Assembly (NCBI GenBank): GCA_027623205.1
Contig: JAQBYC010000005.1
Location: 310 to 64,309 of the forward strand
Source of the DNA: Pseudomonadota bacterium
GTDB lineage: Bacteria > Pseudomonadota > Alphaproteobacteria > GCA-2731375
Direction: 5' to 3'
DNA: 64,000 nucleotides
The translations under genes and the position numbers were made by a program. This document shows positions 1 to 64,000 of the stretch, one piece after another; within the stretch, counting starts at the first letter, position 1; the number at the start of each line of letters is the position of its first letter. The notes under the pieces are model-generated. The model worked only from the letters and a program-made list of their open reading frames with translations. It made no database searches and had not been told where the DNA came from.

Positions 1-2109
1 CTTGATCTGGATGATGAAACATTGTCTCGCAGCGGCTTGCAATGGCCCTGGCCTAGAAGCAAACTAGCCGAGATGCTGGCCCGATTGTTCAATGCCGGCG
101 CCAAGGTCGTGGCATTTGACGTCGTCTTCGCCGAACCGGATCGGACATCACCGCGGCAAGCTCTATCAATCTGGCTGAACCAACCAAGTTTGGATATGGA
201 AAAGCTGTCACCAGCGGCCAGGGCGTTCTCGAAGCCAATCATCGATTCCATTCCCGACCACGATGAGGCATTTGCCGATATTATCGGCCAGATTCGCGAT
301 GCGGCAAAGGACCACGGCGTGATTGCCGGTGTGGTCTTGACCAACGAACTCAGCAAGAACAAGCCAGCGGTAAAAGCGGGTTATGCCGTCAACGGTGACG
401 ATCCGTTGCCCTTCCTGAACAATTACTTCGGTGCCGTCGTCAATCTACCCAGTATCGAAGCCGCTGCCTCTGGGATTGGCAGTTTCAATCTGACACCGGA
501 AAGTGACGGTATCATCCGCCGGGTGCCAACTTTTGTACGCATCGACAAGCAGATCTATCCGAGCCTGTCCTTGGAAGCCCTGCGGGTCTTCCAGGGCGCG
601 TCAACCTATATCTTGAAGTCTTCCGGCGCGAATCTAGAGGAAAATTTTGGCGAAAAAACGGGCCTGAACCACATCAAGGTGGGCCGCCTGGAGATACCGG
701 TAGATGGCGAGGGGCGGTTTTGGGTGCATTTCGCCAAATCGACATCGGAACGGGTGATCCCGTTGTGGAAGGTTTTCGAGAAGGACTTCGATCCGGCGCT
801 GGTCGCCGGGAAAATTCTGTTTTTCGGCACATCCGCTGCAGGCCTGAAGGATTTGCGCGCAACTCCCTTGAATCCCGCGGCGGCCGGCGTTGATGTGCAT
901 GTACAAACGGTCGAACAGATATTGTCAGGGCATTTTATGGAGCGCCCCGATTGGGCTGACGGCATGGAAAAGGTCTTTATTCTGGTGATGGGGCTGATCT
1001 TGATCATTCTGACACCACGCTTTGGCGCCATGCCAGGCGCCGCCATCTCACTGGGCACGGCCATCGGAGCCGTGGCGATGAGTTGGTATCTCTATACCGA
1101 CAAGTTGCTTCTGGTGGATCCGATCTATCCGGGCATAGCCATTCTGGCTGTCTATTTGTCCAGTTCGGCCATTATGTATCTGCGTACCGAAGCTGAGCGG
1201 GAGCGTGTACGCGGCGCCTTTAGTCAATATCTTTCGCCGGCGCTGGTTGAACAACTTGCCAGGGAGCCGGACCGGCTGCGGCTGGGTGGTGAAAGCCGCA
1301 ACATGAGCTTTTTATTCTGCGATGTACGCGGCTTCACTTCGATCTCTGAATCATTCAAAAGCAATCCGCAGGGTTTGACCCGCCTGATCAACCGCTTCCT
1401 AACCCCTCTGACCGACGCCATTCTGGCCCGTCAGGGCACCATCGATAAGTATATGGGCGATTGCATCATGGCCTTTTGGAACGCCCCCATGGAAGATCTG
1501 CAACATCCCCAGCATGCCTGTGAATCGGCGCTGGCGATGTTTGAGGAACTGGAAAAATTAAATCAGGACCTTGAGACGGAAGCCCTCGAAAACGGTGAAG
1601 AGTATAAACCCTTGAATGTCGGAGTCGGCATCAATACCGGCGATTGCGTGGTCGGTAATATGGGGTCCGAGCAGCGCTTCGACTATTCGGTTCTGGGCGA
1701 TGCCGTGAACCTGGCCGCCCGTCTGGAAGGGCAGTCCAAGAATTACGGCGTCGGCATCGTCATTGGCGAGGACACGCAGTCGATGATCAATGATGATTTT
1801 GCAACCCTCGAATTGGACCTGATCGCCGTGAAAGGCAAAGCGGAAGCCGTGCATATACATACGATCCTGGGTCGGAAGGAAATGTTACAGCAGCAGGACT
1901 TTCTCGCCCTGAAAGCACAACATGTCGCTATGCTGGACGCCTACCGTCAGCAGGATTGGGCCAAGGCCCATGAATTGCTCAAGGAATGCCGATCCGCCGA
2001 TGGCAGCTTTGGCGAATTGTATGACATGTACGAAGAACGCGTCGATTTCTATATGGAAAATCCGCCTGACCCCAGCTGGGACGGTGTCTTTGTCGCCACC
2101 ACGAAATAG
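1..2109 (+). CDS. CHASE2-domain class III adenylate/guanylate cyclase (5'-truncated by window edge)
   Basis: Frame open from base 1 (LDLDDETLSR..QWPWPRS, CHASE2); three TM helices; catalytic motifs FCDVRGFT, DKYMGDCIMAFW, RFDYSVLGDAVNLAARLE. The K and D specificity residues favour ATP as substrate. Confidence 0.92.
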   Translation, partial: LDLDDETLSRSGLQWPWPRSKLAEMLARLFNAGAKVVAFDVVFAEPDRTSPRQALSIWLNQPSLDMEKLSPAARAFSKPIIDSIPDHDEAFADIIGQIRDAAKDHGVIAGVVLTNELSKNKPAVKAGYAVNGDDPLPFLNNYFGAVVNLPSIEAAASGIGSFNLTPESDGIIRRVPTFVRIDKQIYPSLSLEALRVFQGASTYILKSSGANLEENFGEKTGLNHIKVGRLEIPVDGEGRFWVHFAKSTSERVIPLWKVFEKDFDPALVAGKILFFGTSAAGLKDLRATPLNPAAAGVDVHVQTVEQILSGHFMERPDWADGMEKVFILVMGLILIILTPRFGAMPGAAISLGTAIGAVAMSWYLYTDKLLLVDPIYPGIAILAVYLSSSAIMYLRTEAERERVRGAFSQYLSPALVEQLAREPDRLRLGGESRNMSFLFCDVRGFTSISESFKSNPQGLTRLINRFLTPLTDAILARQGTIDKYMGDCIMAFWNAPMEDLQHPQHACESALAMFEELEKLNQDLETEALENGEEYKPLNVGVGINTGDCVVGNMGSEQRFDYSVLGDAVNLAARLEGQSKNYGVGIVIGEDTQSMINDDFATLELDLIAVKGKAEAVHIHTILGRKEMLQQQDFLALKAQHVAMLDAYRQQDWAKAHELLKECRSADGSFGELYDMYEERVDFYMENPPDPSWDGVFVATTK

Positions 2110-2413
2110 ATACGGCAGGGTTGGATCCGTTTTGTATTTGATCTTGCGGCACCACATTCCAAAAAATTCCCATGGTCTTTGATCCATGGACTCATTGAGG
2201 CGTCTTTCGGGTGATTTCGGGTGCGTGGCGCGCACCTGCACCCGGCGATGCCCCGCTGTGCGGCGGGCATGCGCTACCCGACGTAGGGTCCGGAGAAACC
2301 CGTGCCGCGGGTCGTCCGCAAAACGTCTGGATGGATCCCTATCAGTGCCGCTTGGTATAACCTTTGGCCTCGGCTAACATATTCAGTGTTGGGTGGCGAA
2401 TGGCGGACGCAAC

Positions 2414-3430
2414 ATGAGCGACTTGGAAAAAGTTAACGGGCACAAGCCCAAGGGGCTGCTGCCCATGGCTTTCGCCGCGGCATTGCCGTCGCCGGCGGAA
2501 GCGGCAAAGCTTCCTTTTGACGTGGGCGCAGCGCTTTCGGCGGTGGTGCAGCTGCATGCCGAAATTCCGGCCGACGGTTATACTGCGCCCTTCCTGGGCA
2601 CCGAGCGGGACGGCAATGGCGTGGTCATCGATGACCGCGGCCTGATCCTGACCATCGGCTATTTGATCGTCGAGGCCATGGCGATCGCCGTCAACGCGGC
2701 CGATGGGCGCATGATCGCGGCCGAAGTCGTCGCATATGATTATGATACCGGCTTTGGTCTGGTGCGGGCGCTGGAACCTTTGGGCCGGCCGGCCCTGGCC
2801 ATGGGCCGTTCAGCGGACTTGGCGGTGGGAAATGGGGTTCTGATCGCCGGCCACGGCGGTCACGACGGCGCCATTGGGGCCCGGGTCGTGAGTAAACGGC
2901 GATTCGCCGGCTATTGGGAGTATATGCTGGACGAAGCCATCTTCACCTCGCCGGCTCATCCGAATTGGGGCGGCGCGGCCCTGATTGGCCCGGACGGCAA
3001 ATTATTGGGCATTGGCTCGCTATATGTAGAGGATGCAACCAACAGCCCGGACCCGGTTAGCGGTAACATGTTCGTCCCCATCGATCTTTTACCGCCGGTC
3101 TTCGAGGAAATGTTGAGCGAGGGGCGTACGGCGGCATCGCGCCGGCCCTGGATGGGTATGTTCACGGCGGAGGTCGAGGGCCAGGTTGAGGTCATCGGTC
3201 TGGCCCAGGATGGCCCGGCGGAACGTTCCGGTCTCCAGAGCGGCGATATCATCGTCAAGGTGAATGGCGAAACCATCGCCTCAATGGCCGATCTGTACCG
3301 CAAGGCATGGTCCGCCGGCCCAGCCGGCGTGGACATATCCATGACCGTCCTGCGCGACACCTACGCTTTTGATTTATCCTTGAAATCCGAGGACCGGTAT
3401 GCGCGTCTAAAGCTTCAACGTAATTATTGA
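2414..3430 (+). CDS. Trypsin-like (S1C/HtrA-like) protein with C-terminal PDZ domain, probably catalytically inactive
   Basis: GNGVVID..GLILTIGYLI, GFGLVRA, HPNWGGAALIG, PDZ (RPWMGM..GPAERSGLQSGDIIVKVNG). Start taken at ATG 2414; 2393 also possible. Confidence 0.8.
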   Translation: MSDLEKVNGHKPKGLLPMAFAAALPSPAEAAKLPFDVGAALSAVVQLHAEIPADGYTAPFLGTERDGNGVVIDDRGLILTIGYLIVEAMAIAVNAADGRMIAAEVVAYDYDTGFGLVRALEPLGRPALAMGRSADLAVGNGVLIAGHGGHDGAIGARVVSKRRFAGYWEYMLDEAIFTSPAHPNWGGAALIGPDGKLLGIGSLYVEDATNSPDPVSGNMFVPIDLLPPVFEEMLSEGRTAASRRPWMGMFTAEVEGQVEVIGLAQDGPAERSGLQSGDIIVKVNGETIASMADLYRKAWSAGPAGVDISMTVLRDTYAFDLSLKSEDRYARLKLQRNY

Positions 3431-3435
3431 TTAGC

Positions 3436-4086
3436 ATGAGCACGAGGAGAAGAAATTTGCAGTCACGCCGGTCATTTCTATTCGGCTGTACAGCCGTTGG
3501 CGCAGCGTTGTCCGTGCCGGGTTCATTGTTGGCGGAGGTCACGAGCCAGGCTATCGAGGGCTCGTCAGCCTTCATTGCCGACCTAGCGGGCCGGGCCATC
3601 GATATCCTGCAATCCAGCGGCAAGAACTTGGAGCAAAGGGAAGCGCAATTTCACACCCTGTTGTCCAACGGTTTTGATATGCCTTTTATCGCCCGCTTTG
3701 CTTTGGGCAAACACTGGCGTAAGGCAACGCCGCAGCAGCGGGCGGACTATCAGGCGCTGTTCGAGGAGTTCATTCTGAAAACCTACAGCCGCCGCATGGG
3801 TGGCTATGCCGGTGAAACCTTTGCCGTGTCCGATGCCAGACCTGCCGGCAAAAAGGACGTCATGGTGAAGACCCACATCAACCAGCCAGGCGGGCCGCCG
3901 ATCAATGCGGACTGGCGCGTCCGGCCACGAAACGGCCAGTACAAGATTATTGACATCATGGTCGAAGGCGTTTCGATGGCCGTCACCCAACGTTCTGAAT
4001 TCAACGCCGTGGTCGGGCAACAGGGCATTCCGGGCCTGCTGCAGGCATTGCGCGCGCGCACCGAAAAACTCGGCGTGGCTTCATAG
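3436..4086 (+). CDS. mlaC: MlaC/Ttg2D phospholipid-binding periplasmic protein
   Basis: FDMPFIARFALGKHWR, YKIIDIMVEGVSMAVTQRSEF; twin-arginine-like leader SRRSFL. Confidence 0.88.
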   Translation: MSTRRRNLQSRRSFLFGCTAVGAALSVPGSLLAEVTSQAIEGSSAFIADLAGRAIDILQSSGKNLEQREAQFHTLLSNGFDMPFIARFALGKHWRKATPQQRADYQALFEEFILKTYSRRMGGYAGETFAVSDARPAGKKDVMVKTHINQPGGPPINADWRVRPRNGQYKIIDIMVEGVSMAVTQRSEFNAVVGQQGIPGLLQALRARTEKLGVAS

Positions 4087-4107
4087 CGGCGCCGGGGAGG
4101 AATTGAA

Positions 4108-4977
4108 ATGAGAAATGACCCGATCTTTCATTGCCGTGCCGCACGGACGCAGCTTACCCGATGGCCGGGGAAACTGATCCGGAGCTGCCTGCTTCTGGTA
4201 TTCGTTTTGGCCGGATCCGCGGCAACCGCCAATGCGGCGGACTTCAAAGCCGGCTCCGCGGCTTATCAACAAGGCAATTTTGCCGTTGCCGCGAAAATAT
4301 GGCGGACCCTGGCGGAGGAAGGGGACGCCAAGGCGCAATACAACCTGGGGATCCTGTTCGATCAGGGTAAAGGCGTGCCCCAGGATCCGACGGAGGCCAT
4401 ACGTTGGTGGCGGCGGTCGGCGGAAGGCGGCTTTCGCGATGCCCAGCACAATCTGGCCAATGCTTATATAGCCGGCGACGGCGTGGCGCAAAGCTACAAG
4501 GATGCGGCGCATTGGTTGGAACGCGCGTCTAAAGCGGGCTTGAACCGCGCCAGTTATTCGCTTGGCAAATTGTACCAATACGGTCTCGGTGTGCCGATGG
4601 ATATAAAACGGGCTGCGATGCTGTTTCAATCGGCGGCGGATGCCGGTTTGGACAAGGCGCAATACAATTTGGCCAAAGCCTATCGTGACGGCGACGGCAT
4701 TGCCCAGGATAACGCCCTCTCCATCAAATGGTTTCGCCGCGCCGCCGAACAGGGCTATGCCAAGGCGCAAAGCCATCTGGCAACCCGTTTTGCCAGGGGC
4801 CAAGGGGTCGACACGGACTTGATGGAAGCCTTCAAATGGATGAGTCTGGCCGCCCGCCAGGGGCATTTGCAGGCGCGGGAAAATCTACGTGTATTGAAAT
4901 CCCGCCTGACGCCAGAGCAACGGGCGGCAGGCATGCGGCGCGTTGCTGATTTTGTTCCCGTCAAGGAGGACGGTTGA
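4108..4977 (+). CDS. Sel1-repeat (TPR-like) exported protein
   Basis: About six 36-aa repeats (AQYNLGILFDQGKGVPQD..A..W..RSAE.G); hydrophobic signal ending ANA. Confidence 0.9.
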   Translation: MRNDPIFHCRAARTQLTRWPGKLIRSCLLLVFVLAGSAATANAADFKAGSAAYQQGNFAVAAKIWRTLAEEGDAKAQYNLGILFDQGKGVPQDPTEAIRWWRRSAEGGFRDAQHNLANAYIAGDGVAQSYKDAAHWLERASKAGLNRASYSLGKLYQYGLGVPMDIKRAAMLFQSAADAGLDKAQYNLAKAYRDGDGIAQDNALSIKWFRRAAEQGYAKAQSHLATRFARGQGVDTDLMEAFKWMSLAARQGHLQARENLRVLKSRLTPEQRAAGMRRVADFVPVKEDG

Positions 4978-5077
4978 GGAAACGGCGATAAAAAGACGGG
5001 TCCGAATTAATGGTATCGCTATTGGCCCGTGGCTGTTTTCCAGGCCGTTATAGGCTCGCCTTGAAGGGGCGGAATTA

Positions 5078-6592
5078 ATGACAAAACGCGGTTCAGTGGC
5101 GGCGGCCCTGCTGATTGCTGGTATTTTGTGTTACGGCTGGGCAGCCGCCGCGGCTAGTCCCAAGCCAACCTTCCGCGATTATTTCGAAGCCGCGGTCCGT
5201 ACCGCCGACAGCGGCAACCAAAACATCGAAAATCGCCGCCGCCGGATAGTCGCGGCGCTGTCGCCGTTGGTTACGCTGGCTATTGTGCAACAACCAGGGC
5301 AAATCGACGCCATCATGGGCGCACTGGTCGCCGCCGCGCCGGACGTCGCCCCGGCAATCGCTGAACAGGCCATGACGGAGTTTCCCGGTTTTGCGGGACA
5401 AATTGCGGATGCCGCCGGCCTGGAAAGACCTCATATGGCGGTGATGCCAAGCGTTGTGCCCGCGAGGTCAACGCCCTTCCCACGTAGCGAACCTACCGTC
5501 CGGCGCGCCAACGGACATACGGCCCGCACCTCCGCCTGGGCGATCTCGGCCATCGCCGATAATCCAGGCGCGTTGGACGATATCATGAGCCGCGCCATTG
5601 CCGCGGCCCCAGGCGGTGAGATGGACCTTGTCGCAGCCACGCAGGCGGCCTATCCCGGCTTCGCGCCGCAAATCGCCGCGGCCGCCGCCGCGCCACGCAC
5701 CGTGTCCCGCCCGCCTTTGACATCAACACCCGAAATGCGGCCCCCGGAAAGATCCCGCGCCGCCGCGCAATATTCGGCAAAACGGCAACCGATCGTGCGG
5801 CCTACTGAAGCGCCGGCCCCGGTGGCGCGGGCCCCCGTAACGTACCAAGCCAAGGCACCAAACACCGCCGCGCGGAAAACGCCCGCGGCCCCGGTCGAGA
5901 CGGCGCAACCAGCTGTCGCCGAGGACGATACTATTGAGATCGACGATCCGTTGGAGCCGATGAACCGGATCATCTTCGCGTTCAACGACACACTCGATTT
6001 GATCCTGCTGCGCCCCATCGCCATAGGTTACAACTGGATTTTGCCTGACGTGGCCCGTGAGGCGGTGCGGCGAGCCGCCTTGAACCTGGATGCCCCGGTC
6101 ATCGCGGTCAACGATCTGTTGCAGGGAGACCTGGCCGATGCCGGTGTCGCCCTGGGCCGCTTTGGCATCAACACCACCATCGGCTTTTTAGGTCTGCTTG
6201 ACCCGGCGGCAGACTTTGGTTTGAAACGCCATCATGCCGACTTTGGCCAGACCCTGCACAGCCATGACGTAGGCGCCGGCCCCTATTTGGTCCTACCCCT
6301 GTTGGGCCCGGCCAGCACCCGTGGCGGTGTTGGCAAGTTGGTGGATATCTTCTTCCAGCCCATGACGTATTTGTTGAGTACCGGGCAAAATCTGGGCGTC
6401 GCCGCAACACGCGCCGTGGTCAGGCGCGAGGAACTGCTGGATCCGCTGGATGAATTGCGTGAAAACTCCATCGATTATTATACCGGCCTGAAAGCTGCCT
6501 TCTGGCAGGCCCGGCAGGTGGAGTTGAACAAGGGTACCTTGGTTGGCCTGGGCAATGGTGGTGCCGACAAGTTGTTCGACGCCGCCAATTAG
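5078..6592 (+). CDS. mlaA: MlaA/VacJ family protein with long N-terminal extension
   Basis: C-terminal VacJ domain from ~5942: DPLEPMNRIIFAFND, RFGINTTIG, ADFGQTL, GPYLVLPLLGPAS.R; about 290 aa of extra N-terminal sequence. Confidence 0.88.
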   Translation: MTKRGSVAAALLIAGILCYGWAAAAASPKPTFRDYFEAAVRTADSGNQNIENRRRRIVAALSPLVTLAIVQQPGQIDAIMGALVAAAPDVAPAIAEQAMTEFPGFAGQIADAAGLERPHMAVMPSVVPARSTPFPRSEPTVRRANGHTARTSAWAISAIADNPGALDDIMSRAIAAAPGGEMDLVAATQAAYPGFAPQIAAAAAAPRTVSRPPLTSTPEMRPPERSRAAAQYSAKRQPIVRPTEAPAPVARAPVTYQAKAPNTAARKTPAAPVETAQPAVAEDDTIEIDDPLEPMNRIIFAFNDTLDLILLRPIAIGYNWILPDVAREAVRRAALNLDAPVIAVNDLLQGDLADAGVALGRFGINTTIGFLGLLDPAADFGLKRHHADFGQTLHSHDVGAGPYLVLPLLGPASTRGGVGKLVDIFFQPMTYLLSTGQNLGVAATRAVVRREELLDPLDELRENSIDYYTGLKAAFWQARQVELNKGTLVGLGNGGADKLFDAAN

Positions 6593-6593
6593 G

Positions 6594-6986
6594 TCAGACC
6601 GTTGGCGGCCATTTGCCTTCGACCTGCAGCGCTTCTTCGGTGTCGGGCCAGGGGGGCATGGTCACCGCGACCGCCGCCAGTGGCTGATCACCGACCGCGC
6701 GAAACTGGAAATGTGTGCCCAAGGGAATGGTCAGACACACGCCCCGTTCAACCGCCACCACGTCCTCCCGTTCCCCCTGCCGGCGCCACATCTCGCCCCG
6801 GCCGTCCAGAAAAAACCAGATCTCCTCGACCGTCTTGTGCGTGACCGCACGCGAGGTTTCGCCCGGGGCCAGGGCAAAGTGGGCCATGCCGCCTCTCTCA
6901 AGTCCCAACAGCACCCGCACGTCGGCGCCGTCCGGGGCGGCGACATCCCTGTCCGCAGGCAGCCGCATGGTATCGAAATCGCTCAT
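6594..6986 (-). CDS. Cupin-domain protein
   Basis: HKTVEEIWFFLDGRGEMW and IPLGTHFQFR cupin motifs; GGAGG RBS before ATG 6986. Confidence 0.85.
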   Translation of the reverse strand: MSDFDTMRLPADRDVAAPDGADVRVLLGLERGGMAHFALAPGETSRAVTHKTVEEIWFFLDGRGEMWRRQGEREDVVAVERGVCLTIPLGTHFQFRAVGDQPLAAVAVTMPPWPDTEEALQVEGKWPPTV

Positions 6987-7136
6987 GGCACCTCCACTTC
7001 GCATGGAAAATCCAGGCATCCTGGTTTAAGACCCGCGCCAGCGGCGGCGCGGAAGCGCGGCGATAAAGGTCACTGTAAGCCAGGCGAGGTTTTATTAGCG
7101 CATAACGAATCTTGGCCTGGTTCGCGCCCGACCGGC

Positions 7137-7319
7137 CTATTTCTTCATTACGAATTTAGCAAATGCCACGACCGCCAGAATGAAGAGGAGAATAATTGTC
7201 CAATCTGCATAAAGCCCCATGCGTTCGGTGTAAGTAAGCTTTGCCTCGGCATTCTGTTGCGCCGCCATCGCCATCGTCGGAAGCAGCAAACTCAGAAGGA
7301 ATAAAATAGACATACGCAC
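7137..7319 (-). CDS. Small (60 aa) signal-peptide plus C-terminal TM protein
   Basis: AGAGGAG RBS upstream of GTG 7319; signal-like N-terminus (AMA/A), short polar stretch, TM helix ending KK. Confidence 0.65.
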   Translation of the reverse strand: MRMSILFLLSLLLPTMAMAAQQNAEAKLTYTERMGLYADWTIILLFILAVVAFAKFVMKK

Positions 7320-7361
7320 GGCGATCTCCTCTCGCTGGTTAGGGTCCGGGTCAATTACATA

Positions 7362-7379
7362 GTGTGACGACGGTCACAC
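7362..7379. promoter_or_regulatory. CRP/FNR-family-like palindromic site TGTGA-N6-TCACA
   Basis: gTGTGAcgacggTCACAc, a perfect CRP core consensus in an intergenic region about 43 nt upstream of the 60-aa ORF. Confidence 0.55.
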
Positions 7380-7594
7380 CCTAGGGCCTGTTTCCTCGAA
7401 ACATGCTCGGACTCATAAGAACGGCGCAATTGAACCAATTATTTAAGCCGCGATAGCGGCTCCGATAAACTGAAAATTGCGCTGGCGTGCCACGCTGCCT
7501 TCACCGATGACGGAAGTCAAGATCATGGCTTTCAGGATGGCGCAGGAAGCGGATCAGGGTCACGTCGACGCCAGGGTCTAGCATCGAATTCTGA

Positions 7595-7750
7595 AAATGA
7601 AGGCCTTAACGATTTCACCGCGCAGGTCGCCCGGTTGGCGACAACGGCCGCTTCCGCCACCTATGGCTTTTTTCACCGGGACGCATTCCACTTCAAAAGG
7701 AGAGACGCGGTAACCGTCCGAGGACGTAATATCGCCGGAACGCTCCACGA
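7595..7750 (-). pseudogene. Degenerate fragment of the acyl-CoA synthetase 3' region
   Basis: DITSSDGYRVSPFEVE and DLRGEIVKAFI match DIISSAGYRISPFEVE and DALRGEIVKAYV of 9594..11222. DNA is colinear with ~9765..9919; the middle segment is frameshifted. Confidence 0.8.
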
Positions 7751-7863
7751 TTGTTGCCGCCCGCTTCATTATCGATGATAACTTGTCGTCGATGTTGCTG
7801 CGACCGGGCAAAGGCAGATGCAGTAGAAATGATCGATGGCGGCAGACGCGAGGTTAGGGGGAT

Positions 7864-8841
7864 ATGAGAGCAGTAGTTGTTCATTCACCGGGTGGAATTG
7901 ACGCTTTGGTGGTAGAGGAAGTGCCGGACCCCAAGCCGGACCACGGTCAGGTATTGATAGAAGTCGCCTTTGCCGGCTGCAATTGGGCCGATACGCAAGT
8001 TCGTAGCGGCGCCTACCCACATGCCTATACCTTTCCGGTAATCCCTGGGCTGGAGGTATCCGGCACCGTTCTTGGCCTCGGCGCCGGTGTGGATCACATC
8101 GCGGTCGGTGACCGGGTGACGGCTTTGCCAAATATGGGCGGCTACGCCGAGAAATGCGTCGTTGACGCGCCGTTGGTGACAAAATTGCCGGACGCTGTCG
8201 GATTGGACGTCGGGGCGGCATTTCCGGTCCAAGCGCTGACTGCATTTCACTTGCTGTACACCGTCTACAATCTGAAAAAAGGTGACGTGGTTCTCGTTCA
8301 TGCGGCTGGTGGCGGTGTCGGTCTCTTGGTTATTCAAATGGCGGTCAAGGCGGGGGCGCGCGTGATCGGCACCGTTGGTACGGCGGGCAAGGAAAAGAGG
8401 GCGTTGCAATACGGTGCCGAACGCATCGTCAATCTAAACCAAGAGGATTTCGTTGCAGTCGTAAAGCAAATAACCAATGGGCGAGGCGCCGACGTGGTTA
8501 TTGATTCACTCGGCGCCGAGACACTTGATCGGAGTTTTGACGCCGTAAAGATGCTGGGGCATGTGATCAATATCGGTGAAGCACAGGGCAAGCCGTTCAA
8601 CAATATTCGCGATCGCGTGCTGCCGACGTCGTCGGCTTTTACACGATTTTCGATCAGCCATGTCATGCCCGATCCATTGTTATGGCAGCGCGGCATGGAT
8701 TTTGTTCTGAACGCCCTGGCGGAGAACTGGCTGGAAATTCCAATCGTGCAAAATATCGCATTGGAAAATGTCCGCGATTTGCACCGTCAGATCGAGGGCC
8801 GCCAGGTCGCGGGTAAACTACTGCTCAGAATCTCCGGCTAA
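7864..8841 (+). CDS. NADPH:quinone oxidoreductase (zeta-crystallin-type MDR family)
   Basis: IPGLEVSG, VLVHAAGGGVG nucleotide-binding motif, GKLLL C-terminus; no Zn ligands. Confidence 0.9.
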   Translation: MRAVVVHSPGGIDALVVEEVPDPKPDHGQVLIEVAFAGCNWADTQVRSGAYPHAYTFPVIPGLEVSGTVLGLGAGVDHIAVGDRVTALPNMGGYAEKCVVDAPLVTKLPDAVGLDVGAAFPVQALTAFHLLYTVYNLKKGDVVLVHAAGGGVGLLVIQMAVKAGARVIGTVGTAGKEKRALQYGAERIVNLNQEDFVAVVKQITNGRGADVVIDSLGAETLDRSFDAVKMLGHVINIGEAQGKPFNNIRDRVLPTSSAFTRFSISHVMPDPLLWQRGMDFVLNALAENWLEIPIVQNIALENVRDLHRQIEGRQVAGKLLLRISG

Positions 8842-8905
8842 TTGTTTGCTGCCAAATTGTGCAAATTGGGTCAAGGATATGATTGATTCGTTGGCGGCCA
8901 TATGC

Positions 8906-8965
8906 CCTCGCCCGTCTTGTGCGTGACCGCCCGCGAGGGTTCGCCCGGACCCAGCGCAAAGTGGG
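8906..8965 (-). repeat. 60-bp relic copy of the cupin gene interior
   Basis: 54/60 identical to 6824..6883 by manual alignment. Confidence 0.85.
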
Positions 8966-8966
8966 A

Positions 8967-9413
8967 TCACGCTGCCAACGCGCCTTTCTGTAACAGGCGG
9001 CAGCCATTGATGCGCCAAGCCCCCGCCGCATCCTTGACCATGGCGTAAACCGCCAGCACCCGGTGTCCATCGGTCCCGGTGAATATGACCGGTTGAGCCA
9101 GTTCCCCGCCGAGAAGGATCAAGTCGCCGAATTCCGCCCGCCGGTGCCGGTAAACCTGCGGGTACCCGGACCGCACCATGGCGATGAAATTTTCGGGGCT
9201 TTTGAACAGCTGCTGGATCATCGGCGAGGCGAGGGAATAGGCCGCGCCAGCATCATGGCGCGAGAATGCGCCCAGCTGCCGTATTATGACCGTCTTGATG
9301 GCCCCCTGCGCCAAAGTCGAAGGTAAATCCGACGCCCGCGCGCCCATGGCCGAAAGCATCAAGACACCACAAAATGCCGCCCAGAGCGGCAGACGCCCAA
9401 AATGAATTTCCAT
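8967..9413 (-). CDS. DUF4864-like exported protein
   Basis: QLGAF..DA.AAYSLASP.IQ..F.SPENFIAMVRSGYP.V, WRINGC; signal peptide from ATG 9413. Confidence 0.75.
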   Translation of the reverse strand: MEIHFGRLPLWAAFCGVLMLSAMGARASDLPSTLAQGAIKTVIIRQLGAFSRHDAGAAYSLASPMIQQLFKSPENFIAMVRSGYPQVYRHRRAEFGDLILLGGELAQPVIFTGTDGHRVLAVYAMVKDAAGAWRINGCRLLQKGALAA

Positions 9414-9593
9414 GACCAGCCCTTTCACTTCGCAGATTTGTGACACAAACCTGAGACGCAGTGGCGATTGGCGCGCGCCTCGCACCCGCGGCATGGCTAA
9501 CGGCGGATTGCCAGCATGGCACCACCATTGCACTTGGAAAACCCAGGCAACCCCGCTTGAAAGCCGCGCCAGAGAGGCCGCATCGGCCTCGCC

Positions 9594-11222
9594 TTAAGCT
9601 TCCGCGCGTAGCTCGACCCGGCGGATCTTGCCCGAGATGGTCTTGGGCAGGGCCGCGCGGTATTCGATCTCGCGGGGATATTTGTAGGGCGCCGTCAGGT
9701 TCTTGACGAAATCCTGGATCTCCACCGTTAGCGCGTCCGAGCCCTCGTAGCCCGCCGCCAGAATGACGTAGGCCTTGACGATCTCGCCGCGCAGGGCGTC
9801 GGGTTTGCCGACCACGGCGGATTCCGCCACCGCGGGATGTTCAACCAGGGCGCTTTCCACTTCGAACGGAGAGATGCGGTAACCGGCCGAGGAAATGATG
9901 TCGTCGGACCGGCCCACGAACCAGATATAGCCGTCCGCATCCCGGGTCGCCGTATCGCCAGTGTAGTACCAGCCATTGCGGAAGGACTTCGCCGTCGCCG
10001 CATCGTCACGGAAATAGCCATGAAATAATCCGGGCGGATAGGGATCGGTGATTTTCACCGCGATGTGACCCACGGTATCATCGTCAACGACATTGCCGTC
10101 GTCATCGATAATGCCGATATCGATACCCGGCACCGGCTTGCCCATGGAACCGGGGCGGATCTCCATACCCGGATAATTGGCCACGATATTGACCGTCTCG
10201 GTCTGGCCATAGCCATCGTGAATATCGCAGCCCGTGGCCGCCTTCCAGGAGCGCATGGCCTCGGGGTTCAGGGGCTCACCCGCGCCGATGCAATGGCGGA
10301 TGGAGCTGAGGTCATAGGGGGATACATCCATCTGTGCGAACAAACGGTAGACCGTCGGCGGGGCGCAAAATGTCGTGACCTTGTATTTTTCGATCAGTTT
10401 CAAGTGCATCTCGGCGTCGAAGCCAGCGGCGTCGTATAGCATGATCGCCGCTCCGGCGATGATCGGGGGAAAGATAATACCCCAGGCCGCCTTGGCCCAA
10501 CCCGTGTCGGTCAGGGTCCAATGAATATCGTCCCGGCGCAGGCCCTGCCAGTAATTGCAGGTGATGGTATGGGCCAGGCCATAGCTGTGATCCCGGGCCA
10601 CCATTTTTGGCATCGAGGTGGTGCCGGATGTAAAATAAATCAACATCAGATCGTCGCGGCTGGTCGGCGGCGCCAGGCTGCGGTCAAAGGTATCGGGCGC
10701 GCCGGCGCAGGCGCTTTCCTTGCAGGTCCAGCCGTCGCGTTCCTCGCCGATAATGATCAGATGTTCCAGGGTCGGGCATTTGTCCCGCACCGCCTCGACC
10801 TTTTCGGCATGCTCTGCGGTGACGATGACGATTTTCGCCCCCGACCGGTTGACCCGGTATTCAATATCGTGGGCGGTCAGCAGATTGGTGCCCGGCATGG
10901 CCACGACGCCCATTTTCATGCAGCCGAACAGCACGTGATAGAAGGCCGGAATTCGGGTGATCATGACAAAGGCAAAATCGCCCTTGGCGGTGCCCAGGTC
11001 GTTTAGGACATGGGCGAACCGGTTGGAGGCCCGTTCCAGATCGCCATAGCTGTGTTCTGCCGCGCTGGCGCCATCCTTGGCCACCGCGATCAGGGCGGTC
11101 TTGTCCGCCCCGGCTGCCTGTTTTGCCAGCACATCGAAGGCAAAATTGAAATCTTCCGGTATCTCCAGCTTGAAGCTGGCCCGCGCCGCTTCGTAGTCGA
11201 ATGTCCCTACACCATTGCCCAT
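9594..11222 (-). CDS. Medium-chain acyl-CoA synthetase / AMP-binding protein
   Basis: YFTSGTTSMPK, DTGWAKAAW, DGYGQTET, YYTGD, LPKTISGKIRR. Confidence 0.93.
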   Translation of the reverse strand: MGNGVGTFDYEAARASFKLEIPEDFNFAFDVLAKQAAGADKTALIAVAKDGASAAEHSYGDLERASNRFAHVLNDLGTAKGDFAFVMITRIPAFYHVLFGCMKMGVVAMPGTNLLTAHDIEYRVNRSGAKIVIVTAEHAEKVEAVRDKCPTLEHLIIIGEERDGWTCKESACAGAPDTFDRSLAPPTSRDDLMLIYFTSGTTSMPKMVARDHSYGLAHTITCNYWQGLRRDDIHWTLTDTGWAKAAWGIIFPPIIAGAAIMLYDAAGFDAEMHLKLIEKYKVTTFCAPPTVYRLFAQMDVSPYDLSSIRHCIGAGEPLNPEAMRSWKAATGCDIHDGYGQTETVNIVANYPGMEIRPGSMGKPVPGIDIGIIDDDGNVVDDDTVGHIAVKITDPYPPGLFHGYFRDDAATAKSFRNGWYYTGDTATRDADGYIWFVGRSDDIISSAGYRISPFEVESALVEHPAVAESAVVGKPDALRGEIVKAYVILAAGYEGSDALTVEIQDFVKNLTAPYKYPREIEYRAALPKTISGKIRRVELRAEA

Positions 11223-11386
11223 GATCCAACACCTCCCGCCGGTAATCTGCCCTGTTGATTATAGATTATACCAAGTTGCGCCGACGGAAACCCATCTTTC
11301 CCCTTGTCGAATGGCCTTGGGCGGTGAAAACTGGCGCCGAAAAACAGTCACTGGCAATTCGTTTGATAAATACAAAGGGGAGAGGC

Positions 11387-12412
11387 ATGAGCCCGACTAG
11401 TTCTGGAAGACCAAACCGGCCCGGCGGGCGCTATCAACCAAGGCCGCTGCTGACACCGGGTGGACAAATGCCAAGCCGGACCGGACCGCGGGCCGGCAGC
11501 GGCGGCAAAAAGGAAATCCTTTGCGCCTTTGGCGTCGATGTGGATGCGGTGGCCGGCTGGCTGGGCTCGTACGGCGGCGAGGACAGCCCTTGTGATATCT
11601 CGCGAGGGCTATTCTCTGGCGAGGTCGGGGTGCCGCGTCTGGTAAAATTGTTCGACCGCTATGACCTGCCCACGACCTGGTTCATCCCCGGCCATTCCAT
11701 CGAGACCTTTCCCGAGCAATGCAAACTGGTGGTCGATGCCGGACACGAGATCGGCATGCACGGCTATTCCCACGAAAACCCCATCGCCATGACGCCGGAA
11801 CAGGAAATCGCCATCATGGACAAATGCATCGATCTGATCGAGCGTTTGGCGAAGCGCCGGCCTACGGGCTATGTGGCGCCGTGGTGGGAGTTCAGCCCCG
11901 TGACCAACGAACTGCTGTTGCAGCGCGGCATCAAGTACGACCACAGCCTGATGAACGACGATTTCCATCCGTTTTATGTGCGCGTGGGCGATAGCTGGAC
12001 CCCGATCGACTATTCCAAACATCCGGACGCATGGATGACCCCCCTGGTGCGTGGCCAGGAAACCGATTTGATCGATATTCCCGGCAGTTGGTACTTGGAC
12101 GATCTGCCGCCGATGATGTTCATAAAATCCGCCCCGAACAGCTTTGGTTTCGTCAATCCACGGGATATCGAAGAGCTGTGGCGCGATCAGTTCGACTGGG
12201 TCTACCGCGAAAACGATTACGCCGTGTTCACCATGACCATCCATCCGGATGTTTCAGGCCGGCCACAGGTGTTGCTGATGCTGGAGCGGATTATCGAATA
12301 TATCACCTCACACGCCGGTGTGCGGTTCTGCACCTTTGATGAAATCGCCGACGATTTCCGCCAACGTTGCCCGCGCGAAGGCGCCGCCGCCGCCGTCACG
12401 GCGCCGGCTTAG
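11387..12412 (+). CDS. Polysaccharide deacetylase family protein (HP0310/PuuE-like CE4 metallohydrolase)
   Basis: [50 protein letters not shown]; GGGAGAGG RBS. Confidence 0.88.
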
Positions 12413-12421
12413 TCCCGTACC

Positions 12422-12745
12422 ATGTGTGCTTTGTGCGGTGTGCTGGGCGGGCGGGGCCATTGGACCGAAAGCGCGGCCGCGCCGGAGGCCTTTGCCTCCC
12501 GGGCGGAGGCCCATACACGGGCACGGGAGCGGCAGACCCGCACCCGGCTGGTGAACCGGGTCTTGAGCCATTATGGCTTGCGCCTGGGCGACTGGTCCGG
12601 TGGCAGCCATGTGTTGCGCGGCCCCACCGGGCGCACGGCGCTGGTCAATAACCTGTCCCAGATGTGGGCCGCCGCCGACGATCTGTGCCGCCAGGAATGC
12701 GATCCCCTGGACGAGCACTTGCTGCAGCATCTTAGGGGAAGCTGA
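12422..12745 (+). CDS. Small conserved hypothetical protein with N-terminal MCxxCG
   Basis: MCALCGVLGG..HW; 9 nt after the deacetylase and 3 nt before the CobW gene, so operonic. Confidence 0.7.
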   Translation: MCALCGVLGGRGHWTESAAAPEAFASRAEAHTRARERQTRTRLVNRVLSHYGLRLGDWSGGSHVLRGPTGRTALVNNLSQMWAAADDLCRQECDPLDEHLLQHLRGS

Positions 12746-12748
12746 GAG

Positions 12749-13810
12749 GTGGGCGCATTCTCCGAACAGACGCCGATCAACGTCATTACCGGCTTTTTGG
12801 GCAGCGGCAAGACGACCCTGTTGAAGGGTCTGCTGGCGGCCCCCGATCTGTCGGATACGGCGGTCCTGATCAACGAGTTCGGGGCCGTGGGTCTGGATCA
12901 CGAGTTGGTGCAGACTGTCGCGGAAAGTACCCTGCTGCTGGACAACGGCTGCCTCTGTTGCGCCATTCGCGGTGACCTGCAAGGCGCCTTGCGTGGCCTG
13001 CTCTCGCAACGGCAAGGGGGCCAGGTGCCCAATTTCCGGCGTGTGGTGATCGAAACCTCGGGTCTGGCAGACCCCGCGCCCATCGCCTACACCTTGTTGG
13101 CGGAACCGGTGCTGCAGCATCATTTCCGCCTGGGGGGCATCATTACAACGGTGGATGCGGTCAACGGCGGGGGGCAATTGCAACGCTTCCCCGAATCGGT
13201 AAAACAGGCGGCCGTGGCCGACCGCCTGATTGTGACCAAGACCGACCTGGCCGAACCGGAGCAGCTTGCGGCCCTGTACACCAGTCTGCGCCGCCTGAAC
13301 AAATCCGCCCCGATCGTGGAGATAGGCGACGGCGACATCCAGCCCGCCACGTTGTTAACCGATGATATGTATGACGCAGGGGGCCGGGACCGGGAAATCA
13401 GCCAATGGCTGGCGGCATATACGGCCGAGGACGCCCTGAACCACGGGGGCGAGGCTGCCCTGATCCACGAGCACGCCGATCACGTTCATTCCTTTGCCCT
13501 GACCTACGCCAGCCCCCTGGACTGGACCGCCTTTGGCATCTGGATGACCATGCTGCTGCACCACCATGGCGACAACGTTTTGCGTATCAAGGGTTTATTG
13601 AACGTGGCCGGCGTGCCCACCCCGGTCCTGATCAACGGCGTGCAACATATCGTCCACCCGCCCGCCCACCTGCCGGCCTGGCCCGGCGAAGCGCGCCATT
13701 CCCGCATCATCTTCATTGTCAGGGATATGGCGCAGAGCCGGATAGAAGCCTCCCTCGCCGCCTTCAACAACCTGGCCAACCCCGACGCCGCGCCGGGCCA
13801 GGCGGCCTAA
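12749..13810 (+). CDS. CobW/COG0523 G3E GTPase metallochaperone
   Basis: ITGFLGSGKTT, INEFG, GCLCC, IETSGLADP, TKTD, LRIKG, C-terminal CobW_C region. Confidence 0.92.
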   Translation: MGAFSEQTPINVITGFLGSGKTTLLKGLLAAPDLSDTAVLINEFGAVGLDHELVQTVAESTLLLDNGCLCCAIRGDLQGALRGLLSQRQGGQVPNFRRVVIETSGLADPAPIAYTLLAEPVLQHHFRLGGIITTVDAVNGGGQLQRFPESVKQAAVADRLIVTKTDLAEPEQLAALYTSLRRLNKSAPIVEIGDGDIQPATLLTDDMYDAGGRDREISQWLAAYTAEDALNHGGEAALIHEHADHVHSFALTYASPLDWTAFGIWMTMLLHHHGDNVLRIKGLLNVAGVPTPVLINGVQHIVHPPAHLPAWPGEARHSRIIFIVRDMAQSRIEASLAAFNNLANPDAAPGQAA

Positions 13811-13850
13811 GCCGGCCCTATCGCCGCCGACAAATAGCCTGGTTTAGGAA

Positions 13851-14378
13851 TTAATCACCGAGCGCTGAGTTTGAGCGTTGCGGGCGCCCGCGGCCAGTTG
13901 TCCAGCCATCACGGAAGGCGCGCACCAGATGGTGCAGCAGGTAGAACAAAATGGCGAGAATGACCATCAGTATGATCGCCAACAAATGTTCGCCAAATTC
14001 GGATCCGATAATGGTGCCGCGATTGACCAGATGCTCCCCCAGCATGGCCACGGCCTGCAGGGTACCGCCGGCACAAAAGATCACCGCGATCAGGATCGCC
14101 ACCTGCAGGCTGTCAAACACCAGAATTTCGACATTCAGAGCGCTGCCGTCACGGCCAAACTGGCTGCGGAAACTCTGCCAATGGGCGATGACATAACCGA
14201 CAATTCCCACCAGGGAGGCAAACCAGAACACCACGTTGGAGAAATGTATCTGGGGTATATGGGCCACCAGATAACTTTCAAACGGCTTATAAAAATACAG
14301 GAAAATCAGCAATATGATGATGGCGATCAAGCTGATCCAGAATTTCGCCCGCCGCCCCGTCGTTGTCTCTTCAGCCAT
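13851..14378 (-). CDS. Unknown multi-TM membrane protein (paralogue of 33878..34351)
   Basis: About 4 hydrophobic helices; shares LIFLYFYxPFE, VGIVG..HW and AG..LQAV with 33878..34351. Confidence 0.75.
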   Translation of the reverse strand: MAEETTTGRRAKFWISLIAIIILLIFLYFYKPFESYLVAHIPQIHFSNVVFWFASLVGIVGYVIAHWQSFRSQFGRDGSALNVEILVFDSLQVAILIAVIFCAGGTLQAVAMLGEHLVNRGTIIGSEFGEHLLAIILMVILAILFYLLHHLVRAFRDGWTTGRGRPQRSNSALGD

Positions 14379-14499
14379 TTCGCCCCAACCACCATCGTCT
14401 TAAGATCGCATCCGGTCCGCATCCGCCGGGATGGTACCTGAAACAAGATGTTTGTCAAAACAGCCCGACATTGTTGTCCAAATTGGCGCAGACGACGCG

Positions 14500-15414
14500 C
14501 TAGCGCAATGCGGGCGCCACATCCTCGGCCAGGCGGCGCAGCTGGGCACGGTCAAGTGAAGGCACGCCCAACATCAGATGCGTGATGCCGGCATCAACCT
14601 GCTCCCGCAGGCGCACCCGCACCTCGGCGGCCGGACCAAAAACGGCATGTTGGTCGACATCGAAATCCGGGCCATAATAGCCATGCAGAAACTGGGCCAT
14701 CTCGGCGCGCGCCTTGGCCCGGTCATTGTCGACGGCGACATAAAGCAGGCGCCCAGCGGTCAAGTCATCAGGGTCCTTGCCAGCCGCCCTGGCGCCGGCT
14801 TGCGCAATTCGCCATCCATGCTCGAAATCTTTCGCCGATCCGAACGGCCCCATGATCCAACCGTCGCCAAGCTCGCCTGCACGGCGGATCGCCGCTTCGG
14901 CGATGCCGCCAACGAGAATGGGAAGCTTTGCGGCCGGCCGCACAATGGCGCCGTCCAATGGGAAATACGGCCCCGGGTGGGTGACCGGCTCGCCCGCCAA
15001 AAGCGCCCTTAGCGCTGTCATACCGTCGCGAAAAACAGCCACGCGCCGGTCCATGGGCACGCCCAGCGCCTGGTATTCCTCCGGACGGCCACCAATCGAT
15101 ACGCCCAAGGCCACCCGGCCACCGGAAAGATGATGCAGGGTCGAGACCTGACGGGCTAAAATGGGTGCCTGACGCAAATTCAAAAGCAGCACCGCGGTCC
15201 CCAGCCGCACCCGCTGGGTATTGGCCGCGGCCCAGGACAGGAGCATCAGCGAGTCCGCCAAATGCGCGGCATGAAAGATGCGGTCCTCGACCCAGATCGC
15301 GTCCAGCCCCATGGTCTCGATATCCCGGAAAAAGCCGGCATAGGCCTGCCCATCCGCCAGACCCGAGGCCGAGACGCTCGGAACATGTATACCGACCGAT
15401 ACGGATTTTTCCAT
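14500..15414 (-). CDS. LLM-class flavin-dependent oxidoreductase
   Basis: DAIWVEDRI, RVRLGTAVL, LSGGRVALGV, PILVGG..AIRRA..GDGW. Confidence 0.88.
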   Translation of the reverse strand: MEKSVSVGIHVPSVSASGLADGQAYAGFFRDIETMGLDAIWVEDRIFHAAHLADSLMLLSWAAANTQRVRLGTAVLLLNLRQAPILARQVSTLHHLSGGRVALGVSIGGRPEEYQALGVPMDRRVAVFRDGMTALRALLAGEPVTHPGPYFPLDGAIVRPAAKLPILVGGIAEAAIRRAGELGDGWIMGPFGSAKDFEHGWRIAQAGARAAGKDPDDLTAGRLLYVAVDNDRAKARAEMAQFLHGYYGPDFDVDQHAVFGPAAEVRVRLREQVDAGITHLMLGVPSLDRAQLRRLAEDVAPALR

Positions 15415-15639
15415 AAAACCGCCCTTCTAACCTGCGCCTTGACCTGCGCCGTGAAATGCGCCGCCAAATAACATCGGATCCGGCGCCAATTCACCCGAAA
15501 TATCACCGGAACGAGTTGACCCGCACCCATGGAACGTTAACATGCAGCGTCGACTTTTTGGGTCAATTTTGGGCCGACGCGGGGCAGTCGTTCCCGCACG
15601 GACCGTATATGAGTGGGGCGGGCAAAATGGGGCGGCGGA

Positions 15640-17724
15640 ATGAGTAGTCGGCTGGGCGTGGATGTCGGCGGCACTTTCACCGATTTGTTGCTGTTCAACG
15701 AGCAGAACAGCGAACTGCGCCTGTTGAAGACACCGTCCACGCCGCAGGACCAATCCATCGGCATCATGAAAGGCATCTCGCAATTGATTGCCGAGGCTGG
15801 GATCAGCCCATCCGAGATCAAGGGCCTGTTGCACGGCACCACTGTCTCCACCAACATCGTGCTGGAGGCAAAGGGTGCCAAGGTCGGCTTGCTGGTGACC
15901 AAGGATTTCGAACAGGTGCTGCATCTGGCCCGTTCGCAGACGCCGGGGCCCCTGGCCGGTTGGATGATCATGGAAAAGCCCGATCCCCTGGCGGATCTGG
16001 AACTGACCCGGGGCATCCCCGAACGGATGAGCGCGCGCGGCGAAGTGTTGACGCCGTTTGACGAGGCGGCGGCACGGCTGGCTGTGCGGGAATTGATCGA
16101 TGCCGGCGTCGAATCCATCACTGTATCTCTGCTCCATTCCTATGCCAATCCGGCGCACGAGCAGCGCCTTCGTACGATTATCGAGGAAACCGGCAGCGAC
16201 ATTCCCATCTCCCTGTCTTCGGAAATTTTGCCGGAATTCCGCGAATACGAACGTACCCTGGTGACCGTGATGAATGCCTACGTAGGGCCGTCCATGAGGC
16301 GCTATCTGGCTAATTTCGAAGAGAAATTGAAGAGCATCCAGTTTTCTCCGCACGTCAATATCGTCCGCTCCGACGGCGGCTTGATGTCGGTGCAACGGGC
16401 CTCGGAATCCCCGGTGCATACCATGTTGTCGGGGCCGGCCGGTGGGGTCTCGGGCGCGGCCTTTCTGGCTTCTCTGGCGGGATACGACAACGCCCTGGGT
16501 TTTGATATGGGCGGCACATCAACGGATGTGTCCTTGATCCAGAATGGCCTGCCGCTGATCTCGCGGCAGACATCCCTGGGCCATTACCCCATCAAGATAC
16601 CCTCGGTGGAGGTCCATTCGGTGGGCGCGGGCGGTGGCTCCATTGCCCATGTACCCATGACCGGCGCCCTGCGGGTGGGCCCGGAAAGCGCGGGCGCGGC
16701 GCCGGGCCCGGCCTGTTATGGCCTGGGCGGCGAACAGCCAACCGTGACCGATGCCAATCTATTGCTGGGGCGGTTGCCGCCACGATTGCTGGACGGCCAG
16801 ATGACCCTGGATGTAAAGGCCGCCGAGGACGCGGTGGGCAAGGTTGCCCGTGCCATCGGCCTTGATCTGTACCAGGCGGCCCAGGGCATTCTGGATATCG
16901 TCAACGAGAACATGTTCGGCGCCCTGCGTTTGGTATCCGTGCAAAAGGGCCTCGACCCACGTGATTTTGCCCTTGTGGCGTTTGGCGGCGCCGGCCCTCT
17001 GCACGGCAACGCCATGGCCATGCTGGGCCATTGCTATCCGGTCATTGTCCCGCCGATACCGGGCGTGCTATCCGCCCTTGGTTTCCTCTACTCCGACGTC
17101 AAGAACGAATTCGCACAAACCTATGTGCGCAATATCGCTGACGTGAATGGGGAACAATTGCGTCAAATTTACGATCGCCTGGGCCGCGAGGCGCGCGGCT
17201 GGCTGCAGGAAGAGGGGATTGACGAGCGACGCCAGGAACTGAGCTTCCAGGCCGATGTGCGTTATTTCCGTCAAGGCTATGAATTCGCCCTGCAGGTTAG
17301 CCCAGATGGCCTGAGCAACGGCGGCCTGGCCGACCTGGAAGCCCGATTTGGCGCGGCCCATGAGCGGCTGTACGGTTTTCGCCTGGAGCAACCCGTGGAA
17401 CTGGTCAACCTACGTGCGGTCGGCGCCGGCCAGGTTGAAAAGGTGCAATTGCCTCGTTTCGAGCTGGAAGGCCCTGATGCATCGGCCGCGGTGGTTGAAC
17501 AGCACCGGGTTTATTTTGACGGCGGCTTTTTGAACGCCAACATATATGATCGTAAATTGTTGCGGGCCGGCTATCGCCTGACCGGCCCGGCGGTCATAAC
17601 CCAGGCGGATTCGACCACGGTCATTCATCCGGGCCACGTGGGTGTTGTGGACCGGTATTTGAATATTCTGATTTCCCCCGAAGGCGGGCAGACAGCGGCG
17701 ATCGGGGGCACGGGAAGAACATGA
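15640..17724 (+). CDS. hyuA: Hydantoinase A / oxoprolinase (ATP-binding subunit)
   Basis: GVDVGGTFTD, HGTTVSTN, EFREYER, LSGPAGG, DMGGTSTD, GAGGGSIA, FGGAGPLH. Confidence 0.92.
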   Translation: MSSRLGVDVGGTFTDLLLFNEQNSELRLLKTPSTPQDQSIGIMKGISQLIAEAGISPSEIKGLLHGTTVSTNIVLEAKGAKVGLLVTKDFEQVLHLARSQTPGPLAGWMIMEKPDPLADLELTRGIPERMSARGEVLTPFDEAAARLAVRELIDAGVESITVSLLHSYANPAHEQRLRTIIEETGSDIPISLSSEILPEFREYERTLVTVMNAYVGPSMRRYLANFEEKLKSIQFSPHVNIVRSDGGLMSVQRASESPVHTMLSGPAGGVSGAAFLASLAGYDNALGFDMGGTSTDVSLIQNGLPLISRQTSLGHYPIKIPSVEVHSVGAGGGSIAHVPMTGALRVGPESAGAAPGPACYGLGGEQPTVTDANLLLGRLPPRLLDGQMTLDVKAAEDAVGKVARAIGLDLYQAAQGILDIVNENMFGALRLVSVQKGLDPRDFALVAFGGAGPLHGNAMAMLGHCYPVIVPPIPGVLSALGFLYSDVKNEFAQTYVRNIADVNGEQLRQIYDRLGREARGWLQEEGIDERRQELSFQADVRYFRQGYEFALQVSPDGLSNGGLADLEARFGAAHERLYGFRLEQPVELVNLRAVGAGQVEKVQLPRFELEGPDASAAVVEQHRVYFDGGFLNANIYDRKLLRAGYRLTGPAVITQADSTTVIHPGHVGVVDRYLNILISPEGGQTAAIGGTGRT

Positions 17725-20012
17725 ACGATCTGAACCCAGAGCGCGGCCGCATTTCCCTCGATGACCTGTTGAAAGCCAACAAGGAACAGTTCGACAAGGT
17801 CTTTGCCACCCAGATGGATCAGAGCGGCCTGCTCGCCGTCAATCACCGTCCCACCACCGCCGCCGACCTGCAATCCGCCAGCCTGGCCAATAGCGAAGCC
17901 CGAGGCGATGTCACGGCGCGGTTGAATGCCCGTTTCGGCAGCGGCTGGTCATCTGAAATCATCGAACACAGCAGCGAACGGGGCAGCGTCACCGTGCTGT
18001 GCAAGCTGGTGGTCGACGGGGTTTCGAAAATGCAATTTGGCAGCGCCCGAATCAACGGCGATCCGGGCAAAGCCTTGCAGCGGGCATCGGACAACGCCCT
18101 GGCGAAATGCGCCGCCATGCTGGCGGACGAGGCGCAGGCCGCGGGCGCCGCGGGCGCCCCTGCCGTCACGGAAGCGACGGCTGTTCAAGGGCGGCAACGC
18201 CCCGCCCTGGCGCAAGGCACCGCCGCGCCCCAGGCGGCGGCGGCCGGCAAGCTGGACATCGTTACCCTGGATTTGATTGAGAACGCCCTGCGCAACGCCC
18301 GCCACGAAATGGATGCGGTGCTGTTCCGGTCCGCCATGTCGCCGGTCATCCGCGAACAGCACGACGAATACCCCATGATCACCGACCCCAAGGGACGGAT
18401 GATTGTCGGCCAATTTGGCTCCTACGTGCCCGAGATGTTGAAGACACAGAATTTTGATCTGGAACCGGGCGACGTCATTCTGCAAAGCGACCCGTTCAAA
18501 TGCGGCGGCGCCATCAGCCATATCAATGACTGGATGGTTCTGGTCCCGGTGTTCTTCGACGGCGCGCTGGTGGGCTTTACTTCCATGTTCGGTCATATGA
18601 TGGATGTGGGCGGCCCGGTGCCCGGCTCCATGCCCACCGCCGCGACCTCGATTTTTGGCGAAGGTTTGCGCATTCCACCGATCAAGCTCTACGAAGCCGG
18701 CGTGCGGAACAAGGCGGCGCTCGACCTGATCATGAACAATACCCGCACGCCGGAAATGAACTACTCCGACCTGATGGCAATTCTCGCAGGTTGCCGGGCC
18801 GGCGAAAAGCGGGTGATCGAACTGTGCGAACGCTTTGGCCCGGAGATCTATGCGCAGGCCTGCGATGCGCTGCTGGAACGCACCGAACGGGCCATGCGGA
18901 AACTGATCGTGCGGAACCTGCCGACCGAGCCACAATCGTTCGAGGATTATGTGGACGATGACGGCTGCGGCAACGGCCCCTTCAAGATGAAACTGACGGT
19001 CTGGCGCGAAGGGGAACATGCCTATTTTGACTGGACTGGCACCGCCCCCCAGGCGCCGGGACCGATCAATTTCTATCTGCATGACGGCATGTTCAAAATG
19101 TTCATTGGGGTCTACATGATCATGGTGTTTGATCCGCAGATCCTGTTCAACGACGGCTTTTATGATCTGATCCACGTCACCCTGCCCAAGGGGTCGCTGG
19201 TGCATCCCAATTTCCCCGCGCCCCTGGGTTGCCGCACCCATGCCCTGTCCCGCCAGTTTGACGTGCTGGGCGGCGCCCTTAGCCATAACGCGCCGGACAT
19301 GGCGACCGCCGCCGGTTACGGCTCCAGCCCGCATTTCCTTTATTCGGGCACGGACAAGGACGGGCGAAGCTTTCAATTGATGGAAATTTTGTACGGGGGC
19401 ATTCCCGGCCGTCCCATCGGCGACGGCATGGACGGCCATTCCTGGTGGCCATTGTTCGAGAATATCCCTACCGAATACCTGGAGACCTATTATCCCATGG
19501 TGATCGACGCCTATGGCTCCATCAAGGATACCGGCGGGGCCGGTTTGCACCGGGGCGGTAATGGCATTGAAAAAATTTACCAGTTGCTGGTTGATGGCGA
19601 TGTCTCGATCCACGATGACCGCCATTTAAGCCAACCCTGGGGCATATTGGGCGGCAAACCCGGCGCTGTATCGGAAAAATGGCTGATCCGGAAAGACGGT
19701 GAAAAATCGCCGTTACCGTCGAAAATCGACAATGTACGGGTTCACCCGGGTGACCGGATCGTCTTTTGCACCGCCGGGGGCGGCGGTTGGGGCGACCCCC
19801 TGGAACGCGACCCGACGTGGGTGCGCAACGACGTGGCGCGCCGGCTGCTCAGCCTGGAAAAGGCCCGCGGCGACTATGGCGTGGTACTGGACGGGGCCGC
19901 ATTGACCGTCAGCCGCCGAGCCAGCCAGGAACTGCGCGATAACATGAGACGAAACCGCAAATCTTTGCCATTGTTTGATTTTGGCGAACGGCGAAGCAAC
20001 AGATCGAACTAG
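17721..20012 (+). CDS. hyuB: Hydantoinase B / oxoprolinase with N-terminal Rad52/Rad22-like domain
   Basis: HydB domain from ~18249 (SPVIREQHD, SHIND, GHMMDVGG, GGAGLHRGG, TAGGGGWGDP); extra ~175-aa N-terminus; overlaps hyuA stop (ATGA). Confidence 0.9.
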   Translation: MNDLNPERGRISLDDLLKANKEQFDKVFATQMDQSGLLAVNHRPTTAADLQSASLANSEARGDVTARLNARFGSGWSSEIIEHSSERGSVTVLCKLVVDGVSKMQFGSARINGDPGKALQRASDNALAKCAAMLADEAQAAGAAGAPAVTEATAVQGRQRPALAQGTAAPQAAAAGKLDIVTLDLIENALRNARHEMDAVLFRSAMSPVIREQHDEYPMITDPKGRMIVGQFGSYVPEMLKTQNFDLEPGDVILQSDPFKCGGAISHINDWMVLVPVFFDGALVGFTSMFGHMMDVGGPVPGSMPTAATSIFGEGLRIPPIKLYEAGVRNKAALDLIMNNTRTPEMNYSDLMAILAGCRAGEKRVIELCERFGPEIYAQACDALLERTERAMRKLIVRNLPTEPQSFEDYVDDDGCGNGPFKMKLTVWREGEHAYFDWTGTAPQAPGPINFYLHDGMFKMFIGVYMIMVFDPQILFNDGFYDLIHVTLPKGSLVHPNFPAPLGCRTHALSRQFDVLGGALSHNAPDMATAAGYGSSPHFLYSGTDKDGRSFQLMEILYGGIPGRPIGDGMDGHSWWPLFENIPTEYLETYYPMVIDAYGSIKDTGGAGLHRGGNGIEKIYQLLVDGDVSIHDDRHLSQPWGILGGKPGAVSEKWLIRKDGEKSPLPSKIDNVRVHPGDRIVFCTAGGGGWGDPLERDPTWVRNDVARRLLSLEKARGDYGVVLDGAALTVSRRASQELRDNMRRNRKSLPLFDFGERRSNRSN

Positions 20013-20064
20013 CCGGAAACCGATTAACTGAAGATACGAATAAGAAAACAAGGGTGCCTGCACG

Positions 20065-22881
20065 ATGTATGAAGTTGGAATTGCGTTGTTCATTACGGCC
20101 ATCGTCGTCCTCGCGATCCTGTATATTATTTCCATCTGGATTTATAAGCGGGCGCCGTCGAATATGTGCTTTATCCGCACGGGCTTTGGCGGCACCAGGG
20201 TCTGTTTGGGCCAGGGCGCCTTGGTCCTGCCGGTTTTTCATGAAGTATCGTGGGTCTCGCTTGAAACCCTGAAGCTGATCATTTCCCGGTCACGGGATCA
20301 GGCGATCCTGACCTCGGACAATATTCGCATCGACGCGGTGGTCGAACTGTACACCCACGTTGGCCATACGGAAGACGCGGTGTTGACCGCTTCACGCAGC
20401 CTGGGCGAAAAGACCTTTGATTCCGACAAGGTACGCAATCTGTTGGAAGCCAAAGTCGTCGGCGCCCTGCGCAGCTTTGCCGCGACCAAGACCTTGAAGG
20501 AACTGCATCAAAACCGTGACGCCTTTTCCACCGACATCCGCAACGGTGTCACCGAAAGCTTCACCGCCAACGGGCTGGTCCTGGAGGAAGTCTCGATCGT
20601 CACCCTGGAACAGTCAGGCAAGGAATTCTTCCGCACCGACAACGTGTTTGATGCCGAGGGTTTGAAGGTGATTACCGAGATTACCTCGGAGGCGCGGCGC
20701 AAGGTGCATGACACGGAAAAACGCACCACGGTGTCGATCCGCCAGAAGGATCTGGATACCCAGTTGGAACTGTTGGAGATCGAGCGGCACGAAGCCGTGG
20801 CCCGGGCCAATCAGGACAAGGAAATCGCCAACGAACAGGCCAAACAACTGGGTGAAAAGCAGATCTATGTGCTGGATCAGCGCATGGCGGTCGAGCAAAA
20901 GGAAATCGACAACGAAAAATCCCTGGAACGCATCCGTACCGATCGGGATCTGGCGGTAACGGAGGAAGCCAAGCGCCGTGAAATCGCCGAAATTCAAAAA
21001 GAACTCGCCCTGGAGACGGAGCGCCGAGACCGGGAAATCAATTTGATCGCCAAGGCGCGGGAAGAGGAATTGGCCAACATCAGCCGCAACCTGACCTTGG
21101 AATTGGCCGAACGGGATCGCCAGATCGAGCTGGTTGGCAAGGCCAAGGATACCGAGCTGGCGGAAATCGACCGTGTCCTATCGCGGGAGCGGGCCGAAAA
21201 GCAGCGGGAAATCGAACTATCCCAAAAGGAGAGAGAGCGTCAACAGTCAGAGATCGCGCGCATCACCGCCGTCATGGCGGACGAGGAAGCGGCCCGTGAT
21301 GCCCGCCACAACGCAGCCGAAGAGGCCGCCCTGTCGGTGCGCAAACGGGCGCTGCAAACCCGATTGGAAATGCTGGAACTGGACAAACAGGACAGCTTTG
21401 CCGCCGCCCGGCAGGAACAGGAAGTGGCCAACGAGAAGGCCCGTGTCCTGAGCGAGCAGCAACGTTTCATTCTGGATCGCCGCTGGGAGGTGGAGCAGGA
21501 AGAAATCACCAAGGCCGAGGCATTGGAAAAAGCCCGCCTACAAAAGGACACGGCCGTTATCGAGGAGAGCAAAGCGAAGCAAACCGCGGAGATCATGCGT
21601 TCCTTGTCACGCGAATCCGCGGAACGGGACCGCGAGATTGCTTTGGTCGGCAAGACGCAGGAATTGGAGCGGGCGGAAATCCGCCGCACCCTGGCCCGGG
21701 AACAGGAAGAACGGGACCGCGAGATTGCCATGGTCGCAAAAGCCAAGGAACTGGAACAGGTGGAGGTCCAGAAAAATCTGGCGATAGAGTTGGAGATGCG
21801 CCAGCGAGACATCGCCCTGATCGAGAAGGACAAGGAACGCGAGGCTGCGGACATCCGCCGTTTCCTGGCCCGTGAGATGGAGGAACGCAACCGCGAAATC
21901 GCCCTGGTGGAGAAGACCAAGGAACTGGAGTCCGCGGAGGTGCAGCGCCTGACCACGACGGCGGAAAAGGAAAGCGCCCAACACCGGGTCGAATCCGTCC
22001 GCTTGCTGGCGGATGCCGAACGCGCCAAGGAAATCGAGCAGATCAATGCGGAAATGCTGGCGGAAATCCGCCGTATCGACGAGGAAAGCAAAGCGGCCAT
22101 CACCCGCATGCATATGATTACCCAATCGGAAGCGCGGAAACTGTCGGCGGAACAGGAATCGGATGCCACCATGATCCGCGCCCGCGCGTCGGCCGAGGCC
22201 CAGAAGATTTCCGCCGAAGGCATCGAGCGGGAGGCGGGTGCGAAAGGCCGGGCGGAAATGGAGATCGAGGCCCTGCGCGTCATCAATACCCAGCGTATGT
22301 TGGAGGCGGAGGCCAGCGGCATGGAAGCCAAGGCGGATGCCCTGAAAAAATACAACGACGCCGCCACCTTCCTGGAACTGGCGAAGCTGTCTATCGAGGC
22401 CGACCGGGATGTCCATATCGATCAGGCCCGCGCCATGGGCAATGCCCTGGAAGGGGCGCAGATCCGCATGTATGGCGGCGGCGACGGCACGGTCGACACC
22501 ATTCGCGGTCTGTTTACACAGGGCTTTGGCGTGGGCGAGGTACTGGAAGGCTTTGCCCAATCCATGCCCGACGGCCTGCGCCAGAAGTTTACCGCCAACG
22601 GCCTGCGTGGCCTGTTCGGCCGCCCCTACGGACAGGGCGGCCTGCGGCAGGCGGCGGCGCATCTTTCGGCCTTGGTCGATACCACCTTGAGCACGAAGAA
22701 GGCCCGCGAAGCCAATTTCCCCGAGGCGCTGGAGAAACTCATCAAGGCGGCCGGCGACGACGAGACCATGGCCCAGACCCTGGCCATGCTGAAGGAGCTG
22801 AATAGCCAGGGTGCATTCGACAAGGTGTCTTTCGACAACGTCTGGAATATCATGCAGGCCGTGGCGAAGACGGCAGACTAG
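20065..22881 (+). CDS. Very long flotillin/SPFH (band 7) protein, 938 aa
   Basis: N-terminal TM, then YKRA..FIRTGFGG..GALVLPVFHE, LTSDNIRIDA, LEQ..FF..DNVFDAEGL (YqiK/flotillin type); ~550-aa E/K/R/A coiled coil; flotillin C-terminal region. Confidence 0.88.
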   Translation: MYEVGIALFITAIVVLAILYIISIWIYKRAPSNMCFIRTGFGGTRVCLGQGALVLPVFHEVSWVSLETLKLIISRSRDQAILTSDNIRIDAVVELYTHVGHTEDAVLTASRSLGEKTFDSDKVRNLLEAKVVGALRSFAATKTLKELHQNRDAFSTDIRNGVTESFTANGLVLEEVSIVTLEQSGKEFFRTDNVFDAEGLKVITEITSEARRKVHDTEKRTTVSIRQKDLDTQLELLEIERHEAVARANQDKEIANEQAKQLGEKQIYVLDQRMAVEQKEIDNEKSLERIRTDRDLAVTEEAKRREIAEIQKELALETERRDREINLIAKAREEELANISRNLTLELAERDRQIELVGKAKDTELAEIDRVLSRERAEKQREIELSQKERERQQSEIARITAVMADEEAARDARHNAAEEAALSVRKRALQTRLEMLELDKQDSFAAARQEQEVANEKARVLSEQQRFILDRRWEVEQEEITKAEALEKARLQKDTAVIEESKAKQTAEIMRSLSRESAERDREIALVGKTQELERAEIRRTLAREQEERDREIAMVAKAKELEQVEVQKNLAIELEMRQRDIALIEKDKEREAADIRRFLAREMEERNREIALVEKTKELESAEVQRLTTTAEKESAQHRVESVRLLADAERAKEIEQINAEMLAEIRRIDEESKAAITRMHMITQSEARKLSAEQESDATMIRARASAEAQKISAEGIEREAGAKGRAEMEIEALRVINTQRMLEAEASGMEAKADALKKYNDAATFLELAKLSIEADRDVHIDQARAMGNALEGAQIRMYGGGDGTVDTIRGLFTQGFGVGEVLEGFAQSMPDGLRQKFTANGLRGLFGRPYGQGGLRQAAAHLSALVDTTLSTKKAREANFPEALEKLIKAAGDDETMAQTLAMLKELNSQGAFDKVSFDNVWNIMQAVAKTAD
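20974..21950 (+). repeat. Intragenic 87-bp (29-aa) tandem repeats in two blocks 600 bp apart
   Basis: Units start at 20974, 21061, 21148, 21235 and 21574, 21661, 21748, 21835, 21922; consensus E.E.AEI.R.LARE.EERDREIALV.K.K. Confidence 0.85.
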
Positions 22882-22904
22882 GCCGCGGGCCACCGGGCAC
22901 GATC

Positions 22905-24014
22905 ATGGCCGAACTTGACGTCGTCCTAGAGCATGTGGACAAGACCTTCCCGGGCAATACCCGGGCTGTCATCGACTTCAACGCCGAGATCGAGCATGGC
23001 GAATTCGTCTCCATGCTAGGCCCGTCGGGCTGCGGCAAGACGACGCTGTTGCGGATGATCGGCGGCTTGGAGGAGGTTACCTCCGGCCGTATCTTCATCT
23101 CCGGCAAGGATGTCACGGACCTGCCGCCGTCCCAGCGCGACACCTCGATGATGTTTCAAAGTTTCGCCTTGTTCCCCCACCGCACGGTTTTCCAGAATGT
23201 CGGGTTCAGCCTGAAGATGCAGGGGATCGACAAAAGCATCGCCGACCGGCGGGTGTGGGCAATGCTGGAAACCGTCGGCCTGGACCAATTATCGTCGCGC
23301 CGGCCTTCCGATCTATCGGGCGGCCAGCAACAGCGCGTGGCCCTGGCCCGGGCCTTGATCAGCGAGCCTACGGTGTTGTTGCTGGACGAGCCCCTGGGCG
23401 CACTGGATTACAACCTGCGTCAGACCATGATGGTCGAACTGAAGAAGATCCAGCAGGACACCGGCATCACCTTCATCATGGTCACTCATTCCCAACAGGA
23501 AGCCATGTCAATGGCCGACAAGGTTATCGTGATGAGTGATGCAATGGTGCAGCAAATTGGCTCTTCCCGGGAAATTCACGAGAACCCGCGCAACCGCTTC
23601 GTCGCAGAGTTCATCGGCAACAACAATATTTTCAAGGGCGTCATCCGTTCTCGCAGCGGCTCCATGGTATTTATCGAAGCCGGCGAACAGCTTTATTATG
23701 TCCGCGTGCCCGAGCATATCCGCCAGGTCCCTATTGGCCAGGAAGCTCATTTTTCCGTACGCGCCGATCTGATGCATACGGGTGACAACCCTCAGATGGC
23801 CAACAAGATCATCGGCCGCTATTTGGCGACGGAATTCCTGGGCACGCTGGAAACGGACGTGTTCGAAGTGACGCCGGGCCATTTCATTCATGTGGAACAG
23901 CATCGTCACCTGTCGGATACCACCTATAAGGTCGGCGAGCGTGAAACCCTGTGTTTCGCGGCCAATTCCGGCATGCTATTGGAAGAAACCCGGCGGCCCG
24001 ATGATAGGGTCTAA
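22905..24014 (+). CDS. ABC transporter ATPase, PotA-like
   Basis: GPSGCGKTT, LSGGQQQRVALARAL, LLLDEP, TOBE-like C-terminus. Confidence 0.92.
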   Translation: MAELDVVLEHVDKTFPGNTRAVIDFNAEIEHGEFVSMLGPSGCGKTTLLRMIGGLEEVTSGRIFISGKDVTDLPPSQRDTSMMFQSFALFPHRTVFQNVGFSLKMQGIDKSIADRRVWAMLETVGLDQLSSRRPSDLSGGQQQRVALARALISEPTVLLLDEPLGALDYNLRQTMMVELKKIQQDTGITFIMVTHSQQEAMSMADKVIVMSDAMVQQIGSSREIHENPRNRFVAEFIGNNNIFKGVIRSRSGSMVFIEAGEQLYYVRVPEHIRQVPIGQEAHFSVRADLMHTGDNPQMANKIIGRYLATEFLGTLETDVFEVTPGHFIHVEQHRHLSDTTYKVGERETLCFAANSGMLLEETRRPDDRV

Positions 24015-24031
24015 CGCATGGAGGCGAGTGG

Positions 24032-25312
24032 ATGGATAGAACCGCCGATGTCGTGGTAATCGGTGCCGGGATCGCCGGCACGGCCGCCGCCTATTATCTC
24101 GCCAAGGGCGGTGCAAAAGTGGTGGTCTGCGAAAAGGGCGAGATTGCCGGCGAGCAATCCAGCCGCAACTGGGGTTTTGTCCGCCAACAGGGCCGGGACC
24201 CGGCGGAAATCCCCCTGATGATGGAAGCCAATAAGATCTGGCGCGGCCTGGAACGCGAATTGAATGCCGATCTGGAATGGCTTGCGGCCGGCAACCTGGT
24301 GACCTTCGCGACAGAAGAAGAGCGTGCGGGTTGGGAAAACTGGCAGAAAACGGCAGCGCAATACGGGCTTTCATCCCGCATTCTGGGCCGGACCGAGTTG
24401 GAAGCAATGGTCCCCGGCAATGCCTTCGACTGCCTGGGCGGCATCTTCACTGAAAGTGACGGCCAGGCGGAACCGGCCAAGGTTACCGCCGCCCTGGCCC
24501 GCGCCGCAGAGGGCCGGGGCGCTGAATTTTTCAGCCAATGCGCCGTCTATGAGGTGGAGACGACCGGGGGCGCCGTATCAGGCGTGATAACCGAACGGGG
24601 CGCCATTCGGGCCCCAGTCGTGGTCTGCGCCGCCGGTGCCTGGTCGAGCCGGATGCTGCGCACCCTTGGCTTGAGATTGCCACAGATGTGGGTGAAGGGC
24701 TCGGTAGCGCGCACCACGCCGGGTCCGATCATATCGCATACCGCAACCTGGACCGGCGTCGCCTTTCGCCAACGGCGGGACGGCACTTTCAACATCGCCA
24801 CCCGCTCCGCCGATCACGACCTGACCATCGATAGCCTGTTGAACATGCCGGCCTTCCTGGGCAGTTTCGCCCGCAACAAGCGGGCCATCAAGCTGCACCT
24901 GAACCGCCTGTCCCTCGAATTGATCGCGGGCAGTTTCTCCACAGCCGCGCTGGGCCGTGAATTGACCAGCCACCGTATCCTGGATCCAGCGCCAAATCAT
25001 CGGGTACTGCGGCGGACCTTGGCTGAACTGCACCGCCTATTGCCAGCCACGGCGGCAGTTGAGATTGACCGAAGTTGGGCCGGTTATATCGACATGACCC
25101 CGGATATGTTGCCCGCGATTGATGCCGTCAGCCAGCCATCCGGCCTGATCATGGCCACCGGCTTCTCGGGTCACGGCTTTGGCATGGGGCCGATCGTGGG
25201 CCGTCTGGTCGCCGAACTGATCCAACGCGGCAAACCCTCCCTGGACCTCGGCGCGTTTCGTTTTGGCCGCTTCCACGACGGCACGAAACTGAAACCCCAC
25301 AGCGTAGTGTGA
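24032..25312 (+). CDS. FAD-dependent oxidoreductase (DAO/DadA family)
   Basis: GAGIAG, EQSSRNWGFVRQQGRD, WAGYIDMTPD, GFSGHGFGMGP. Confidence 0.9.
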   Translation: MDRTADVVVIGAGIAGTAAAYYLAKGGAKVVVCEKGEIAGEQSSRNWGFVRQQGRDPAEIPLMMEANKIWRGLERELNADLEWLAAGNLVTFATEEERAGWENWQKTAAQYGLSSRILGRTELEAMVPGNAFDCLGGIFTESDGQAEPAKVTAALARAAEGRGAEFFSQCAVYEVETTGGAVSGVITERGAIRAPVVVCAAGAWSSRMLRTLGLRLPQMWVKGSVARTTPGPIISHTATWTGVAFRQRRDGTFNIATRSADHDLTIDSLLNMPAFLGSFARNKRAIKLHLNRLSLELIAGSFSTAALGRELTSHRILDPAPNHRVLRRTLAELHRLLPATAAVEIDRSWAGYIDMTPDMLPAIDAVSQPSGLIMATGFSGHGFGMGPIVGRLVAELIQRGKPSLDLGAFRFGRFHDGTKLKPHSVV

Positions 25313-25325
25313 CAGGGGCAGGACG

Positions 25326-26159
25326 ATGGGCAAGCAGACAGAGACCATGGAAACAGTCCTGATCACCGGCGCCGCGGGTGGCATCGGCACGCGCCTGCGT
25401 CAATTACTGAAAGGCGTCTATCCGCGATTACTTCTCAGCGACCGGGAGAGGCCCGCCGACTTGGCGGCCAACGAGGAATTCATCCCTGCCGAGCTTGCCG
25501 ACATGGCGCAGATGGAAAATCTGCTGCAAGGCGTCGATGGCGTTATCCATCTGGGCGGGCGTGCCATGGAGGATGAATGGGCGGTCATCCATCAGGCCAA
25601 CATTCTAGGTTGCCACAATTTATTCGAAGCCGCGCGCCTGAATGGCACCCGCCGGGTGGTCTTCGCCTCGTCAAACCACGCCATCGGGTTCTATCCACGC
25701 CATCGCCGCATTACCGTTGACGAAAAGGTCCGCCCCGATAGCCGCTATGGCGTTTCCAAGGCCTTTGGCGAGGCCCTTGGCGCCTTCTATGCGGAGAAGT
25801 TCGGTTTGGGCGTTCTGGCTATCCGGATCGGCAATGTCGACGACTATCCGGTCGACGAACGGCGCCTGTCAATCTGGATCAGTCCGCGCGATCTGGTGCA
25901 ATTGATCCGCATTGGCCTCGAGCACCCCGGCCTACGCCATGAAATCGTCTGGGGGGCATCCGACAACGCGCGCGGTTGGTGGGATAACGAACCGGCATAC
26001 CGGCTTGGCTATCGCCCGGATGATCATGCCGAAGAGCATGCCGCACGGGCCCTGGCCGCCCAGGCCGGCCGGCCCGGCGATCCGGTTGGCGACCATTTCC
26101 AGGGCGGTGAGTTCTGCAGCATGGAATTCTCCGGGCCGATGCCCGACGGGAAGGCATGA
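25326..26159 (+). CDS. NAD-dependent epimerase/dehydrogenase, uronate dehydrogenase-like
   Basis: TGAAGGIG, FASSNHAIGFY, PDSRYGVSK, WISPRD, SDNARGWWDN. Confidence 0.85.
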   Translation: MGKQTETMETVLITGAAGGIGTRLRQLLKGVYPRLLLSDRERPADLAANEEFIPAELADMAQMENLLQGVDGVIHLGGRAMEDEWAVIHQANILGCHNLFEAARLNGTRRVVFASSNHAIGFYPRHRRITVDEKVRPDSRYGVSKAFGEALGAFYAEKFGLGVLAIRIGNVDDYPVDERRLSIWISPRDLVQLIRIGLEHPGLRHEIVWGASDNARGWWDNEPAYRLGYRPDDHAEEHAARALAAQAGRPGDPVGDHFQGGEFCSMEFSGPMPDGKA

Positions 26160-27340
26160 CCGTGGCGACAATCGAAGCGGTTGATTTCTTTTACCTGCGC
26201 ATGCCGGAGGTCGAAGCGATTGCCGACAACAGCCAGGATTCCCTGCTGGTTCGGGTTGCCAGCGGCAACGACGTGGGGTGGGGTGAATGCGACGCCGCGC
26301 CCCTGGTCTCCATCGCCTCCTTCATCGCGCCCATGTCCCATGGGATCTGCCGGCCGGTTCAGGATTCCGTCCTGGGCCAACTCCTGGACAGCCCCGCGGA
26401 CATTGCCCGCATCAACAAACTTGTGCGGGCCAACGGCCTCGATCTGTTGCAGACCTCGCATACCCTGGCAGGCATCGATATGGCCATGTGGGATCTGTTG
26501 GGCCGGCGCCGGGGCGAACCGGTCTGGCGCCTGCTTGGCCATGAGCAAAGCCATGGCAAGACCCCGTATGCATCGCAGCTATTCGGTGATGATCCGGCGG
26601 AAACCCTGGCCAAGGGCAAGGCGCAACGGGACCGGGGCTTTCGCGCCGTAAAGTTCGGCTGGGGACCTTACGGACAGGGCGATGCACGAAGCGATAGGGA
26701 ACATATTGCCGCCGCCCGCGAAGGCCTGGGTGAAGAGGGGATACTACTGGTCGATGCCGGCACGGTCTGGGTTGATGACCTGGAGGCCGCCAGCGCCCGC
26801 CTCGAGGCCCTCAAGACCCACCGGGCAACCTGGCTGGAAGAACCATTCATCTCCCCTGCCCTGGCCGCCTATCGCCAGTTGGCTGAATTGGCCGCGCCCT
26901 TGCGTTTGGCGGGCGGCGAAGGCGCCCATAATTTCCATATGGCGCAACAGATGATCGATTATGCCGGTATCGGTTATGTGCAGATCGACGCCGGGCGCAT
27001 GGGTATCACCGATGCCAAGTCGGTTGCCGACTACGCCGCCCAGCGTGATGTCCGCTTCGTCAATCATACTTTTAATTCGCACCTCGCGCTCAGCGCCTCG
27101 TTGCAACCCTTCGCCGGACACGAAAAGGATGACATCTGCGAGTACCCGGTGGAAGCCAGGCCCCTGGCCCGCGAAATCACCCAAAGCATGATTGAACGCG
27201 ACGCCAATGGCCTGATCCGCGCGCCTGACGCCCCCGGTCTGGGTCTGGAAATTGATACCGCCGCCATGGCCCGCTATCTGGTCCAGGTCGAGATCAAGAT
27301 CGATGGCGAAATGCTTTATACCACGCCCGCGTTACCGTGA
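26156..27340 (+). CDS. Mandelate racemase/muconate lactonizing enzyme family (enolase superfamily)
   Basis: GIDMAMWDLLG, AVKFGW, LLVDAG, WLEEP, AGGE, PGLG. Confidence 0.88.
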   Translation: MTVATIEAVDFFYLRMPEVEAIADNSQDSLLVRVASGNDVGWGECDAAPLVSIASFIAPMSHGICRPVQDSVLGQLLDSPADIARINKLVRANGLDLLQTSHTLAGIDMAMWDLLGRRRGEPVWRLLGHEQSHGKTPYASQLFGDDPAETLAKGKAQRDRGFRAVKFGWGPYGQGDARSDREHIAAAREGLGEEGILLVDAGTVWVDDLEAASARLEALKTHRATWLEEPFISPALAAYRQLAELAAPLRLAGGEGAHNFHMAQQMIDYAGIGYVQIDAGRMGITDAKSVADYAAQRDVRFVNHTFNSHLALSASLQPFAGHEKDDICEYPVEARPLAREITQSMIERDANGLIRAPDAPGLGLEIDTAAMARYLVQVEIKIDGEMLYTTPALP

Positions 27341-28159
27341 CCGCCGATAGAGAATCGTATAGATTCCCAGGAAAATCGAGATCATCAGCAACGAAAATAG
27401 GGTCGAGGCCGTCCCCAGCGCGAACAGGGTCGGGCGGATACGTTGGGTCATGGAGGCGTTGATATCCAGGGGCAGCGTATTCTGGGCCCCGGCCAACAGG
27501 GTGGTCCGGGCGAATTCGTCGTAGGACAGGGTGAAACCGAACAGACCGGCGGCAACCACCCCAGGCGTGATCAGGGGGAACGTCACTTCCTTGAACACCG
27601 TCCATTCATCGGCGCCCATATCGCGTGCCGCCTCCTCCAGCCTGGAATCAAAGCGGTTGAAGACCGCCATCATCACCAGATAGCCAAACGGCAGGGCCCA
27701 GATGACATGGACCGCCAAACCGGATGTATACCAGGCCGGCGCCAGGCCCAATTGCCGCAGCAGAATGGCCATCCCCAGACTGAGTAACACGCCCGGCACC
27801 ATCAGGCCGGTCAGAATAGTGTAAAACAGGACATTGGAAAAAAGAAACGACTTGCGAAAGGCCATCGCCAGCATGGTCGAAAACAGCGCCGTGAGCACCA
27901 TCACCATCAAGGCCAGAATGATGGACCGGCCCATGGCCCCCTGCATGTCGCCCACCGTTGAAGGTTCCAGCAGTTTGTTCCACCAATACAGGCTGAAGCC
28001 CCGCATGGGGAACGAGGTGCCGCCGCGCTGGCCCTGAAATGACAGCACGAACATGGCGAACATGGGGCCGTAGATGAACAGCAGGAAGATTACGTAATAG
28101 ATGGAGAAGCCGGTTTTCACCCGCAACTTGCGCCAACGCTCCGGTGTCCTGCGCGCCAT
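27332..28159 (-). CDS. ABC transporter permease, PotC-like
   Basis: EAA loop LEEAARDMGA, FTLSYDEF; 6 TM. Confidence 0.9.
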   Translation of the reverse strand: MARRTPERWRKLRVKTGFSIYYVIFLLFIYGPMFAMFVLSFQGQRGGTSFPMRGFSLYWWNKLLEPSTVGDMQGAMGRSIILALMVMVLTALFSTMLAMAFRKSFLFSNVLFYTILTGLMVPGVLLSLGMAILLRQLGLAPAWYTSGLAVHVIWALPFGYLVMMAVFNRFDSRLEEAARDMGADEWTVFKEVTFPLITPGVVAAGLFGFTLSYDEFARTTLLAGAQNTLPLDINASMTQRIRPTLFALGTASTLFSLLMISIFLGIYTILYRRSR

Positions 28160-28164
28160 TGGCG

Positions 28165-29145
28165 TTACAACTCTTTCCGGATATCGACGACGCGCAAGAT
28201 GACGACGATGCCAATAACCATGGCCAGCATCAACATCAACGCATTGACGGCGGCAAACGGATAGTTCGCGATACCGTAATAATTGAGGATCACGGTGCCG
28301 GCGGTGGAGGTCTTGCCGCCATAGACCACGACCGCGGTGGCGAATTCACCCATAATCATGACGAAAATGAAAATCATCCCAATGGCGACGCCGGGCAGCG
28401 ACATGGGACCGATTATTTCGCGGAAAATCTGAAACGGGGTGGCGCCCATGTCGGTGGCGGCTTCCAAAATGTCTTTGTCGATCTTGGCCAGCGAAAAGAA
28501 CATCGGCCCGATCCCCAGCACCACATAGATCTGCACCAATGCCATGGTGTAGCCGAACTCGGAATAAAACAGAAAACTGACCGGTTCGTCGACAATGCCG
28601 AGGCCAAGCAGGGCCTGATTGATCAGACCACGGCGGCCCAGCATGGGCAGCCAGGCCACGGCCCGGATCAAATACGAGGTCCAGAAGGGCACCATGCACA
28701 ACAGGAACAACGCCAATTGCCATTTGAAGGCCTGCACCTGCATGGCCAGAAAATAGGCGATGGGATAGCCCACGATCAGACACAGAAGCATGGTCACGAG
28801 GGTGAAATAAACCGTGGAACCAAGCGTCCGGATAAATACGCTGGGCAGTAGGAAGCGATCCGCGTCAGGATCGAAAAAGCCCTTGGTGTAAAAATACTCC
28901 CCGTAGAATTCCAGGGAAAAGGCCGGGCTCAAACCTTGGGGCGAATTCTCCCAGAAACTGAAAATGACAATGGAGACCAGCGGGACAACCAGAAACAGGA
29001 TAAGCCAGATGGCCGCGGGCGTTATCAGCCAGACCGTGGCGAAGCCTTCCTCGGTATGGCTGATCTTGGCTTGGATCGCCAGGTCATCCGGCGCGGGTTG
29101 GCCGCCGATCAAGCCTGTATGATATAATTCGCTAACTTTTGACAT
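28165..29145 (-). CDS. ABC transporter permease, PotB-like
   Basis: GYPIAYFLA, PFWTSYLIR, LEAATDMGA. Confidence 0.9.
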   Translation of the reverse strand: MSKVSELYHTGLIGGQPAPDDLAIQAKISHTEEGFATVWLITPAAIWLILFLVVPLVSIVIFSFWENSPQGLSPAFSLEFYGEYFYTKGFFDPDADRFLLPSVFIRTLGSTVYFTLVTMLLCLIVGYPIAYFLAMQVQAFKWQLALFLLCMVPFWTSYLIRAVAWLPMLGRRGLINQALLGLGIVDEPVSFLFYSEFGYTMALVQIYVVLGIGPMFFSLAKIDKDILEAATDMGATPFQIFREIIGPMSLPGVAIGMIFIFVMIMGEFATAVVVYGGKTSTAGTVILNYYGIANYPFAAVNALMLMLAMVIGIVVILRVVDIRKEL

Positions 29146-29175
29146 GCACGACCAAGATCAAATAGCGGCCTAGGG

Positions 29176-29216
29176 AAAAAAGCGGCCGGCGCGGCAAATG
29201 CCGCACCGACCGCTTT
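29176..29216 (-). terminator. Intrinsic terminator/attenuator hairpin after the binding-protein gene
   Basis: Minus strand AAAGCGGTCGGTGCGGCA-TT-TGCCGCGCCGGCCGCTTTTTT: GC stem plus U-tract between the SBP and permease genes. Confidence 0.65.
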
Positions 29217-29266
29217 ATTATTCCATGTCCGCTCCGAATTAGGAACGGCCTAAAGGCCGAAGATCA

Positions 29267-30553
29267 TCAGGCGGTCAGGAATTCCGTCCACCGTTTCACC
29301 AGATAATCGTTTTCGCTCATGATGGAGTTCCACACGGCGATATTCTTGAACCGTTGTTCATAGGATCCGCCATCACGCACCGCGCCCTTCGCGACAAGCG
29401 GCGTGCCGAAGGGGTCGGGCAGTTCCTTGGCAGCCGGTTTCCCTTCGTACCAGAAGTCCCATTCATCGGCCGGCAGGCTCTTTTTGGTGTTTGCCGTGGT
29501 CGACATGTAATAGCCCTGGCGGGCGACAAAGGCGCCGGCCCAGCCATCAAGCCACCAATTGACGTATTCATAAGCCTGATCCAGTTGCTTGCCGCTGGCC
29601 TTGGCCGATATCGCCAGGGCGCCGTGCCAGCCGCGCATGCCTTCCTTGGGCGAGGCATAGATACAGGGCACGCCTTCGGCGTTCACGGCCGTCACCGCCG
29701 GCGACCACATGCTTTGCAGGACAACTTCGCCACTGACCATCAGGTTGACCGATTGGCCGAAGGTTTCCCAGAAGGCCCGGAAGTGACCTTCCTTCTTCTT
29801 CTTCGTCAGGAAGTCGACCAGGACGTCGATTTCCTTGCGGGTCATGTCGCCTTTATCGCCAAACTTGATCAGACCCAGAGCCTCGACGCCCATGGCCGCA
29901 TCCATGGCGCCAATCTGAGGCACGTTCAATAGCGCCACCCGGCCCTTGAAATCGGAACTGAACAATTCCGCCCAGCTGTCAATGGAACGCTTGGTCTCCT
30001 TCGGGTTGTAGCCCAGGGAATCGGCGTTATGCCAACCCGGCACGGCCGAAATATAGCGCGACGGCCCCTTGGTCGGTGCACCGTTTTCGTCCACCCACAA
30101 TTTGTGAAACGGCGCATCGCCCTGGCCGATCTGCGAACCAGGGGTCAGTTTGCCGGTCTTGGTCAGATTCGAAACCTTGTCCCAGTCCCTGATACGCGTG
30201 GTATCGATCGGTTGGAACACCTTGGACGGCACCATGACATCGAACATGTCAAAGTAGCATTCGGAAACTTCATACTGGTCGTTCTGGTTCAGGGTTTTGC
30301 CAAACAGAGCACCGTAGCCAAGGGCCTGGCCGCGGACAGGAAAACCCAAATCCTTGGCCGCCTTGCCCTGGATCTCGTTGATGATACTGACGCCCAGGCC
30401 AATGCTCCGAATCGGATCGGCGGCCTGAACAATATTCGGGAAGCCGGTGATACCGCCCGCCGCCGCAATGCCCGCCGCGGTTCCCATGAATTTCCGGCGG
30501 CTGATCTTCAACAGCGCGCCAGTCGATTTTTTATTACCGTTTTTTGCAGTCAT
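29267..30553 (-). CDS. ABC transporter substrate-binding protein (PotD/PotF-like), Tat-exported
   Basis: SRRKFM twin-arginine leader; NADSLGY, SMWSPAV, KEGMRGW; GGGAGG RBS before ATG 30553. Confidence 0.85.
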   Translation of the reverse strand: MTAKNGNKKSTGALLKISRRKFMGTAAGIAAAGGITGFPNIVQAADPIRSIGLGVSIINEIQGKAAKDLGFPVRGQALGYGALFGKTLNQNDQYEVSECYFDMFDVMVPSKVFQPIDTTRIRDWDKVSNLTKTGKLTPGSQIGQGDAPFHKLWVDENGAPTKGPSRYISAVPGWHNADSLGYNPKETKRSIDSWAELFSSDFKGRVALLNVPQIGAMDAAMGVEALGLIKFGDKGDMTRKEIDVLVDFLTKKKKEGHFRAFWETFGQSVNLMVSGEVVLQSMWSPAVTAVNAEGVPCIYASPKEGMRGWHGALAISAKASGKQLDQAYEYVNWWLDGWAGAFVARQGYYMSTTANTKKSLPADEWDFWYEGKPAAKELPDPFGTPLVAKGAVRDGGSYEQRFKNIAVWNSIMSENDYLVKRWTEFLTA

Positions 30554-30746
30554 TTCCTGCCTCCCATTTGCCTGTTTGTCATGCGGCAATCATCGCACGA
30601 TCCTTGGCGGTAAATCCACGCCTTATCCATCCCTTGCTCCCGGCATCAATCCGCGGATCAAGCGCCTAGCGCAAAGCTGGTTTAATGATACATTAGGTTC
30701 GGAAACCGCCAAACTGAAAGTAACGGAATTATTCGGGGAGAAGGCT

Positions 30747-32216
30747 GTGACGGTCCTCATCAAAAACGGCCGCATCGTGACGGCAGCCGACGACTATAAC
30801 GCCGACATATTCATCGGCGGGGAAACGGTGTCCCTGATCGGCCGTAATCTGGAAATCGATGCGGACCATGTCATCGATGCCACCGGTAAACTGGTGATCC
30901 CGGGCGGCGTTGATCCGCACACTCATCTGGAAATGCCGTTCGGCGGCACCACCACCTCTGATACCTTCGAAACCGGCACCCGGGCCGCGGCCTTTGGCGG
31001 CACCACGACCATCGTTGATTTCGCCATTCAGACCAAGGGCACCTCGACCCTGGAAGCCCTGGATAGCTGGCATGGCAAGGCGGCGGGACGCACCGCCATC
31101 GACTATGGCTTTCACATGGTTATTACCGACATGCCCGAGGAACGGTTGCCGGAAATGCGCCGCCTCTCCGACGAAGGCGTCACCTCGTACAAGTTGTTCA
31201 TGGCCTATCCCGGCGTCCTGCTGTCCGATGACGGCACCATATTCCGCGCCATGCGCAAGGCGGGCGAGGACGGCACCCTGGTCTGCATGCACGCCGAAAA
31301 TGGCATCGTCATTGACGAATTGGTCAAAATTGCGCTTTCAGAGGGCCATATAGAACCGAAATATCACGCCCTGACCCGCCCAACCCGCCTGGAAGCCGAA
31401 GGCGCGCACCGCGCCCTGGCCATTGCCGAGGTTGCCCGGGCGCCGGTCTATCTGGTGCATCTGAGTTGTTTTGACGCCCTGGAACAATTGCGCATGGCCC
31501 AGGCGCGCGGCGTCATGGCCCATGCCGAAACCTGCCCGCAATATTTACTGCTGGACGTGGATTGCTATGACGAGCCGGGCTTCGATGGCGCCAAATACGT
31601 GCTGACGCCGCCCCTGCGGGAAAAATGGAACCAGGCCGAGTTATGGGGCGGGCTGCGCACTTCCGCGCTGGATGTGATCTCCACCGATCATTGCCCCTTC
31701 TGCATGCGTGACCAGAAGGCGCTTGGCCGCGATGATTTCAGCCAGATCCCCAACGGCGGCCCCGGCGTGGAAAACCGCATGAGTCTGATCTATCACCGGG
31801 GCGTCAATCACGGCAATATCTCGCTCAACCGCTTCGTCGAACTGACCTCCACCTCGCCGGCCAAAATCTTTGGCCTGTTTCCCAAGAAGGGCACCATCGC
31901 CGTGGGCAGCGATGCCGATATCGTCGTCTTCGATCCAGACCGCGAAGAGACGATTTCCCTGCACAATCCCCACACCCACCACATGAACATCGACTACAAC
32001 GCCTATGAAGGCACCAAGGTGCGCGGCTTTACCGAGACCGTGCTGTCGCGGGGCCGGGTGATCATCGACAAGGGCAATTATCTGGGCCGGCCCGGCGACG
32101 GCGCCTTCGTCAAACGCGGCCCCTACGGCGGCCTGCACGCCTCCAGCCGCGCCGCGGCCACCTCCATCGCGCTCAGCACCTCGGGCCGCCTTGGCGCGCC
32201 GGGGGCGCATCGGTAG
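30747..32216 (+). CDS. hydA: Dihydropyrimidinase / D-hydantoinase
   Basis: PGGVDPHTHLEMPF, SYKLFMAY (carbamylated Lys), MHAENG, VHLS, ETCPQYL, STDHCPF; GTG start after GGGGAG. Confidence 0.93.
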   Translation: MTVLIKNGRIVTAADDYNADIFIGGETVSLIGRNLEIDADHVIDATGKLVIPGGVDPHTHLEMPFGGTTTSDTFETGTRAAAFGGTTTIVDFAIQTKGTSTLEALDSWHGKAAGRTAIDYGFHMVITDMPEERLPEMRRLSDEGVTSYKLFMAYPGVLLSDDGTIFRAMRKAGEDGTLVCMHAENGIVIDELVKIALSEGHIEPKYHALTRPTRLEAEGAHRALAIAEVARAPVYLVHLSCFDALEQLRMAQARGVMAHAETCPQYLLLDVDCYDEPGFDGAKYVLTPPLREKWNQAELWGGLRTSALDVISTDHCPFCMRDQKALGRDDFSQIPNGGPGVENRMSLIYHRGVNHGNISLNRFVELTSTSPAKIFGLFPKKGTIAVGSDADIVVFDPDREETISLHNPHTHHMNIDYNAYEGTKVRGFTETVLSRGRVIIDKGNYLGRPGDGAFVKRGPYGGLHASSRAAATSIALSTSGRLGAPGAHR

Positions 32217-32225
32217 GCAGCCGCC

Positions 32226-32927
32226 TCAACGGCCCAGAAAATCCAGGATCCAAGCGGCGGCGGCGGCTTCATCGGTGGGCGCTTGCAGACTCTCCAGGGC
32301 GGTCTCCACGACCTCGCCGCCCATTTGATCACGGCGCATCCGGTATAGCTCGGCGGCAAAGTCCCTGGTCATTTCGGGATGGTTCTGGATGCTCAGAACG
32401 TTGGGGCCCACCGTCATGACGCCAATGGGGCAGAAGGCGCTGCCCGCCAGCACCTCGGCGCCCGGGGGCGGTGTTGTGACCTGGTCCTGATGCGAGGCCA
32501 GCAGGGCGAGGCTTGCCAGCGGCGGGCGCATCCAATCCGCCCGGCCCACGACGTCATGCCGATGCACCCCGGCGCCCCACCCAGGGGCCTTGACCACCGT
32601 GCCGCCAAAGGCCTGGGCCACCAGCTGATGGCCAAAACAGATGCCGACCACGGGTTGCGTTTCCGCCGCCGCCCGGGTGAAGGCCTCCAATTGGGCGATC
32701 CAATCGTCGCCGTCATAGACGCTGGCCGCGCTGCCGGTGATCAACCAGCCGTCGCAGGCATCGCCCGCCTGGGGAAATTCGCCCAGATAGCAACGGTAGG
32801 GGCGCAGTATCGGCCCGGCGCCAGCAGGCGCCAGAAATCGTTGGAACGCTTCCGTGAAAGTGCCGAAGTGAGCCGAAAATTCCGCTGCGACCGCGCCCGC
32901 CTCAAGAATACCAATGGTCAACGTCAT
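32226..32927 (-). CDS. Class I glutamine amidotransferase-like protein
   Basis: LITGS, GICFGHQ, HQDQV, QNHPE. Confidence 0.9.
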   Translation of the reverse strand: MTLTIGILEAGAVAAEFSAHFGTFTEAFQRFLAPAGAGPILRPYRCYLGEFPQAGDACDGWLITGSAASVYDGDDWIAQLEAFTRAAAETQPVVGICFGHQLVAQAFGGTVVKAPGWGAGVHRHDVVGRADWMRPPLASLALLASHQDQVTTPPPGAEVLAGSAFCPIGVMTVGPNVLSIQNHPEMTRDFAAELYRMRRDQMGGEVVETALESLQAPTDEAAAAAWILDFLGR

Positions 32928-32929
32928 GC

Positions 32930-33847
32930 TTAGGAATCGACCAAATTGCCCTGGTCGTCGCGGGTCTCCGGACCGCGCACGCGGGCCCGGCCATCGCCGA
33001 AGTTCTGGTCCCGGCCCGCCAGGGCAGCCTTGAGGCCCTGGTCCTTCGCCACCTGGCGGAAGGAACGCGTTCCCGGTGCCAGGTGGGCGCGGGCGTCGTT
33101 TTCCGCCGCCAGCCGCTGCAGGGTCCGCGCCCCCATCAACTCCAGCCCAAGGTTGACGATGCGTTTATTGGCGGCCAGCAGATCGGGATCGATTTGCGCC
33201 ATGCGCCCGGCCAGGCCTTCAACCTCCGCCTCCAACAGATCGGCGGGCACCGATTTCATCACCAGGCCGATTTCCACCGCTTCCGCGCCGGTGATGGTAT
33301 CGCCGGTCAGCACCAGGCGCTTGGCCCACTGCGGTCCGCAATGATAGACCCACATCTGGTTCGGTAACGAGCCCAGATCACGGGCCGGGGGAAAGCCGAT
33401 TACCGCGTCATCCGCCGCGATCACCATGTCGCACAGCAAGGCGATATCCGTGCCGCCGGCCAGACAATGGCCATGCACCTGGGCAATGGTGGGTTTGTGC
33501 ATATCGAACAGCGCCATGCGCAGGCGCTGGCTGTATTCCAGGCGCCAGATGTCATCATCAATGGTCGGATCGGCATAGATGCCGCCGTCCCGATAGTTTC
33601 GTCCCGGCCGCCCCCCCGCGGGTGGATTGTTCAGCCCCGGTGTCAGATCGTAACCGGCGCTGAACGATGGCCCCGCGCCACGGATGATGATGCTATGCAC
33701 CGCCTTGTCGTTGTCGGCTTCCCACAGGGCGGCGTTCAATTCCTCCAACAGCGGCACCGAAAGCGCATTGCGCTTGGCGGGTCTGTTCAGGGTAATGCGG
33801 GCGCGGCCGTCCACCGCCTGGTAAATGATATGCTCGAAATCATCCAT
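32930..33847 (-). CDS. Crotonase/enoyl-CoA hydratase family protein
   Basis: LNRPAKRNALS, FSAGYDL, KPTIAQVHGHCLAGG. Confidence 0.9.
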   Translation of the reverse strand: MDDFEHIIYQAVDGRARITLNRPAKRNALSVPLLEELNAALWEADNDKAVHSIIIRGAGPSFSAGYDLTPGLNNPPAGGRPGRNYRDGGIYADPTIDDDIWRLEYSQRLRMALFDMHKPTIAQVHGHCLAGGTDIALLCDMVIAADDAVIGFPPARDLGSLPNQMWVYHCGPQWAKRLVLTGDTITGAEAVEIGLVMKSVPADLLEAEVEGLAGRMAQIDPDLLAANKRIVNLGLELMGARTLQRLAAENDARAHLAPGTRSFRQVAKDQGLKAALAGRDQNFGDGRARVRGPETRDDQGNLVDS

Positions 33848-33877
33848 GGCGAAAACCCATACCAGGGTTGGCCCGTA

Positions 33878-34351
33878 TCAAGCCCGGCCCCGACGACCGA
33901 CGGGACGCATGACCTTCAACAGCCAGAAAATGACGCAAAAGACGCCGGTCAAAATGATCAGCGCAAGCACCGCGGCCAGGCGTTTGCCAAAGGCTTCATC
34001 CAGGCTGTAGCCGGGCGCCAGCAAATAGACGCACAGGATCTGCACCGCCTGCAGCGCGGCCCCGGCGCTAAACAAAATGGCGATAAAGGTCGAACCGCGC
34101 AGCGAGGTCAGCACCATGGCCTCGACGCTGCGCTGCTGCACGATATGGGTCTGATAGGCGCGCCAGTGATAGCCGCAGAAGCCAACAATACCGACGATCA
34201 CCACGGCCCAGAGAATGGCGTTTTCATAGCTCAAGCCGTTCAGGACCAGATTGAACAGATCCTCGAACGGTTGATAGAAATACAAAAATATCAAAACGAC
34301 GATGTAGACTATGAAACCAACAAGGGTCCAGAACCATTGCCAACCACTCAT
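33878..34351 (-). CDS. Unknown multi-TM membrane protein (paralogue of 13851..14378)
   Basis: See 13851..14378; colinear motifs over the whole length. Confidence 0.75.
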   Translation of the reverse strand: MSGWQWFWTLVGFIVYIVVLIFLYFYQPFEDLFNLVLNGLSYENAILWAVVIVGIVGFCGYHWRAYQTHIVQQRSVEAMVLTSLRGSTFIAILFSAGAALQAVQILCVYLLAPGYSLDEAFGKRLAAVLALIILTGVFCVIFWLLKVMRPVGRRGRA

Positions 34352-34442
34352 ATGCCGTCCCCTTCAACCCTTGTTCCGCGGGGCATGTTAACTCTCTCAA
34401 TGTTATTGCGATAGACCCAGGTTTTACAAAACACCGGGAAAT

Positions 34443-35276
34443 CTAGTTATTTTCCGGCAAGGCGGCGGCGATCAGGCGGCCGAAAATGACCATCTCGGGG
34501 CTGGTCCGGCGGTACATATCGAGCGCGGCGAGCACGGCGGGGATTTCATCCAGGGCTGGCGCCCCTTGCTCTGATATGGGCGGCAGCGTGGGGAACTGCG
34601 CCGCCACCGCCGCGTCGATGCCGGCCAGCAAGGCTTTTCGCGCCGTATCCGTTTCAACTGCCCTGCCCAAGGGCGCCAGCCACCCGCCCAGGTGCGCGAT
34701 ATAGGCCGGCCAATGGGCGAGCATCAGGTAGAGCCCCGGCACGAAGGGCTGGCCATCGACCGCCGTACCAAGCCGTAGCAGGACCGCCTGGGTATCCTTG
34801 TCCAACGCCGCGATATCGGCCAGGGCGGGCGGCGCCGGCAAGGCCCCAGGCGGTTGCCAGGTCGCGGCGGGCGAGCCGGGCGTGGTGCCGCCGGCAGGCC
34901 GTTCACCCTTTAACAGACGCCGCAGCAGGCCGGAAAACATCAGATTGACCGGCGCCACCCGGACAAATCCGGCACATACATCCGCGATGATCCGCTGGTC
35001 GGCGGCGTCGACACCAAACTGCCGCAGGAACCCGGCCGGCAGGGGCGATAGGGTTGGCAGTTCCAGGCCGCCGGCCACCCGCCAAGCGGCGGTTTGCGCC
35101 TGCCCGGACCGGAACGCAGGCCCCAGGGCCGACCAGACCCATTCCAGCCGGCCCGGCCGGGTCGCCAGATGGCGTTGCAAGGAGGACACGTAGGGCACGG
35201 CCCAGAGCCTGCGGATCTCGCCATATATTTCGGCGATGCGGCCCTCGGCCGCCGCTTCGGGTAGTTCAGCCAGCAT
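34443..35276 (-). CDS. DehI-like (group I haloacid dehalogenase fold) protein
   Basis: ELPEAAAEGRIAEIYGEIRRLWAVPYV..LATRPG.L..VW, with an internal second copy PFVPGLY..LAHWPAY. Family recalled from memory. Confidence 0.55.
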   Translation of the reverse strand: MLAELPEAAAEGRIAEIYGEIRRLWAVPYVSSLQRHLATRPGRLEWVWSALGPAFRSGQAQTAAWRVAGGLELPTLSPLPAGFLRQFGVDAADQRIIADVCAGFVRVAPVNLMFSGLLRRLLKGERPAGGTTPGSPAATWQPPGALPAPPALADIAALDKDTQAVLLRLGTAVDGQPFVPGLYLMLAHWPAYIAHLGGWLAPLGRAVETDTARKALLAGIDAAVAAQFPTLPPISEQGAPALDEIPAVLAALDMYRRTSPEMVIFGRLIAAALPENN

Positions 35277-36708
35277 CTGGATGGGGAGTCTTGATTGCCA
35301 AGGGCGGCCGGCGCTGATGCCATTCCGTGGCCTGCTCGTAAGCATCCGCCACCTGCAACAGCAATGGCTCCTCGAACCAGGGGCCTAGAAGTTGTAGGCC
35401 GATGGGCAAGCCATCCTGGGTGAAACCACAGGGAATGGAGATCGCCGGCTGCCCGGTGAAACAGGCCAGCCGGGTCAGCTGCCCAAGAACTTTCCAGCCG
35501 ATAACCGATTGATCGCCCACCATTATCTCGCCGGTATCAATGGGGACCGACGGTATCACCGCCGTCGGCATGGCCAGAATGGGTGTCCGTTCCAGAACGC
35601 CGGCCATTTCCCGGCGCACCCGGGCCTGGGTTTGCCGGGCCAGGATGTAATCCGAGGCGGATAGACCCTCGCCCAGGCGAAGTCGCTGGTTCACGTCCGG
35701 CGACAGATCATCCGCGTTGTTCTGCAAATGCGCGCCATGCACCGTGTGAGCCTCGCCCATGGCCATGACGTTCCAGCCCTGCCGCGCCTCGCGGTTAAAG
35801 GGCAGGACGACCTCCTCGATCACGGCGCCCAACGCGTCAAGAACCACCAGGGCAGCCTGCACCGCCGCCTCGACATCAGGATGCAGGCGGTCAAAATAGA
35901 AATCCCGTGGCACACCGATACGCAGACCGTCCAGGGGCCGGCCCAACAGGGCGGTGTATTCAGCGACCTTGGCACCTGCCGTGCTGGGATCCGCCTCGTC
36001 CGCGCCGGCGATGGCATCCAGCACCAGGGCCGCGTCACGCACCGTGCGGGCCAGGGGGCCGCCATGATCCATGCTTTCGCACAGCGGATAGATGCCCGCG
36101 CGGGAGGCCAGACCATAGGTTTGTTTCAGGCCGACAACGCCGCACAGGGCGGCCGGAATACGGATCGAGCCGCCCGTGTCGCTGCCCAGGGTGGCCATGG
36201 CCAGATGGGCGGCGGTGGCGCAGCCCGAGCCGGAGGAAGAACCGCCACAGACCCGGTCCGTGTTCCACGGATTCCGCGCCGTGCCGACGATGGGATTGAT
36301 CCCGGTGGGGCCAAAGGCGAATTCGTGCAAATTCAGCAAACCCACCATGATGGCGCCCGCCTCGCGCAGACGGCCAACAGAGGTCGCATCGCTGTTGGCC
36401 ACGCCTTCGGCAAGGATCCGTGAACCACAGGTGCGTTCCATCCCCGCGACCTGAAACAGGTCCTTCACCGCCATGGGTATGCCATGCAGGGGACCACGGT
36501 AACGGCCCGCCGCGATCTCCGCCTCGGCCGCCTTGGCCGCCGCCAGGGCGGCATCGGGGTAAAGCGAGATATAGGCGTTCAAGTCGGGGTTCAACGCCTC
36601 GATCCGCGCCAGCTGGCTTTGCATGACTTCGACGGGGGAGACTTCCCCGCCCGCGATCAGCGGCGCCAGGGCCGCGATATCCATCAAGGCCAGGTTGTCA
36701 CGACTCAT
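35266..36708 (-). CDS. Amidase signature family enzyme
   Basis: GPLHGIPMAVKD, GGSSSGSG, GSDTGGSIRIPA (K-cisS-S triad). Confidence 0.92.
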   Translation of the reverse strand: MSRDNLALMDIAALAPLIAGGEVSPVEVMQSQLARIEALNPDLNAYISLYPDAALAAAKAAEAEIAAGRYRGPLHGIPMAVKDLFQVAGMERTCGSRILAEGVANSDATSVGRLREAGAIMVGLLNLHEFAFGPTGINPIVGTARNPWNTDRVCGGSSSGSGCATAAHLAMATLGSDTGGSIRIPAALCGVVGLKQTYGLASRAGIYPLCESMDHGGPLARTVRDAALVLDAIAGADEADPSTAGAKVAEYTALLGRPLDGLRIGVPRDFYFDRLHPDVEAAVQAALVVLDALGAVIEEVVLPFNREARQGWNVMAMGEAHTVHGAHLQNNADDLSPDVNQRLRLGEGLSASDYILARQTQARVRREMAGVLERTPILAMPTAVIPSVPIDTGEIMVGDQSVIGWKVLGQLTRLACFTGQPAISIPCGFTQDGLPIGLQLLGPWFEEPLLLQVADAYEQATEWHQRRPPLAIKTPHPDAG

Positions 36709-37802
36709 GACGCGACCTCCGGCACCGCGATGATCAACAATATACCATAGACGGCGACATAGATGGCATCCTTGACCGCGCCCAGGCCCTGTTTGCTCTC
36801 GTTACCCTCATCACGACCCTGGATCAACAGCACAATAATCTCCAGCACGAAGGCGATGATCCCTAGAAACAGGAACGGCCAAATTGTGCTCCACCACGAC
36901 AAATCCACCGGCACCGCGACGCCCTGCACCGTACGCCAGATCAGCAACAATAGGGGCAGCGCAATCAGGTAGGCATGGGCAACCAGGAAACGAAAGCGCG
37001 TGCGTGTACGGTCCAGCAGCCAGAAAATCAGGAAAAACAGCGCCACGTAGAGAACATCCCAGAACACGGCGGCATATTTTTCACCTCCCCCCTGGTGCTG
37101 CAAATTAAGAAAGCCCAGGATCAACAGGAAGGTCATGGCATCGCACAGCAGCCATTCACGCAGATTTTCCGCGCCGCCCTTGACGTTCCAGCCCCGCGCC
37201 GCCTTGTCGAACAACAGAACCAGGGCGACCGCCAGACTGGCCGGATAGATCAGGCGCAAAACGACCAGATATTGTTCCGCCCGCGGCAAATAGACCCAGT
37301 TCAACAGCAAAAAGGCAACCAGCAGCGCCAATAGGCCCAGCATGCGCAATCCCGCCGAGGTCGGCTGGACAATGCCTTCGGAACCTTCAGATGCCGGCGC
37401 CGGCATGCCGGCCGATGCCGGCGATGCACCTGCTGCGCGCCCCTGCGCGATAGAATTATGACGGGAAGACTGAGCGATCAGGTAGACCAAAAAGCCGATC
37501 AGGCCCAGGCCGCCGACCACCAGCATGATGACGAAGAAAGCCATGGCCCGGCTGTCTGCCCGCCAATCCACAGCCTGACCCATTAGACCCTGGGTGGAAA
37601 ACTGCCAGACCCCAAGGATTACCACCACCAGCAGCAGCAGCGCAGCCAATAGATACGGATACCAACGGTTTGGCGCGCCTTCGGAAACAGCGCCCTTGGA
37701 TCGGGACAGCGCGCGGCCAACCAGAAATACCAGGAAGGCCAGCACCCCGACCACGGCAATGGCGGCCATCACCTGTAAAAACACAACCGAACGACTATCC
37801 AC
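36705..37802 (-). CDS. Unknown polytopic membrane protein
   Basis: About 10 hydrophobic segments; stop overlaps the amidase start (ATGA). Confidence 0.7.
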   Translation of the reverse strand: MDSRSVVFLQVMAAIAVVGVLAFLVFLVGRALSRSKGAVSEGAPNRWYPYLLAALLLLVVVILGVWQFSTQGLMGQAVDWRADSRAMAFFVIMLVVGGLGLIGFLVYLIAQSSRHNSIAQGRAAGASPASAGMPAPASEGSEGIVQPTSAGLRMLGLLALLVAFLLLNWVYLPRAEQYLVVLRLIYPASLAVALVLLFDKAARGWNVKGGAENLREWLLCDAMTFLLILGFLNLQHQGGGEKYAAVFWDVLYVALFFLIFWLLDRTRTRFRFLVAHAYLIALPLLLLIWRTVQGVAVPVDLSWWSTIWPFLFLGIIAFVLEIIVLLIQGRDEGNESKQGLGAVKDAIYVAVYGILLIIAVPEVAS

Positions 37803-37932
37803 GAAACACCCCGTGCCCCCTATTTCACGCTACCGCAAAGACTTCTGATTATGCCGATGCATCTAGTCCGCGCATCGTCTCCAGATAATCCAATACATCT
37901 TCCACACTGACAACCAAGCCCGATCCTAAATT

Positions 37933-38607
37933 TTACGTTCGCAGCGTTACGCCGAAGCGGTCCTTGAAGGCCCGGCGCAACGCATCAAACCGCACGCCGA
38001 CCCGAATCACGGAAAAATCGCGGAAATCTACGATAGTCGAAGATCGACCCTGATGGTTGGCATATTGCGACAGGCCGTAATCGAAGGCGATGTCGGCGGC
38101 GGCGCGGACGACATCATCAATATCTTCCAGGCGGTACTTGCTGCCTGAAAGAGACAGATTGGCCGACGAACCGAACACCGGCATCTCCCGCTCCCACGAC
38201 TCATGGGCGATCACGTCGTGCAAGTGCCCGGCGTTCAGCAGCATATCCAGGGTCCCCGCCTTGGACGAGGATTGCAGTACGAAGGGATCGACATTTTGCA
38301 GAACGGGATGCGCCTCGCGAAACGGCGCCACCACGGAAAACGGCAACCCCACCGCCTCGACCATTTCCCGCACCATGGCGTGCTTTTCCTTTGCCATGAC
38401 ATGCAACTGCCGGCTCATGGCAAAATTCCCGAACATACCGCTTGGTTTTTCGTAACTGCGCTGCTTGGCATCGAAAATGCGGCGAACGCCCTGGGTCGTC
38501 GCGGCCAAAATGGCATAGGCCACGTCCAAGGGCGCAATCGCCACGCCGCCGTCGGCCAGGACATCCAGCAAGGCATTGGCGTCAGCCCGAACCCGTTGCG
38601 CGTTCAT
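37933..38607 (-). CDS. YrdC/Sua5-domain protein (divergent)
   Basis: GGVAIAPLDVAYAI, IFDAKQRSYEKP (KxR), GSSANLSLS (SxN), SSTIVD; ATG 38607. Confidence 0.75.
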   Translation of the reverse strand: MNAQRVRADANALLDVLADGGVAIAPLDVAYAILAATTQGVRRIFDAKQRSYEKPSGMFGNFAMSRQLHVMAKEKHAMVREMVEAVGLPFSVVAPFREAHPVLQNVDPFVLQSSSKAGTLDMLLNAGHLHDVIAHESWEREMPVFGSSANLSLSGSKYRLEDIDDVVRAAADIAFDYGLSQYANHQGRSSTIVDFRDFSVIRVGVRFDALRRAFKDRFGVTLRT

Positions 38608-38683
38608 CGGATCACCTGTGCGCCGCTCGTCCGGACTGGCCGGAACAATGGCTGTTTCCGCTTCAATGACCGGATTTTCCACC

Positions 38684-39319
38684 TTATTTGGTGCCGTACA
38701 GGCGGTCACCGGCGTCACCCAGGCCGGGCAGTATGTAGCCGATGTCGCTCAATTGCCGGTCGATGGCGGCGGTCAAAATGGGTACATCCGGATGAGCAGT
38801 GGCAAAGGCCTCGATCCCTTCCGGCGCCGCCACCAGGGCGACGAATTTGATCCGCCTGGCACCGGCCTCCTTCAGGCGGCTGACGGCGGCGGCCGCGGAA
38901 TTGCCCGTCGCCAGCATGGGATCCACCACGATCACCTGCCGCTCGCCGATGGAATGGGGCAGCTTCAGGTAATATTCCACCGCTTCCAGGGTATCGTGAT
39001 CCCGGTACATGCCGATATGGCCGACCCGGGCGGCGGGAATCAGATCAAGCATGCCCTCCAGCAAACCGTTGCCAGCGCGCAGGATCGACACCAGGCACAG
39101 TTTCTTGCCATCCAGAACCGGGGCCTCCATCGCCTCCAACGGCGTCTCGATCCGAACCTGTTTCAGGGCCAGATCGCGGGTCGCCTCGAATGCCAGCAGC
39201 AAGGCGATCTCGCGCAACAATTGCCGGAACGCCGCCGTTGATGTTTCGACCCGCCGCAGCAAGGTGAGTTTGTGCTGGATCAGCGGATGATCCGCAACCG
39301 TCACATTCGGTGCCGCCAT
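38684..39319 (-). CDS. upp: Uracil phosphoribosyltransferase
   Basis: [46 protein letters not shown]. Confidence 0.97.
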
Positions 39320-39464
39320 GCTGTGTCGCCCCTCTGTATAATTTGCGCCCCAGTGTAACCACAGGCCCGGGCGGGACATAGCCCCTTCACCGCATTTCGG
39401 CCCGAAATCAATAAAAATCGAAGGTGAACCTGGCACGTCCTGCGATCCATGGCGCCGTTACATT

Positions 39465-39480
39465 GTTAACCGCTCCTTAA
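39465..39480. promoter_or_regulatory. CtrA-like binding site TTAA-N7-TTAA(C)
   Basis: gTTAAccgctccTTAA; reverse strand reads TTAA-GGAGCGG-TTAAC, the full CtrA consensus, upstream of the flagellin. Confidence 0.6.
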
Positions 39481-39528
39481 GGTTTAGCCGCCAGGGTAAC
39501 AATGCCCTGCCCTATGCGGGGAGCGAAC

Positions 39529-39617
39529 CACGAAAAGGCAAACCGTCGGCAACGGCGGGACGCAAAGCCACCGGTCCAACCAGCCCACCCGGGGTTGCGG
39601 ATAGCGGAGCCATCGAA
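39529..39617 (+). ncRNA. c-di-GMP-I (GEMM-I)-like riboswitch
   Basis: CGAAAA-GGCAAA-CCGUCG[GCAA]CGGCGG-GACGCAAAGCCACCGGUCCAA-hairpin(CAGCCC/GGGUUG)-GGAUAGCGGAGCCAUCG, colinear with the Vc2 aptamer (GGCAAACC..GNRA..GGGACGCAAAGCC.CCGG..UAGCGG); abuts the flagellin RBS AAGGAAG. Confidence 0.88.
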
Positions 39618-39633
39618 AAGGAAGACGCAGACA

Positions 39634-40452
39634 ATGGTAAGCTCCATCAACACCAACACTGGCGCCGCGATCGGTTTGCGGCAGTTGTCGGCGGCCCGCG
39701 ACAACCTGGACAAGACCCAAAGCCACATTTCCACCGGTAGGAAGATCAACGCGCCCAAGGATGATGCCGCCACCCTGGCCATCGCCCAGCAGTTGTTGGC
39801 GACTTTTTCCGGCACGGTAGCAGTGCGCGATGGCCTGAGCCGGGCCAGCGCCACCCTTGATGTCGCCGTGGCCGCGGGCCAGTCGACCGCCGGCATGCTG
39901 GTCGAGATGAAGGGCCTGGCGGTACAGGCCAATCAAGAAGTGCTGGATCAATCATCGCGTAATGCCTTGAATTCCGCCTTCAGCGCGCTGCGTGATCAGA
40001 TCGCCACCATCAATGACAGTGCCAGCTTCGCCGGCAGCAACCTGATCGCCGCGGGCGCGGTCGATCAGAATGTCCTGAGTGACGAAAACGGCGGACGCAT
40101 CAGCGTCCGCGCCCAGGATCTATCCACCGGCGGCCTCGGTGTCACCGGTCTTTCGCTGGATACCTTTGGTAACGCCACCGGCGCATTGAGCGCCCTGGAT
40201 ACAGCGATCACCGATGCCATGGCGAAACTGGCCGACCTTGGCAGTTCCGCCAAGCGCATTGAAACCCACGACGACCTGCTCGGTATCCAAAACGACACCT
40301 TGCGCGCCGGCATCGGCAATCTGGTCGATGCGGACTTGGCGGCGGAAAGTGCGGCACTGCAATCCAATCAGATCAAGGAATCTCTCGGCGTGATCAGCCT
40401 CAGTATCGCCAATGCCGCCCCCTCGCGGATGCTCGCGCTGTTTGGCGGTTAG
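39634..40452 (+). CDS. Flagellin, short (272 aa) alphaproteobacterial type
   Basis: SINTNTGA..L, ISTGRKINAPKDDAA, GIGNLVDADLAAESA.LQ..Q, LSIANAAP..LALF. Confidence 0.9.
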   Translation: MVSSINTNTGAAIGLRQLSAARDNLDKTQSHISTGRKINAPKDDAATLAIAQQLLATFSGTVAVRDGLSRASATLDVAVAAGQSTAGMLVEMKGLAVQANQEVLDQSSRNALNSAFSALRDQIATINDSASFAGSNLIAAGAVDQNVLSDENGGRISVRAQDLSTGGLGVTGLSLDTFGNATGALSALDTAITDAMAKLADLGSSAKRIETHDDLLGIQNDTLRAGIGNLVDADLAAESAALQSNQIKESLGVISLSIANAAPSRMLALFGG

Positions 40453-40689
40453 ACCATCTTCTGGACTGACTCTCCCGCCCGCTCCTCCTTCCAGCCACGC
40501 CCCAGTAGCTCCTGGGATCATAGTCCCCTGTGTGGCCGGGGAGCGGGTGGCCTGGTCACCCGATGAAAATCGAAAACTTTTGGCGCACACTCTGACAATT
40601 TTGGTTCGTCTTCCCATGGCCCTCAAATAGAGCATGGCCCCCTCGCGGTATTTCCGCCTAGTATCAACGAGGAATATTGGGAGCGGACC

Positions 40690-41361
40690 ATGGCAGAGAT
40701 TAGTTATCCGGCGGACTGGCGCGACATTCCGCCCGCGCAATTCGAAAGCATGCTGCTGACGCCGGCGCAATATACCGCCATGCGGGCGGAACGCCTGGCG
40801 CGGGAGGAGGCCGCACCCGAGGTAGGCCAATTGGCGCCGGACTTCGCCCTGGAGCGGCTCTCGGCGGAAGGCAAGCGGACCGGCGAGTTGGTTGGCCTGT
40901 CGGACAGTTTTTCAGGGGCCCGGGGCCGCCCGGTCGGCCTGGTCTTCGGCTCCTACACCTGACCGCCCTTTCGCATTCAGGCCGTGCGCCTGAACGAGAT
41001 CGCGGGACAGTTCAAGGACCGGGTGGATTTTTATTGCATCTATATCCAGGAAGCCCACCCCAATGACGGTTGGCAGGTGCAGCAAAATCTGGAACAGAAC
41101 ATCATCCTGAATGCGCCCGACACGATCGACGAGCGCGCCGCCATCGCCGAGGTCTGCATCCTGCGCCTGAACATGGCCATGCCCATGTTACTGGACGATA
41201 TGACCGATCAGGCGGACAGGCTGTATAACGCCCTGCCGGAGCGTTTGTACCTGATCGATGACGCCGGCGTCGTGCGTTTCAAGACCGTGGCGGGTTCCAG
41301 GGGCTTCAAGCCCGAGGACTGGGCCGCGGCCATTGCCGATCTGGTGGGGCCGCCAGGTTAG
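40690..41361 (+). CDS. Iodothyronine deiodinase-like selenoprotein (Sec at codon 91, UGA 40960-40962), 223 aa
   Basis: ORFs 40690..40962 and 40984..41361 share one frame and join as APDF...RPVGLVFGSYT-UGA-PPFR...YIQEAHPNDGW...YNALPERLYLI, the deiodinase motif set (FGSxTUPPF, YIxEAHxxDGW, ERLY). Confidence 0.9.
40971..40997 (+). promoter_or_regulatory. Bacterial SECIS-like hairpin
   Basis: UUCAGGC-CGUGC-GCCUGAA perfect 7-bp stem (40976-40994), extendable by UCG/CGA; loop begins 20 nt after the UGA and has GU at loop positions 2-3. Confidence 0.7.
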
Positions 41362-41381
41362 ACGGCAGCCCGTCGATACTC

Positions 41382-42254
41382 ATGGAAAAACAATCGGTGC
41401 CGCGGGGCATCATCTACGTCATCCTGTCGGCCATGGTTCTGGTGCCCATGGTGTCGGCCTCGATCAAGCATCTGGGGCAAAGTTATGGCGTCGTGGAAAT
41501 TGTCTGGGTCCGGGCCCTGGGGCAGACCGTGTGGATGACGGCGTTGTTGGTGCCACGCCATGGCTGGCGGATCTTGCGGCCCCACCGCCTCGGCCCCCAG
41601 TTGCTTCGCTCGGGCGTCCTTTTTTTCTCCACCATATGCTTTGTTTTCGGCATCAGGGCCGTACCGTTGGTGACGACCCATGTCATAGGCTTCATCGCGC
41701 CGATGATTGTCGTCGCCCTGTCCGCCGTATTCCTGGCGGAGCGGATCAACGCCGCCCGATGGATTGCCGTGTTCGGGGGTTTCCTCGGAGTCCTGATTGT
41801 CTTGCAACCGGGCCTGGATGGGGCCCTGCCCCCGGCCTCACTGTGGCTGCTGGCGGGCGCCGTGGGCTGGGCGGTGGTGCAAATACTCAGCCGCCGGATC
41901 GCCAGCCACGACCGTTCGGAAACCACGGCGATTTACACCTATGTGGTTGCCCTGGCTGTCATGACGCCCCTGGTCCCCGGCAGTCTGGATTTTTCTTTCT
42001 CGCCCAGGGCGGGCGACTGGCTGGCATTCATTCTGATCGGCCTGGTGGGCGGCATGCGCCATTATTGCAGTATCAAGGCCTATGCCCTGGCGCCGGCCTC
42101 GATCATCGCGCCTTTCAACTATACCGAACTATTGGGCGCGACCCTGGTCGGGGCGATCGTGTTTGGCAGCACCCCGGACGCCGCGACCTGGTTGGGCGCG
42201 CTGGTGATCATCGCCGCCGGGCTCTACCTGGTCTATTGCGAACGCCGTGGCTAG
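41382..42254 (+). CDS. DMT/EamA family transporter
   Basis: 10 TM; LAERI..RWIAV..GFLGVLIVLQPG, APASIIAPFNY. Confidence 0.9.
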   Translation: MEKQSVPRGIIYVILSAMVLVPMVSASIKHLGQSYGVVEIVWVRALGQTVWMTALLVPRHGWRILRPHRLGPQLLRSGVLFFSTICFVFGIRAVPLVTTHVIGFIAPMIVVALSAVFLAERINAARWIAVFGGFLGVLIVLQPGLDGALPPASLWLLAGAVGWAVVQILSRRIASHDRSETTAIYTYVVALAVMTPLVPGSLDFSFSPRAGDWLAFILIGLVGGMRHYCSIKAYALAPASIIAPFNYTELLGATLVGAIVFGSTPDAATWLGALVIIAAGLYLVYCERRG

Positions 42255-42368
42255 AACGACTTTAATTTAGCTAAATTCACCCATCCCCCGCTGACATGGA
42301 TCAATTCGCCAGGCGCGGCGGCCCTGTATACTGCCCTCTTTTCATCCGAAGATAGGGAGTAGGCTGCG

Positions 42369-43331
42369 GTGACGGCACACAAGCACCTGACGGAGCCCAC
42401 GGACTTCGGCGATGGGCAATATCCCCACGCCCTGGTCAACGTCACCAATGTCTGCAACCTGGATTGCCGCCATTGTTTCGTCTTTCGCGCCGACAATCCG
42501 AACGCGCCCCGGGACAAGATGAGCGACGCCACCATGCTGCACCAGTTGGCGGTGCTGCGGGACAAGCATGGTATCCGGTCCATGCTGTTCATGGGGGGCG
42601 AGCCGATGATCCGCAAGGATCTGGTCATGCGGGCAACAGAGCTGTTTCCTGAAAGCGCCATTGTCACCAATGGCACCTATGGCATTCCATCGGTCCCCGG
42701 TCATCTGGTTACGGTTTCCCTGGACGGGCCGGCGCATTTGAACGATCCAATCAGGGGCGAGGGCGTCTTTGCCAAGGTGCGCGATGCAGTATTTGCCCGC
42801 GATCCGGCTGATGGCACCACGGTCATGCTGCAAATGGCGGTAACCCGCGAGAATGCCCCCGGCCTGGAGGAATTCATGGCCGAGGTCTGCGATTGGCCCA
42901 TCTCCGGCGTTGCGTTCAGTTTTTACGTGCCCGTGAAAAATGATACCACGGGCCTGGATTGGCCGGATCTGAGGGAACGGGACAAGGTTCTGGACAGGGT
43001 CATCGCCCTGAAGCGGCAATACCCCCAGGTCATAAAATCAAACATCCCCACGCTGGAAATGATGAAATCGGACGTCGCCCTGCAGTCAACCGGTGAAAAC
43101 GGCGAACATTGCATCCTGCGCCGCGACACCCTGCCCCTGTATATGGGCGAGGGCGGTCAGTTCGAGAAACCATTCTGCTGCTATGGCAACGATGTCGATT
43201 GCACCGGCTGCGGCGCCTATGCGGTGTTCAACCGGGCCTATTTGGACGCCCAGGGCCGGGGCAAAGCCGCACGCTATGGCCACGATGGAGCCGCCAAACT
43301 GGCGGCCTTGGAAGGAAGTGCGGCGGACTGA
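42369..43331 (+). CDS. Radical SAM protein with Cys-rich C-terminus
   Basis: CNLDCRHC, GGEP, TNGT, VSLDG; C-terminal HCIL..FCCYGNDVDCTGCG. Confidence 0.9.
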   Translation: MTAHKHLTEPTDFGDGQYPHALVNVTNVCNLDCRHCFVFRADNPNAPRDKMSDATMLHQLAVLRDKHGIRSMLFMGGEPMIRKDLVMRATELFPESAIVTNGTYGIPSVPGHLVTVSLDGPAHLNDPIRGEGVFAKVRDAVFARDPADGTTVMLQMAVTRENAPGLEEFMAEVCDWPISGVAFSFYVPVKNDTTGLDWPDLRERDKVLDRVIALKRQYPQVIKSNIPTLEMMKSDVALQSTGENGEHCILRRDTLPLYMGEGGQFEKPFCCYGNDVDCTGCGAYAVFNRAYLDAQGRGKAARYGHDGAAKLAALEGSAAD

Positions 43332-43334
43332 GGA

Positions 43335-44093
43335 TCAACCGCGCCCGACAAAGGGCATTTTGGTGGCCATCACCGTCAGGAACTGCACGTTGGCGTCAGG
43401 CGGCAGGCTGGCCATGTAGACCACCGCGCGGGAGACATTGTCCACGTCCATCAATGGTTCCGGCCTGGTCGAGCCATCGGCCTGGGGTACGCCGTCCTTC
43501 ATGCGCGCCGCCATGGGCGTAAAGGCATTGCCAATATCAAGCTGGCCGCAGGCGATATCGTATTTGCGGCCATCCAGCGAGGTGGATTTTGTCAGGCCGG
43601 TCACGGCGTGTTTGGTTGCGGTGTAGGGCGCCGAATTAGGCCGGGGCGCGTGCGCCGAGATGGAGCCGTTGTTGATAATGCGCCCGCCCATGGGGTTTTG
43701 GGCCTTCATAACCTTGAAAGCCTCCTGAGTGCAGAGGAAAACACCGGTCAAATTGACATTGACCACCGTGGACCATTGCTCGAACGACAGGTCTTCAAGA
43801 TTGATCGGCGGCGCGCCGGCGCCGGCGTTGTTGAACAGCAAATCGAGACGGCCGAAAGCCTTGACCGCGGCCGCGAACAAAGCCGCGACGGAGGCCGGGT
43901 CGGAGACATCCGTGGGCACGGCCAGGGCGCGGGCGCCGTCGGCGCCAGCCTCGGCAATACTTTCCCGCAAGGCGTCTTCGCGCCGCCCCGCCAGGGCCAC
44001 CGAGTAGCCTTCACCCAACAGAGCCACGGCGGCGCCACGGCCAATGCCCGAACCCGCCCCCGTCACAATGGCAACCTTGCCTTCCCCACTCAT
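43335..44093 (-). CDS. SDR family oxidoreductase
   Basis: [25 protein letters not shown]. Confidence 0.92.
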
Positions 44094-44149
44094 ATCACTG
44101 GCCCTTCCATCCTCTGGCATCCCGGTCGCAAAGGTAGTCCGCGGAGCCC

Positions 44150-45016
44150 CTAATAATCAACGCTGAAATACCCCGGCCGGCCCAGGGGCCAATATTCCCC
44201 CCAAACGTCCGCGCCGCCGTCGACGGTCAGGACCGTACCGTTGACGAATTGCCCCGACGGCCCCGCCAGATAGACCGCCGCCTGGGCGATATCCTGCACG
44301 GTGCCCATGCGGCGCATGGGATTGTGATCGAAACTGGGCTTGGCGCTGTCCGGATAATGCACCAGGCCCGGCGAGGCCACCACCCCGATGGCAATGGAAT
44401 TGAGCCGGATATCATAGGGCGCCCATTCCACGCACAGGCTGCGGGTAAGATGAATTTCCCCCGCCCGCGCCGCCTGCGTATGGGCGATGCCGGAGGTGCA
44501 GGTGGCCAGAACCGTCACCATGTTGATGACGCAGCCCGGTTGTTCGTGGTCCCGCCAATGACGCGCCGCCGCCTGCATCATGAACCACGACCCGTTCAGG
44601 TTGGTATCGACCACGGCGCGCCAGCCATTGGGGCTGATGTCCAAGGCGGGGGCGGCGAACTGTCCACCGGCATTGTTGATCAGAATATCCAGGCGGCCAT
44701 AACGCGCCCAGACCGCCGCCATCAGTTTGGCGACCTGATCCGCATCGCGGATCGTCATGGCCTGGGTAAAACAGGGGATTTTCAGGCTTGCCATGGCCGC
44801 TTCAAAGGCCGCCATTTTCTCCCCATCCCGGCCACAGGAGACGATGGTGGCGCCCAGGCGGCCAAACAATACCGCCGTGGCCAGACCGATCCCCCCGGCC
44901 CCGCCGGAAACCAGCACGACCTGATCCTTGAACAGATCATCACGATAGACCGTGGGCAAAGCAGCCAGTTCCTGGGCCGTGGGCGCTGCGTATATCCGGT
45001 CGTCGGCATCCGTCAT
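44150..45016 (-). CDS. SDR family oxidoreductase (trans-2-enoyl-/2,4-dienoyl-CoA reductase-like)
   Basis: [21 protein letters not shown] in place of YxxxK. Confidence 0.82.
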
Positions 45017-45022
45017 GGCGGT

Positions 45023-45598
45023 CTACTCCGCCGTCTGGTAGTCATCGGGGAAGTATTCCCGGACGAATTTGCTGTCGCTGTTGTAGGTGTAGCAGGTGTT
45101 CAACATGCCCGCCGGCAACCGCCGGGACGGGGCCTGCCGGTCTTCACCGTTTTCCTTGGTTTCGCCCATTGGTGTCTTCTCGGTCCAGATGGCCTGCATG
45201 GCCGTGGTCGCCATTTGCGCCAGCATTTCCACCAGATGGGTGCAGCCACGGCCATGGCCGACCCGTTCGCGCACCATGCGGTTCCAGCCCGGCCCGATCC
45301 GCAGGCCCGCCAGCGCCTCGAAATTCGGCGCCACCAGATGGCAAATACCATGGGCGCCCACGTCCAGCTTCGCCTCAGCCGACTGCACCTCCATTTTCCG
45401 ATCGATGGTCAGGCGCAGCCAAAGGTCATGCACGGGCTCGCCCGCGGCACGGTGGGAATCAAGCAGGTGATGGGAGAACGGTTTGATGTCGAGAATATGA
45501 CCTTCCACATCGACCAGGCCGTCGTGGCGCTGATAGGCGGTGATGGAAATGGTGCGATTGTGAATTTGCTCCCGTTCGGTGGCTTGGGAAAGCGGCAT
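45023..45598 (-). CDS. DUF2889 domain protein
   Basis: RE.IH.R.I...Y.R.DGL.DVEG...D.K, PVHDLWLRLTID, GCTHLVEML, C-terminal C. Confidence 0.8.
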   Translation of the reverse strand: MPLSQATEREQIHNRTISITAYQRHDGLVDVEGHILDIKPFSHHLLDSHRAAGEPVHDLWLRLTIDRKMEVQSAEAKLDVGAHGICHLVAPNFEALAGLRIGPGWNRMVRERVGHGRGCTHLVEMLAQMATTAMQAIWTEKTPMGETKENGEDRQAPSRRLPAGMLNTCYTYNSDSKFVREYFPDDYQTAE

Positions 45599-45724
45599 TG
45601 GACTACCTCGAAATTACCATGACATCGTTACCCTGCGATAGCGCGCCGGGACAGAGAAGGCAAGCGGGCAACGGCTGTACGCGGGGCAAAATGCCATGTA
45701 GACAGTAGTTCTGGATATCGGGGC

Positions 45725-46966
45725 ATGGGTTCTATGCAAATAACAGCGCGCGGCGACAAGGACGACCCTTACGGCTGGGTCATGGTGTTCGTCGGGTTTT
45801 CCCTGATGTCCATGAGTTTCGGCGGCCTTGGCGCGGTCGGGGTATTCCTGAAACCGATTGCCATGGAATTCGGCTGGTCGCGCGGCAGTATCGCGCTGGG
45901 CTATACCACGGCGGCGTTTTCGGCGGCGCTGTTCGGTATTCTTTGGGGTTTTCTCGCCGACCGTCATCCAACCCGTTACTTCACGGTGATGGGCGCGATC
46001 GCCATCGCCGTCGCGATGCTGCTGTTAAGCCAGACCACGGCGCAATGGCAGTACTATCTTGCCTATTTTGTCTTCGGCGCCTTCGGCCATGGCGCCCTGG
46101 CGAGCACGATGTGGGCCAACATCGGTCAATGGTTCACCCGCAACATGGGCCTGGCGTTGGGCATCGGCCTGGCCGGCGGCGCGTTCGGCCAGGCCGTGGT
46201 CCCCCTGTCGGCCCGGTTGCTGATTTCCGCCTACGACTGGCGGACCGCATTCCTGATCCTGGGTGTGGTTTATTTGCTGCTTGGCCTGATGATCGCGGCC
46301 TTGACCCGCGATCCGCCAGCCAAGCGCGCCCGTCTGGCGGCGATGGACAAGGCGGAGATGAAAAGCAGTTCCTGGCACCTGGGCGAGGCCCGCCATGCCG
46401 TCACCTGGTTCAGCATGGCCGTTATATTTTGCTGTACCTGCATGTCGCTGGCGGTGGTCCACGTCGTCCCCATGCTATCGGACCGGGGTTTCAGCCCGGA
46501 AATCGCCGCCGGCGCCCTGGCCACGCTGATGCTGGTCGGGGTGCTGGGACGCATGGGCGCCGGACTGATCTGCGACCTGATCGGCCCCATCCGCACCTAC
46601 GCGCTGATGTCGCTGGGACAGACGTTGCTGGTCATCTGGTTTCCTCACATCGAAACCCTGTCCGGCGTTTACCTGTTGGCCGGGCTGTTCGGCTTCAGCT
46701 TCTCGGGCGTCATGGCCTCGATGGTGGTCTGCGTCAACGTCGCGGTGCCGGCCGGGGTCGCGGCGCGGGCCTGGGCTATCGTATCGTTCTTTGCCTGGAT
46801 TGGCATGGGCACGGGCAGCTACATGGGCGGTCTGCTGTTCGACCTGACGGGCGGTTATACCTGGGCCTACGCCTTCGCCGCCGCCATGGGCGCCGTCAAC
46901 CTGGTGATCCTTGCGCTGTTCTATATCAGCCGCGGCAAACGCCAACCGGTCCTGGCCGTCGGCTAG
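45725..46966 (+). CDS. MFS transporter
   Basis: 12 TM; YGWV.V, EFGWSRG, GFLADR, WFTRNMGLALG. Confidence 0.9.
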   Translation: MGSMQITARGDKDDPYGWVMVFVGFSLMSMSFGGLGAVGVFLKPIAMEFGWSRGSIALGYTTAAFSAALFGILWGFLADRHPTRYFTVMGAIAIAVAMLLLSQTTAQWQYYLAYFVFGAFGHGALASTMWANIGQWFTRNMGLALGIGLAGGAFGQAVVPLSARLLISAYDWRTAFLILGVVYLLLGLMIAALTRDPPAKRARLAAMDKAEMKSSSWHLGEARHAVTWFSMAVIFCCTCMSLAVVHVVPMLSDRGFSPEIAAGALATLMLVGVLGRMGAGLICDLIGPIRTYALMSLGQTLLVIWFPHIETLSGVYLLAGLFGFSFSGVMASMVVCVNVAVPAGVAARAWAIVSFFAWIGMGTGSYMGGLLFDLTGGYTWAYAFAAAMGAVNLVILALFYISRGKRQPVLAVG

Positions 46967-46969
46967 TGT

Positions 46970-48448
46970 TCAGGCATTCCGCGAGGCATCCGGGTCCAGG
47001 GGATAGATTGGCCGGCGCAGGTTCTTGAAGGGGAAGGCGGCGTAGTCCGAACTGCACACGCCGGGACCGGCGAGCAGAACCACGTGTTTGGCGATGGGGC
47101 CGAAACCCGCCCTGAAATGCTGCCGCGACTTGATCAGCACATAACGCTTGGCCGCCGGGTCGATGCCGGCGTGGGTGAAACAGCCCGTATCAAAGGGCTC
47201 GTGGCGCCGTTCGGAAACCACAATATCAACGCTCCCCGCACGCAGCACCGCCGTGCGACCCAAATTCATCGGACTGCCCGTGGCCATGGGACCGGTAACA
47301 ATGAAGCGGCCATCGGTAATGCAGCGCACGCTGCCGCTGACGGTAAGGGGCCGGCCCTGCAGACCCATGGCCGGGCTATCGGTCTTGCCCCCCAGTTGCA
47401 GGGTGACCGCCCCCCCGACGCCGGCATCAATCATCCGATCGACGCTTTCGGGATCCCAGATCGGGCCCGCCGCGACATCTTCCAGACCCAGGCGCAGGAC
47501 CTCCCCCAGCACGTCCATATTGTCCTGCGGCCCGCCGGCGCCGCAATTGTCGCCATGATCCACCAGGATCACCGGTCCGTCAGCCAGCGCCCTGGCCCGT
47601 GCCAGAGAGGTTGCAACCGGTTCGATCTCGAACACGAAATCCGCGCGCCGGCGCCAGGCCTGGTCCATCAATGCGTCCAGCAGGCGGCCGGCGGCTGCGG
47701 CGTCGCCATCGCCAACCACCACGGCGCCCAGACCCACATGGGGAATATCCGCCAGGGGGAAGCCGCCAAAGACCGAAGCGTTCAGCACTTCGCCCGCTGT
47801 TTCGGCCGCCATGGCGCGGTTCATGATGTCCTTCATGGGCTGATCCAGCGGCGTCTGGCGCAGCATATGGGTCAACATGGGCAGCGAATGCCATAACATT
47901 ACCGGGCGCACTTCACCCCGCATGGCCCGGATCAGGGTTTCGCCGGCGCGGCGCCCGGTCTCGGCCATATCGATATGGGGGTAGGTGCAATAGCCGGTAA
48001 TCACGGTCGCATTGGCGATCATCACGGCGGACAGGTTGGCATGGAAATCCAGCGCCACGGCGATGGGTATCTCCGGTGCGATGGCGCGGATACGGCGCAA
48101 CAACTCGCCTTCGCCGTCGTCATGATCCATCGTCACCATGGCGCCATGCAGATCCAGCATGACACCGTCACAGCCCGACCGCACCGCATCGCAGATGGCC
48201 GCCGCCATCTCGTCGAAGGCGGTCTGATCCACCGCGCCGCTGGGATTGGCGTTGGCGATCAGGGGCACCACGTAGTCGGCCCCTTCCCGTTCGGCGATAT
48301 CGATGTAGGCCGCGATCGGATTATTGGTGCCGCGGTAGATCTCCACCGCTTTCGCCCCTGATTTCGGACTGAACGCCCCCAGCGGCGTCGGCAGCGGTGA
48401 AAACGTGTTGGTTTCATGCCGCATGGTGGCCAGAACCAGTCGCATCAC
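46970..48448 (-). CDS. M81 family metallopeptidase (MlrC-like)
   Basis: HETNTFSP, LDLHGAM, DGEGELL, LDFHAN, TYPHID, KSRQHFRAGF. Confidence 0.9.
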   Translation of the reverse strand: MMRLVLATMRHETNTFSPLPTPLGAFSPKSGAKAVEIYRGTNNPIAAYIDIAEREGADYVVPLIANANPSGAVDQTAFDEMAAAICDAVRSGCDGVMLDLHGAMVTMDHDDGEGELLRRIRAIAPEIPIAVALDFHANLSAVMIANATVITGYCTYPHIDMAETGRRAGETLIRAMRGEVRPVMLWHSLPMLTHMLRQTPLDQPMKDIMNRAMAAETAGEVLNASVFGGFPLADIPHVGLGAVVVGDGDAAAAGRLLDALMDQAWRRRADFVFEIEPVATSLARARALADGPVILVDHGDNCGAGGPQDNMDVLGEVLRLGLEDVAAGPIWDPESVDRMIDAGVGGAVTLQLGGKTDSPAMGLQGRPLTVSGSVRCITDGRFIVTGPMATGSPMNLGRTAVLRAGSVDIVVSERRHEPFDTGCFTHAGIDPAAKRYVLIKSRQHFRAGFGPIAKHVVLLAGPGVCSSDYAAFPFKNLRRPIYPLDPDASRNA

Positions 48449-48462
48449 GGAATCCTTATAAT

Positions 48463-49476
48463 CTAACTTCGGCGTTGCGGCGGCACGCCATCGTCGCTGA
48501 CCAGATGACAGGCCACCGCATGACCGGGGCGAATGCTGCGCAAGGGCGGTGTTTCCTGAACGCAGCGCGCCTCGGCAAAGGGACAGCGGGAGGAAAAGCG
48601 GCAGCCGGGCGGCAGATCGATAGGGCTGGGCGGATCACCCTGCAAACGGATTCGGTCAGCCCGCGCCCGCGTCGCGGGATCCGCCGACGGCACCGCCGAC
48701 AGCAAGGCCCAGGTGTAGGGATGCAGCGGCTCGGTAAAGAGCGAAATTCGGTCGGCGTATTCCACGATCTGGCCCAGATACATCACCGCGATCTCGTCGC
48801 ACATATATTGCACCACGCCCAAATCGTGCGAGATGAACAGATAGGTCAGGCCGAATTCGTCCTGCAGCGACCGCAACAGGTTCAAGATCTGGGCCTGGAT
48901 CGCCACGTCCAGGGCCGATACCGGTTCATCACACACCACCAGTTCCGGCTGTGTCGCCAGGGCGCGCGCAACGCCAATGCGCTGGCGTTGGCCGCCGGAG
49001 AATTGATGCGGGAAAAGCGCCTGCTGCTCGGGCCGCAGGCCGACTTTCCTGAACAGGTCGGCAACCCGCCCCTCGCGGTCCGCCGGATCGCCAATATTCA
49101 TCAGGTCCATGGGCTCGCGGACGATGGCGCCCGCCCGCACGCGGGGATTCAACGACGAATAGGGGTCCTGAAAAATGATCTGCATGCGCGTCCTGGCGTG
49201 GCGCAAATCCTCGCCCTCGAGGGCCGCCAGATCGGTATCACCCAGGCGCATGGCGCCGCTGGTAATCGGCGTCAGACGCATTACCGCCATCGCCGTTGTC
49301 GTCTTGCCCGAACCGCTTTCGCCGACGATACCCAAGGTAGTTCCGCGTTTGATCTGAAAAGACACGTCATCAACCGCGTGAACCCGTGACGCCTTGGCAA
49401 AGATATTCTTCCGCGGCAGCCGGAAGTAGACTTTCAGATGCGCGACATCCAGTAGAATATCGTCGTCATCACTCAT
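48463..49476 (-). CDS. Oligopeptide/dipeptide ABC ATPase (OppF/DppF-like)
   Basis: GESGSGKTT, FSGGQRQR, CDEP, HPYT, GCRF..RCP. Confidence 0.92.
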   Translation of the reverse strand: MSDDDDILLDVAHLKVYFRLPRKNIFAKASRVHAVDDVSFQIKRGTTLGIVGESGSGKTTTAMAVMRLTPITSGAMRLGDTDLAALEGEDLRHARTRMQIIFQDPYSSLNPRVRAGAIVREPMDLMNIGDPADREGRVADLFRKVGLRPEQQALFPHQFSGGQRQRIGVARALATQPELVVCDEPVSALDVAIQAQILNLLRSLQDEFGLTYLFISHDLGVVQYMCDEIAVMYLGQIVEYADRISLFTEPLHPYTWALLSAVPSADPATRARADRIRLQGDPPSPIDLPPGCRFSSRCPFAEARCVQETPPLRSIRPGHAVACHLVSDDGVPPQRRS

Positions 49477-50468
49477 GCCGCCGCTTCCCGCTCCGTCAGC
49501 CAGCAGGCGACATCGTGGCCGCTGTCGACGGCCCGCGAGGGGGGCATTTCCGCGCGGCATTTGGCATCGGCATATGGACAACGCGGCGCAAACGCGCAAC
49601 CACTGCCAAGCTGGGAAAGGGCCGGCACCACGCCTGGAATTTCCAGCAACGGCGGGCGCTCCACGGTCGGATTTCTGGTCAGATGCGGAACACAGCGGAT
49701 CAGGCCCTGGGTGTAGGGGTGCCGGGGATCGGTCAGGATCTGCGTCACACCGGCCTGTTCGATGATGCGTCCGGCATACATCACCACGACCCGCTGCGCC
49801 ATTTCCGCGATGGCGCCCATGTCATGGGTGATCATGATGATGGCGGTGCCGGTTTTTTCCTTCAGGTCGTTCAGCAGATCAAATATCTGCGCCTGCACCG
49901 TGACGTCCAGCGCGGTCGTCGGCTCATCGGCGATCAAGACGCGCGGCTTGCAGGCCAGGGCCATGGCGATCATCACCCTTTGCCGCATACCGCCGGACAT
50001 TTGGTGTGGATATTCGTGGATCCGCTTTTCCGCCGCCGGTATACCGACCGCCTGCAGCATCTCCAGCGCCCGCGCCATGGCGTCCGCCCGCGACAGACCT
50101 TCATGCAAGCGCGCCGTTTCGGCGATCTGATTGCCGATGGAATAAACCGGATTCAGGGAGGTCATGGGTTCCTGAAAAATCATCGAAATTTCGTTGCCCC
50201 GCACTTCGCGCATGCGCTGTTCATTGGCTTGTAACAAATCCTCGCCATCCAGCAGGATGCGGCCGCCGGCAATGCGCCCCGGCGGGATCGGCACCAGGCC
50301 CATGATCGACAGCGCGGTCATGCTTTTGCCGCAGCCGGATTCTCCTACGATGCCGAGGGTCTCACCCGTATCCAACGAGATACTGAGGTTGTCGATGACC
50401 TTGGCGATACCATCACGGGTCTTGAACTCGACCCGCAGGCCTTCAACAGAGAGCAACCTTTCAGCCAT
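49473..50468 (-). CDS. Oligopeptide/dipeptide ABC ATPase (OppD/DppD-like)
   Basis: GESGCGKS, FQEPMTSLNP, MSGGMRQR, ADEPTTALD. Confidence 0.92.
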   Translation of the reverse strand: MAERLLSVEGLRVEFKTRDGIAKVIDNLSISLDTGETLGIVGESGCGKSMTALSIMGLVPIPPGRIAGGRILLDGEDLLQANEQRMREVRGNEISMIFQEPMTSLNPVYSIGNQIAETARLHEGLSRADAMARALEMLQAVGIPAAEKRIHEYPHQMSGGMRQRVMIAMALACKPRVLIADEPTTALDVTVQAQIFDLLNDLKEKTGTAIIMITHDMGAIAEMAQRVVVMYAGRIIEQAGVTQILTDPRHPYTQGLIRCVPHLTRNPTVERPPLLEIPGVVPALSQLGSGCAFAPRCPYADAKCRAEMPPSRAVDSGHDVACWLTEREAAA

Positions 50469-50471
50469 CCC

Positions 50472-51371
50472 TCAACGCTCCCTCAGCTTCGGATTGAAGG
50501 CATCGTTCAGGCCGTCGCCAATCAGACTCATGGCCAGCACCGTCAGGAAAATGGCGACGCCGGGAATGGTCACCGTCCAGGGCGCATCCAGCAGATAGTC
50601 GCGATTGTCGCCGATCAGCTTGCCCCAGCTCATCACGTTGGGGTCACTGAGGCCGAGAAAGCTGAGCGCCGCTTCAAACAGAATGGCGATGCCGACCGTC
50701 AACGCCGCGTTGACGATCAGCGGTGGCAAGGCATTCGGCAATATGACCAGCCAGATGATGCGCCGGTCCCGCCCCCCGATGGAACGCGCCGCCTTGACGA
50801 AATCAAGCTCGCGCAGACGCATGAATTCGGCCCGCGCCAGTCGCGCGACACCGGTCCAACTGACGACACCAATGGCAATCGCCACGGTTTCCAGGGTCGG
50901 CGAGAACAGGGCGACCAGAACCATGGCCAGCAGCAGCGGCGGCAGCACCTGGAAAAATTCGGTGATCCGCATCAGGACTTCATCAACCCAGCCGCGGTAG
51001 TAACCAGCCATGGCGCCGATGGACAGACCGATGATGAGCGTAATTGCCGCGGCCGCGCCGCCAACCGCCATGGTTACGCGGGCGCCATAGATGATGGAGA
51101 CAAGCATATCGCGGCCAAGATTATCGGTGCCGAAAAGATGCCCACTCTCACCGGGCGGCAACAGCGGCACATCCACCATCTCGAACGGATCAACGTTCAA
51201 TATCACCGGCGCCAGCAATGCGGCGGCAACGATCACGACAAAGACCAACAGGCCGGCCACCGCCGCGTAGTTGCGCATATACATGGTGACGAACTGCCGG
51301 AACGGATGCTCGACGGGGGTTTCCGGCATCTCGTCGATCTGGCGGGATTGGGTATTGTCGCTGTCTGTCAT
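50472..51371 (-). CDS. Peptide ABC permease (OppC/DppC-like)
   Basis: FGTDNLGRD, FVKAARSIG, LSFLGL, GDGLNDAFNP. Confidence 0.92.
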   Translation of the reverse strand: MTDSDNTQSRQIDEMPETPVEHPFRQFVTMYMRNYAAVAGLLVFVVIVAAALLAPVILNVDPFEMVDVPLLPPGESGHLFGTDNLGRDMLVSIIYGARVTMAVGGAAAAITLIIGLSIGAMAGYYRGWVDEVLMRITEFFQVLPPLLLAMVLVALFSPTLETVAIAIGVVSWTGVARLARAEFMRLRELDFVKAARSIGGRDRRIIWLVILPNALPPLIVNAALTVGIAILFEAALSFLGLSDPNVMSWGKLIGDNRDYLLDAPWTVTIPGVAIFLTVLAMSLIGDGLNDAFNPKLRER

Positions 51372-51382
51372 GCAGCCGCCCC

Positions 51383-52366
51383 CTAGGCCGTGTTCGAGAG
51401 GCGGATACGCGGATCGATGATCCGGTAAGCCAGGTCAGTCAATAGATTGAACACGATCACCACGAAGGCGGAGAAAAATAAAATCCCCATGATGGTCGGT
51501 GTATCGCCGCGCAGGATAGATTCGAATGCCAGCGTCCCCAGGCCGGGCCAGCTGAACACGGTCTCGATAACCACCGCGCCCGAAAAGATGTGCGAGAACT
51601 GCAGCCCGGCGATGGTGATCACCGGAATGACCGCATTTCGCAGGGCATGCTTGTAGATGATCATCCGCTGGCCCAGGCCCTTGGCCCGCGCCGTGCGAAT
51701 ATAGTCGGAACCCAGGATATCCATCATGCTGGCCCGCGCCAGACGGCTGTATTGCGCCAGATAGATCGACGACAAGGATACCACCGGCAGGAACAGATGA
51801 TGCGCCACATCCAGGTACCATTTCCAGGTACCGGTCTCGCTCAACGGTTCCGCCAGCCCCGATAGCGGCATTATCTGCAGGATCGAAACAAACAGGATGA
51901 TCAACAGGAATGCGGTCCAGAAGACCGGCGCGGAAAATCCGATCAACGCCAGGATGGTAATGAAATGGCTGAATATGCCATTGGGGCGCTGCGCCGCGAT
52001 GACCCCAAACAAAGTGCCCGCAAAGATGGCCAGCAACAAAGCCGTAACCACCAGCAGCAGGGTTGGACCAAGGCGCCCCAGGATCAGGTCAAGCACCGGC
52101 GCGTTGAAATAATAGGAACTGCCCAAATCACCCTGCAGGACTTTGCCGACATAGGTCAGCAATTGCACGTGAAAGGGCTGGTCCAGACCATAACTGCGAC
52201 GGATTTCCGCCATCAATTCGGCGGAAGCGCCACCGCTTTCACCGGCAATGGTTTCGGCGATATCGCCGGGCACCAGATACAGCAAAACGAAATTGAAAAC
52301 GATAACCGCCAATAACAGCAGGAATGCATACAGGAAGCGCCGCGCCACGACGGTCAGAAACTGCAT
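51383..52366 (-). CDS. Peptide ABC permease (OppB/DppB-like)
   Basis: YGLDQP, GDLGSS, YIRTARAKG, KHALRNA, ETVFSWPG. Confidence 0.92.
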   Translation of the reverse strand: MQFLTVVARRFLYAFLLLLAVIVFNFVLLYLVPGDIAETIAGESGGASAELMAEIRRSYGLDQPFHVQLLTYVGKVLQGDLGSSYYFNAPVLDLILGRLGPTLLLVVTALLLAIFAGTLFGVIAAQRPNGIFSHFITILALIGFSAPVFWTAFLLIILFVSILQIMPLSGLAEPLSETGTWKWYLDVAHHLFLPVVSLSSIYLAQYSRLARASMMDILGSDYIRTARAKGLGQRMIIYKHALRNAVIPVITIAGLQFSHIFSGAVVIETVFSWPGLGTLAFESILRGDTPTIMGILFFSAFVVIVFNLLTDLAYRIIDPRIRLSNTA

Positions 52367-52394
52367 CTATCAGCCTTCCCAATCAACCGCGGCA

Positions 52395-52429
52395 CGGCGG
52401 AATGGGGTTCGAATACCGCCATTCCGCCG
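52395..52429 (-). terminator. Intercistronic hairpin after the SBP gene (mRNA stabiliser/attenuator)
   Basis: Perfect 11-bp inverted repeat CGGCGGAATGG / CCATTCCGCCG; no clear U-tract. Confidence 0.5.
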
Positions 52430-52452
52430 CTCACGGTTCCCAATTCCGCTGA

Positions 52453-54045
52453 CTATTTTATATAGACGTTGTCCATCGGCGAGGACGTGCCCCAGATGGA
52501 ATCGATCGGCGGATTCCCCACCCGTTCGTTGTTGTAAATGGTGTGATAGGGCGAGGCATTGATGTAAATAACAGGCGCCTCCTCCACGACCATTTTCTGC
52601 ATATCCGCATACAACGCTTTGCGTTTATCCAGATTGATTTCCAGGCCCGCCTTCATCATCACCGCATCCACATCAGCGTTGCGAAACTGTTGCGTATTAT
52701 GCCACGGCACACCCTCGCGGATGTTGGAGGACTGATAAGTGCGATGCACGCCGATCACCGGATCGCCCCAGTTGAACACCGAATCCAGGGTCATGTCGAA
52801 ATCATGCCCGGCAACGGTCTTGATCCAGGAACGGAAATCCGACGATGCCTTCAAGGTCACGTCGATGCCGATTTTCTTCAACTGCGCCTTGGTAATTTCC
52901 GACCAGCGTTTCCAGGTTGCGCCGCCGGGAATGAAGTTCAGCGTGGTTTTGAAGCGAATGCCGTCGGCATCCGGATTGAGGCCGGCCGCGTCCAGCAGGG
53001 CCTTGGCCCTGTCCAGATCATAATCGTACAGATTGACGTCGGCCGAATAGAACGCGCTGCCCGGATGGATCGGCCCTGTCGCCCGTTGGGCGAAGCCGGC
53101 GTAGAGGATCTTGATCAACAGCTCCTTGTCCAGCGCATAGCCAATCGCCTGGCGGACACGCTTGTCGTCGAAGGGCTTCCTTGCCGTGTTGAAGGCCAGC
53201 CAGTTCAACGGACCGATGGCCGAATAACCTTCCGGCGTCAGGGTCAGATGCTTGCTCTTTTTCAGCCGCGTCAGTTCCTGCGGGTCCGAGGCAAAGGCAG
53301 TGATGTCCGCCTTGCCGGTCTCCAGCGCGATAATACGGGAGGTGGATTCAGCCATCTTCTTGAACACGATGAAATCCAGATAAGGCCGGCCTTTCAGGAA
53401 GAAATCATCGAAGCGCTCCATGATGATGTACTCGCCGGGCTTGAACTCCTTCAGCTTGAAGGGGCCGGAACCGACAATGTCCTGGCTGTTGCGCGGATTC
53501 TTTCGAATGTCGCCTTCGCCATAAATATGCTTGGGAATGACCACGCCAAGCTGCGACGACATCGCCAGTTCAATGGCCGGATGCGGCGCGCTCAGATGGA
53601 TAATCGCGGTCAACTTGTCCGGCGTCGTGACTTTGGTCACCGGCGCATACATGGTCTTGAACGGGTGGTTGGCCTTGATCGTTTCAATGGAGAAGGCAAC
53701 ATCTTCCGAGGTGATGGGATGACCATCATGAAATTTGGCGTTCTCGCGCAAATTGACGGTCACCGACAAGCCGTCATCCGAGATGCTCCAGCTTTTCGCG
53801 AGATAGGGCTGTGGCCGCCATTGGTCGTCATAGCGCAGCAGGGCGGCAAACAGTTGCGTGCCCGGAATGCCCGTTGGCGTGCCGGAAGCAATCGCCGGGT
53901 TAAAGTGGCCGGCGATAATTCGATAAATGAACGTCAGCGTACCGCCTTGTTTCGGCTCTGACAGGGCCGGTGATACGGCAAACGCCGCCGCGACCAAAAG
54001 CGCGGCCACACCGGCTGCTATCCTTGAATGCGTTCTCATCAGCAA
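52453..54045 (-). CDS. Peptide/nickel ABC substrate-binding protein (SBP family 5)
   Basis: Signal peptide; PYLAKSW, KFHDGHPITSEDVAFS, GSGPFKL, KRVRQAI. Confidence 0.92.
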   Translation of the reverse strand: MLMRTHSRIAAGVAALLVAAAFAVSPALSEPKQGGTLTFIYRIIAGHFNPAIASGTPTGIPGTQLFAALLRYDDQWRPQPYLAKSWSISDDGLSVTVNLRENAKFHDGHPITSEDVAFSIETIKANHPFKTMYAPVTKVTTPDKLTAIIHLSAPHPAIELAMSSQLGVVIPKHIYGEGDIRKNPRNSQDIVGSGPFKLKEFKPGEYIIMERFDDFFLKGRPYLDFIVFKKMAESTSRIIALETGKADITAFASDPQELTRLKKSKHLTLTPEGYSAIGPLNWLAFNTARKPFDDKRVRQAIGYALDKELLIKILYAGFAQRATGPIHPGSAFYSADVNLYDYDLDRAKALLDAAGLNPDADGIRFKTTLNFIPGGATWKRWSEITKAQLKKIGIDVTLKASSDFRSWIKTVAGHDFDMTLDSVFNWGDPVIGVHRTYQSSNIREGVPWHNTQQFRNADVDAVMMKAGLEINLDKRKALYADMQKMVVEEAPVIYINASPYHTIYNNERVGNPPIDSIWGTSSPMDNVYIK

Positions 54046-54235
54046 TCTCCCTGAGATGAGGTTTATTCACCCGGACGGTTCATCCGCCCTAGAACAGCCA
54101 AAACGATAGACTGTTGCCTCCCGCATGAGAAGGTAAAAACGGAATTGCGGCAAAGCCAGCTGATACGCAATTGCCTGTTACCGGACCACGGAACCGGTTA
54201 GCCTGTCTGGCAAACATCATTCGGGAGACAGAAAA

Positions 54236-55051
54236 ATGGCAACGGAATTCGCACCTGACGATCAACAACTGGATGGCAAAACCGCCATCGTAAGCGGCGC
54301 CGGGGCGTTGGAAGGCGGCATCGGCAATGGCCGCGCCGCCGCCATTCTGCTGGCCCGGGCCGGCGCGCGCATTCTGGCGGTGGACCGCGATCTCGACCGC
54401 GCGGCGGAAACCGCCGCGATGATTGAGGCGGAGGGCGGTGAGGCCCTGGCCCATGCCGCGGACATGACGAACGAAGCCGACTGCAAGGCCGTGGCGGAAC
54501 TGGCCATGGAAAAATTCGGCCGCGTGGACGTCCTGGACAACAACGTCGGCATCGGCAGTTCCGGCACCGTGGTCGACGAGGTGGTGGAGGTTTGGGAGCG
54601 GGTCATGCGGGTCAACGTGCAGAGCATGTTCCTGGCCGCCAAGTTCGCCATACCGGCCATGATCGCCAGCGGCGGAGGTGGCGCCATCGTCAATGTCTCC
54701 TCCATCTCGGCCCTGCGGCCGCGCGGTCTGACCGCCTATTCGGCCTCCAAGGGCGCCGTAATTTCGCTCACCCGCGCCATGGCGATCGACCATGCCCCCG
54801 ACGGCATCCGGGCCAACTGCATCGCGCCGGGGCCGGTCTATACCCCCATGGTTTATGGCCGCGGCATGTCCGACGCGGCGCGGGCCCTGCGGCGGCAAGC
54901 CTCGCCCCTGGGGATCGAAGGCACGGGCTGGGATATCGGCAACGCGGTGGTGTTTCTGTCTTCGGCACGGGCCCGCTATATCACCGGGCAGACCCTGGTC
55001 GTCGATGGCGGCATCACCGTCTCCGGCCCCGCCCGCGACCCCAACGTTTAA
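54236..55051 (+). CDS. SDR family oxidoreductase
   Basis: GIGNGRA, NNVGI, YSASK. Confidence 0.9.
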   Translation: MATEFAPDDQQLDGKTAIVSGAGALEGGIGNGRAAAILLARAGARILAVDRDLDRAAETAAMIEAEGGEALAHAADMTNEADCKAVAELAMEKFGRVDVLDNNVGIGSSGTVVDEVVEVWERVMRVNVQSMFLAAKFAIPAMIASGGGGAIVNVSSISALRPRGLTAYSASKGAVISLTRAMAIDHAPDGIRANCIAPGPVYTPMVYGRGMSDAARALRRQASPLGIEGTGWDIGNAVVFLSSARARYITGQTLVVDGGITVSGPARDPNV

Positions 55052-55072
55052 ATTCAAGGAGCAACTGTTGCC

Positions 55073-55618
55073 ATGGCACGCATCCCCTATCTCGACGCCG
55101 AGGATCTGGCCGAGGAAGACCGCGATCTGCTGAAGCGGACCATCAACCTGCACCGCGCCCTGGTCAACAGCCCCGGGGCGGCGCGCAATTTCGGCCATCT
55201 GGGCAGTTATATCCGCTTCGGCTCGAACCTGGACCCCCGGCTGCGGGAACTGGCCATTTTGCAGGTCGGCTATCTGACCAAAAGCGAATATGAATACAGC
55301 CATCATATCAAAATCGGCCGTGATTTTGGCGTCACCGACGACGATATCCGCGCCATGATAACCGAGACCGAGGGCCGGAACAGCGGCCTGCCCCGCCTGG
55401 ACCGCGCCGTTCTGCGCGCGGCGCGGGAAATGACCGAGGATGGCAAGATTTCCGATGCCACCTTCGCCAGGCTGGACGAGAGCCTCAGCCCGGAACTGCT
55501 GGTCGACCTGACCGTCGTCATCGCCTTTTACAACGCGGTGGTGCGCGTCCTGGGCACCCTGGAGATCGACGTGGAGGACAGTTACGCGCCGTTTCTCGAG
55601 GAATTCCCTCTGCCCTGA
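55073..55618 (+). CDS. Carboxymuconolactone decarboxylase/AhpD-like protein
   Basis: LDPRLRELAILQVG....YEYSHH, IAFYN. Confidence 0.82.
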   Translation: MARIPYLDAEDLAEEDRDLLKRTINLHRALVNSPGAARNFGHLGSYIRFGSNLDPRLRELAILQVGYLTKSEYEYSHHIKIGRDFGVTDDDIRAMITETEGRNSGLPRLDRAVLRAAREMTEDGKISDATFARLDESLSPELLVDLTVVIAFYNAVVRVLGTLEIDVEDSYAPFLEEFPLP

Positions 55619-55649
55619 CATCTGTTTTCGGTATTCATGGACTGGAGCC

Positions 55650-57164
55650 TCAGCGCTGCCTGATCCTGATGAACAGCATCAACGGCAGCGAGGCGATGCA
55701 GGCGAGGGTGTACATCACAAAGGCGTTTGTGTAACCGATCAGGGTCGCCTGACGACCGATCTCGCCAGCCAGCGCGCCCAGTCCACTTGTCGACTCGATG
55801 CTCCACAGCCCGCGTATACTGGCAAAGGAGAAAGCCTCGTTGAACGGGCTGACGGCCTCGGTGATCTCCGCATAGGCGACGGAACCGGTGCGCACCACCG
55901 TCAGAACACTCAGGGAGATGAAGATGCTGCTGCCGAAATTGCGCAGCAGATGGAAGATTGCCGAAGCGTCCGGCAACAGCCGGTCCGGCAGGGTGGCGAA
56001 GGTAACCACCGACAACGGCACCCACATCAGGCCGCAGCCGAAGCCCTGGATAACACCGATCCAACCAACCGCGAAGGCCGAAATATTGAAGTCGAAGGCG
56101 GCGGTCTGCCAGCCACTGAGGCCGATCAGCCCGAGGCCAAGGACGATACCGATGCGCGGATCGAGACGGCCCATGCGCGAGGCGGCGAGAAAGCCCAGCA
56201 CCATGCCGGCGCCACGCGTCCCCAGCAGGGTACCGATCAGGCTGTCGGGAAAACCCATCAGGTCATGCAGCAGCGGGGGCAGCAGCACCAGCGGCGTCAA
56301 ATTCAGCATGCCGTAAACGAAAACCAGGAACAGGCCGACCGAGAAGTTGCGGTCACGAAATAGCGCCGGACTGATAAACGGCTTGCTCGCCGTGGCCGTG
56401 TGCACCACGAACAGGTAAAAGGCGAGGCCCATGACGATCGCCAGCAGCAAGATCAGGTTCGATTCAAACCAATCCAGCCGCTGGCCGCGGTCCATGATGA
56501 ACTGCAAGGCGCTGACCGCCAGCGACAGCAATATAAAGCCGGTCCAGTCGAGCCGGGTGCCAGCCTGCCTGCCGCCGTCGCGGATGAAGGCAAGCACACC
56601 CAGCAACGCAAGCACGCACAGCGGCAGGATCAGCAGAAATATCCAGCGCCAGCCGTATTCCTCGGCCAGGTAGCCGCCCAGCATCGGCGCGATTGCCGGG
56701 CCGATCACCACCGACATGCCGAAGACGCCCTGGGCCATCGCCCGTTGCCCCGGCGGATAGTTCGCAACGATGATCGCCTGCGCCAGGGGCACCAGCGGCG
56801 CGCCCAACGCGCCCTGGCCGATCCGATAAACCAGCAATGGCGGCAGCGTTGTAGCGGTGGCGCAGAGCAGGGAAAAAAGCGAAAACCCGGCGACCGACCA
56901 GATCAGCACCTGGCGCTGGCCAAACCGCGCCACCATCCAGCCGGTCATGGGCGTCACCACCGCCGTCGCCACCACATTCAGCGTGACCACCCAGGACACC
57001 TGGTCCGGCGTCGCCGACAACGCACCCTGCAATTGCGGCAGCGCCACGTTGACGATGGTCATGGTCAAGGCATAGAGCATGGTGCACAGCGAGACCGTGA
57101 TCAAAACGATCACGCGGTTGGCCGCCGTGGCATTGGGGATTTTGGCTGCCTGGCTCGCGCTCAT
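55650..57164 (-). CDS. DHA2 family MFS efflux permease (EmrB-like)
   Basis: TIVNVALPQLQG, GPAIAPMLGG, LFRDRNF, RNFGSS; 14 TM. Confidence 0.9.
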   Translation of the reverse strand: MSASQAAKIPNATAANRVIVLITVSLCTMLYALTMTIVNVALPQLQGALSATPDQVSWVVTLNVVATAVVTPMTGWMVARFGQRQVLIWSVAGFSLFSLLCATATTLPPLLVYRIGQGALGAPLVPLAQAIIVANYPPGQRAMAQGVFGMSVVIGPAIAPMLGGYLAEEYGWRWIFLLILPLCVLALLGVLAFIRDGGRQAGTRLDWTGFILLSLAVSALQFIMDRGQRLDWFESNLILLLAIVMGLAFYLFVVHTATASKPFISPALFRDRNFSVGLFLVFVYGMLNLTPLVLLPPLLHDLMGFPDSLIGTLLGTRGAGMVLGFLAASRMGRLDPRIGIVLGLGLIGLSGWQTAAFDFNISAFAVGWIGVIQGFGCGLMWVPLSVVTFATLPDRLLPDASAIFHLLRNFGSSIFISLSVLTVVRTGSVAYAEITEAVSPFNEAFSFASIRGLWSIESTSGLGALAGEIGRQATLIGYTNAFVMYTLACIASLPLMLFIRIRQR

Positions 57165-57240
57165 GGCGCAATTCTAGACCATTTTCGGGTCCGGCTGAAA
57201 CAGCCGCTTACTGGACGGATGCCCGAGCGAAGATAGAACC

Positions 57241-60200
57241 CTATTCCGCCGCCTGCGGCGCGAGCGGCGCCTTCGCCGCCCGGCGCCGCTCCAACTGGGC
57301 CGAAGTGCGGGCGCCAAGGGCCAACAGCGAGGGCGTCACGAACAGGGTCAGCACGGTGGCGAAACTCAACCCGAACGCCACGGCCGTGGAAAGCTGCACC
57401 CACATCTGGGTCGAAGGCGCGCCATGGGAGATTTCCCGCGTTACAAAGTCAATGTTGACCTGAAAAACCATGGGCAACAGGCCGAAAATCGTGGTGATCG
57501 TGGTCAACATCACCGGACGCAAACGCTGGCTGCCGGTGCGAACCACGGCTTCCATGGGTTCCATGCCCGATTTCACCAATCTGGCATAAGTATCGATCAA
57601 AACGATGTTGTTGTTGACCACGATACCGGCCAGGGCGATGACTCCGATCCCGGTCATGACGATACCAAACGATTGCCCGGTGATAATCAAGCCGGCCATC
57701 ACCCCCACCGTGGACATGATCACCGCCGTCAAAATCAACAGGGAATGATAGAAGCTGTTGAACTGGGTGATCAAAATAATCGCCATCACGAACAGAGCGA
57801 AGCCAAAGGCCTTTTGCAGAAAAGCCGCCGCCTCCTTTTGATCCTTGTCGGCGCCCCGGAACCTGATATCGACATCCGCGTCAAAGGTCTGGTTCCGCAT
57901 CCAGGTGCGAATTTCATTGATCTTGTCGTCGCTCAACAGGCCTTCGGCGACGCTGGCCTGCAGCTTCAGCACGCGCTGCCCGTCGCTGCGTTTCAGCAAA
58001 CCGGAGCGTTGTTGCGGGGTGCGCGTAACAAAATTCGAAATGGGTACCTGGCCATGGCTGGTTTCCACGCGCAACAGATCCAACTGTTCGATATTACGGT
58101 ACTGGATGGGAAAGCGGACCCGAATTTCCACTTCCTCGTCAGCATCATCCGGCCGGTATTCCCCGACCTTGATGCCGTTGGTGACCAGTTGCACCGCCTT
58201 GCCCACGGCCAGAATATCGGCGTTGAAAAGGCCCGCCTGGGCGCGGTCGACCTGGACCTGCCATTCGATACCGGGCAGGGCGCGGCTATCTTCCACATCC
58301 AGGATACCGTCCATGGACTCCAGTTTGCGGCGGAAATTCGCCACCACCGCATCCAGGCGTTCAGGGATTTGGGAACGAAATTCAATCTGGATATCCTTGC
58401 CCGTGGGCGGTCCAAAGTCCGGTTCCCTGGGTTCCACCCAGACGCCAGCCAAATGCGCCGTGCGTTGCCTGATTTCGCCGGTGATTTCGGCCGAGGTACG
58501 GCGTTCGTCCCAATTGATGAACTCAATGAAGATGGTGCCGATCACGTCCTGGGCCTGATCCTCGCCGCGGGAAGCGCCACCGGTTCGGGCATAGATCGTA
58601 CGGATGCCCGAAATGTTCATCAATTCCGCCTCGACCTCGCGGACCAGCAGATCTTTTTCCCGGGTGGACATGTTGCCGCGGGCATGCACATGGACCAGGG
58701 TTTGTTCCGGCTCCACATCGGGAAAAAATTCCACCCCCTTGCCGGATGACCAATAGGCCGCCTGGACTCCGGCCAGAATGACCACCGCCGCCGCCACCAC
58801 CAGGATTGGGCGGCGGATTATGACCGTCAGGGTACGGGCGTACAGGCCCGTCATACCGGGCAACTGCCGCACATCACCGCGCTCGGATACCGCCAGGGCG
58901 GCCAGGGTCTGCTTGTTGGCAGAGCTCGCCTTGCCGATCAAACCGCCCAATGTGGGCACGAATATCAGGGCCATCAACAGTGAGCCGGTCAGGGTCACGA
59001 CCAGAGTAATGGGCAGGAATTTCATGAACTCGCCCACGACGCCCGGCCAAAATATCAACGGCATGAAAGCGGCCAGGGTCGTGGCCGTGGATGCGATGAT
59101 CGGCCAGGACATACGGCGGGCGGCCATGGCATAGGCCTCTTTCCGCGGCAGGCCTTCAGCCAGTTTCCGATCGGCATATTCAGTCACCACGATGGCCCCA
59201 TCGACCAACATCCCGACCGCCAGGATCAGGGCGAACAGCACGACTATATTGACGGTCAGGCCAAGGCCATCCAGCACCAGGATGCCGAACAGAAACGAGG
59301 CCGGAATAGCCAGACCGACCAGCCCGGCCGTGCGCAGGCCCAAGGCGGCCACGACAACAATAAAGACCAGAAGAATGGCGCTAAGCACGTTGTTCTGCAG
59401 GTCGTCCAGCATCCGGCGGATATTTTTCGATTCATCCTGAATGAAATCCACCTGCACACCGGCGGGCCAGCTTTTGGCGCGCGCCGTCACCAGATGACGC
59501 ACCTGATCGATGGTTTCGATAACATTCTCGCCAAGGCGCTTCTTGATTTCCAGGGTGACGCCGGCGCGCCCGTTGATGCGGGCGTACGAGGTCGCATCGC
59601 GGAAGGTCCGGCGCACCGTGGCAACGTCAGCCAGCGTGACAACACCATTCCCGAAGGCCTTGATGGGTAAATTCAATAAATCCTCGGCGGTTTCGAACAG
59701 TCCCGGCACCTTGATGGCAAAACGACCCTTGCCCGTATCCATGGTGCCGGCGGCGATAAGCTGATTGTTACGGGACGCCGTCCGCACCAATTCCTCCTGG
59801 CTGATGCCATAACTTTCCAGGCGCACGGGATCGACCAATATTTCCAGCAACTCCGCCCGCTCGCCCGCGATATCAGCCTCCAACACCCCCGGCAATGCCT
59901 CCAATTCGTCCTGCAAGTCCCGCGCCAGCCGCAACAAGGTGCGCTCGGGAACATCGCCGGCCAGGGTGACCACAAGCACCGGAAACAGCCCCACATTGAC
60001 CTCGTGCGCGGTCGGTTCGTCGGTTTCCGCGGGCAGGTCGGGTTTCACCAGATCAATGGCCTCGCGCACGTCGCGCAGGGCCTGATCCGCATCAAAACCC
60101 GCCTCGAATTCCAGCAATACCGAGGCACTTCCCAATTCCGCCCGGCTGCGCATTTCCTTGACCCCTTCGATGGAGCGCAATTCCTGCTCCATGGGGCGGA

Positions 60201-60393
60201 CCAACAGGCGCTCGGCATCCTCGGGCGAGATGCCGTCGTGCTTCATGGCGACATAAATGATGGGAATGTTGATATCGGGCTTGGATTCCTTGGGAATGGT
60301 CAGATACGAACCCAGGCCGGCGATCAACACCAGAACCAGAATGGATAGAACGCTGCGGGCATGCTGGACCGCGGCATCAATGATGGCGTTCAT
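57241..60393 (-). CDS. RND efflux permease (AcrB/AcrD/AcrF family)
   Basis: 1050 aa; GMLVDGAIVV, GIVVNNNIVL, RLRPVMLTT. Confidence 0.93.
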   Translation of the reverse strand: MNAIIDAAVQHARSVLSILVLVLIAGLGSYLTIPKESKPDINIPIIYVAMKHDGISPEDAERLLVRPMEQELRSIEGVKEMRSRAELGSASVLLEFEAGFDADQALRDVREAIDLVKPDLPAETDEPTAHEVNVGLFPVLVVTLAGDVPERTLLRLARDLQDELEALPGVLEADIAGERAELLEILVDPVRLESYGISQEELVRTASRNNQLIAAGTMDTGKGRFAIKVPGLFETAEDLLNLPIKAFGNGVVTLADVATVRRTFRDATSYARINGRAGVTLEIKKRLGENVIETIDQVRHLVTARAKSWPAGVQVDFIQDESKNIRRMLDDLQNNVLSAILLVFIVVVAALGLRTAGLVGLAIPASFLFGILVLDGLGLTVNIVVLFALILAVGMLVDGAIVVTEYADRKLAEGLPRKEAYAMAARRMSWPIIASTATTLAAFMPLIFWPGVVGEFMKFLPITLVVTLTGSLLMALIFVPTLGGLIGKASSANKQTLAALAVSERGDVRQLPGMTGLYARTLTVIIRRPILVVAAAVVILAGVQAAYWSSGKGVEFFPDVEPEQTLVHVHARGNMSTREKDLLVREVEAELMNISGIRTIYARTGGASRGEDQAQDVIGTIFIEFINWDERRTSAEITGEIRQRTAHLAGVWVEPREPDFGPPTGKDIQIEFRSQIPERLDAVVANFRRKLESMDGILDVEDSRALPGIEWQVQVDRAQAGLFNADILAVGKAVQLVTNGIKVGEYRPDDADEEVEIRVRFPIQYRNIEQLDLLRVETSHGQVPISNFVTRTPQQRSGLLKRSDGQRVLKLQASVAEGLLSDDKINEIRTWMRNQTFDADVDIRFRGADKDQKEAAAFLQKAFGFALFVMAIILITQFNSFYHSLLILTAVIMSTVGVMAGLIITGQSFGIVMTGIGVIALAGIVVNNNIVLIDTYARLVKSGMEPMEAVVRTGSQRLRPVMLTTITTIFGLLPMVFQVNIDFVTREISHGAPSTQMWVQLSTAVAFGLSFATVLTLFVTPSLLALGARTSAQLERRRAAKAPLAPQAAE

Positions 60394-61547
60394 GATGCCG
60401 GCGCCCCGCCGGCTTTACCAGCATCGGCTTTGCCTTCGCCGCTGTTGCCGTCAGGCTGAGCGGAAACCCGGACCCGGTCGCCCTGACGCACGAACTCCTG
60501 GCCAACCACGATCAACTCGGCCTTTTTCGGCAAACCGGCAACCCACATGCCGTCCGCGGTACTGTCGATGATCTCAACCGCATAGAAGCCGACCACGCCG
60601 CCACTCTCCACACAGCGCACACCGACAGTGCCGCTGTCATTCAGGGTCAGGATGGCCGGTGTGATAAAATGAGCCTGCACCTGGTCGGTGGGAAAACTAA
60701 GCGCGGCGGTCGTACCATGGCGTAATTTACCGTCGGAATTCGGCACCAGCAATTCGACCCGGAAAGTCCGGGTGGTGGCATCCGCCGTGGACGCGATGTA
60801 ATGGATTTTGCCCTCGACCTTTTCTCCGGTAACCAGGGTGGCGCTGCCTTTGTCGTTCAGGCGTAGGCGGCCGACATTATTCTCGCTGACCTGCGCCACC
60901 ACCAGGTAGGGATCTTCATCAACCAGCAGGGCAATAGGGCTGCCGTCCTTGACATAGGCGCCCAATTCCACTTCGCGGCTGTCGACGATAGCGTCAAAGG
61001 GCGCGCGGATCACGGTGCGGTCCAAGGCAACATCCATCGCTTTAACCATGGCCATGGCCCCATCCAGGCGGGCCGCCGCGGCGGAAAACTGGGTTTCCGC
61101 GCGATAGCCTTTTTTGCGCAGTTGCTTGGCCGCCTCGTACTCAATCTCGTGTTGGCGCACCAGGGCCTTGGCTTCCGCCATTTGCGCCATTCGGTCTGCG
61201 ACATCGATACGCACCAGCACGTCACCACGGCGGACCCGGCCGCCCTTTTGCACCGCGACCTCGGTGATCCGACCCTTGATTTCGGACATCACCATGACCT
61301 TGCGCTTGGCTTCGGTATGCCCCCGCGCGGTAACTTCGCGCCAATGGTCCTGAGCCACCGATGGCTTGGTGCGCACGGCGGTCAGCGAGGCGTCTCCTTG
61401 TTTGGCGTTACGTTCGGCGACCGTAGGCGCCTGACCGGGTACAACTTTGCCATTCGCCAGGCCGTTGTGCGCACCGAACTGGCCGCTCAACACCCAGCCC
61501 AACGCGACCACGGTAATGGCCGCGGCAAGGAGATAGGAAACCCGCAT
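60390..61547 (-). CDS. RND periplasmic adaptor (MFP)
   Basis: N-terminal TM, lipoyl-like halves (KGGRVRRGDVL; IRAPFDA), TRTFRVE; ATG 61547. Confidence 0.9.
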   Translation of the reverse strand: MRVSYLLAAAITVVALGWVLSGQFGAHNGLANGKVVPGQAPTVAERNAKQGDASLTAVRTKPSVAQDHWREVTARGHTEAKRKVMVMSEIKGRITEVAVQKGGRVRRGDVLVRIDVADRMAQMAEAKALVRQHEIEYEAAKQLRKKGYRAETQFSAAAARLDGAMAMVKAMDVALDRTVIRAPFDAIVDSREVELGAYVKDGSPIALLVDEDPYLVVAQVSENNVGRLRLNDKGSATLVTGEKVEGKIHYIASTADATTRTFRVELLVPNSDGKLRHGTTAALSFPTDQVQAHFITPAILTLNDSGTVGVRCVESGGVVGFYAVEIIDSTADGMWVAGLPKKAELIVVGQEFVRQGDRVRVSAQPDGNSGEGKADAGKAGGAPAS

Positions 61548-61560
61548 GTTCAAATCCCGC

Positions 61561-62130
61561 CTAATTGCCAGCGCCGGCGCCAGTGCGACCGCCGGTGCGA
61601 TCGCCATCGATCTGCGCCAGCAACGCTTCGCTTTCCACCAGATACCGGTTGTCTTCCAGATAGCTCGCCGCCGCCTCGTAAAGTGCCCGGCCATAGCCGG
61701 CAACAAAGCGTTGTGCCGCCGTGCCGCGGGCCTCCCTTTCGGCAAGTTCGGCCCCAAGGCTGCGATGTTCCGCGATCCGTCGGTCGATCATTTCGCCAAC
61801 CTGGCCGGCAGGCAATAGATCGGCGAAAAACATGGCGACCAGGAACTCGGAACGGACCCGGTCCCGGCCGGGTGGATTGTTCAATTCCCTGACCAAGGTC
61901 AATCGCCCTTCGACCGTCAGGCTATAGACTTTTTTATCTGGCCGTTTCGCCTGCTGTTCGGTTTCACTACGGACCAACCCTTCGGTCTGCAGACGCTTCA
62001 GGGCCGGATAGATCGATCCAAAGGAGGCGTCATAAAAATGGCTGAAGACATTCTCCAGCCGTTTTTTGATTTCATAGCCCGACGCGTCGCCCAGGCTCAA
62101 CACGCCGAGGCATAGGGTACGTACATCCAT
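61561..62130 (-). CDS. PadR family transcriptional regulator
   Basis: SGYEIKK, SFGSIYPALKRL, PDKKVYSLT..GR; GAGGAG RBS. Confidence 0.92.
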   Translation of the reverse strand: MDVRTLCLGVLSLGDASGYEIKKRLENVFSHFYDASFGSIYPALKRLQTEGLVRSETEQQAKRPDKKVYSLTVEGRLTLVRELNNPPGRDRVRSEFLVAMFFADLLPAGQVGEMIDRRIAEHRSLGAELAEREARGTAAQRFVAGYGRALYEAAASYLEDNRYLVESEALLAQIDGDRTGGRTGAGAGN

Positions 62131-62282
62131 CACAAATCGATCTCCTCGCTTGCCAACATTTTGCATATAGCGATTCGATATATTAATGTAAAGAGTAGGT
62201 TATCAAACTACGCCATAAGGCCTAGCTGAACAGACGCCAAACAGCCGTGTTCATCGGGGGTCTCAGAGGGCAGGCGGTCCGG

Positions 62283-63227
62283 TCAGGCGAGGCTGATCAC
62301 GTCGCCGGCATGGTTCAGATCCGCCAGTTCACGGCCCAGATAAGCCGCGACGCTGGCTAGACCACGGGGCGCCCCCGGCGCCAGGCGAGCTTCAGCTTCG
62401 GGATTATAGTTCGTGTTGGTGTTGATATCATAGGTCAGGGCCCGGCCCGCGGCATCAACAATGAACTCGATGCCGGCAATCGAAATCCGGTTGTCCGCCA
62501 GGAACCGGCCATAGGCTTGGATCAAGGGCGAGGAAAATCCTTCCACGATTTGGAACATGGGGCCCTGGGCGGGATCCACGGCGCAGGCTTCCGCCGGGCA
62601 AAGTTGAAAGCCATCGCGGGTGTCCACCCGCACGGCGTAAAGAAACGCCCCGCCGACGAATTCAAGCCGGGTGATGTACGGCGCCGGCGCCTGAATATAT
62701 TCCTGCAACAACAAAATGCCGTCTATCGGCGGCTCATGGTCCGGGCCGTCCAGCCAGGCGGCAAAGGCTGCTGCGTCGTCATGCAAGTACACGCCCAAGC
62801 CTTTTCCGCCCCGATTATGTTTGGAGATGAAGGGTCCGGCAAAGGTGCGGGCGGCCGCGATCGCCGGGTCGCGGCCATGGGTGGGACAGGTGCGCGGGGT
62901 CGCTATCCCCGCCGTTCGCAGCGCGGCATATTGCGCGACTTTCGACAGTTCCAGGCGAACGGCGCTGCTGCCGTTGACTACTCGGCGGCCATAGGCCTCC
63001 AGCCATTGGATCACCGCATCGGCATATTCCGGCGCAAAGCGGTGGCCGCGGCTATGGGCCGAGGCGCTTAACCGGGAATAGTACAGGCCCTTTGGTGGAG
63101 GCGCGGACAGATCGAATTGACCCTGGGCCACATCCCAAAGCCGATAGGGCAATTGGCCCCGGTCCAGTTCCGCCAATAGCGGCGCCGTCCATTCGCTGTT
63201 CTCGTAAAGAATATGGATTTGTGTCAT
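62283..63227 (-). CDS. ATP-grasp ligase (RimK/glutathione synthetase-like)
   Basis: KHNRGGKGLGV, LLQEYI, GIEFI, YDINTNTNYN. Confidence 0.82.
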   Translation of the reverse strand: MTQIHILYENSEWTAPLLAELDRGQLPYRLWDVAQGQFDLSAPPPKGLYYSRLSASAHSRGHRFAPEYADAVIQWLEAYGRRVVNGSSAVRLELSKVAQYAALRTAGIATPRTCPTHGRDPAIAAARTFAGPFISKHNRGGKGLGVYLHDDAAAFAAWLDGPDHEPPIDGILLLQEYIQAPAPYITRLEFVGGAFLYAVRVDTRDGFQLCPAEACAVDPAQGPMFQIVEGFSSPLIQAYGRFLADNRISIAGIEFIVDAAGRALTYDINTNTNYNPEAEARLAPGAPRGLASVAAYLGRELADLNHAGDVISLA

Positions 63228-63236
63228 GCCCGGCGC

Positions 63237-64000
63237 CTAGCCGACCTTGACCGAGGTACCGCCGTCAACGGGCAGGGCGGCACCGGTTATGAAACCCGCC
63301 TCATCGGAAGCAAGGAACAGGGCCGCGTTGGCGACGTCCCAGGCGGTGCCCATCTTGCCCCCCAGGGGCACTTTGGCATCGCGTCCAGCGGCAATTTCGG
63401 CCCGGCTCTTACCCAGTGCCAGGACCCGGGTATCGACCGCCATCGGCGTATCCATCAGTCCCGGCAGTATGACATTGGCGCGCACGCCATAGGGCGCGTT
63501 CTGAATAGCCAGTTGCTCCGTCAGGGCGATAACCGCCGCCTTGGTGGTTTTATAGGCAACCAGGGGATACATTGACCAGGCGGCGAGCGACGAAATATTG
63601 ATGATCACCCCGCTGCCCTGCGCCCGCATGCCGGGCAGGGCGTGTTTACAAGTCAAAACCATGCCGCGCAGGTTCACGGCGACACAATGGTCGAAGGCAG
63701 CAACCGTAATCTCGGTAATCTCGGCGTCGCCGCCGGCGATCGAGATGCCCACATTATTATGCAAGATATCCAGCCGGCCATGACGCCCCAGACATTCGGC
63801 CACGGCGGCCTGGACAGACGCCTCATCGGTCACGTCGGCCTGCACCGCAATTGCCTTGCCGCCCTCGTCCTTTATCATCGCCGTGGTTTCCTCGGCCGAG
63901 CCGAGATCGCGGTCAACCGCGACCACCTGGGCGCCCTGCCGGGCGAACACCATGGCCGTGGCCCGGCCGTTGCCCATGGTCTCGCCCGGGCTTTGTCCCG
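63237..64000 (-). CDS. SDR family oxidoreductase (5'-truncated by window edge)
   Basis: GQSPGETMGNGRA, HNNVGIS, YKTTK; same subfamily as 54236..55051. Confidence 0.88.
   Translation of the reverse strand, partial: GQSPGETMGNGRATAMVFARQGAQVVAVDRDLGSAEETTAMIKDEGGKAIAVQADVTDEASVQAAVAECLGRHGRLDILHNNVGISIAGGDAEITEITVAAFDHCVAVNLRGMVLTCKHALPGMRAQGSGVIINISSLAAWSMYPLVAYKTTKAAVIALTEQLAIQNAPYGVRANVILPGLMDTPMAVDTRVLALGKSRAEIAAGRDAKVPLGGKMGTAWDVANAALFLASDEAGFITGAALPVDGGTSVKVG

Follow-up and report, generated by a model that had tools for sequence, protein, structure and literature searches.

Why a metabolic enzyme subunit should carry a domain resembling the Rad52 family of DNA annealases is the question raised by hyuB (17721..20012, + strand), a gene of 763 codons in the window, the whole 64,000-nucleotide stretch analysed here. 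An earlier note, made from the letters alone, had placed a Rad52-like extension and a HydB domain in one frame coupled to hyuA, and the open reading frame, the Pfam matches and an ATGA overlap confirm this arrangement.

The hyuAB operon and the architecture of the extension

Positions 17721-20012 form a single open reading frame spanning an N-terminal extension and a HydB catalytic-type domain, and the TGA of hyuA shares bases with the hyuB ATG at 17721. hyuA (15613..17724, +) encodes a full-length hydantoinase/oxoprolinase A subunit of 703 aa with three Pfam domains (PF05378, PF01968 and PF19278). The Hydantoinase_B/oxoprolinase domain of HyuB (residues 179-693; 18255..19799, +; PF02538, 495.5 bits) is complete, covering profile positions 1-519 of 519, in line with the normal HydB domain of the earlier description. 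In NCBIfam, hyuA comes nearest to caprolactamase alpha (515.6 bits, under the 1000-bit cut-off) and hyuB to caprolactamase beta (253.4 bits, far under the equivalog cut-off of 1000). HyuAB is best explained as an uncharacterised ATP-dependent hydantoinase/lactamase-type enzyme with hyuB encoding its B subunit; both parts are full-length members of the hydantoinase/5-oxoprolinase family, alongside the ATP-dependent caprolactamase CapAB, a two-subunit enzyme according to the available part of PMC8453981. Relatives of HyuAB vary in their subunits and have recruited extra small ones (available parts of PMC13677872 and PMC5214803). The small subunits of acetone and acetophenone carboxylases provide an analogy only, the module here being fused or a separate gene, and show no sequence similarity to the extension (no Pfam match). 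We found no mention in the literature of a Rad52-like extension on hydantoinase/oxoprolinase-family enzymes.

The extension comprises the 176 N-terminal residues (17721-18248, by translation) and is coding sequence. Its GC3 (0.78) compares with 0.74 in the HydB part and 0.72 in hyuA, and 35 aligned sequences that are 56-88% identical to the window protein across the extension share 43 invariant columns among the first 130 residues, with 28 invariant positions inside residues 60-135. The extension is matched by 166 database proteins at E ≤ 1e-3, and PF02538 is present in all 120 of these that were listed, mostly 740-777 aa long. Among 401 sampled genomes of the class, 18 match the extension, and of the 17 alphaproteobacterial genomes other than that of the window 16 carry it in full. 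Since the fusion recurs in many genomes, among database proteins as well as sampled genomes, an assembly chimera is ruled out. A translation start near 18249 was also rejected: the extension is conserved as a protein and no in-frame ATG, GTG or TTG occurs from 18117 to 18273. Both had been named beforehand as grounds for abandoning the fusion, as had a lack of similarity to Rad52, and all three were decided in favour of the earlier note.

The extension is built from two flexibly tethered modules, an invariant-rich helix and an alpha-beta-beta-beta-alpha core (AF2 model of residues 1-145, pLDDT 78.7). The N-terminal helix, an addition to what had been noticed before, spans residues 13-34 (SLDDLLKANKEQFDKVF...; 17757..17822, +; block pLDDT 80-85) and is invariant in the 35 sequences at D14, D15, L16, L17, N20, K21, Q23, F24, D25, F28 and Q31; its motif also occurs in the stand-alone and mini proteins described below. 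Judged from their largely polar character, these invariants would suit contact with a specific protein more than generic attachment to a membrane. A poorly ordered linker (residues 35-59; 17823..17897, +; block pLDDT 49-67), variable in alignment A3 and with pLDDT below 50 at residues 55-60, leads into the truncated Rad52-type core (residues 60-135; 17898..18125, +; block pLDDT 82-96), which consists of a helix (64-72), three strands (76-86, 89-98 and 101-110) and a long helix from residue 115. The motif stretch first assigned to 17898-18123 does encode residues 60-134 (ARGDVTARLN...KCAAML), but ends at 18122, one base earlier. The Ala-rich linker proposed between core and HydB is borne out by composition as an Ala/Pro/Gln-rich flexible segment (residues 136-178; 18126..18254, +) that is unconserved in the consensus.

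Residues 60-135 are homologous to the Rad52 annealase core

Sequence and fold searches show homology between residues 60-135 and the core of the Rad52 annealase superfamily, a three-stranded sheet plus helix. A phmmer search of 1.84 billion representatives gave 148 matches at E ≤ 1e-3, and 26 of the 43 scanned with Pfam were Rad52_Rad22 members above the gathering score. These PF04098 members were reached at E 1e-6 to 1e-3, aligned to query residues ~60-135, with phmmer identities of 31-55% over ~75 residues. Aligning the family profile (A3) to the 26 PF04098 proteins with hhalign gave a probability of 99.6% and E 5.4e-25 over 80 columns, and a profile of the same 26 proteins run against the PDB finds human and yeast RAD52 (best E 2.1e-6). 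The family profile itself matched no PDB chain, and the HMMER check that had been proposed went against the expectation, the Pfam PF04098 model giving no direct match to the window protein. Motifs common to the core and Rad52_Rad22 are RLN..F..WS.EI.EH (also E(I/V)), V.VL..L, K.QFG and A..ALxKCA.

In fold searches the AF2 1-145 model retrieved RAD52 (Z 8.9 and 8.7), Mgm101 (8.6) and yeast Rad52 (8.4), followed by dsRBD, Rv1738 and HPF folds at Z 6-7.8 (dsRBD 7-7.7); Z below 8 is common among unrelated pairs, and for the window protein the match of this model alone is not decisive. The top alignment pairs RAD52 residues 67-165 with model residues 61-139 (rmsd 2.6 Å over 78 residues), and identity to RAD52, yeast Rad52 and Mgm101 is 16-20% in the structural alignments. 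The model of a stand-alone paralogue gave RAD52 at Z 10.5 and 10.3, yeast Rad52 at 9.6 and Mgm101 at 9.3, the next row being 7.5. Foldseek, the structural check suggested earlier, ranks RAD52 chains first for the AF2 model, and a phage Rad52/59/22 protein leads the BFVD matches (E 1.9e-5, 32% identity). The resemblance to the Rad52 family is thus supported by phmmer, hhalign and the model-based fold searches, whereas the narrower affiliation to DdrA or Sak is not.

The core shares motifs and the beta-beta-beta-alpha arrangement with Rad52_Rad22 proteins (PF04098; DdrA-type and phage annealases), but their beta-hairpin segment at the N-terminus (~30 residues; alignment A6 gives the consensus PF.P..IK.R.G..G..L.YVE) is missing from it, as is the GVGL.LY segment that follows the helix. 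Absence of the terminal motif had been noticed from the sequence; the hairpin is also missing, which makes the module a truncated core rather than an entire annealase domain. Unlike Rad52_Rad22, the module is fused to an enzyme or placed after a different helix, in a catabolic rather than a phage or repair context. Its best structural matches, the human RAD52 N-terminal domain, yeast Rad52 and Mgm101, have been solved as rings and lock-washers; the HyuB core lacks their hairpin and their C-terminal helices, and like the Rad52 rings is predicted to self-associate head to tail.

What these losses mean for DNA binding can be read against human RAD52, whose R55, Y65, K152 and R156 we take to be inner DNA-site residues. 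The hairpin carries R55 and Y65 (positions read from the alignment), neither of which has a counterpart in the core; K152, R153 and R156 correspond to A128, K129 and A132, which vary within the family. The earlier note had remarked that some basic residues are missing. K103 (invariant), R110 (34/35 sequences) and R121 (29/35) persist, and 20/35 sequences have R or K at position 128. Because basic residues persist in part, nucleic-acid binding keeps a small probability. According to the available part of PMC11783212, DNA binding depends critically on two motifs, the beta-hairpin being one of them, and RDM1 joins a Rad52-type motif to an unrelated domain, with a function distinct from RAD52. RDM1, likened here by its description, is a precedent for such a fusion, although its motif is paired with an RRM and still binds nucleic acid, as far as that text goes, whereas the partner here is a metabolic enzyme.

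Gene neighbourhood and other forms of the module

Directly downstream of hyuB lies a gene for a 938-aa SPFH/Band-7 flotillin-like protein (20065..22881, +; PF01145, residues 33-180). It matches FloT weakly (34.1 bits, far below the cut-off of 700) and differs from bacterial flotillins (FloT/YqiK) in being about twice the 477-position FloT model and tied to the HyuAB operon; we found no flotillin-hydantoinase link in the literature. The gene adjoins hyuB in the window, in 16/16 other fusion loci examined and in genome G188. Its C-terminal 238 aa and the extension matched the same 18/401 genomes, and a helix-bearing HyuB is adjacent to the 938-aa SPFH protein in these same 18, although related genomes are not independent and co-inheritance of neighbouring genes is no proof of binding.

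On the other side, divergent from hyuA, tblastn synteny places mem175 (13851..14378, -), a conserved predicted membrane protein of 175 aa with no Pfam or NCBIfam family. Pfam, NCBIfam and synteny define a conserved upstream block (11255..13810, +) of a polysaccharide-deacetylase/PuuE-like gene (11255-12412), a 107-aa protein (12422-12745) and a CobW-type GTPase (12749-13810). An ABC transporter ATPase (22905..24014, +; PF00005, synteny) directly follows the SPFH gene, and two PotB/PotC-like ABC permeases (27332..29145, -; Pfam, NCBIfam, synteny) and a dihydropyrimidinase/D-hydantoinase (30447..32216, +; TIGR02033, 599.4 bits against a cut-off of 393, residues 103-557) belong to the conserved cluster. 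The true start of the last probably lies near residue 97, since the alignment of homologous loci begins at residue 97-98. Pfam, NCBIfam and synteny reveal no gene of recombination, phage or nucleic-acid type in the conserved cluster, showing that the core sits in a catabolic and not a recombination context.

The module is portable. The same helix and core form stand-alone proteins of ~140-190 aa, reduced to a helix-only mini form in four genomes, the window's own included. In a second HydB paralogue (HyuB2) the core, without the helix and without an adjoining SPFH gene, is N-terminal in G006 and C-terminal in G188; the HydB parts of these two are 54% and the cores 44% identical. HyuB1 of G188 has kept the helix and lost the core, and the stand-alone helix-and-core gene of that genome (L033, 6519-6947) overlaps mem175 (6947-7468) by one base, indicating translational coupling.

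Predicted self-association and the proposed role of the extension

Four copies of residues 8-143 were modelled with ipSAE values of 0.65, 0.68 and 0.69, compared with 0.00 for the best of three controls, with partner pLDDT of at least 64 and at least 60% of contacts shared between runs. The mark used was reached by 20/30 proteins solved as one-chain pairs and 1/23 solved as single chains, counts that come from two copies and apply only roughly to four. In the predicted interface strand 101-108 of one copy pairs with strand 73-80 of the next. The interface holds 46/81 residues and 16/28 family invariants, with no enrichment of the latter. This in-silico test of self-association passes, although the model may here be reproducing Rad52 rings that have already been solved.

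As some of the DNA-binding parts of Rad52 are absent and the extension is co-inherited with a flotillin-like gene, a function in enzyme assembly or anchoring is probable. We hypothesise that the extension is an exapted assembly and anchoring module on HyuB, combining self-association and helix docking (rough probability of this joint reading, 0.55). The core would keep the one ancestral property still open to it, head-to-tail self-association, and would therefore serve as an assembly hub bundling HyuAB enzymes, in some genomes together with the second HyuAB and the stand-alone paralogue. The helix would be a peptide that docks specifically on the co-inherited partners, the downstream SPFH protein and/or upstream mem175, and would set HyuAB at the membrane beside the ABC importer of the cluster. 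If true, a Rad52-derived fold has been reused on a ring-opening metabolic enzyme for assembly or membrane anchoring. The repurposing of an annealase fold suggested by the earlier note is supported in this sense; for its oligomerisation or targeting role, in-silico self-association and strict co-inheritance are what speak, and the function itself we infer.

It is possible, though distinctly less probable, that the core mainly docks another partner (SPFH, mem175 or HyuA), the extension being a targeting device that forms no ring or filament. Strict co-inheritance with SPFH and mem175, the coupling of the stand-alone gene to mem175 in G188 and the tether-like attachment of the core, by a long linker, to one end of HydB or the other would all suit this, but the self-association model passes against controls at 0.00, and the core of HyuB2 lies away from any SPFH gene. 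Furthermore, HyuB1 of G188 retains the helix and its SPFH neighbour without the core, which ties SPFH to the helix rather than the core. A domain that still binds ssDNA or RNA, in a moonlighting or regulatory role or for nucleoid localisation, appears unlikely: homology to annealases, the conserved K103, R110 and R121 with R/K at position 128 in 20/35 sequences and the likeness to dsRNA-binding folds (Z 7-7.7) are set against the missing hairpin, a DNA-binding motif in the available text of PMC11783212, the variable A128, K129 and A132 and a cluster devoid of nucleic-acid genes.

We give little credence to the extension as a relic of an old prophage annealase insertion, now at most a spacer. 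Loss of the core from HyuB1 of G188 and shrinkage of the stand-alone gene in four genomes point that way, but 28 invariant positions among sequences 56-88% identical to the window protein, GC3 at coding level and retention of the core in two HydB paralogue lines and both orientations speak against it. Slightest of all is the chance of convergence on an alpha-beta3-alpha fold of dsRBD or HPF type; those chains and Rv1738 come near RAD52 in score (Z 6-7.8 against 8.9), in a range common for unrelated pairs, yet no dsRBD Pfam match appears even at E ≤ 10, phmmer and hhalign link the core to PF04098 through shared motifs independently of fold, and with the stand-alone paralogue a gap opens between Rad52-family chains (Z 9.3-10.5) and all others (≤7.5).

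The extended HyuB protein and its distribution

A single open reading frame of 763 residues (17721..20012, plus strand) encodes a HyuB protein with a 176-residue N-terminal extension, and the 176 residues quoted in the earlier note are the exact translation of its start. The Rad52-like motif stretch proposed within them is present at residues 60–134, its coordinates being 17898–18122 with the end one base short of the 18123 first given. Behind the extension the Hydantoinase_B domain (PF02538) is complete (residues 179–693, 495.5 bits against a Pfam cut-off of 26.8, profile positions 1–519 of 519). The upstream hyuA ORF (15613..17724) likewise encodes a complete HyuA with the Pfam domains PF05378, PF01968 and PF19278, and its TGA overlaps the hyuB ATG by four bases (ATGA). 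The NCBIfam equivalog for caprolactamase beta (NF050157) scored 253.4 bits, which is below its threshold of 1000. The extension is coding sequence: its GC3 is 0.78, and the corresponding values are 0.74 for the HydB portion and 0.72 for hyuA.

With residues 1–176 as the query, a region search matched 166 proteins at E ≤ 1e-3. Among the 120 matches listed, all carry PF02538 and most are 740–777 residues long, and the source-named members among the matches listed come from alphaproteobacterial metagenome-assembled genomes. Furthermore, the extension was matched in 18 of 401 sampled genomes of the same class, spread over 14 genera, and 35 aligned sequences, whose extensions show 56–88% identity to that of the window protein, share 43 invariant columns in the first 130 residues. 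The fusion of extension and HydB is real, conserved and widespread. A later start codon for HyuB is ruled out by this conservation at the protein level and by the absence of in-frame start codons between 18117 and 18273, so that the start near 18249 considered in the earlier note is unavailable. The other artefact raised there, an assembly chimera, is ruled out by the recurrence of the fusion in database proteins, sampled genomes and syntenic loci.

A Rad52-type core

An AlphaFold2 model of residues 1–145 (34 homologues, mean pLDDT 78.7) predicts an N-terminal helix (residues 13–34, block pLDDT 80–85), a weakly ordered, low-confidence linker and a Rad52-type core consisting of a helix (64–72), three strands (76–86, 89–98 and 101–110) and a long helix (115–143), with block pLDDT values of 82–96 over the core and 93–96 across residues 71–130. 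An Ala/Pro/Gln-rich linker (residues 136–178) leads on to HydB. Searching Pfam Rad52_Rad22 with HMMER, as had been recommended, gave no support: PF04098 produced no match even at E ≤ 10 with the whole of HyuB or with residues 1–176, and the gathering threshold was not reached. Residues 1–176 otherwise returned AAA_33 noise only in Pfam at E ≤ 10, nothing in NCBIfam, a single family of unknown function in PHROGs (E 0.13) and T-cell-receptor noise only in a PDB sequence search (E ≥ 0.33), and the profile of the extension family had 0 matches among PDB sequences. Since these direct look-ups were empty, the link to Rad52 required a search of the whole library followed by a profile–profile step.

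Searching 1.84 billion representatives with residues 1–176 in phmmer produced 148 matches, and a Pfam scan of 43 of the more distant ones identified 26 as Rad52_Rad22 (PF04098) above the gathering score. A caution for the profile comparison is that these 26 proteins were found through the query, although their Pfam membership is independent of it. Their alignment covers query residues ~60–135, and their consensus has in common with the window protein the motifs RLN..F..WS.E(I/V).EH, V.VL, K.QFG and A..ALxKCA. Comparing the extension-family alignment with them in hhalign gave a probability of 99.6% (E 5.4e-25, 80 columns), and a PDB search with their own profile picked up the human and yeast RAD52 chains (best E 2.1e-6).

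Structural comparison leads to the same proteins. VIA-align ranks RAD52 (Z 8.9 and 8.7), Mgm101 (8.6) and yeast Rad52 (8.4) at the top for the window model, the best PDB matches in Foldseek are RAD52 (E 4e-4), and among viral structures Rad52/59/22 proteins of phages rank highest (E 1.9e-5, 32% identity). The nearest ESM Atlas clusters (0.91–0.93), phage and Deinococcota hypotheticals of which one is 30% PF04098 and one 63% SSAP_Sak, serve as a lead only. The competing explanation of a convergent fold, in which the core would resemble Rad52 without being its relative, draws on the dsRBD, Rv1738 and HPF folds that lie close behind for the window model (Z 7–7.8). It is hard to square with the profile match, and the dsRBD chains (Z 6–7.7) score below the Rad52-family chains, no dsRBD family appears in Pfam at E ≤ 10, and the model of a stand-alone paralogue (pLDDT 75.9) separates Rad52-family chains (Z 9.3–10.5) from the next row at 7.5. 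The three-stranded sheet traversed by a long helix (β-β-β-α) of Rad52 is present in the window core according to the AlphaFold2 model, the structural matches and hhalign. From the profile and model comparisons we conclude that residues 60–135 are a homologue of the Rad52 sheet-plus-helix core. The Rad52 relationship claimed from the sequence in the earlier note thus gains support from the phmmer route to PF04098, from hhalign and from RAD52 as the best structural match.

One account defines the Rad52 superfamily by two motifs, a β-hairpin and a sheet of three strands with a helix running across it, and describes both as critical for DNA binding (PMC11783212). The window protein has no counterpart to the hairpin consensus of the 26 PF04098 proteins: the hhalign match begins past the hairpin segment, at column 48 of the template (residue 30 in its first row), and helix 13–34 and the low-confidence linker occupy the position. 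Stand-alone paralogues have a hairpin at another place, after the sheet and before the last helix. The conserved G(V/I)G..LY segment that follows the long helix in Rad52_Rad22 proteins is absent as well, which bears out the remark that a terminal GIG..LY is missing; GVGL of the consensus aligns to ADEA (residues 135–138), and the Ala-rich linker comes next. Five human RAD52 residues, R55, Y65, K152, R153 and R156, are ones we take to belong to the inner DNA site; the first two fall in the missing hairpin, and the others correspond to A128, K129 and A132 in two alignments.

Among the 35 family sequences, 20 have R or K at position 128, position 132 is mostly A or E, and K103, R110 and R121 are fully or almost fully conserved. 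Nucleic-acid binding has therefore probably, though not certainly, been lost in the core. The conserved basic residues speak for the less likely rival reading that the core still binds nucleic acid. Net charge and pI do not tell the cores of this family apart from those of true bacterial Rad52 proteins (median charge 0 versus −2.5). The genomic setting points elsewhere: there are no recombination, repair or phage genes in the conserved cluster, and the conserved neighbours of hyuB encode a deacetylase-like enzyme, a CobW GTPase, HyuA, an SPFH protein, an ABC transporter and a dihydropyrimidinase.

Gene cluster and other forms of the module

When 16 proteins of the window were compared by tblastn with 20 retrieved loci, a conserved cluster emerged in the window and 16 other fusion loci, although contig ends and a few of the loci lack some of its members. 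Its order is deacetylase/PuuE-like protein, 107-residue protein, CobW GTPase, mem175 (a 175-residue predicted membrane protein on the opposite strand, 13851..14378), HyuA, extended HyuB, 938-residue SPFH protein, ABC ATPase, two permeases, dihydropyrimidinase (TIGR02033, 599 bits, above cut-off) and a mem175 paralogue. The SPFH gene always directly follows hyuB, and this includes L027, L028 and L032, in which identity of the HydB core falls to just 45%. With the C-terminal 238 residues of the SPFH protein as query, 18 of 401 genomes were matched, the same 18 as with the extension; they include genome G188, in which HyuB1, the first-type HydB subunit, has the helix without the core and the SPFH gene is still next. 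Helix-bearing HyuB and the SPFH gene are thereby shown to be strictly co-inherited in the sample. Kinship among the genomes means that they do not count as independent cases, and the adjacency of two genes is no proof that their products bind. The SPFH protein itself (20065–22881, plus strand) is unusually long; its N-terminus is hydrophobic, its SPFH domain spans residues 33–180, and its long Glu/Arg/Ala-rich middle by eye resembles degenerate coiled-coil repeats; Tandem Repeats Finder detected no DNA-level repeats in its gene.

The module also occurs outside the window-type fusion. Stand-alone proteins of ~140–190 residues have the same N-terminal helix, a Pro/Ala-rich linker and a core with an extra hairpin, and terminate exactly at ...ALAKCAxxL. 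Their gene lies ~5–12 kb from the fusion gene in seven sampled genomes; at two loci (L002 and L004) it adjoins polysaccharide-deacetylase and CobW genes, and at L002 its immediate neighbours are a gene of the isochorismatase family on one side and a redoxin gene on the other. Searching with an alignment of eight stand-alone sequences gave three loci, and a profile search added one genome to the 18, G352, which has the stand-alone gene only and is an assembly of 810 contigs with 7% contamination. A second HydB paralogue, ~31% identical to the window HydB, carries the core without the helix, N-terminally in genome G006 (P0300) and C-terminally in G188 (residues 637–720 of 730), the HydB parts of these orthologues being 54% identical and their cores 44%. 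The orthologous genes at L017:6434–8674 (minus strand) and L034:6226–8418 (plus strand) thus have the core at opposite ends, a domain-order swap; C-terminal core fusions are rare (3 clusters). Working at either end of the enzyme on a long linker, or free, the core acts like a self-contained unit for binding or assembly. In the HyuB1 of G188 (contig C69; L039:217–2214, plus strand), the helix and Pro/Ala linker are retained and the core is lost.

Mini-proteins of ~68 residues, made up of the helix, the linker and a G..G(I/V).F(S/T)(L/V) strand, are found in four genomes, the window's own included. There, on contig C221 outside the window, a 72-codon frame (15147–15362, minus strand; 68 residues from Met) matches the helix motif (hmmsearch E 7.7e-10), has no core and lies between isochorismatase-like and redoxin-like ORFs, where other genomes hold the full stand-alone gene. 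Because similar proteins occur at loci L036, L037 and L038, in G381 and G064 (~68 residues, ending in the same strand) and in G081 (~100 residues), this helix-only protein may be a true short version rather than a remnant. In G188 (L033:6519–7468, minus strand), the gene for a 142-residue stand-alone helix-plus-core protein shares one base with the stop codon of a mem175-type gene, an arrangement suggesting that the two products act together; a redoxin-like ORF comes after this pair.

Predicted self-association and a possible membrane assembly

Complex prediction with four copies of residues 8–143 and their alignment (three runs, 3 controls) gave ipSAE values of 0.65, 0.68 and 0.69 compared to 0.00 for the best control, with a partner pLDDT of at least 64 and at least 60% of contacts shared between runs. 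The ipSAE mark is reached by 20 of 30 proteins solved as one-chain pairs and by 1 of 23 single chains, counts that are only approximate here. In the lowest-error contacts, strand 101–108 of one copy meets strand 73–80 of the next, together with helix contacts, and this predicted head-to-tail interface can propagate. The confident interface includes no residue before 65, and invariant residues are not enriched in it (16 of 28 invariants, the interface comprising 46 of 81 residues). Since Rad52 rings are solved structures, the four-copy result, which expresses a model's confidence, may reflect likeness and not binding.

On the reading that we favour, with moderate confidence, the core would self-associate and act as an assembly hub, the helix would dock to the SPFH protein and/or mem175, and the HyuB enzyme would work at the membrane next to its importer. 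A bolder reading, with a probability of roughly one in four, is that helix and core form the assembly code of a bacterial membrane metabolon. A Rad52-type ring or filament would gather the ATP-dependent HyuAB ring-opening enzymes and, in some genomes, a second HyuAB and free module proteins. The helix would plug this assembly into a giant flotillin-like SPFH scaffold of 938 residues and into a small membrane protein, both next to an ABC importer dedicated to the system.

A less likely rival is that the core and the whole extension serve in docking alone. The co-inheritance with the SPFH gene speaks for this, and the four-copy result speaks against it, as does the coreless HyuB1 of G188, which ties the SPFH protein to the helix and not to the core. 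It is unlikely that the extension is a functionless relic, a reading that suits the absence of the core from some forms and that fits poorly with the invariant columns and the repeated reuse of the module.

Proteins with Rad52-type folds are known for annealing DNA; RDM1, the single exception noted, still binds nucleic acid. Because a truncated homologous core sits on a catabolic enzyme, N-terminally or C-terminally, or occurs free, our analysis suggests that the self-assembly property of the fold has been reused outside DNA metabolism. If the proposed metabolon is real, it would be a previously unrecognised one, the first annealase fold turned metabolic scaffold, and it would provide the first defined enzyme client for a bacterial SPFH protein of this type. 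To our knowledge, clients of bacterial SPFH proteins are mostly unknown, and HyuB, with its invariant-rich N-terminal helix, offers together with the giant flotillin-like protein a concrete, testable client–scaffold pair. The full-text literature searched, which leaves most subscription journals and supplements outside, held nothing joining rad52 with hydantoinase or oxoprolinase, nor hydantoinase with flotillin. The domain family of the core, a truncated Rad52-type family in a metabolic, membrane-scaffold-linked setting, is not represented by any model in the copies of Pfam-A and NCBIfam searched, and naming it would improve the annotation of at least 166 'hydantoinase B family' proteins and of small 'hypothetical' paralogues.

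A distant phmmer match (P0212, 287 residues) combines a core at ~60–137 with a C-terminal Cds6_C NTF2-like domain (PF24125, E 1.8e-18), another non-recombination partner of a Rad52-like core. In the dihydropyrimidinase ORF (30447–32216, plus strand), ~100 N-terminal residues are covered neither by the TIGR02033 model nor by homologous loci, and the true start is probably further downstream. Compared to the conserved cluster, the window additionally holds a luciferase-like (LLM) oxidoreductase gene between mem175 and hyuA (14500–15414, minus strand) and, from the ABC ATPase to the permeases (24032–27340, plus strand), genes for a DAO-type FAD oxidoreductase and for epimerase-family and MR/MLE enolase-family proteins.

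Follow-up and report, generated by a model that had tools for sequence, protein, structure and literature searches.

The 64,000-nucleotide stretch analysed here (hereafter the window), from a bacterium of the Alphaproteobacteria, carries on its forward strand what we consider, with a probability of about 0.93, to be one intact gene of the deiodinase family (PF00837) with an internal UGA codon recoded as selenocysteine (Sec). The predicted gene product is a soluble 223-residue thioredoxin-fold enzyme. The locus is a further member of the bacterial family described in 2005 and does not represent a new kind of system. The coordinates of its features are collected in Table 1.

Table 1. Features of the deiodinase-like selenoprotein locus, with positions counted from the first nucleotide of the window.
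Feature	Position	Strand	Basis or remarks
Shine-Dalgarno-like GGGAG, putative	40679-40683	+	6 nt 5' of the ATG; read from the sequence
Deiodinase-like selenoprotein gene, whole	40690-41361	+	223 codons; ATG 40690, Sec as codon 91, TAG 41359-41361
Active-site motif G87-S-Y-T-U-P-P-F-R95	40948-40974	+	Alignment with Dio3 and Dio2; columns in 132 homologues
UGA read as selenocysteine, codon 91	40960-40962	+	TGA conserved, Cys in homologues, dN/dS downstream
SECIS hairpin, predicted	40963-41005	+	Fold; core pairs over 19 sequences; likeness to selD and the paralogue
Lower pairs of the hairpin	40969-40973 with 40995-40999; 40963-40966 with 41002-41005	+	Fold
Apical stem of the hairpin	40976-40982 with 40988-40994; loop CGUGC 40983-40987	+	Fold
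GTG-started 125-residue fragment reported by gene callers	40984-41361	+	ORF list
Y118-I-Q-E-A-H-P-N-D-G-W128, deiodinase proton-relay and loop-D edge motif	41041-41073	+	Alignment with Dio3 and Dio2
Cys156, candidate resolving cysteine	41155-41157	+	Conservation among homologues; resolving role inferred
EamA-family transporter gene	41382-42254	+	Pfam EamA, 83.7 bits; starts 20 nt after the stop

The first-pass annotation of this DNA had described a selenoprotein gene split by the ORF caller at its Sec codon, and its reading of the letters was reproduced. When the TGA is read through, the frame stays open from the ATG over all 223 codons. The claimed FGSYT-TGA-PPFR is present as ...GLVFGSYT-U-PPFRIQ..., and both YIQEAHPNDGW and ALPERLYLI were found downstream of it. 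The N-terminus, MAEISYP, is conserved in the 14 orthologues of the alignment. The standard ORF listing gives two pieces, a 90-residue ORF ending in ...FGSYT and the GTG-started ORF of 125 residues. The same division is seen in the public collections. The window's own public protein call (P0152) is the 125-aa fragment (99% identity), and 84 of the 120 best matches in a collection of 5.8 billion proteins are fragments shorter than 150 residues (122-147 aa), most of which start with M/VRLNEI or M/VRLDEI as their first six residues; those that have a name are all 'hypothetical protein'. Full-length matches number 36 among these best 120, at no more than 57% identity, and the catalytic column is Cys in 30 of them, Trp in 3 and Ala in 3. 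No full-length version of the gene itself was found in the protein collections searched, where C-terminal fragments stand in its place. Gene callers routinely cut members of this family short. Because the relatives are listed as fragments of 122-147 residues, the counts of selenoproteins and redox genes in marine Alphaproteobacteria are underestimates.

To see how far the TGA is conserved, 61 related genomes were searched in six frames. Matches were obtained in 22 of the 61, and in 18 of the 20 other genomes of the same genus. Twenty-eight matches cover most of the protein, each with exactly one in-frame TGA, and they fall into two sets of 14, one with identities of 69-100% and the other of 43-47%. 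The lower-identity set represents a second paralogue, of which the window's genome also has a copy (G000:C5, FGSYT-U-PPFR). One of the 28 sequences has an additional TAG. An alignment was prepared from the 19 genes whose loci were returned, i.e., 14 orthologues and 5 paralogues (the C-terminal-only copy L036 was omitted). The TGA stands in one column in all 19 genes, which span two paralogous clades and 43-100% identity. The dN/dS values (Nei-Gojobori) were 0.166 upstream and 0.126 downstream of the TGA for the 14 orthologues (91 pairs), and 0.169 upstream and 0.126 downstream for the 5 paralogues (10 pairs). The stretch past the TGA is at least as constrained as the stretch before it. Taken with the Pfam PF00837 match (E 1.5e-24), the TGA shared by all 19 genes puts the observation well past coincidence.

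These results weigh against a true stop at the TGA, in which case the locus would be a nonsense pseudogene or a pair of small genes, one of 90 residues for the N-terminal part and one of 125 residues starting from GTG 40984. The public calls described above list just such a piece, the nearest database proteins are mostly fragments of the same kind, and copies with the C-terminal part only (residues 97-222) exist in two related genomes (G006:C11 and G015:C112). We nevertheless regard a true stop as extremely improbable: both clades keep the TGA, purifying selection acts equally on the two halves, which together make one thioredoxin-fold domain (model pLDDT 94), the break falls exactly at the catalytic column, where homologues have Cys, and the genome has a complete Sec machinery and a SECIS.

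An exhaustive HMMER search of 1.84 billion representatives returned 2672 homologues at E <= 0.001, and residues were counted by column in the best 150 of them, 132 of which span the catalytic column and 18 of which are C-terminal fragments beginning just after it. The first-pass annotation had proposed to look for Cys or Sec at this column, and had taken other residues there as the mark of a nonsense pseudogene. Cys is present in 123 of the 132 spanning homologues. Ser (7), Ala (1) and Leu (1) account for the other nine, yet the orthologues all keep the TGA and are under purifying selection. Other columns of the active-site motif have G in 127, S or N in 130, T in 114, F in 115 and R in 124 of the 132, and the corresponding counts in the relay motif are 131 for Y118, 131 for E121, 129 for H123 and 101 for W128.

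The UGA could also be read through without Sec, by insertion of a near-cognate Trp or Cys or under a reassigned code. Trp at this column in the three database homologues might point that way, although its simplest explanation is a caller that used a TGA=Trp code, and the TGA was probably called as Trp in these cases. Trp is found in no full-length homologue among the best 150 representatives, and a redox fold with Trp as its catalytic residue would be inactive. Nine of the 19 aligned genes use TGA as their genuine stop, which shows that it has not been reassigned. The position and loop of the hairpin downstream, moreover, match the SECIS of the selD gene in this genome, and readthrough of this kind is highly improbable in our estimation. 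The predicted recoding of the TGA at 40960-40962 as Sec is well supported at the sequence level.

The hairpin had been reported in the first-pass annotation as SECIS-like, with its loop 20 nt after the UGA, and exactly 20 nt lie between the two. Its fold energy was -24.2 kcal/mol (z = -2.77), a stability matched by 2 of 200 shuffles. From an alignment of the 60 nt following the UGA in the 19 sequences (orthologues and paralogues), RNAalifold gave a 5-pair core stem around an invariant loop CGUGC. The core pairs are broken in none of the 19 sequences, and three of the five show compensatory changes (C-G to A-U, G-C to A-U and G-C to U-G), but this conservation is partly protein-driven, as the hairpin lies within conserved coding sequence. 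For the full 16-pair structure, which came from a single member of the alignment, all 19 being close kin, 82.9% of the cells pair, against 24-41% in slid registers. Its covariation score was 0.124 as compared with 0.056 in shuffles, and none of 500 shuffles scored as high; the number of covarying pairs (3) was reached by 23 of the 500. The lower stems are unpaired in 5 to 8 of the 19 sequences, and the paralogue clade retains the 5-bp core alone. In PMC1088965, the bacterial SECIS is characterised by a stem-loop right after the UGA and a small apical loop with G; the hairpin follows the UGA immediately, and its small loop CGUGC contains G. An Rfam scan did not match a SECIS family, and gave five noise matches of 11-17 bits at E values up to 10.

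Hairpins of the same layout occur elsewhere in the genome. The second paralogue has a UGA, 20 nt and a CGUGC loop on a stem of at least 5 bp, and in selD, whose loop is CGUGCU, the loop likewise follows 20 nt after the UGA, as in the present gene. As far as can be judged from the letters, this likeness to selD and the second paralogue is independent support from within the genome. The pattern TGA-N20-CGTGC has 96 sites in the genome, and a stem of at least 5 bp is present at three. The pair of deiodinase-like genes supplies two of these, and the remaining site is preceded by just 10 open codons. For finding selenoproteins across the genome, this exact pattern was rejected as too narrow, since selD, with its 6-nt loop, escapes it. 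In the predicted decoding, SelB carrying Sec-tRNA(Sec) would bind the hairpin right after the UGA, with the CGUGC apical loop 20 nt from the codon, and selenocysteine would be inserted at the UGA in place of termination.

The first-pass annotation expected the host to encode selA, selB, selC and selD, and would have given up the selenoprotein reading if the Sec machinery were absent. The genome (5.0 Mb in 228 contigs, 96.9% complete) contains selA, selB, selD and tRNA-SeC. The selA gene (582 bits) adjoins selB (399 bits) on contig C213, both above their cut-offs, and selD (391 bits, above cut-off) itself has an in-frame TGA at GGG-U-GSK. The tRNA-Sec was detected both with Rfam (68 bits, above cut-off) and with ARAGORN (tRNA-SeC, anticodon tca). 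A second selD-like gene in the genome is fused to a pyridine-nucleotide-disulphide oxidoreductase domain. For a wider view of the selenoproteome, a loose hairpin filter with GU fixed at loop positions 2-3 gave 219 genome sites, which are mostly noise, and 20 of these, hand-picked for a long frame or a motif that recurs, were then submitted to a Pfam scan. This procedure, whose count is neither complete nor unbiased, yielded about 17 additional candidate Sec genes. Seven of the candidates belong to the UGSC family (PF24696), and five have the motif U-P-x-x-H-Q-T, two of them matching GRDB weakly (22 and 33 bits) and three without a match. The others are two CMD/AhpD-like genes with CxxU, two of AhpC/Prx type and one Rdx/SelW-like gene. 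Three of the picked sites were discarded as likely false positives, one with its TGA upstream of an acyl-CoA dehydrogenase domain and two that match no family. The candidates suggest a host selenoproteome that may have a redox-defence flavour.

The family assignment is supported by both profiles and structure. Pfam T4_deiodinase (PF00837) matched residues 26-210 with 87.1 bits (cut-off 27, E 1.5e-24), and NCBIfam NF038285 'deiodinase_rel' gave 172.7 bits over profile positions 169-340 of 347, its C-terminal deiodinase domain. Membership of this equivalog, itself hypothetical, was rejected: the match falls short of the 250-bit cut-off, and nothing here corresponds to the ~168 profile positions at its N-terminal end. 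Among solved structures, the best sequence matches by phmmer were mouse Dio3 (4tr3, E 7e-16) and Dio2 (9h48, E 1.9e-13). The TGA column aligns with the residue labelled 'SeCys->Cys' in both crystal constructs, which bears out the earlier claim that the TGA occupies the Sec position of animal deiodinases. A model computed with AlphaFold2 from an alignment of 64 sequences (mean pLDDT 94.2, pTM 0.89) shows a thioredoxin fold with the deiodinase-type insertion, and its top Foldseek matches in the PDB were again Dio2 (9h48, E 1e-12, TMt 0.82) and Dio3 (4tr3, 2.7e-12, TMt 0.76).

The gene product and Dio2/Dio3, at about 26-27% identity, have in common the fold, the Sec at the same position in S-x-T-U-P-P-F, and the Tyr, Glu, His and Trp of YxxEAHPxDGW. 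On the other hand, Dio2 and Dio3 have an N-terminal membrane anchor, and we see none in the gene product, whose N-terminal 45 residues appear polar and helical, with no hydrophobic stretch seen on inspection of the sequence and model. At position -2 from the Sec, Dio3 has Cys and the gene product Tyr (Tyr or Phe in 104 of the 132 homologues). The SECIS is of the bacterial type within the coding region, whereas vertebrate deiodinases have a 3'-UTR element.

The catalytic relay of Dio2 is given in PMC11592359 as Ser127, Thr129, Tyr157, Glu160, His162 and His182. Counterparts of five of these six residues are present (S88, T90, Y118, E121 and H123) and are nearly invariant in the family. The sixth position (Dio2 His182, equivalent to Dio3 His219) is Pro143 here, and Pro in 104 of the 132 homologues, and Arg275 of Dio3, a proposed substrate clamp, is replaced by Ala201. 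Because the counterparts of Dio3 His219 and Arg275 are Pro143 and Ala201, action on thyroid hormones or like substrates appears unlikely.

A candidate for the partner of the Sec is Cys156, whose column is Cys in 96 of the 132 homologues. Among the 123 with Cys at column 91, 94 have Cys156 and 29 lack it; among the 9 without, 2 have it. So do 17 of the 18 presumed Sec fragments and 19 of the 19 relatives, although kin are not independent in these counts. The position 8 residues after Cys156 aligns with a Dio3 Cys, which we take to be Cys239. Because Cys156 tends to accompany a Cys or Sec at column 91, the Sec91 nucleophile may be recycled through a Sec91-Cys156 selenenyl-sulfide, and we give this redox cycle roughly even odds. 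In the cycle proposed, the Sec91 selenolate would lie at the N-terminus of helix 92-108, flanked by the relay residues Ser88, Thr90, Tyr118, Glu121 and His123, and would attack an electrophilic atom of a small substrate to form Se-X. Cys156 would then resolve Se-X to the selenenyl-sulfide, which would be reduced by thioredoxin or glutaredoxin.

Two kinds of substrate were weighed, and each has in our view a substantial chance that stays short of even. In the first, the enzyme would work like the animal deiodinases and reductively take iodine or bromine off an activated aromatic ring; in the second, it would act in the manner of a peroxiredoxin on a hydroperoxide or another oxidant. Something else as the substrate is rather improbable. 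In the second case, which we put forward tentatively, the product would be a peroxiredoxin-like peroxidase or a thiol-disulfide oxidoreductase and not a dehalogenase, and Sec91 would pass to a selenenic acid or a mixed Se-S form and be recycled via Cys156. A weak match to Pfam AhpC-TSA (PF00578; 28.7 bits, cut-off 26) is consistent with such an enzyme, but the T4_deiodinase profile is far ahead (87 versus 29 bits). Similarly, the structural neighbours that come after Dio2 and Dio3 are DsbE, ResA and Prx, at ~1e-8, about four orders of magnitude behind.

The protein is like the peroxiredoxins of the AhpC-TSA type in its thioredoxin fold and in a nucleophile at a helix N-terminus, and a distal resolving Cys is plausible. 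Peroxiredoxins, however, have their own active-site motif, with Pro at -7 and Thr or Ser at -3 from the catalytic Cys. Counted from residue 91, Ser88 is at -3 and Leu84 at -7, and Leu is found at -7 in 128 of the 132 homologues, where the peroxiredoxin motif has Pro. The gene product has instead the deiodinase-type insertion and the T-U dyad, and this dyad and YxxEAHPxDGW, both deiodinase-specific, are conserved family-wide. Further points for a peroxidase or oxidoreductase are the candidate Sec forms of the genome (two Prx-type, AhpD/CMD-like and SelW-like), which would fit a redox-defence selenoproteome, and the redox function suggested for bacterial deiodinase-like selenoproteins by the 2005 authors (PMC1088965). 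The prevalence of Cys in the homologues bears on the same question. In PMC11592359, Cys as the dehalogenation nucleophile in Dio is rated about 1000-fold lower. Because most family members use Cys, a poor nucleophile for dehalogenation, an ordinary redox role is favoured on this point.

Conversely, the conserved deiodinase-specific elements would favour an enzyme that abstracts halogen from aromatic rings. The fullest version of this proposal, which we consider doubtful as a whole, is that the cytosolic Sec enzymes are true reductive dehalogenases, cobalamin-independent and oxygen-tolerant, which would take I or Br off marine halophenolics via Sec91-X and Sec91-S-Cys156, with the paralogues differing in their substrates, in a host with an unusually large selenoproteome of ~20 Sec genes. 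If true, it would constitute a new enzymatic route in the ocean organohalogen cycle, from an uncultured marine alphaproteobacterial genus. The words 'deiodinase', 'selenocysteine' and 'iodotyrosine' are absent from the text of a marine halogen-cycling survey (bioRxiv 10.1101/2025.05.17.654656).

The gene neighbourhood was considered as a functional clue and rejected: it reflects genus-level synteny, and other neighbours are found at the distant orthologues and the paralogue. A flagellin gene lies upstream, and beyond the EamA-family gene come genes for a radical SAM protein and an SDR. Across the genus, the order Sua5-UPRT-flagellin-DIO-EamA-radical SAM-SDR is kept with insertions and losses: of 10 close loci with an orthologue, five have EamA downstream and five have the radical SAM gene. 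The more distant orthologues adjoin genes for enoyl-CoA hydratase, DUF1330 and an MR/MLE enzyme, and EamA (36-38% identity) is on the opposite strand in all five of the more distant loci. The paralogue is divergent from an acyl-CoA dehydrogenase gene in 4 of 5 related loci. Judging from their spacing, the deiodinase-like gene and the EamA gene may be co-transcribed. The terminator scan picked up two terminator-like sites, a number not above that in shuffles, and neither lies between the gene and EamA; the promoter scan gave 0 promoter-like sites at the locus.

The distribution of the family was also surveyed. The search for related loci returned 17, each in a marine MAG with the label Alphaproteobacteria or Rhodospirillaceae. 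Among 401 genomes sampled evenly from the class, PF00837 was above its cut-off in 11, with one TGA in 8 of the 20 match rows, and there was no PF00837 match in any of 14 control genomes.

Bacterial deiodinase-like selenoproteins were described from the Sargasso Sea, with Cys homologues and a bacterial SECIS, by Zhang, Fomenko & Gladyshev in 2005 (PMC1088965). The GOS study of 2008 (PMC2398784) gives 22 Sec sequences, with a further column of 21 that we take to be Cys homologues, and the reviews of 2022 and 2026 (PMC9312934 and PMC13188914) list the family without a function in the passages available. The statement in the first-pass annotation that such proteins come from marine metagenomes and have no identified substrates is correct according to PMC1088965, PMC2398784 and PMC13188914. 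In the literature searched, which covered sources outside subscription journals, we found no biochemical characterisation of a bacterial PF00837 protein, and the phrase 'bacterial deiodinase' was absent from the papers checked for it. About 20 years after its discovery, the family is still without an identified substrate. The locus offers a compact soluble member whose SECIS is clear and which has both a candidate resolving Cys and a paralogue to compare it with, and is a usable starting point for deciding between a dehalogenase and a peroxidase; its value lies also in annotation.

The present gene resembles the known prokaryotic deiodinase-like family (PF00837) in its bacterial and marine origin, in the UGA at the deiodinase Sec column, in its Cys homologues, and in a SECIS placed just downstream with a small G-containing apical loop. 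It differs in the motif, given as UxxC in the available passages of the two reviews: the gene product has U-P-P-F with no Cys at +3, a position that is Cys in only 1 of the 132 homologues, and its candidate partner Cys is 65 residues downstream of the Sec. Unlike the family as described, the genomes of the window's genus have two paralogues each.

A second deiodinase-like selenoprotein paralogue was found in G000, the genome to which the window belongs. It shares 44% identity with the window gene, carries the same FGSYT-U-PPFR motif, and the spacing and loop of its SECIS element are identical to those of the window gene. An acyl-CoA dehydrogenase gene lies divergent from this paralogue, and its clade was found in most genomes of the genus.

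At the selenocysteine (Sec) column, Trp was found in three full-length database homologues (proteins P0169, P0235 and P0239), and these entries probably represent a TGA called as Trp. Ala occupies the column in three others (P0002, P0178 and P0181), one of which is from an Acidimicrobiia MAG and is named 'deiodinase-like protein'. The Ala forms, if real, would be without the catalytic nucleophile.

Some related genomes contain partial copies of the deiodinase-like gene, limited to its C-terminal residues 97-223 and devoid of the TGA, and behind such a partial copy the radical SAM gene is present as a copy too. Two tandem radical SAM copies are present at one locus, and the partial copies together with the tandem genes suggest local duplication in this region. 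The radical SAM gene, Cys-rich in its C-terminal part in the window, was kept near the deiodinase-like gene in five of ten close loci. A more distant orthologue is adjoined by a DUF1330 ORF and an MR/MLE-family ORF that share a reading frame and have just one TGA between them; most likely they represent two neighbouring genes.

The whole genome of G000 contains a large set of candidate selenoprotein genes (loci L060-L076), selected by eye out of 219 filter matches. In all of them a TGA lies in frame and a hairpin whose loop contains GU comes after it, the GU being a requirement of the filter. The selD of G000 is itself a selenoprotein with GGG-U-GSK (G000:C63, L010), and a second selD-like gene has a pyridine-nucleotide-disulphide oxidoreductase domain fused at its N-terminus.

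Features of G000 and related loci (G, genome; C, contig; L, locus)
Feature	Location	Strand	Remark
Second deiodinase-like paralogue	G000:C5, L042, about 5100-5795	minus	
C-terminal-only copy	L057 1325-1705		
C-terminal-only copy	L059 577-957		
C-terminal-only copies	G006:C11 and G015:C112		
Radical SAM gene	window 42369-43331	+	two genes downstream of deiodinase-like gene
Tandem radical SAM copies	L045 9088-11028		
DUF1330 and MR/MLE-family ORFs	L054 4540-6081	minus	
UGSC-family candidates	G000, within L060-L076		n=7
U-P-x-x-H-Q-T candidates	G000		n=5, 2/5 weakly GRDB-like
CMD/AhpD-like candidates	G000		n=2, with CxxU
AhpC/Prx-type candidates	G000		n=2
Rdx/SelW-like candidate	G000		n=1
Second selD-like gene	G000:C163, L011 262-2538		758 aa
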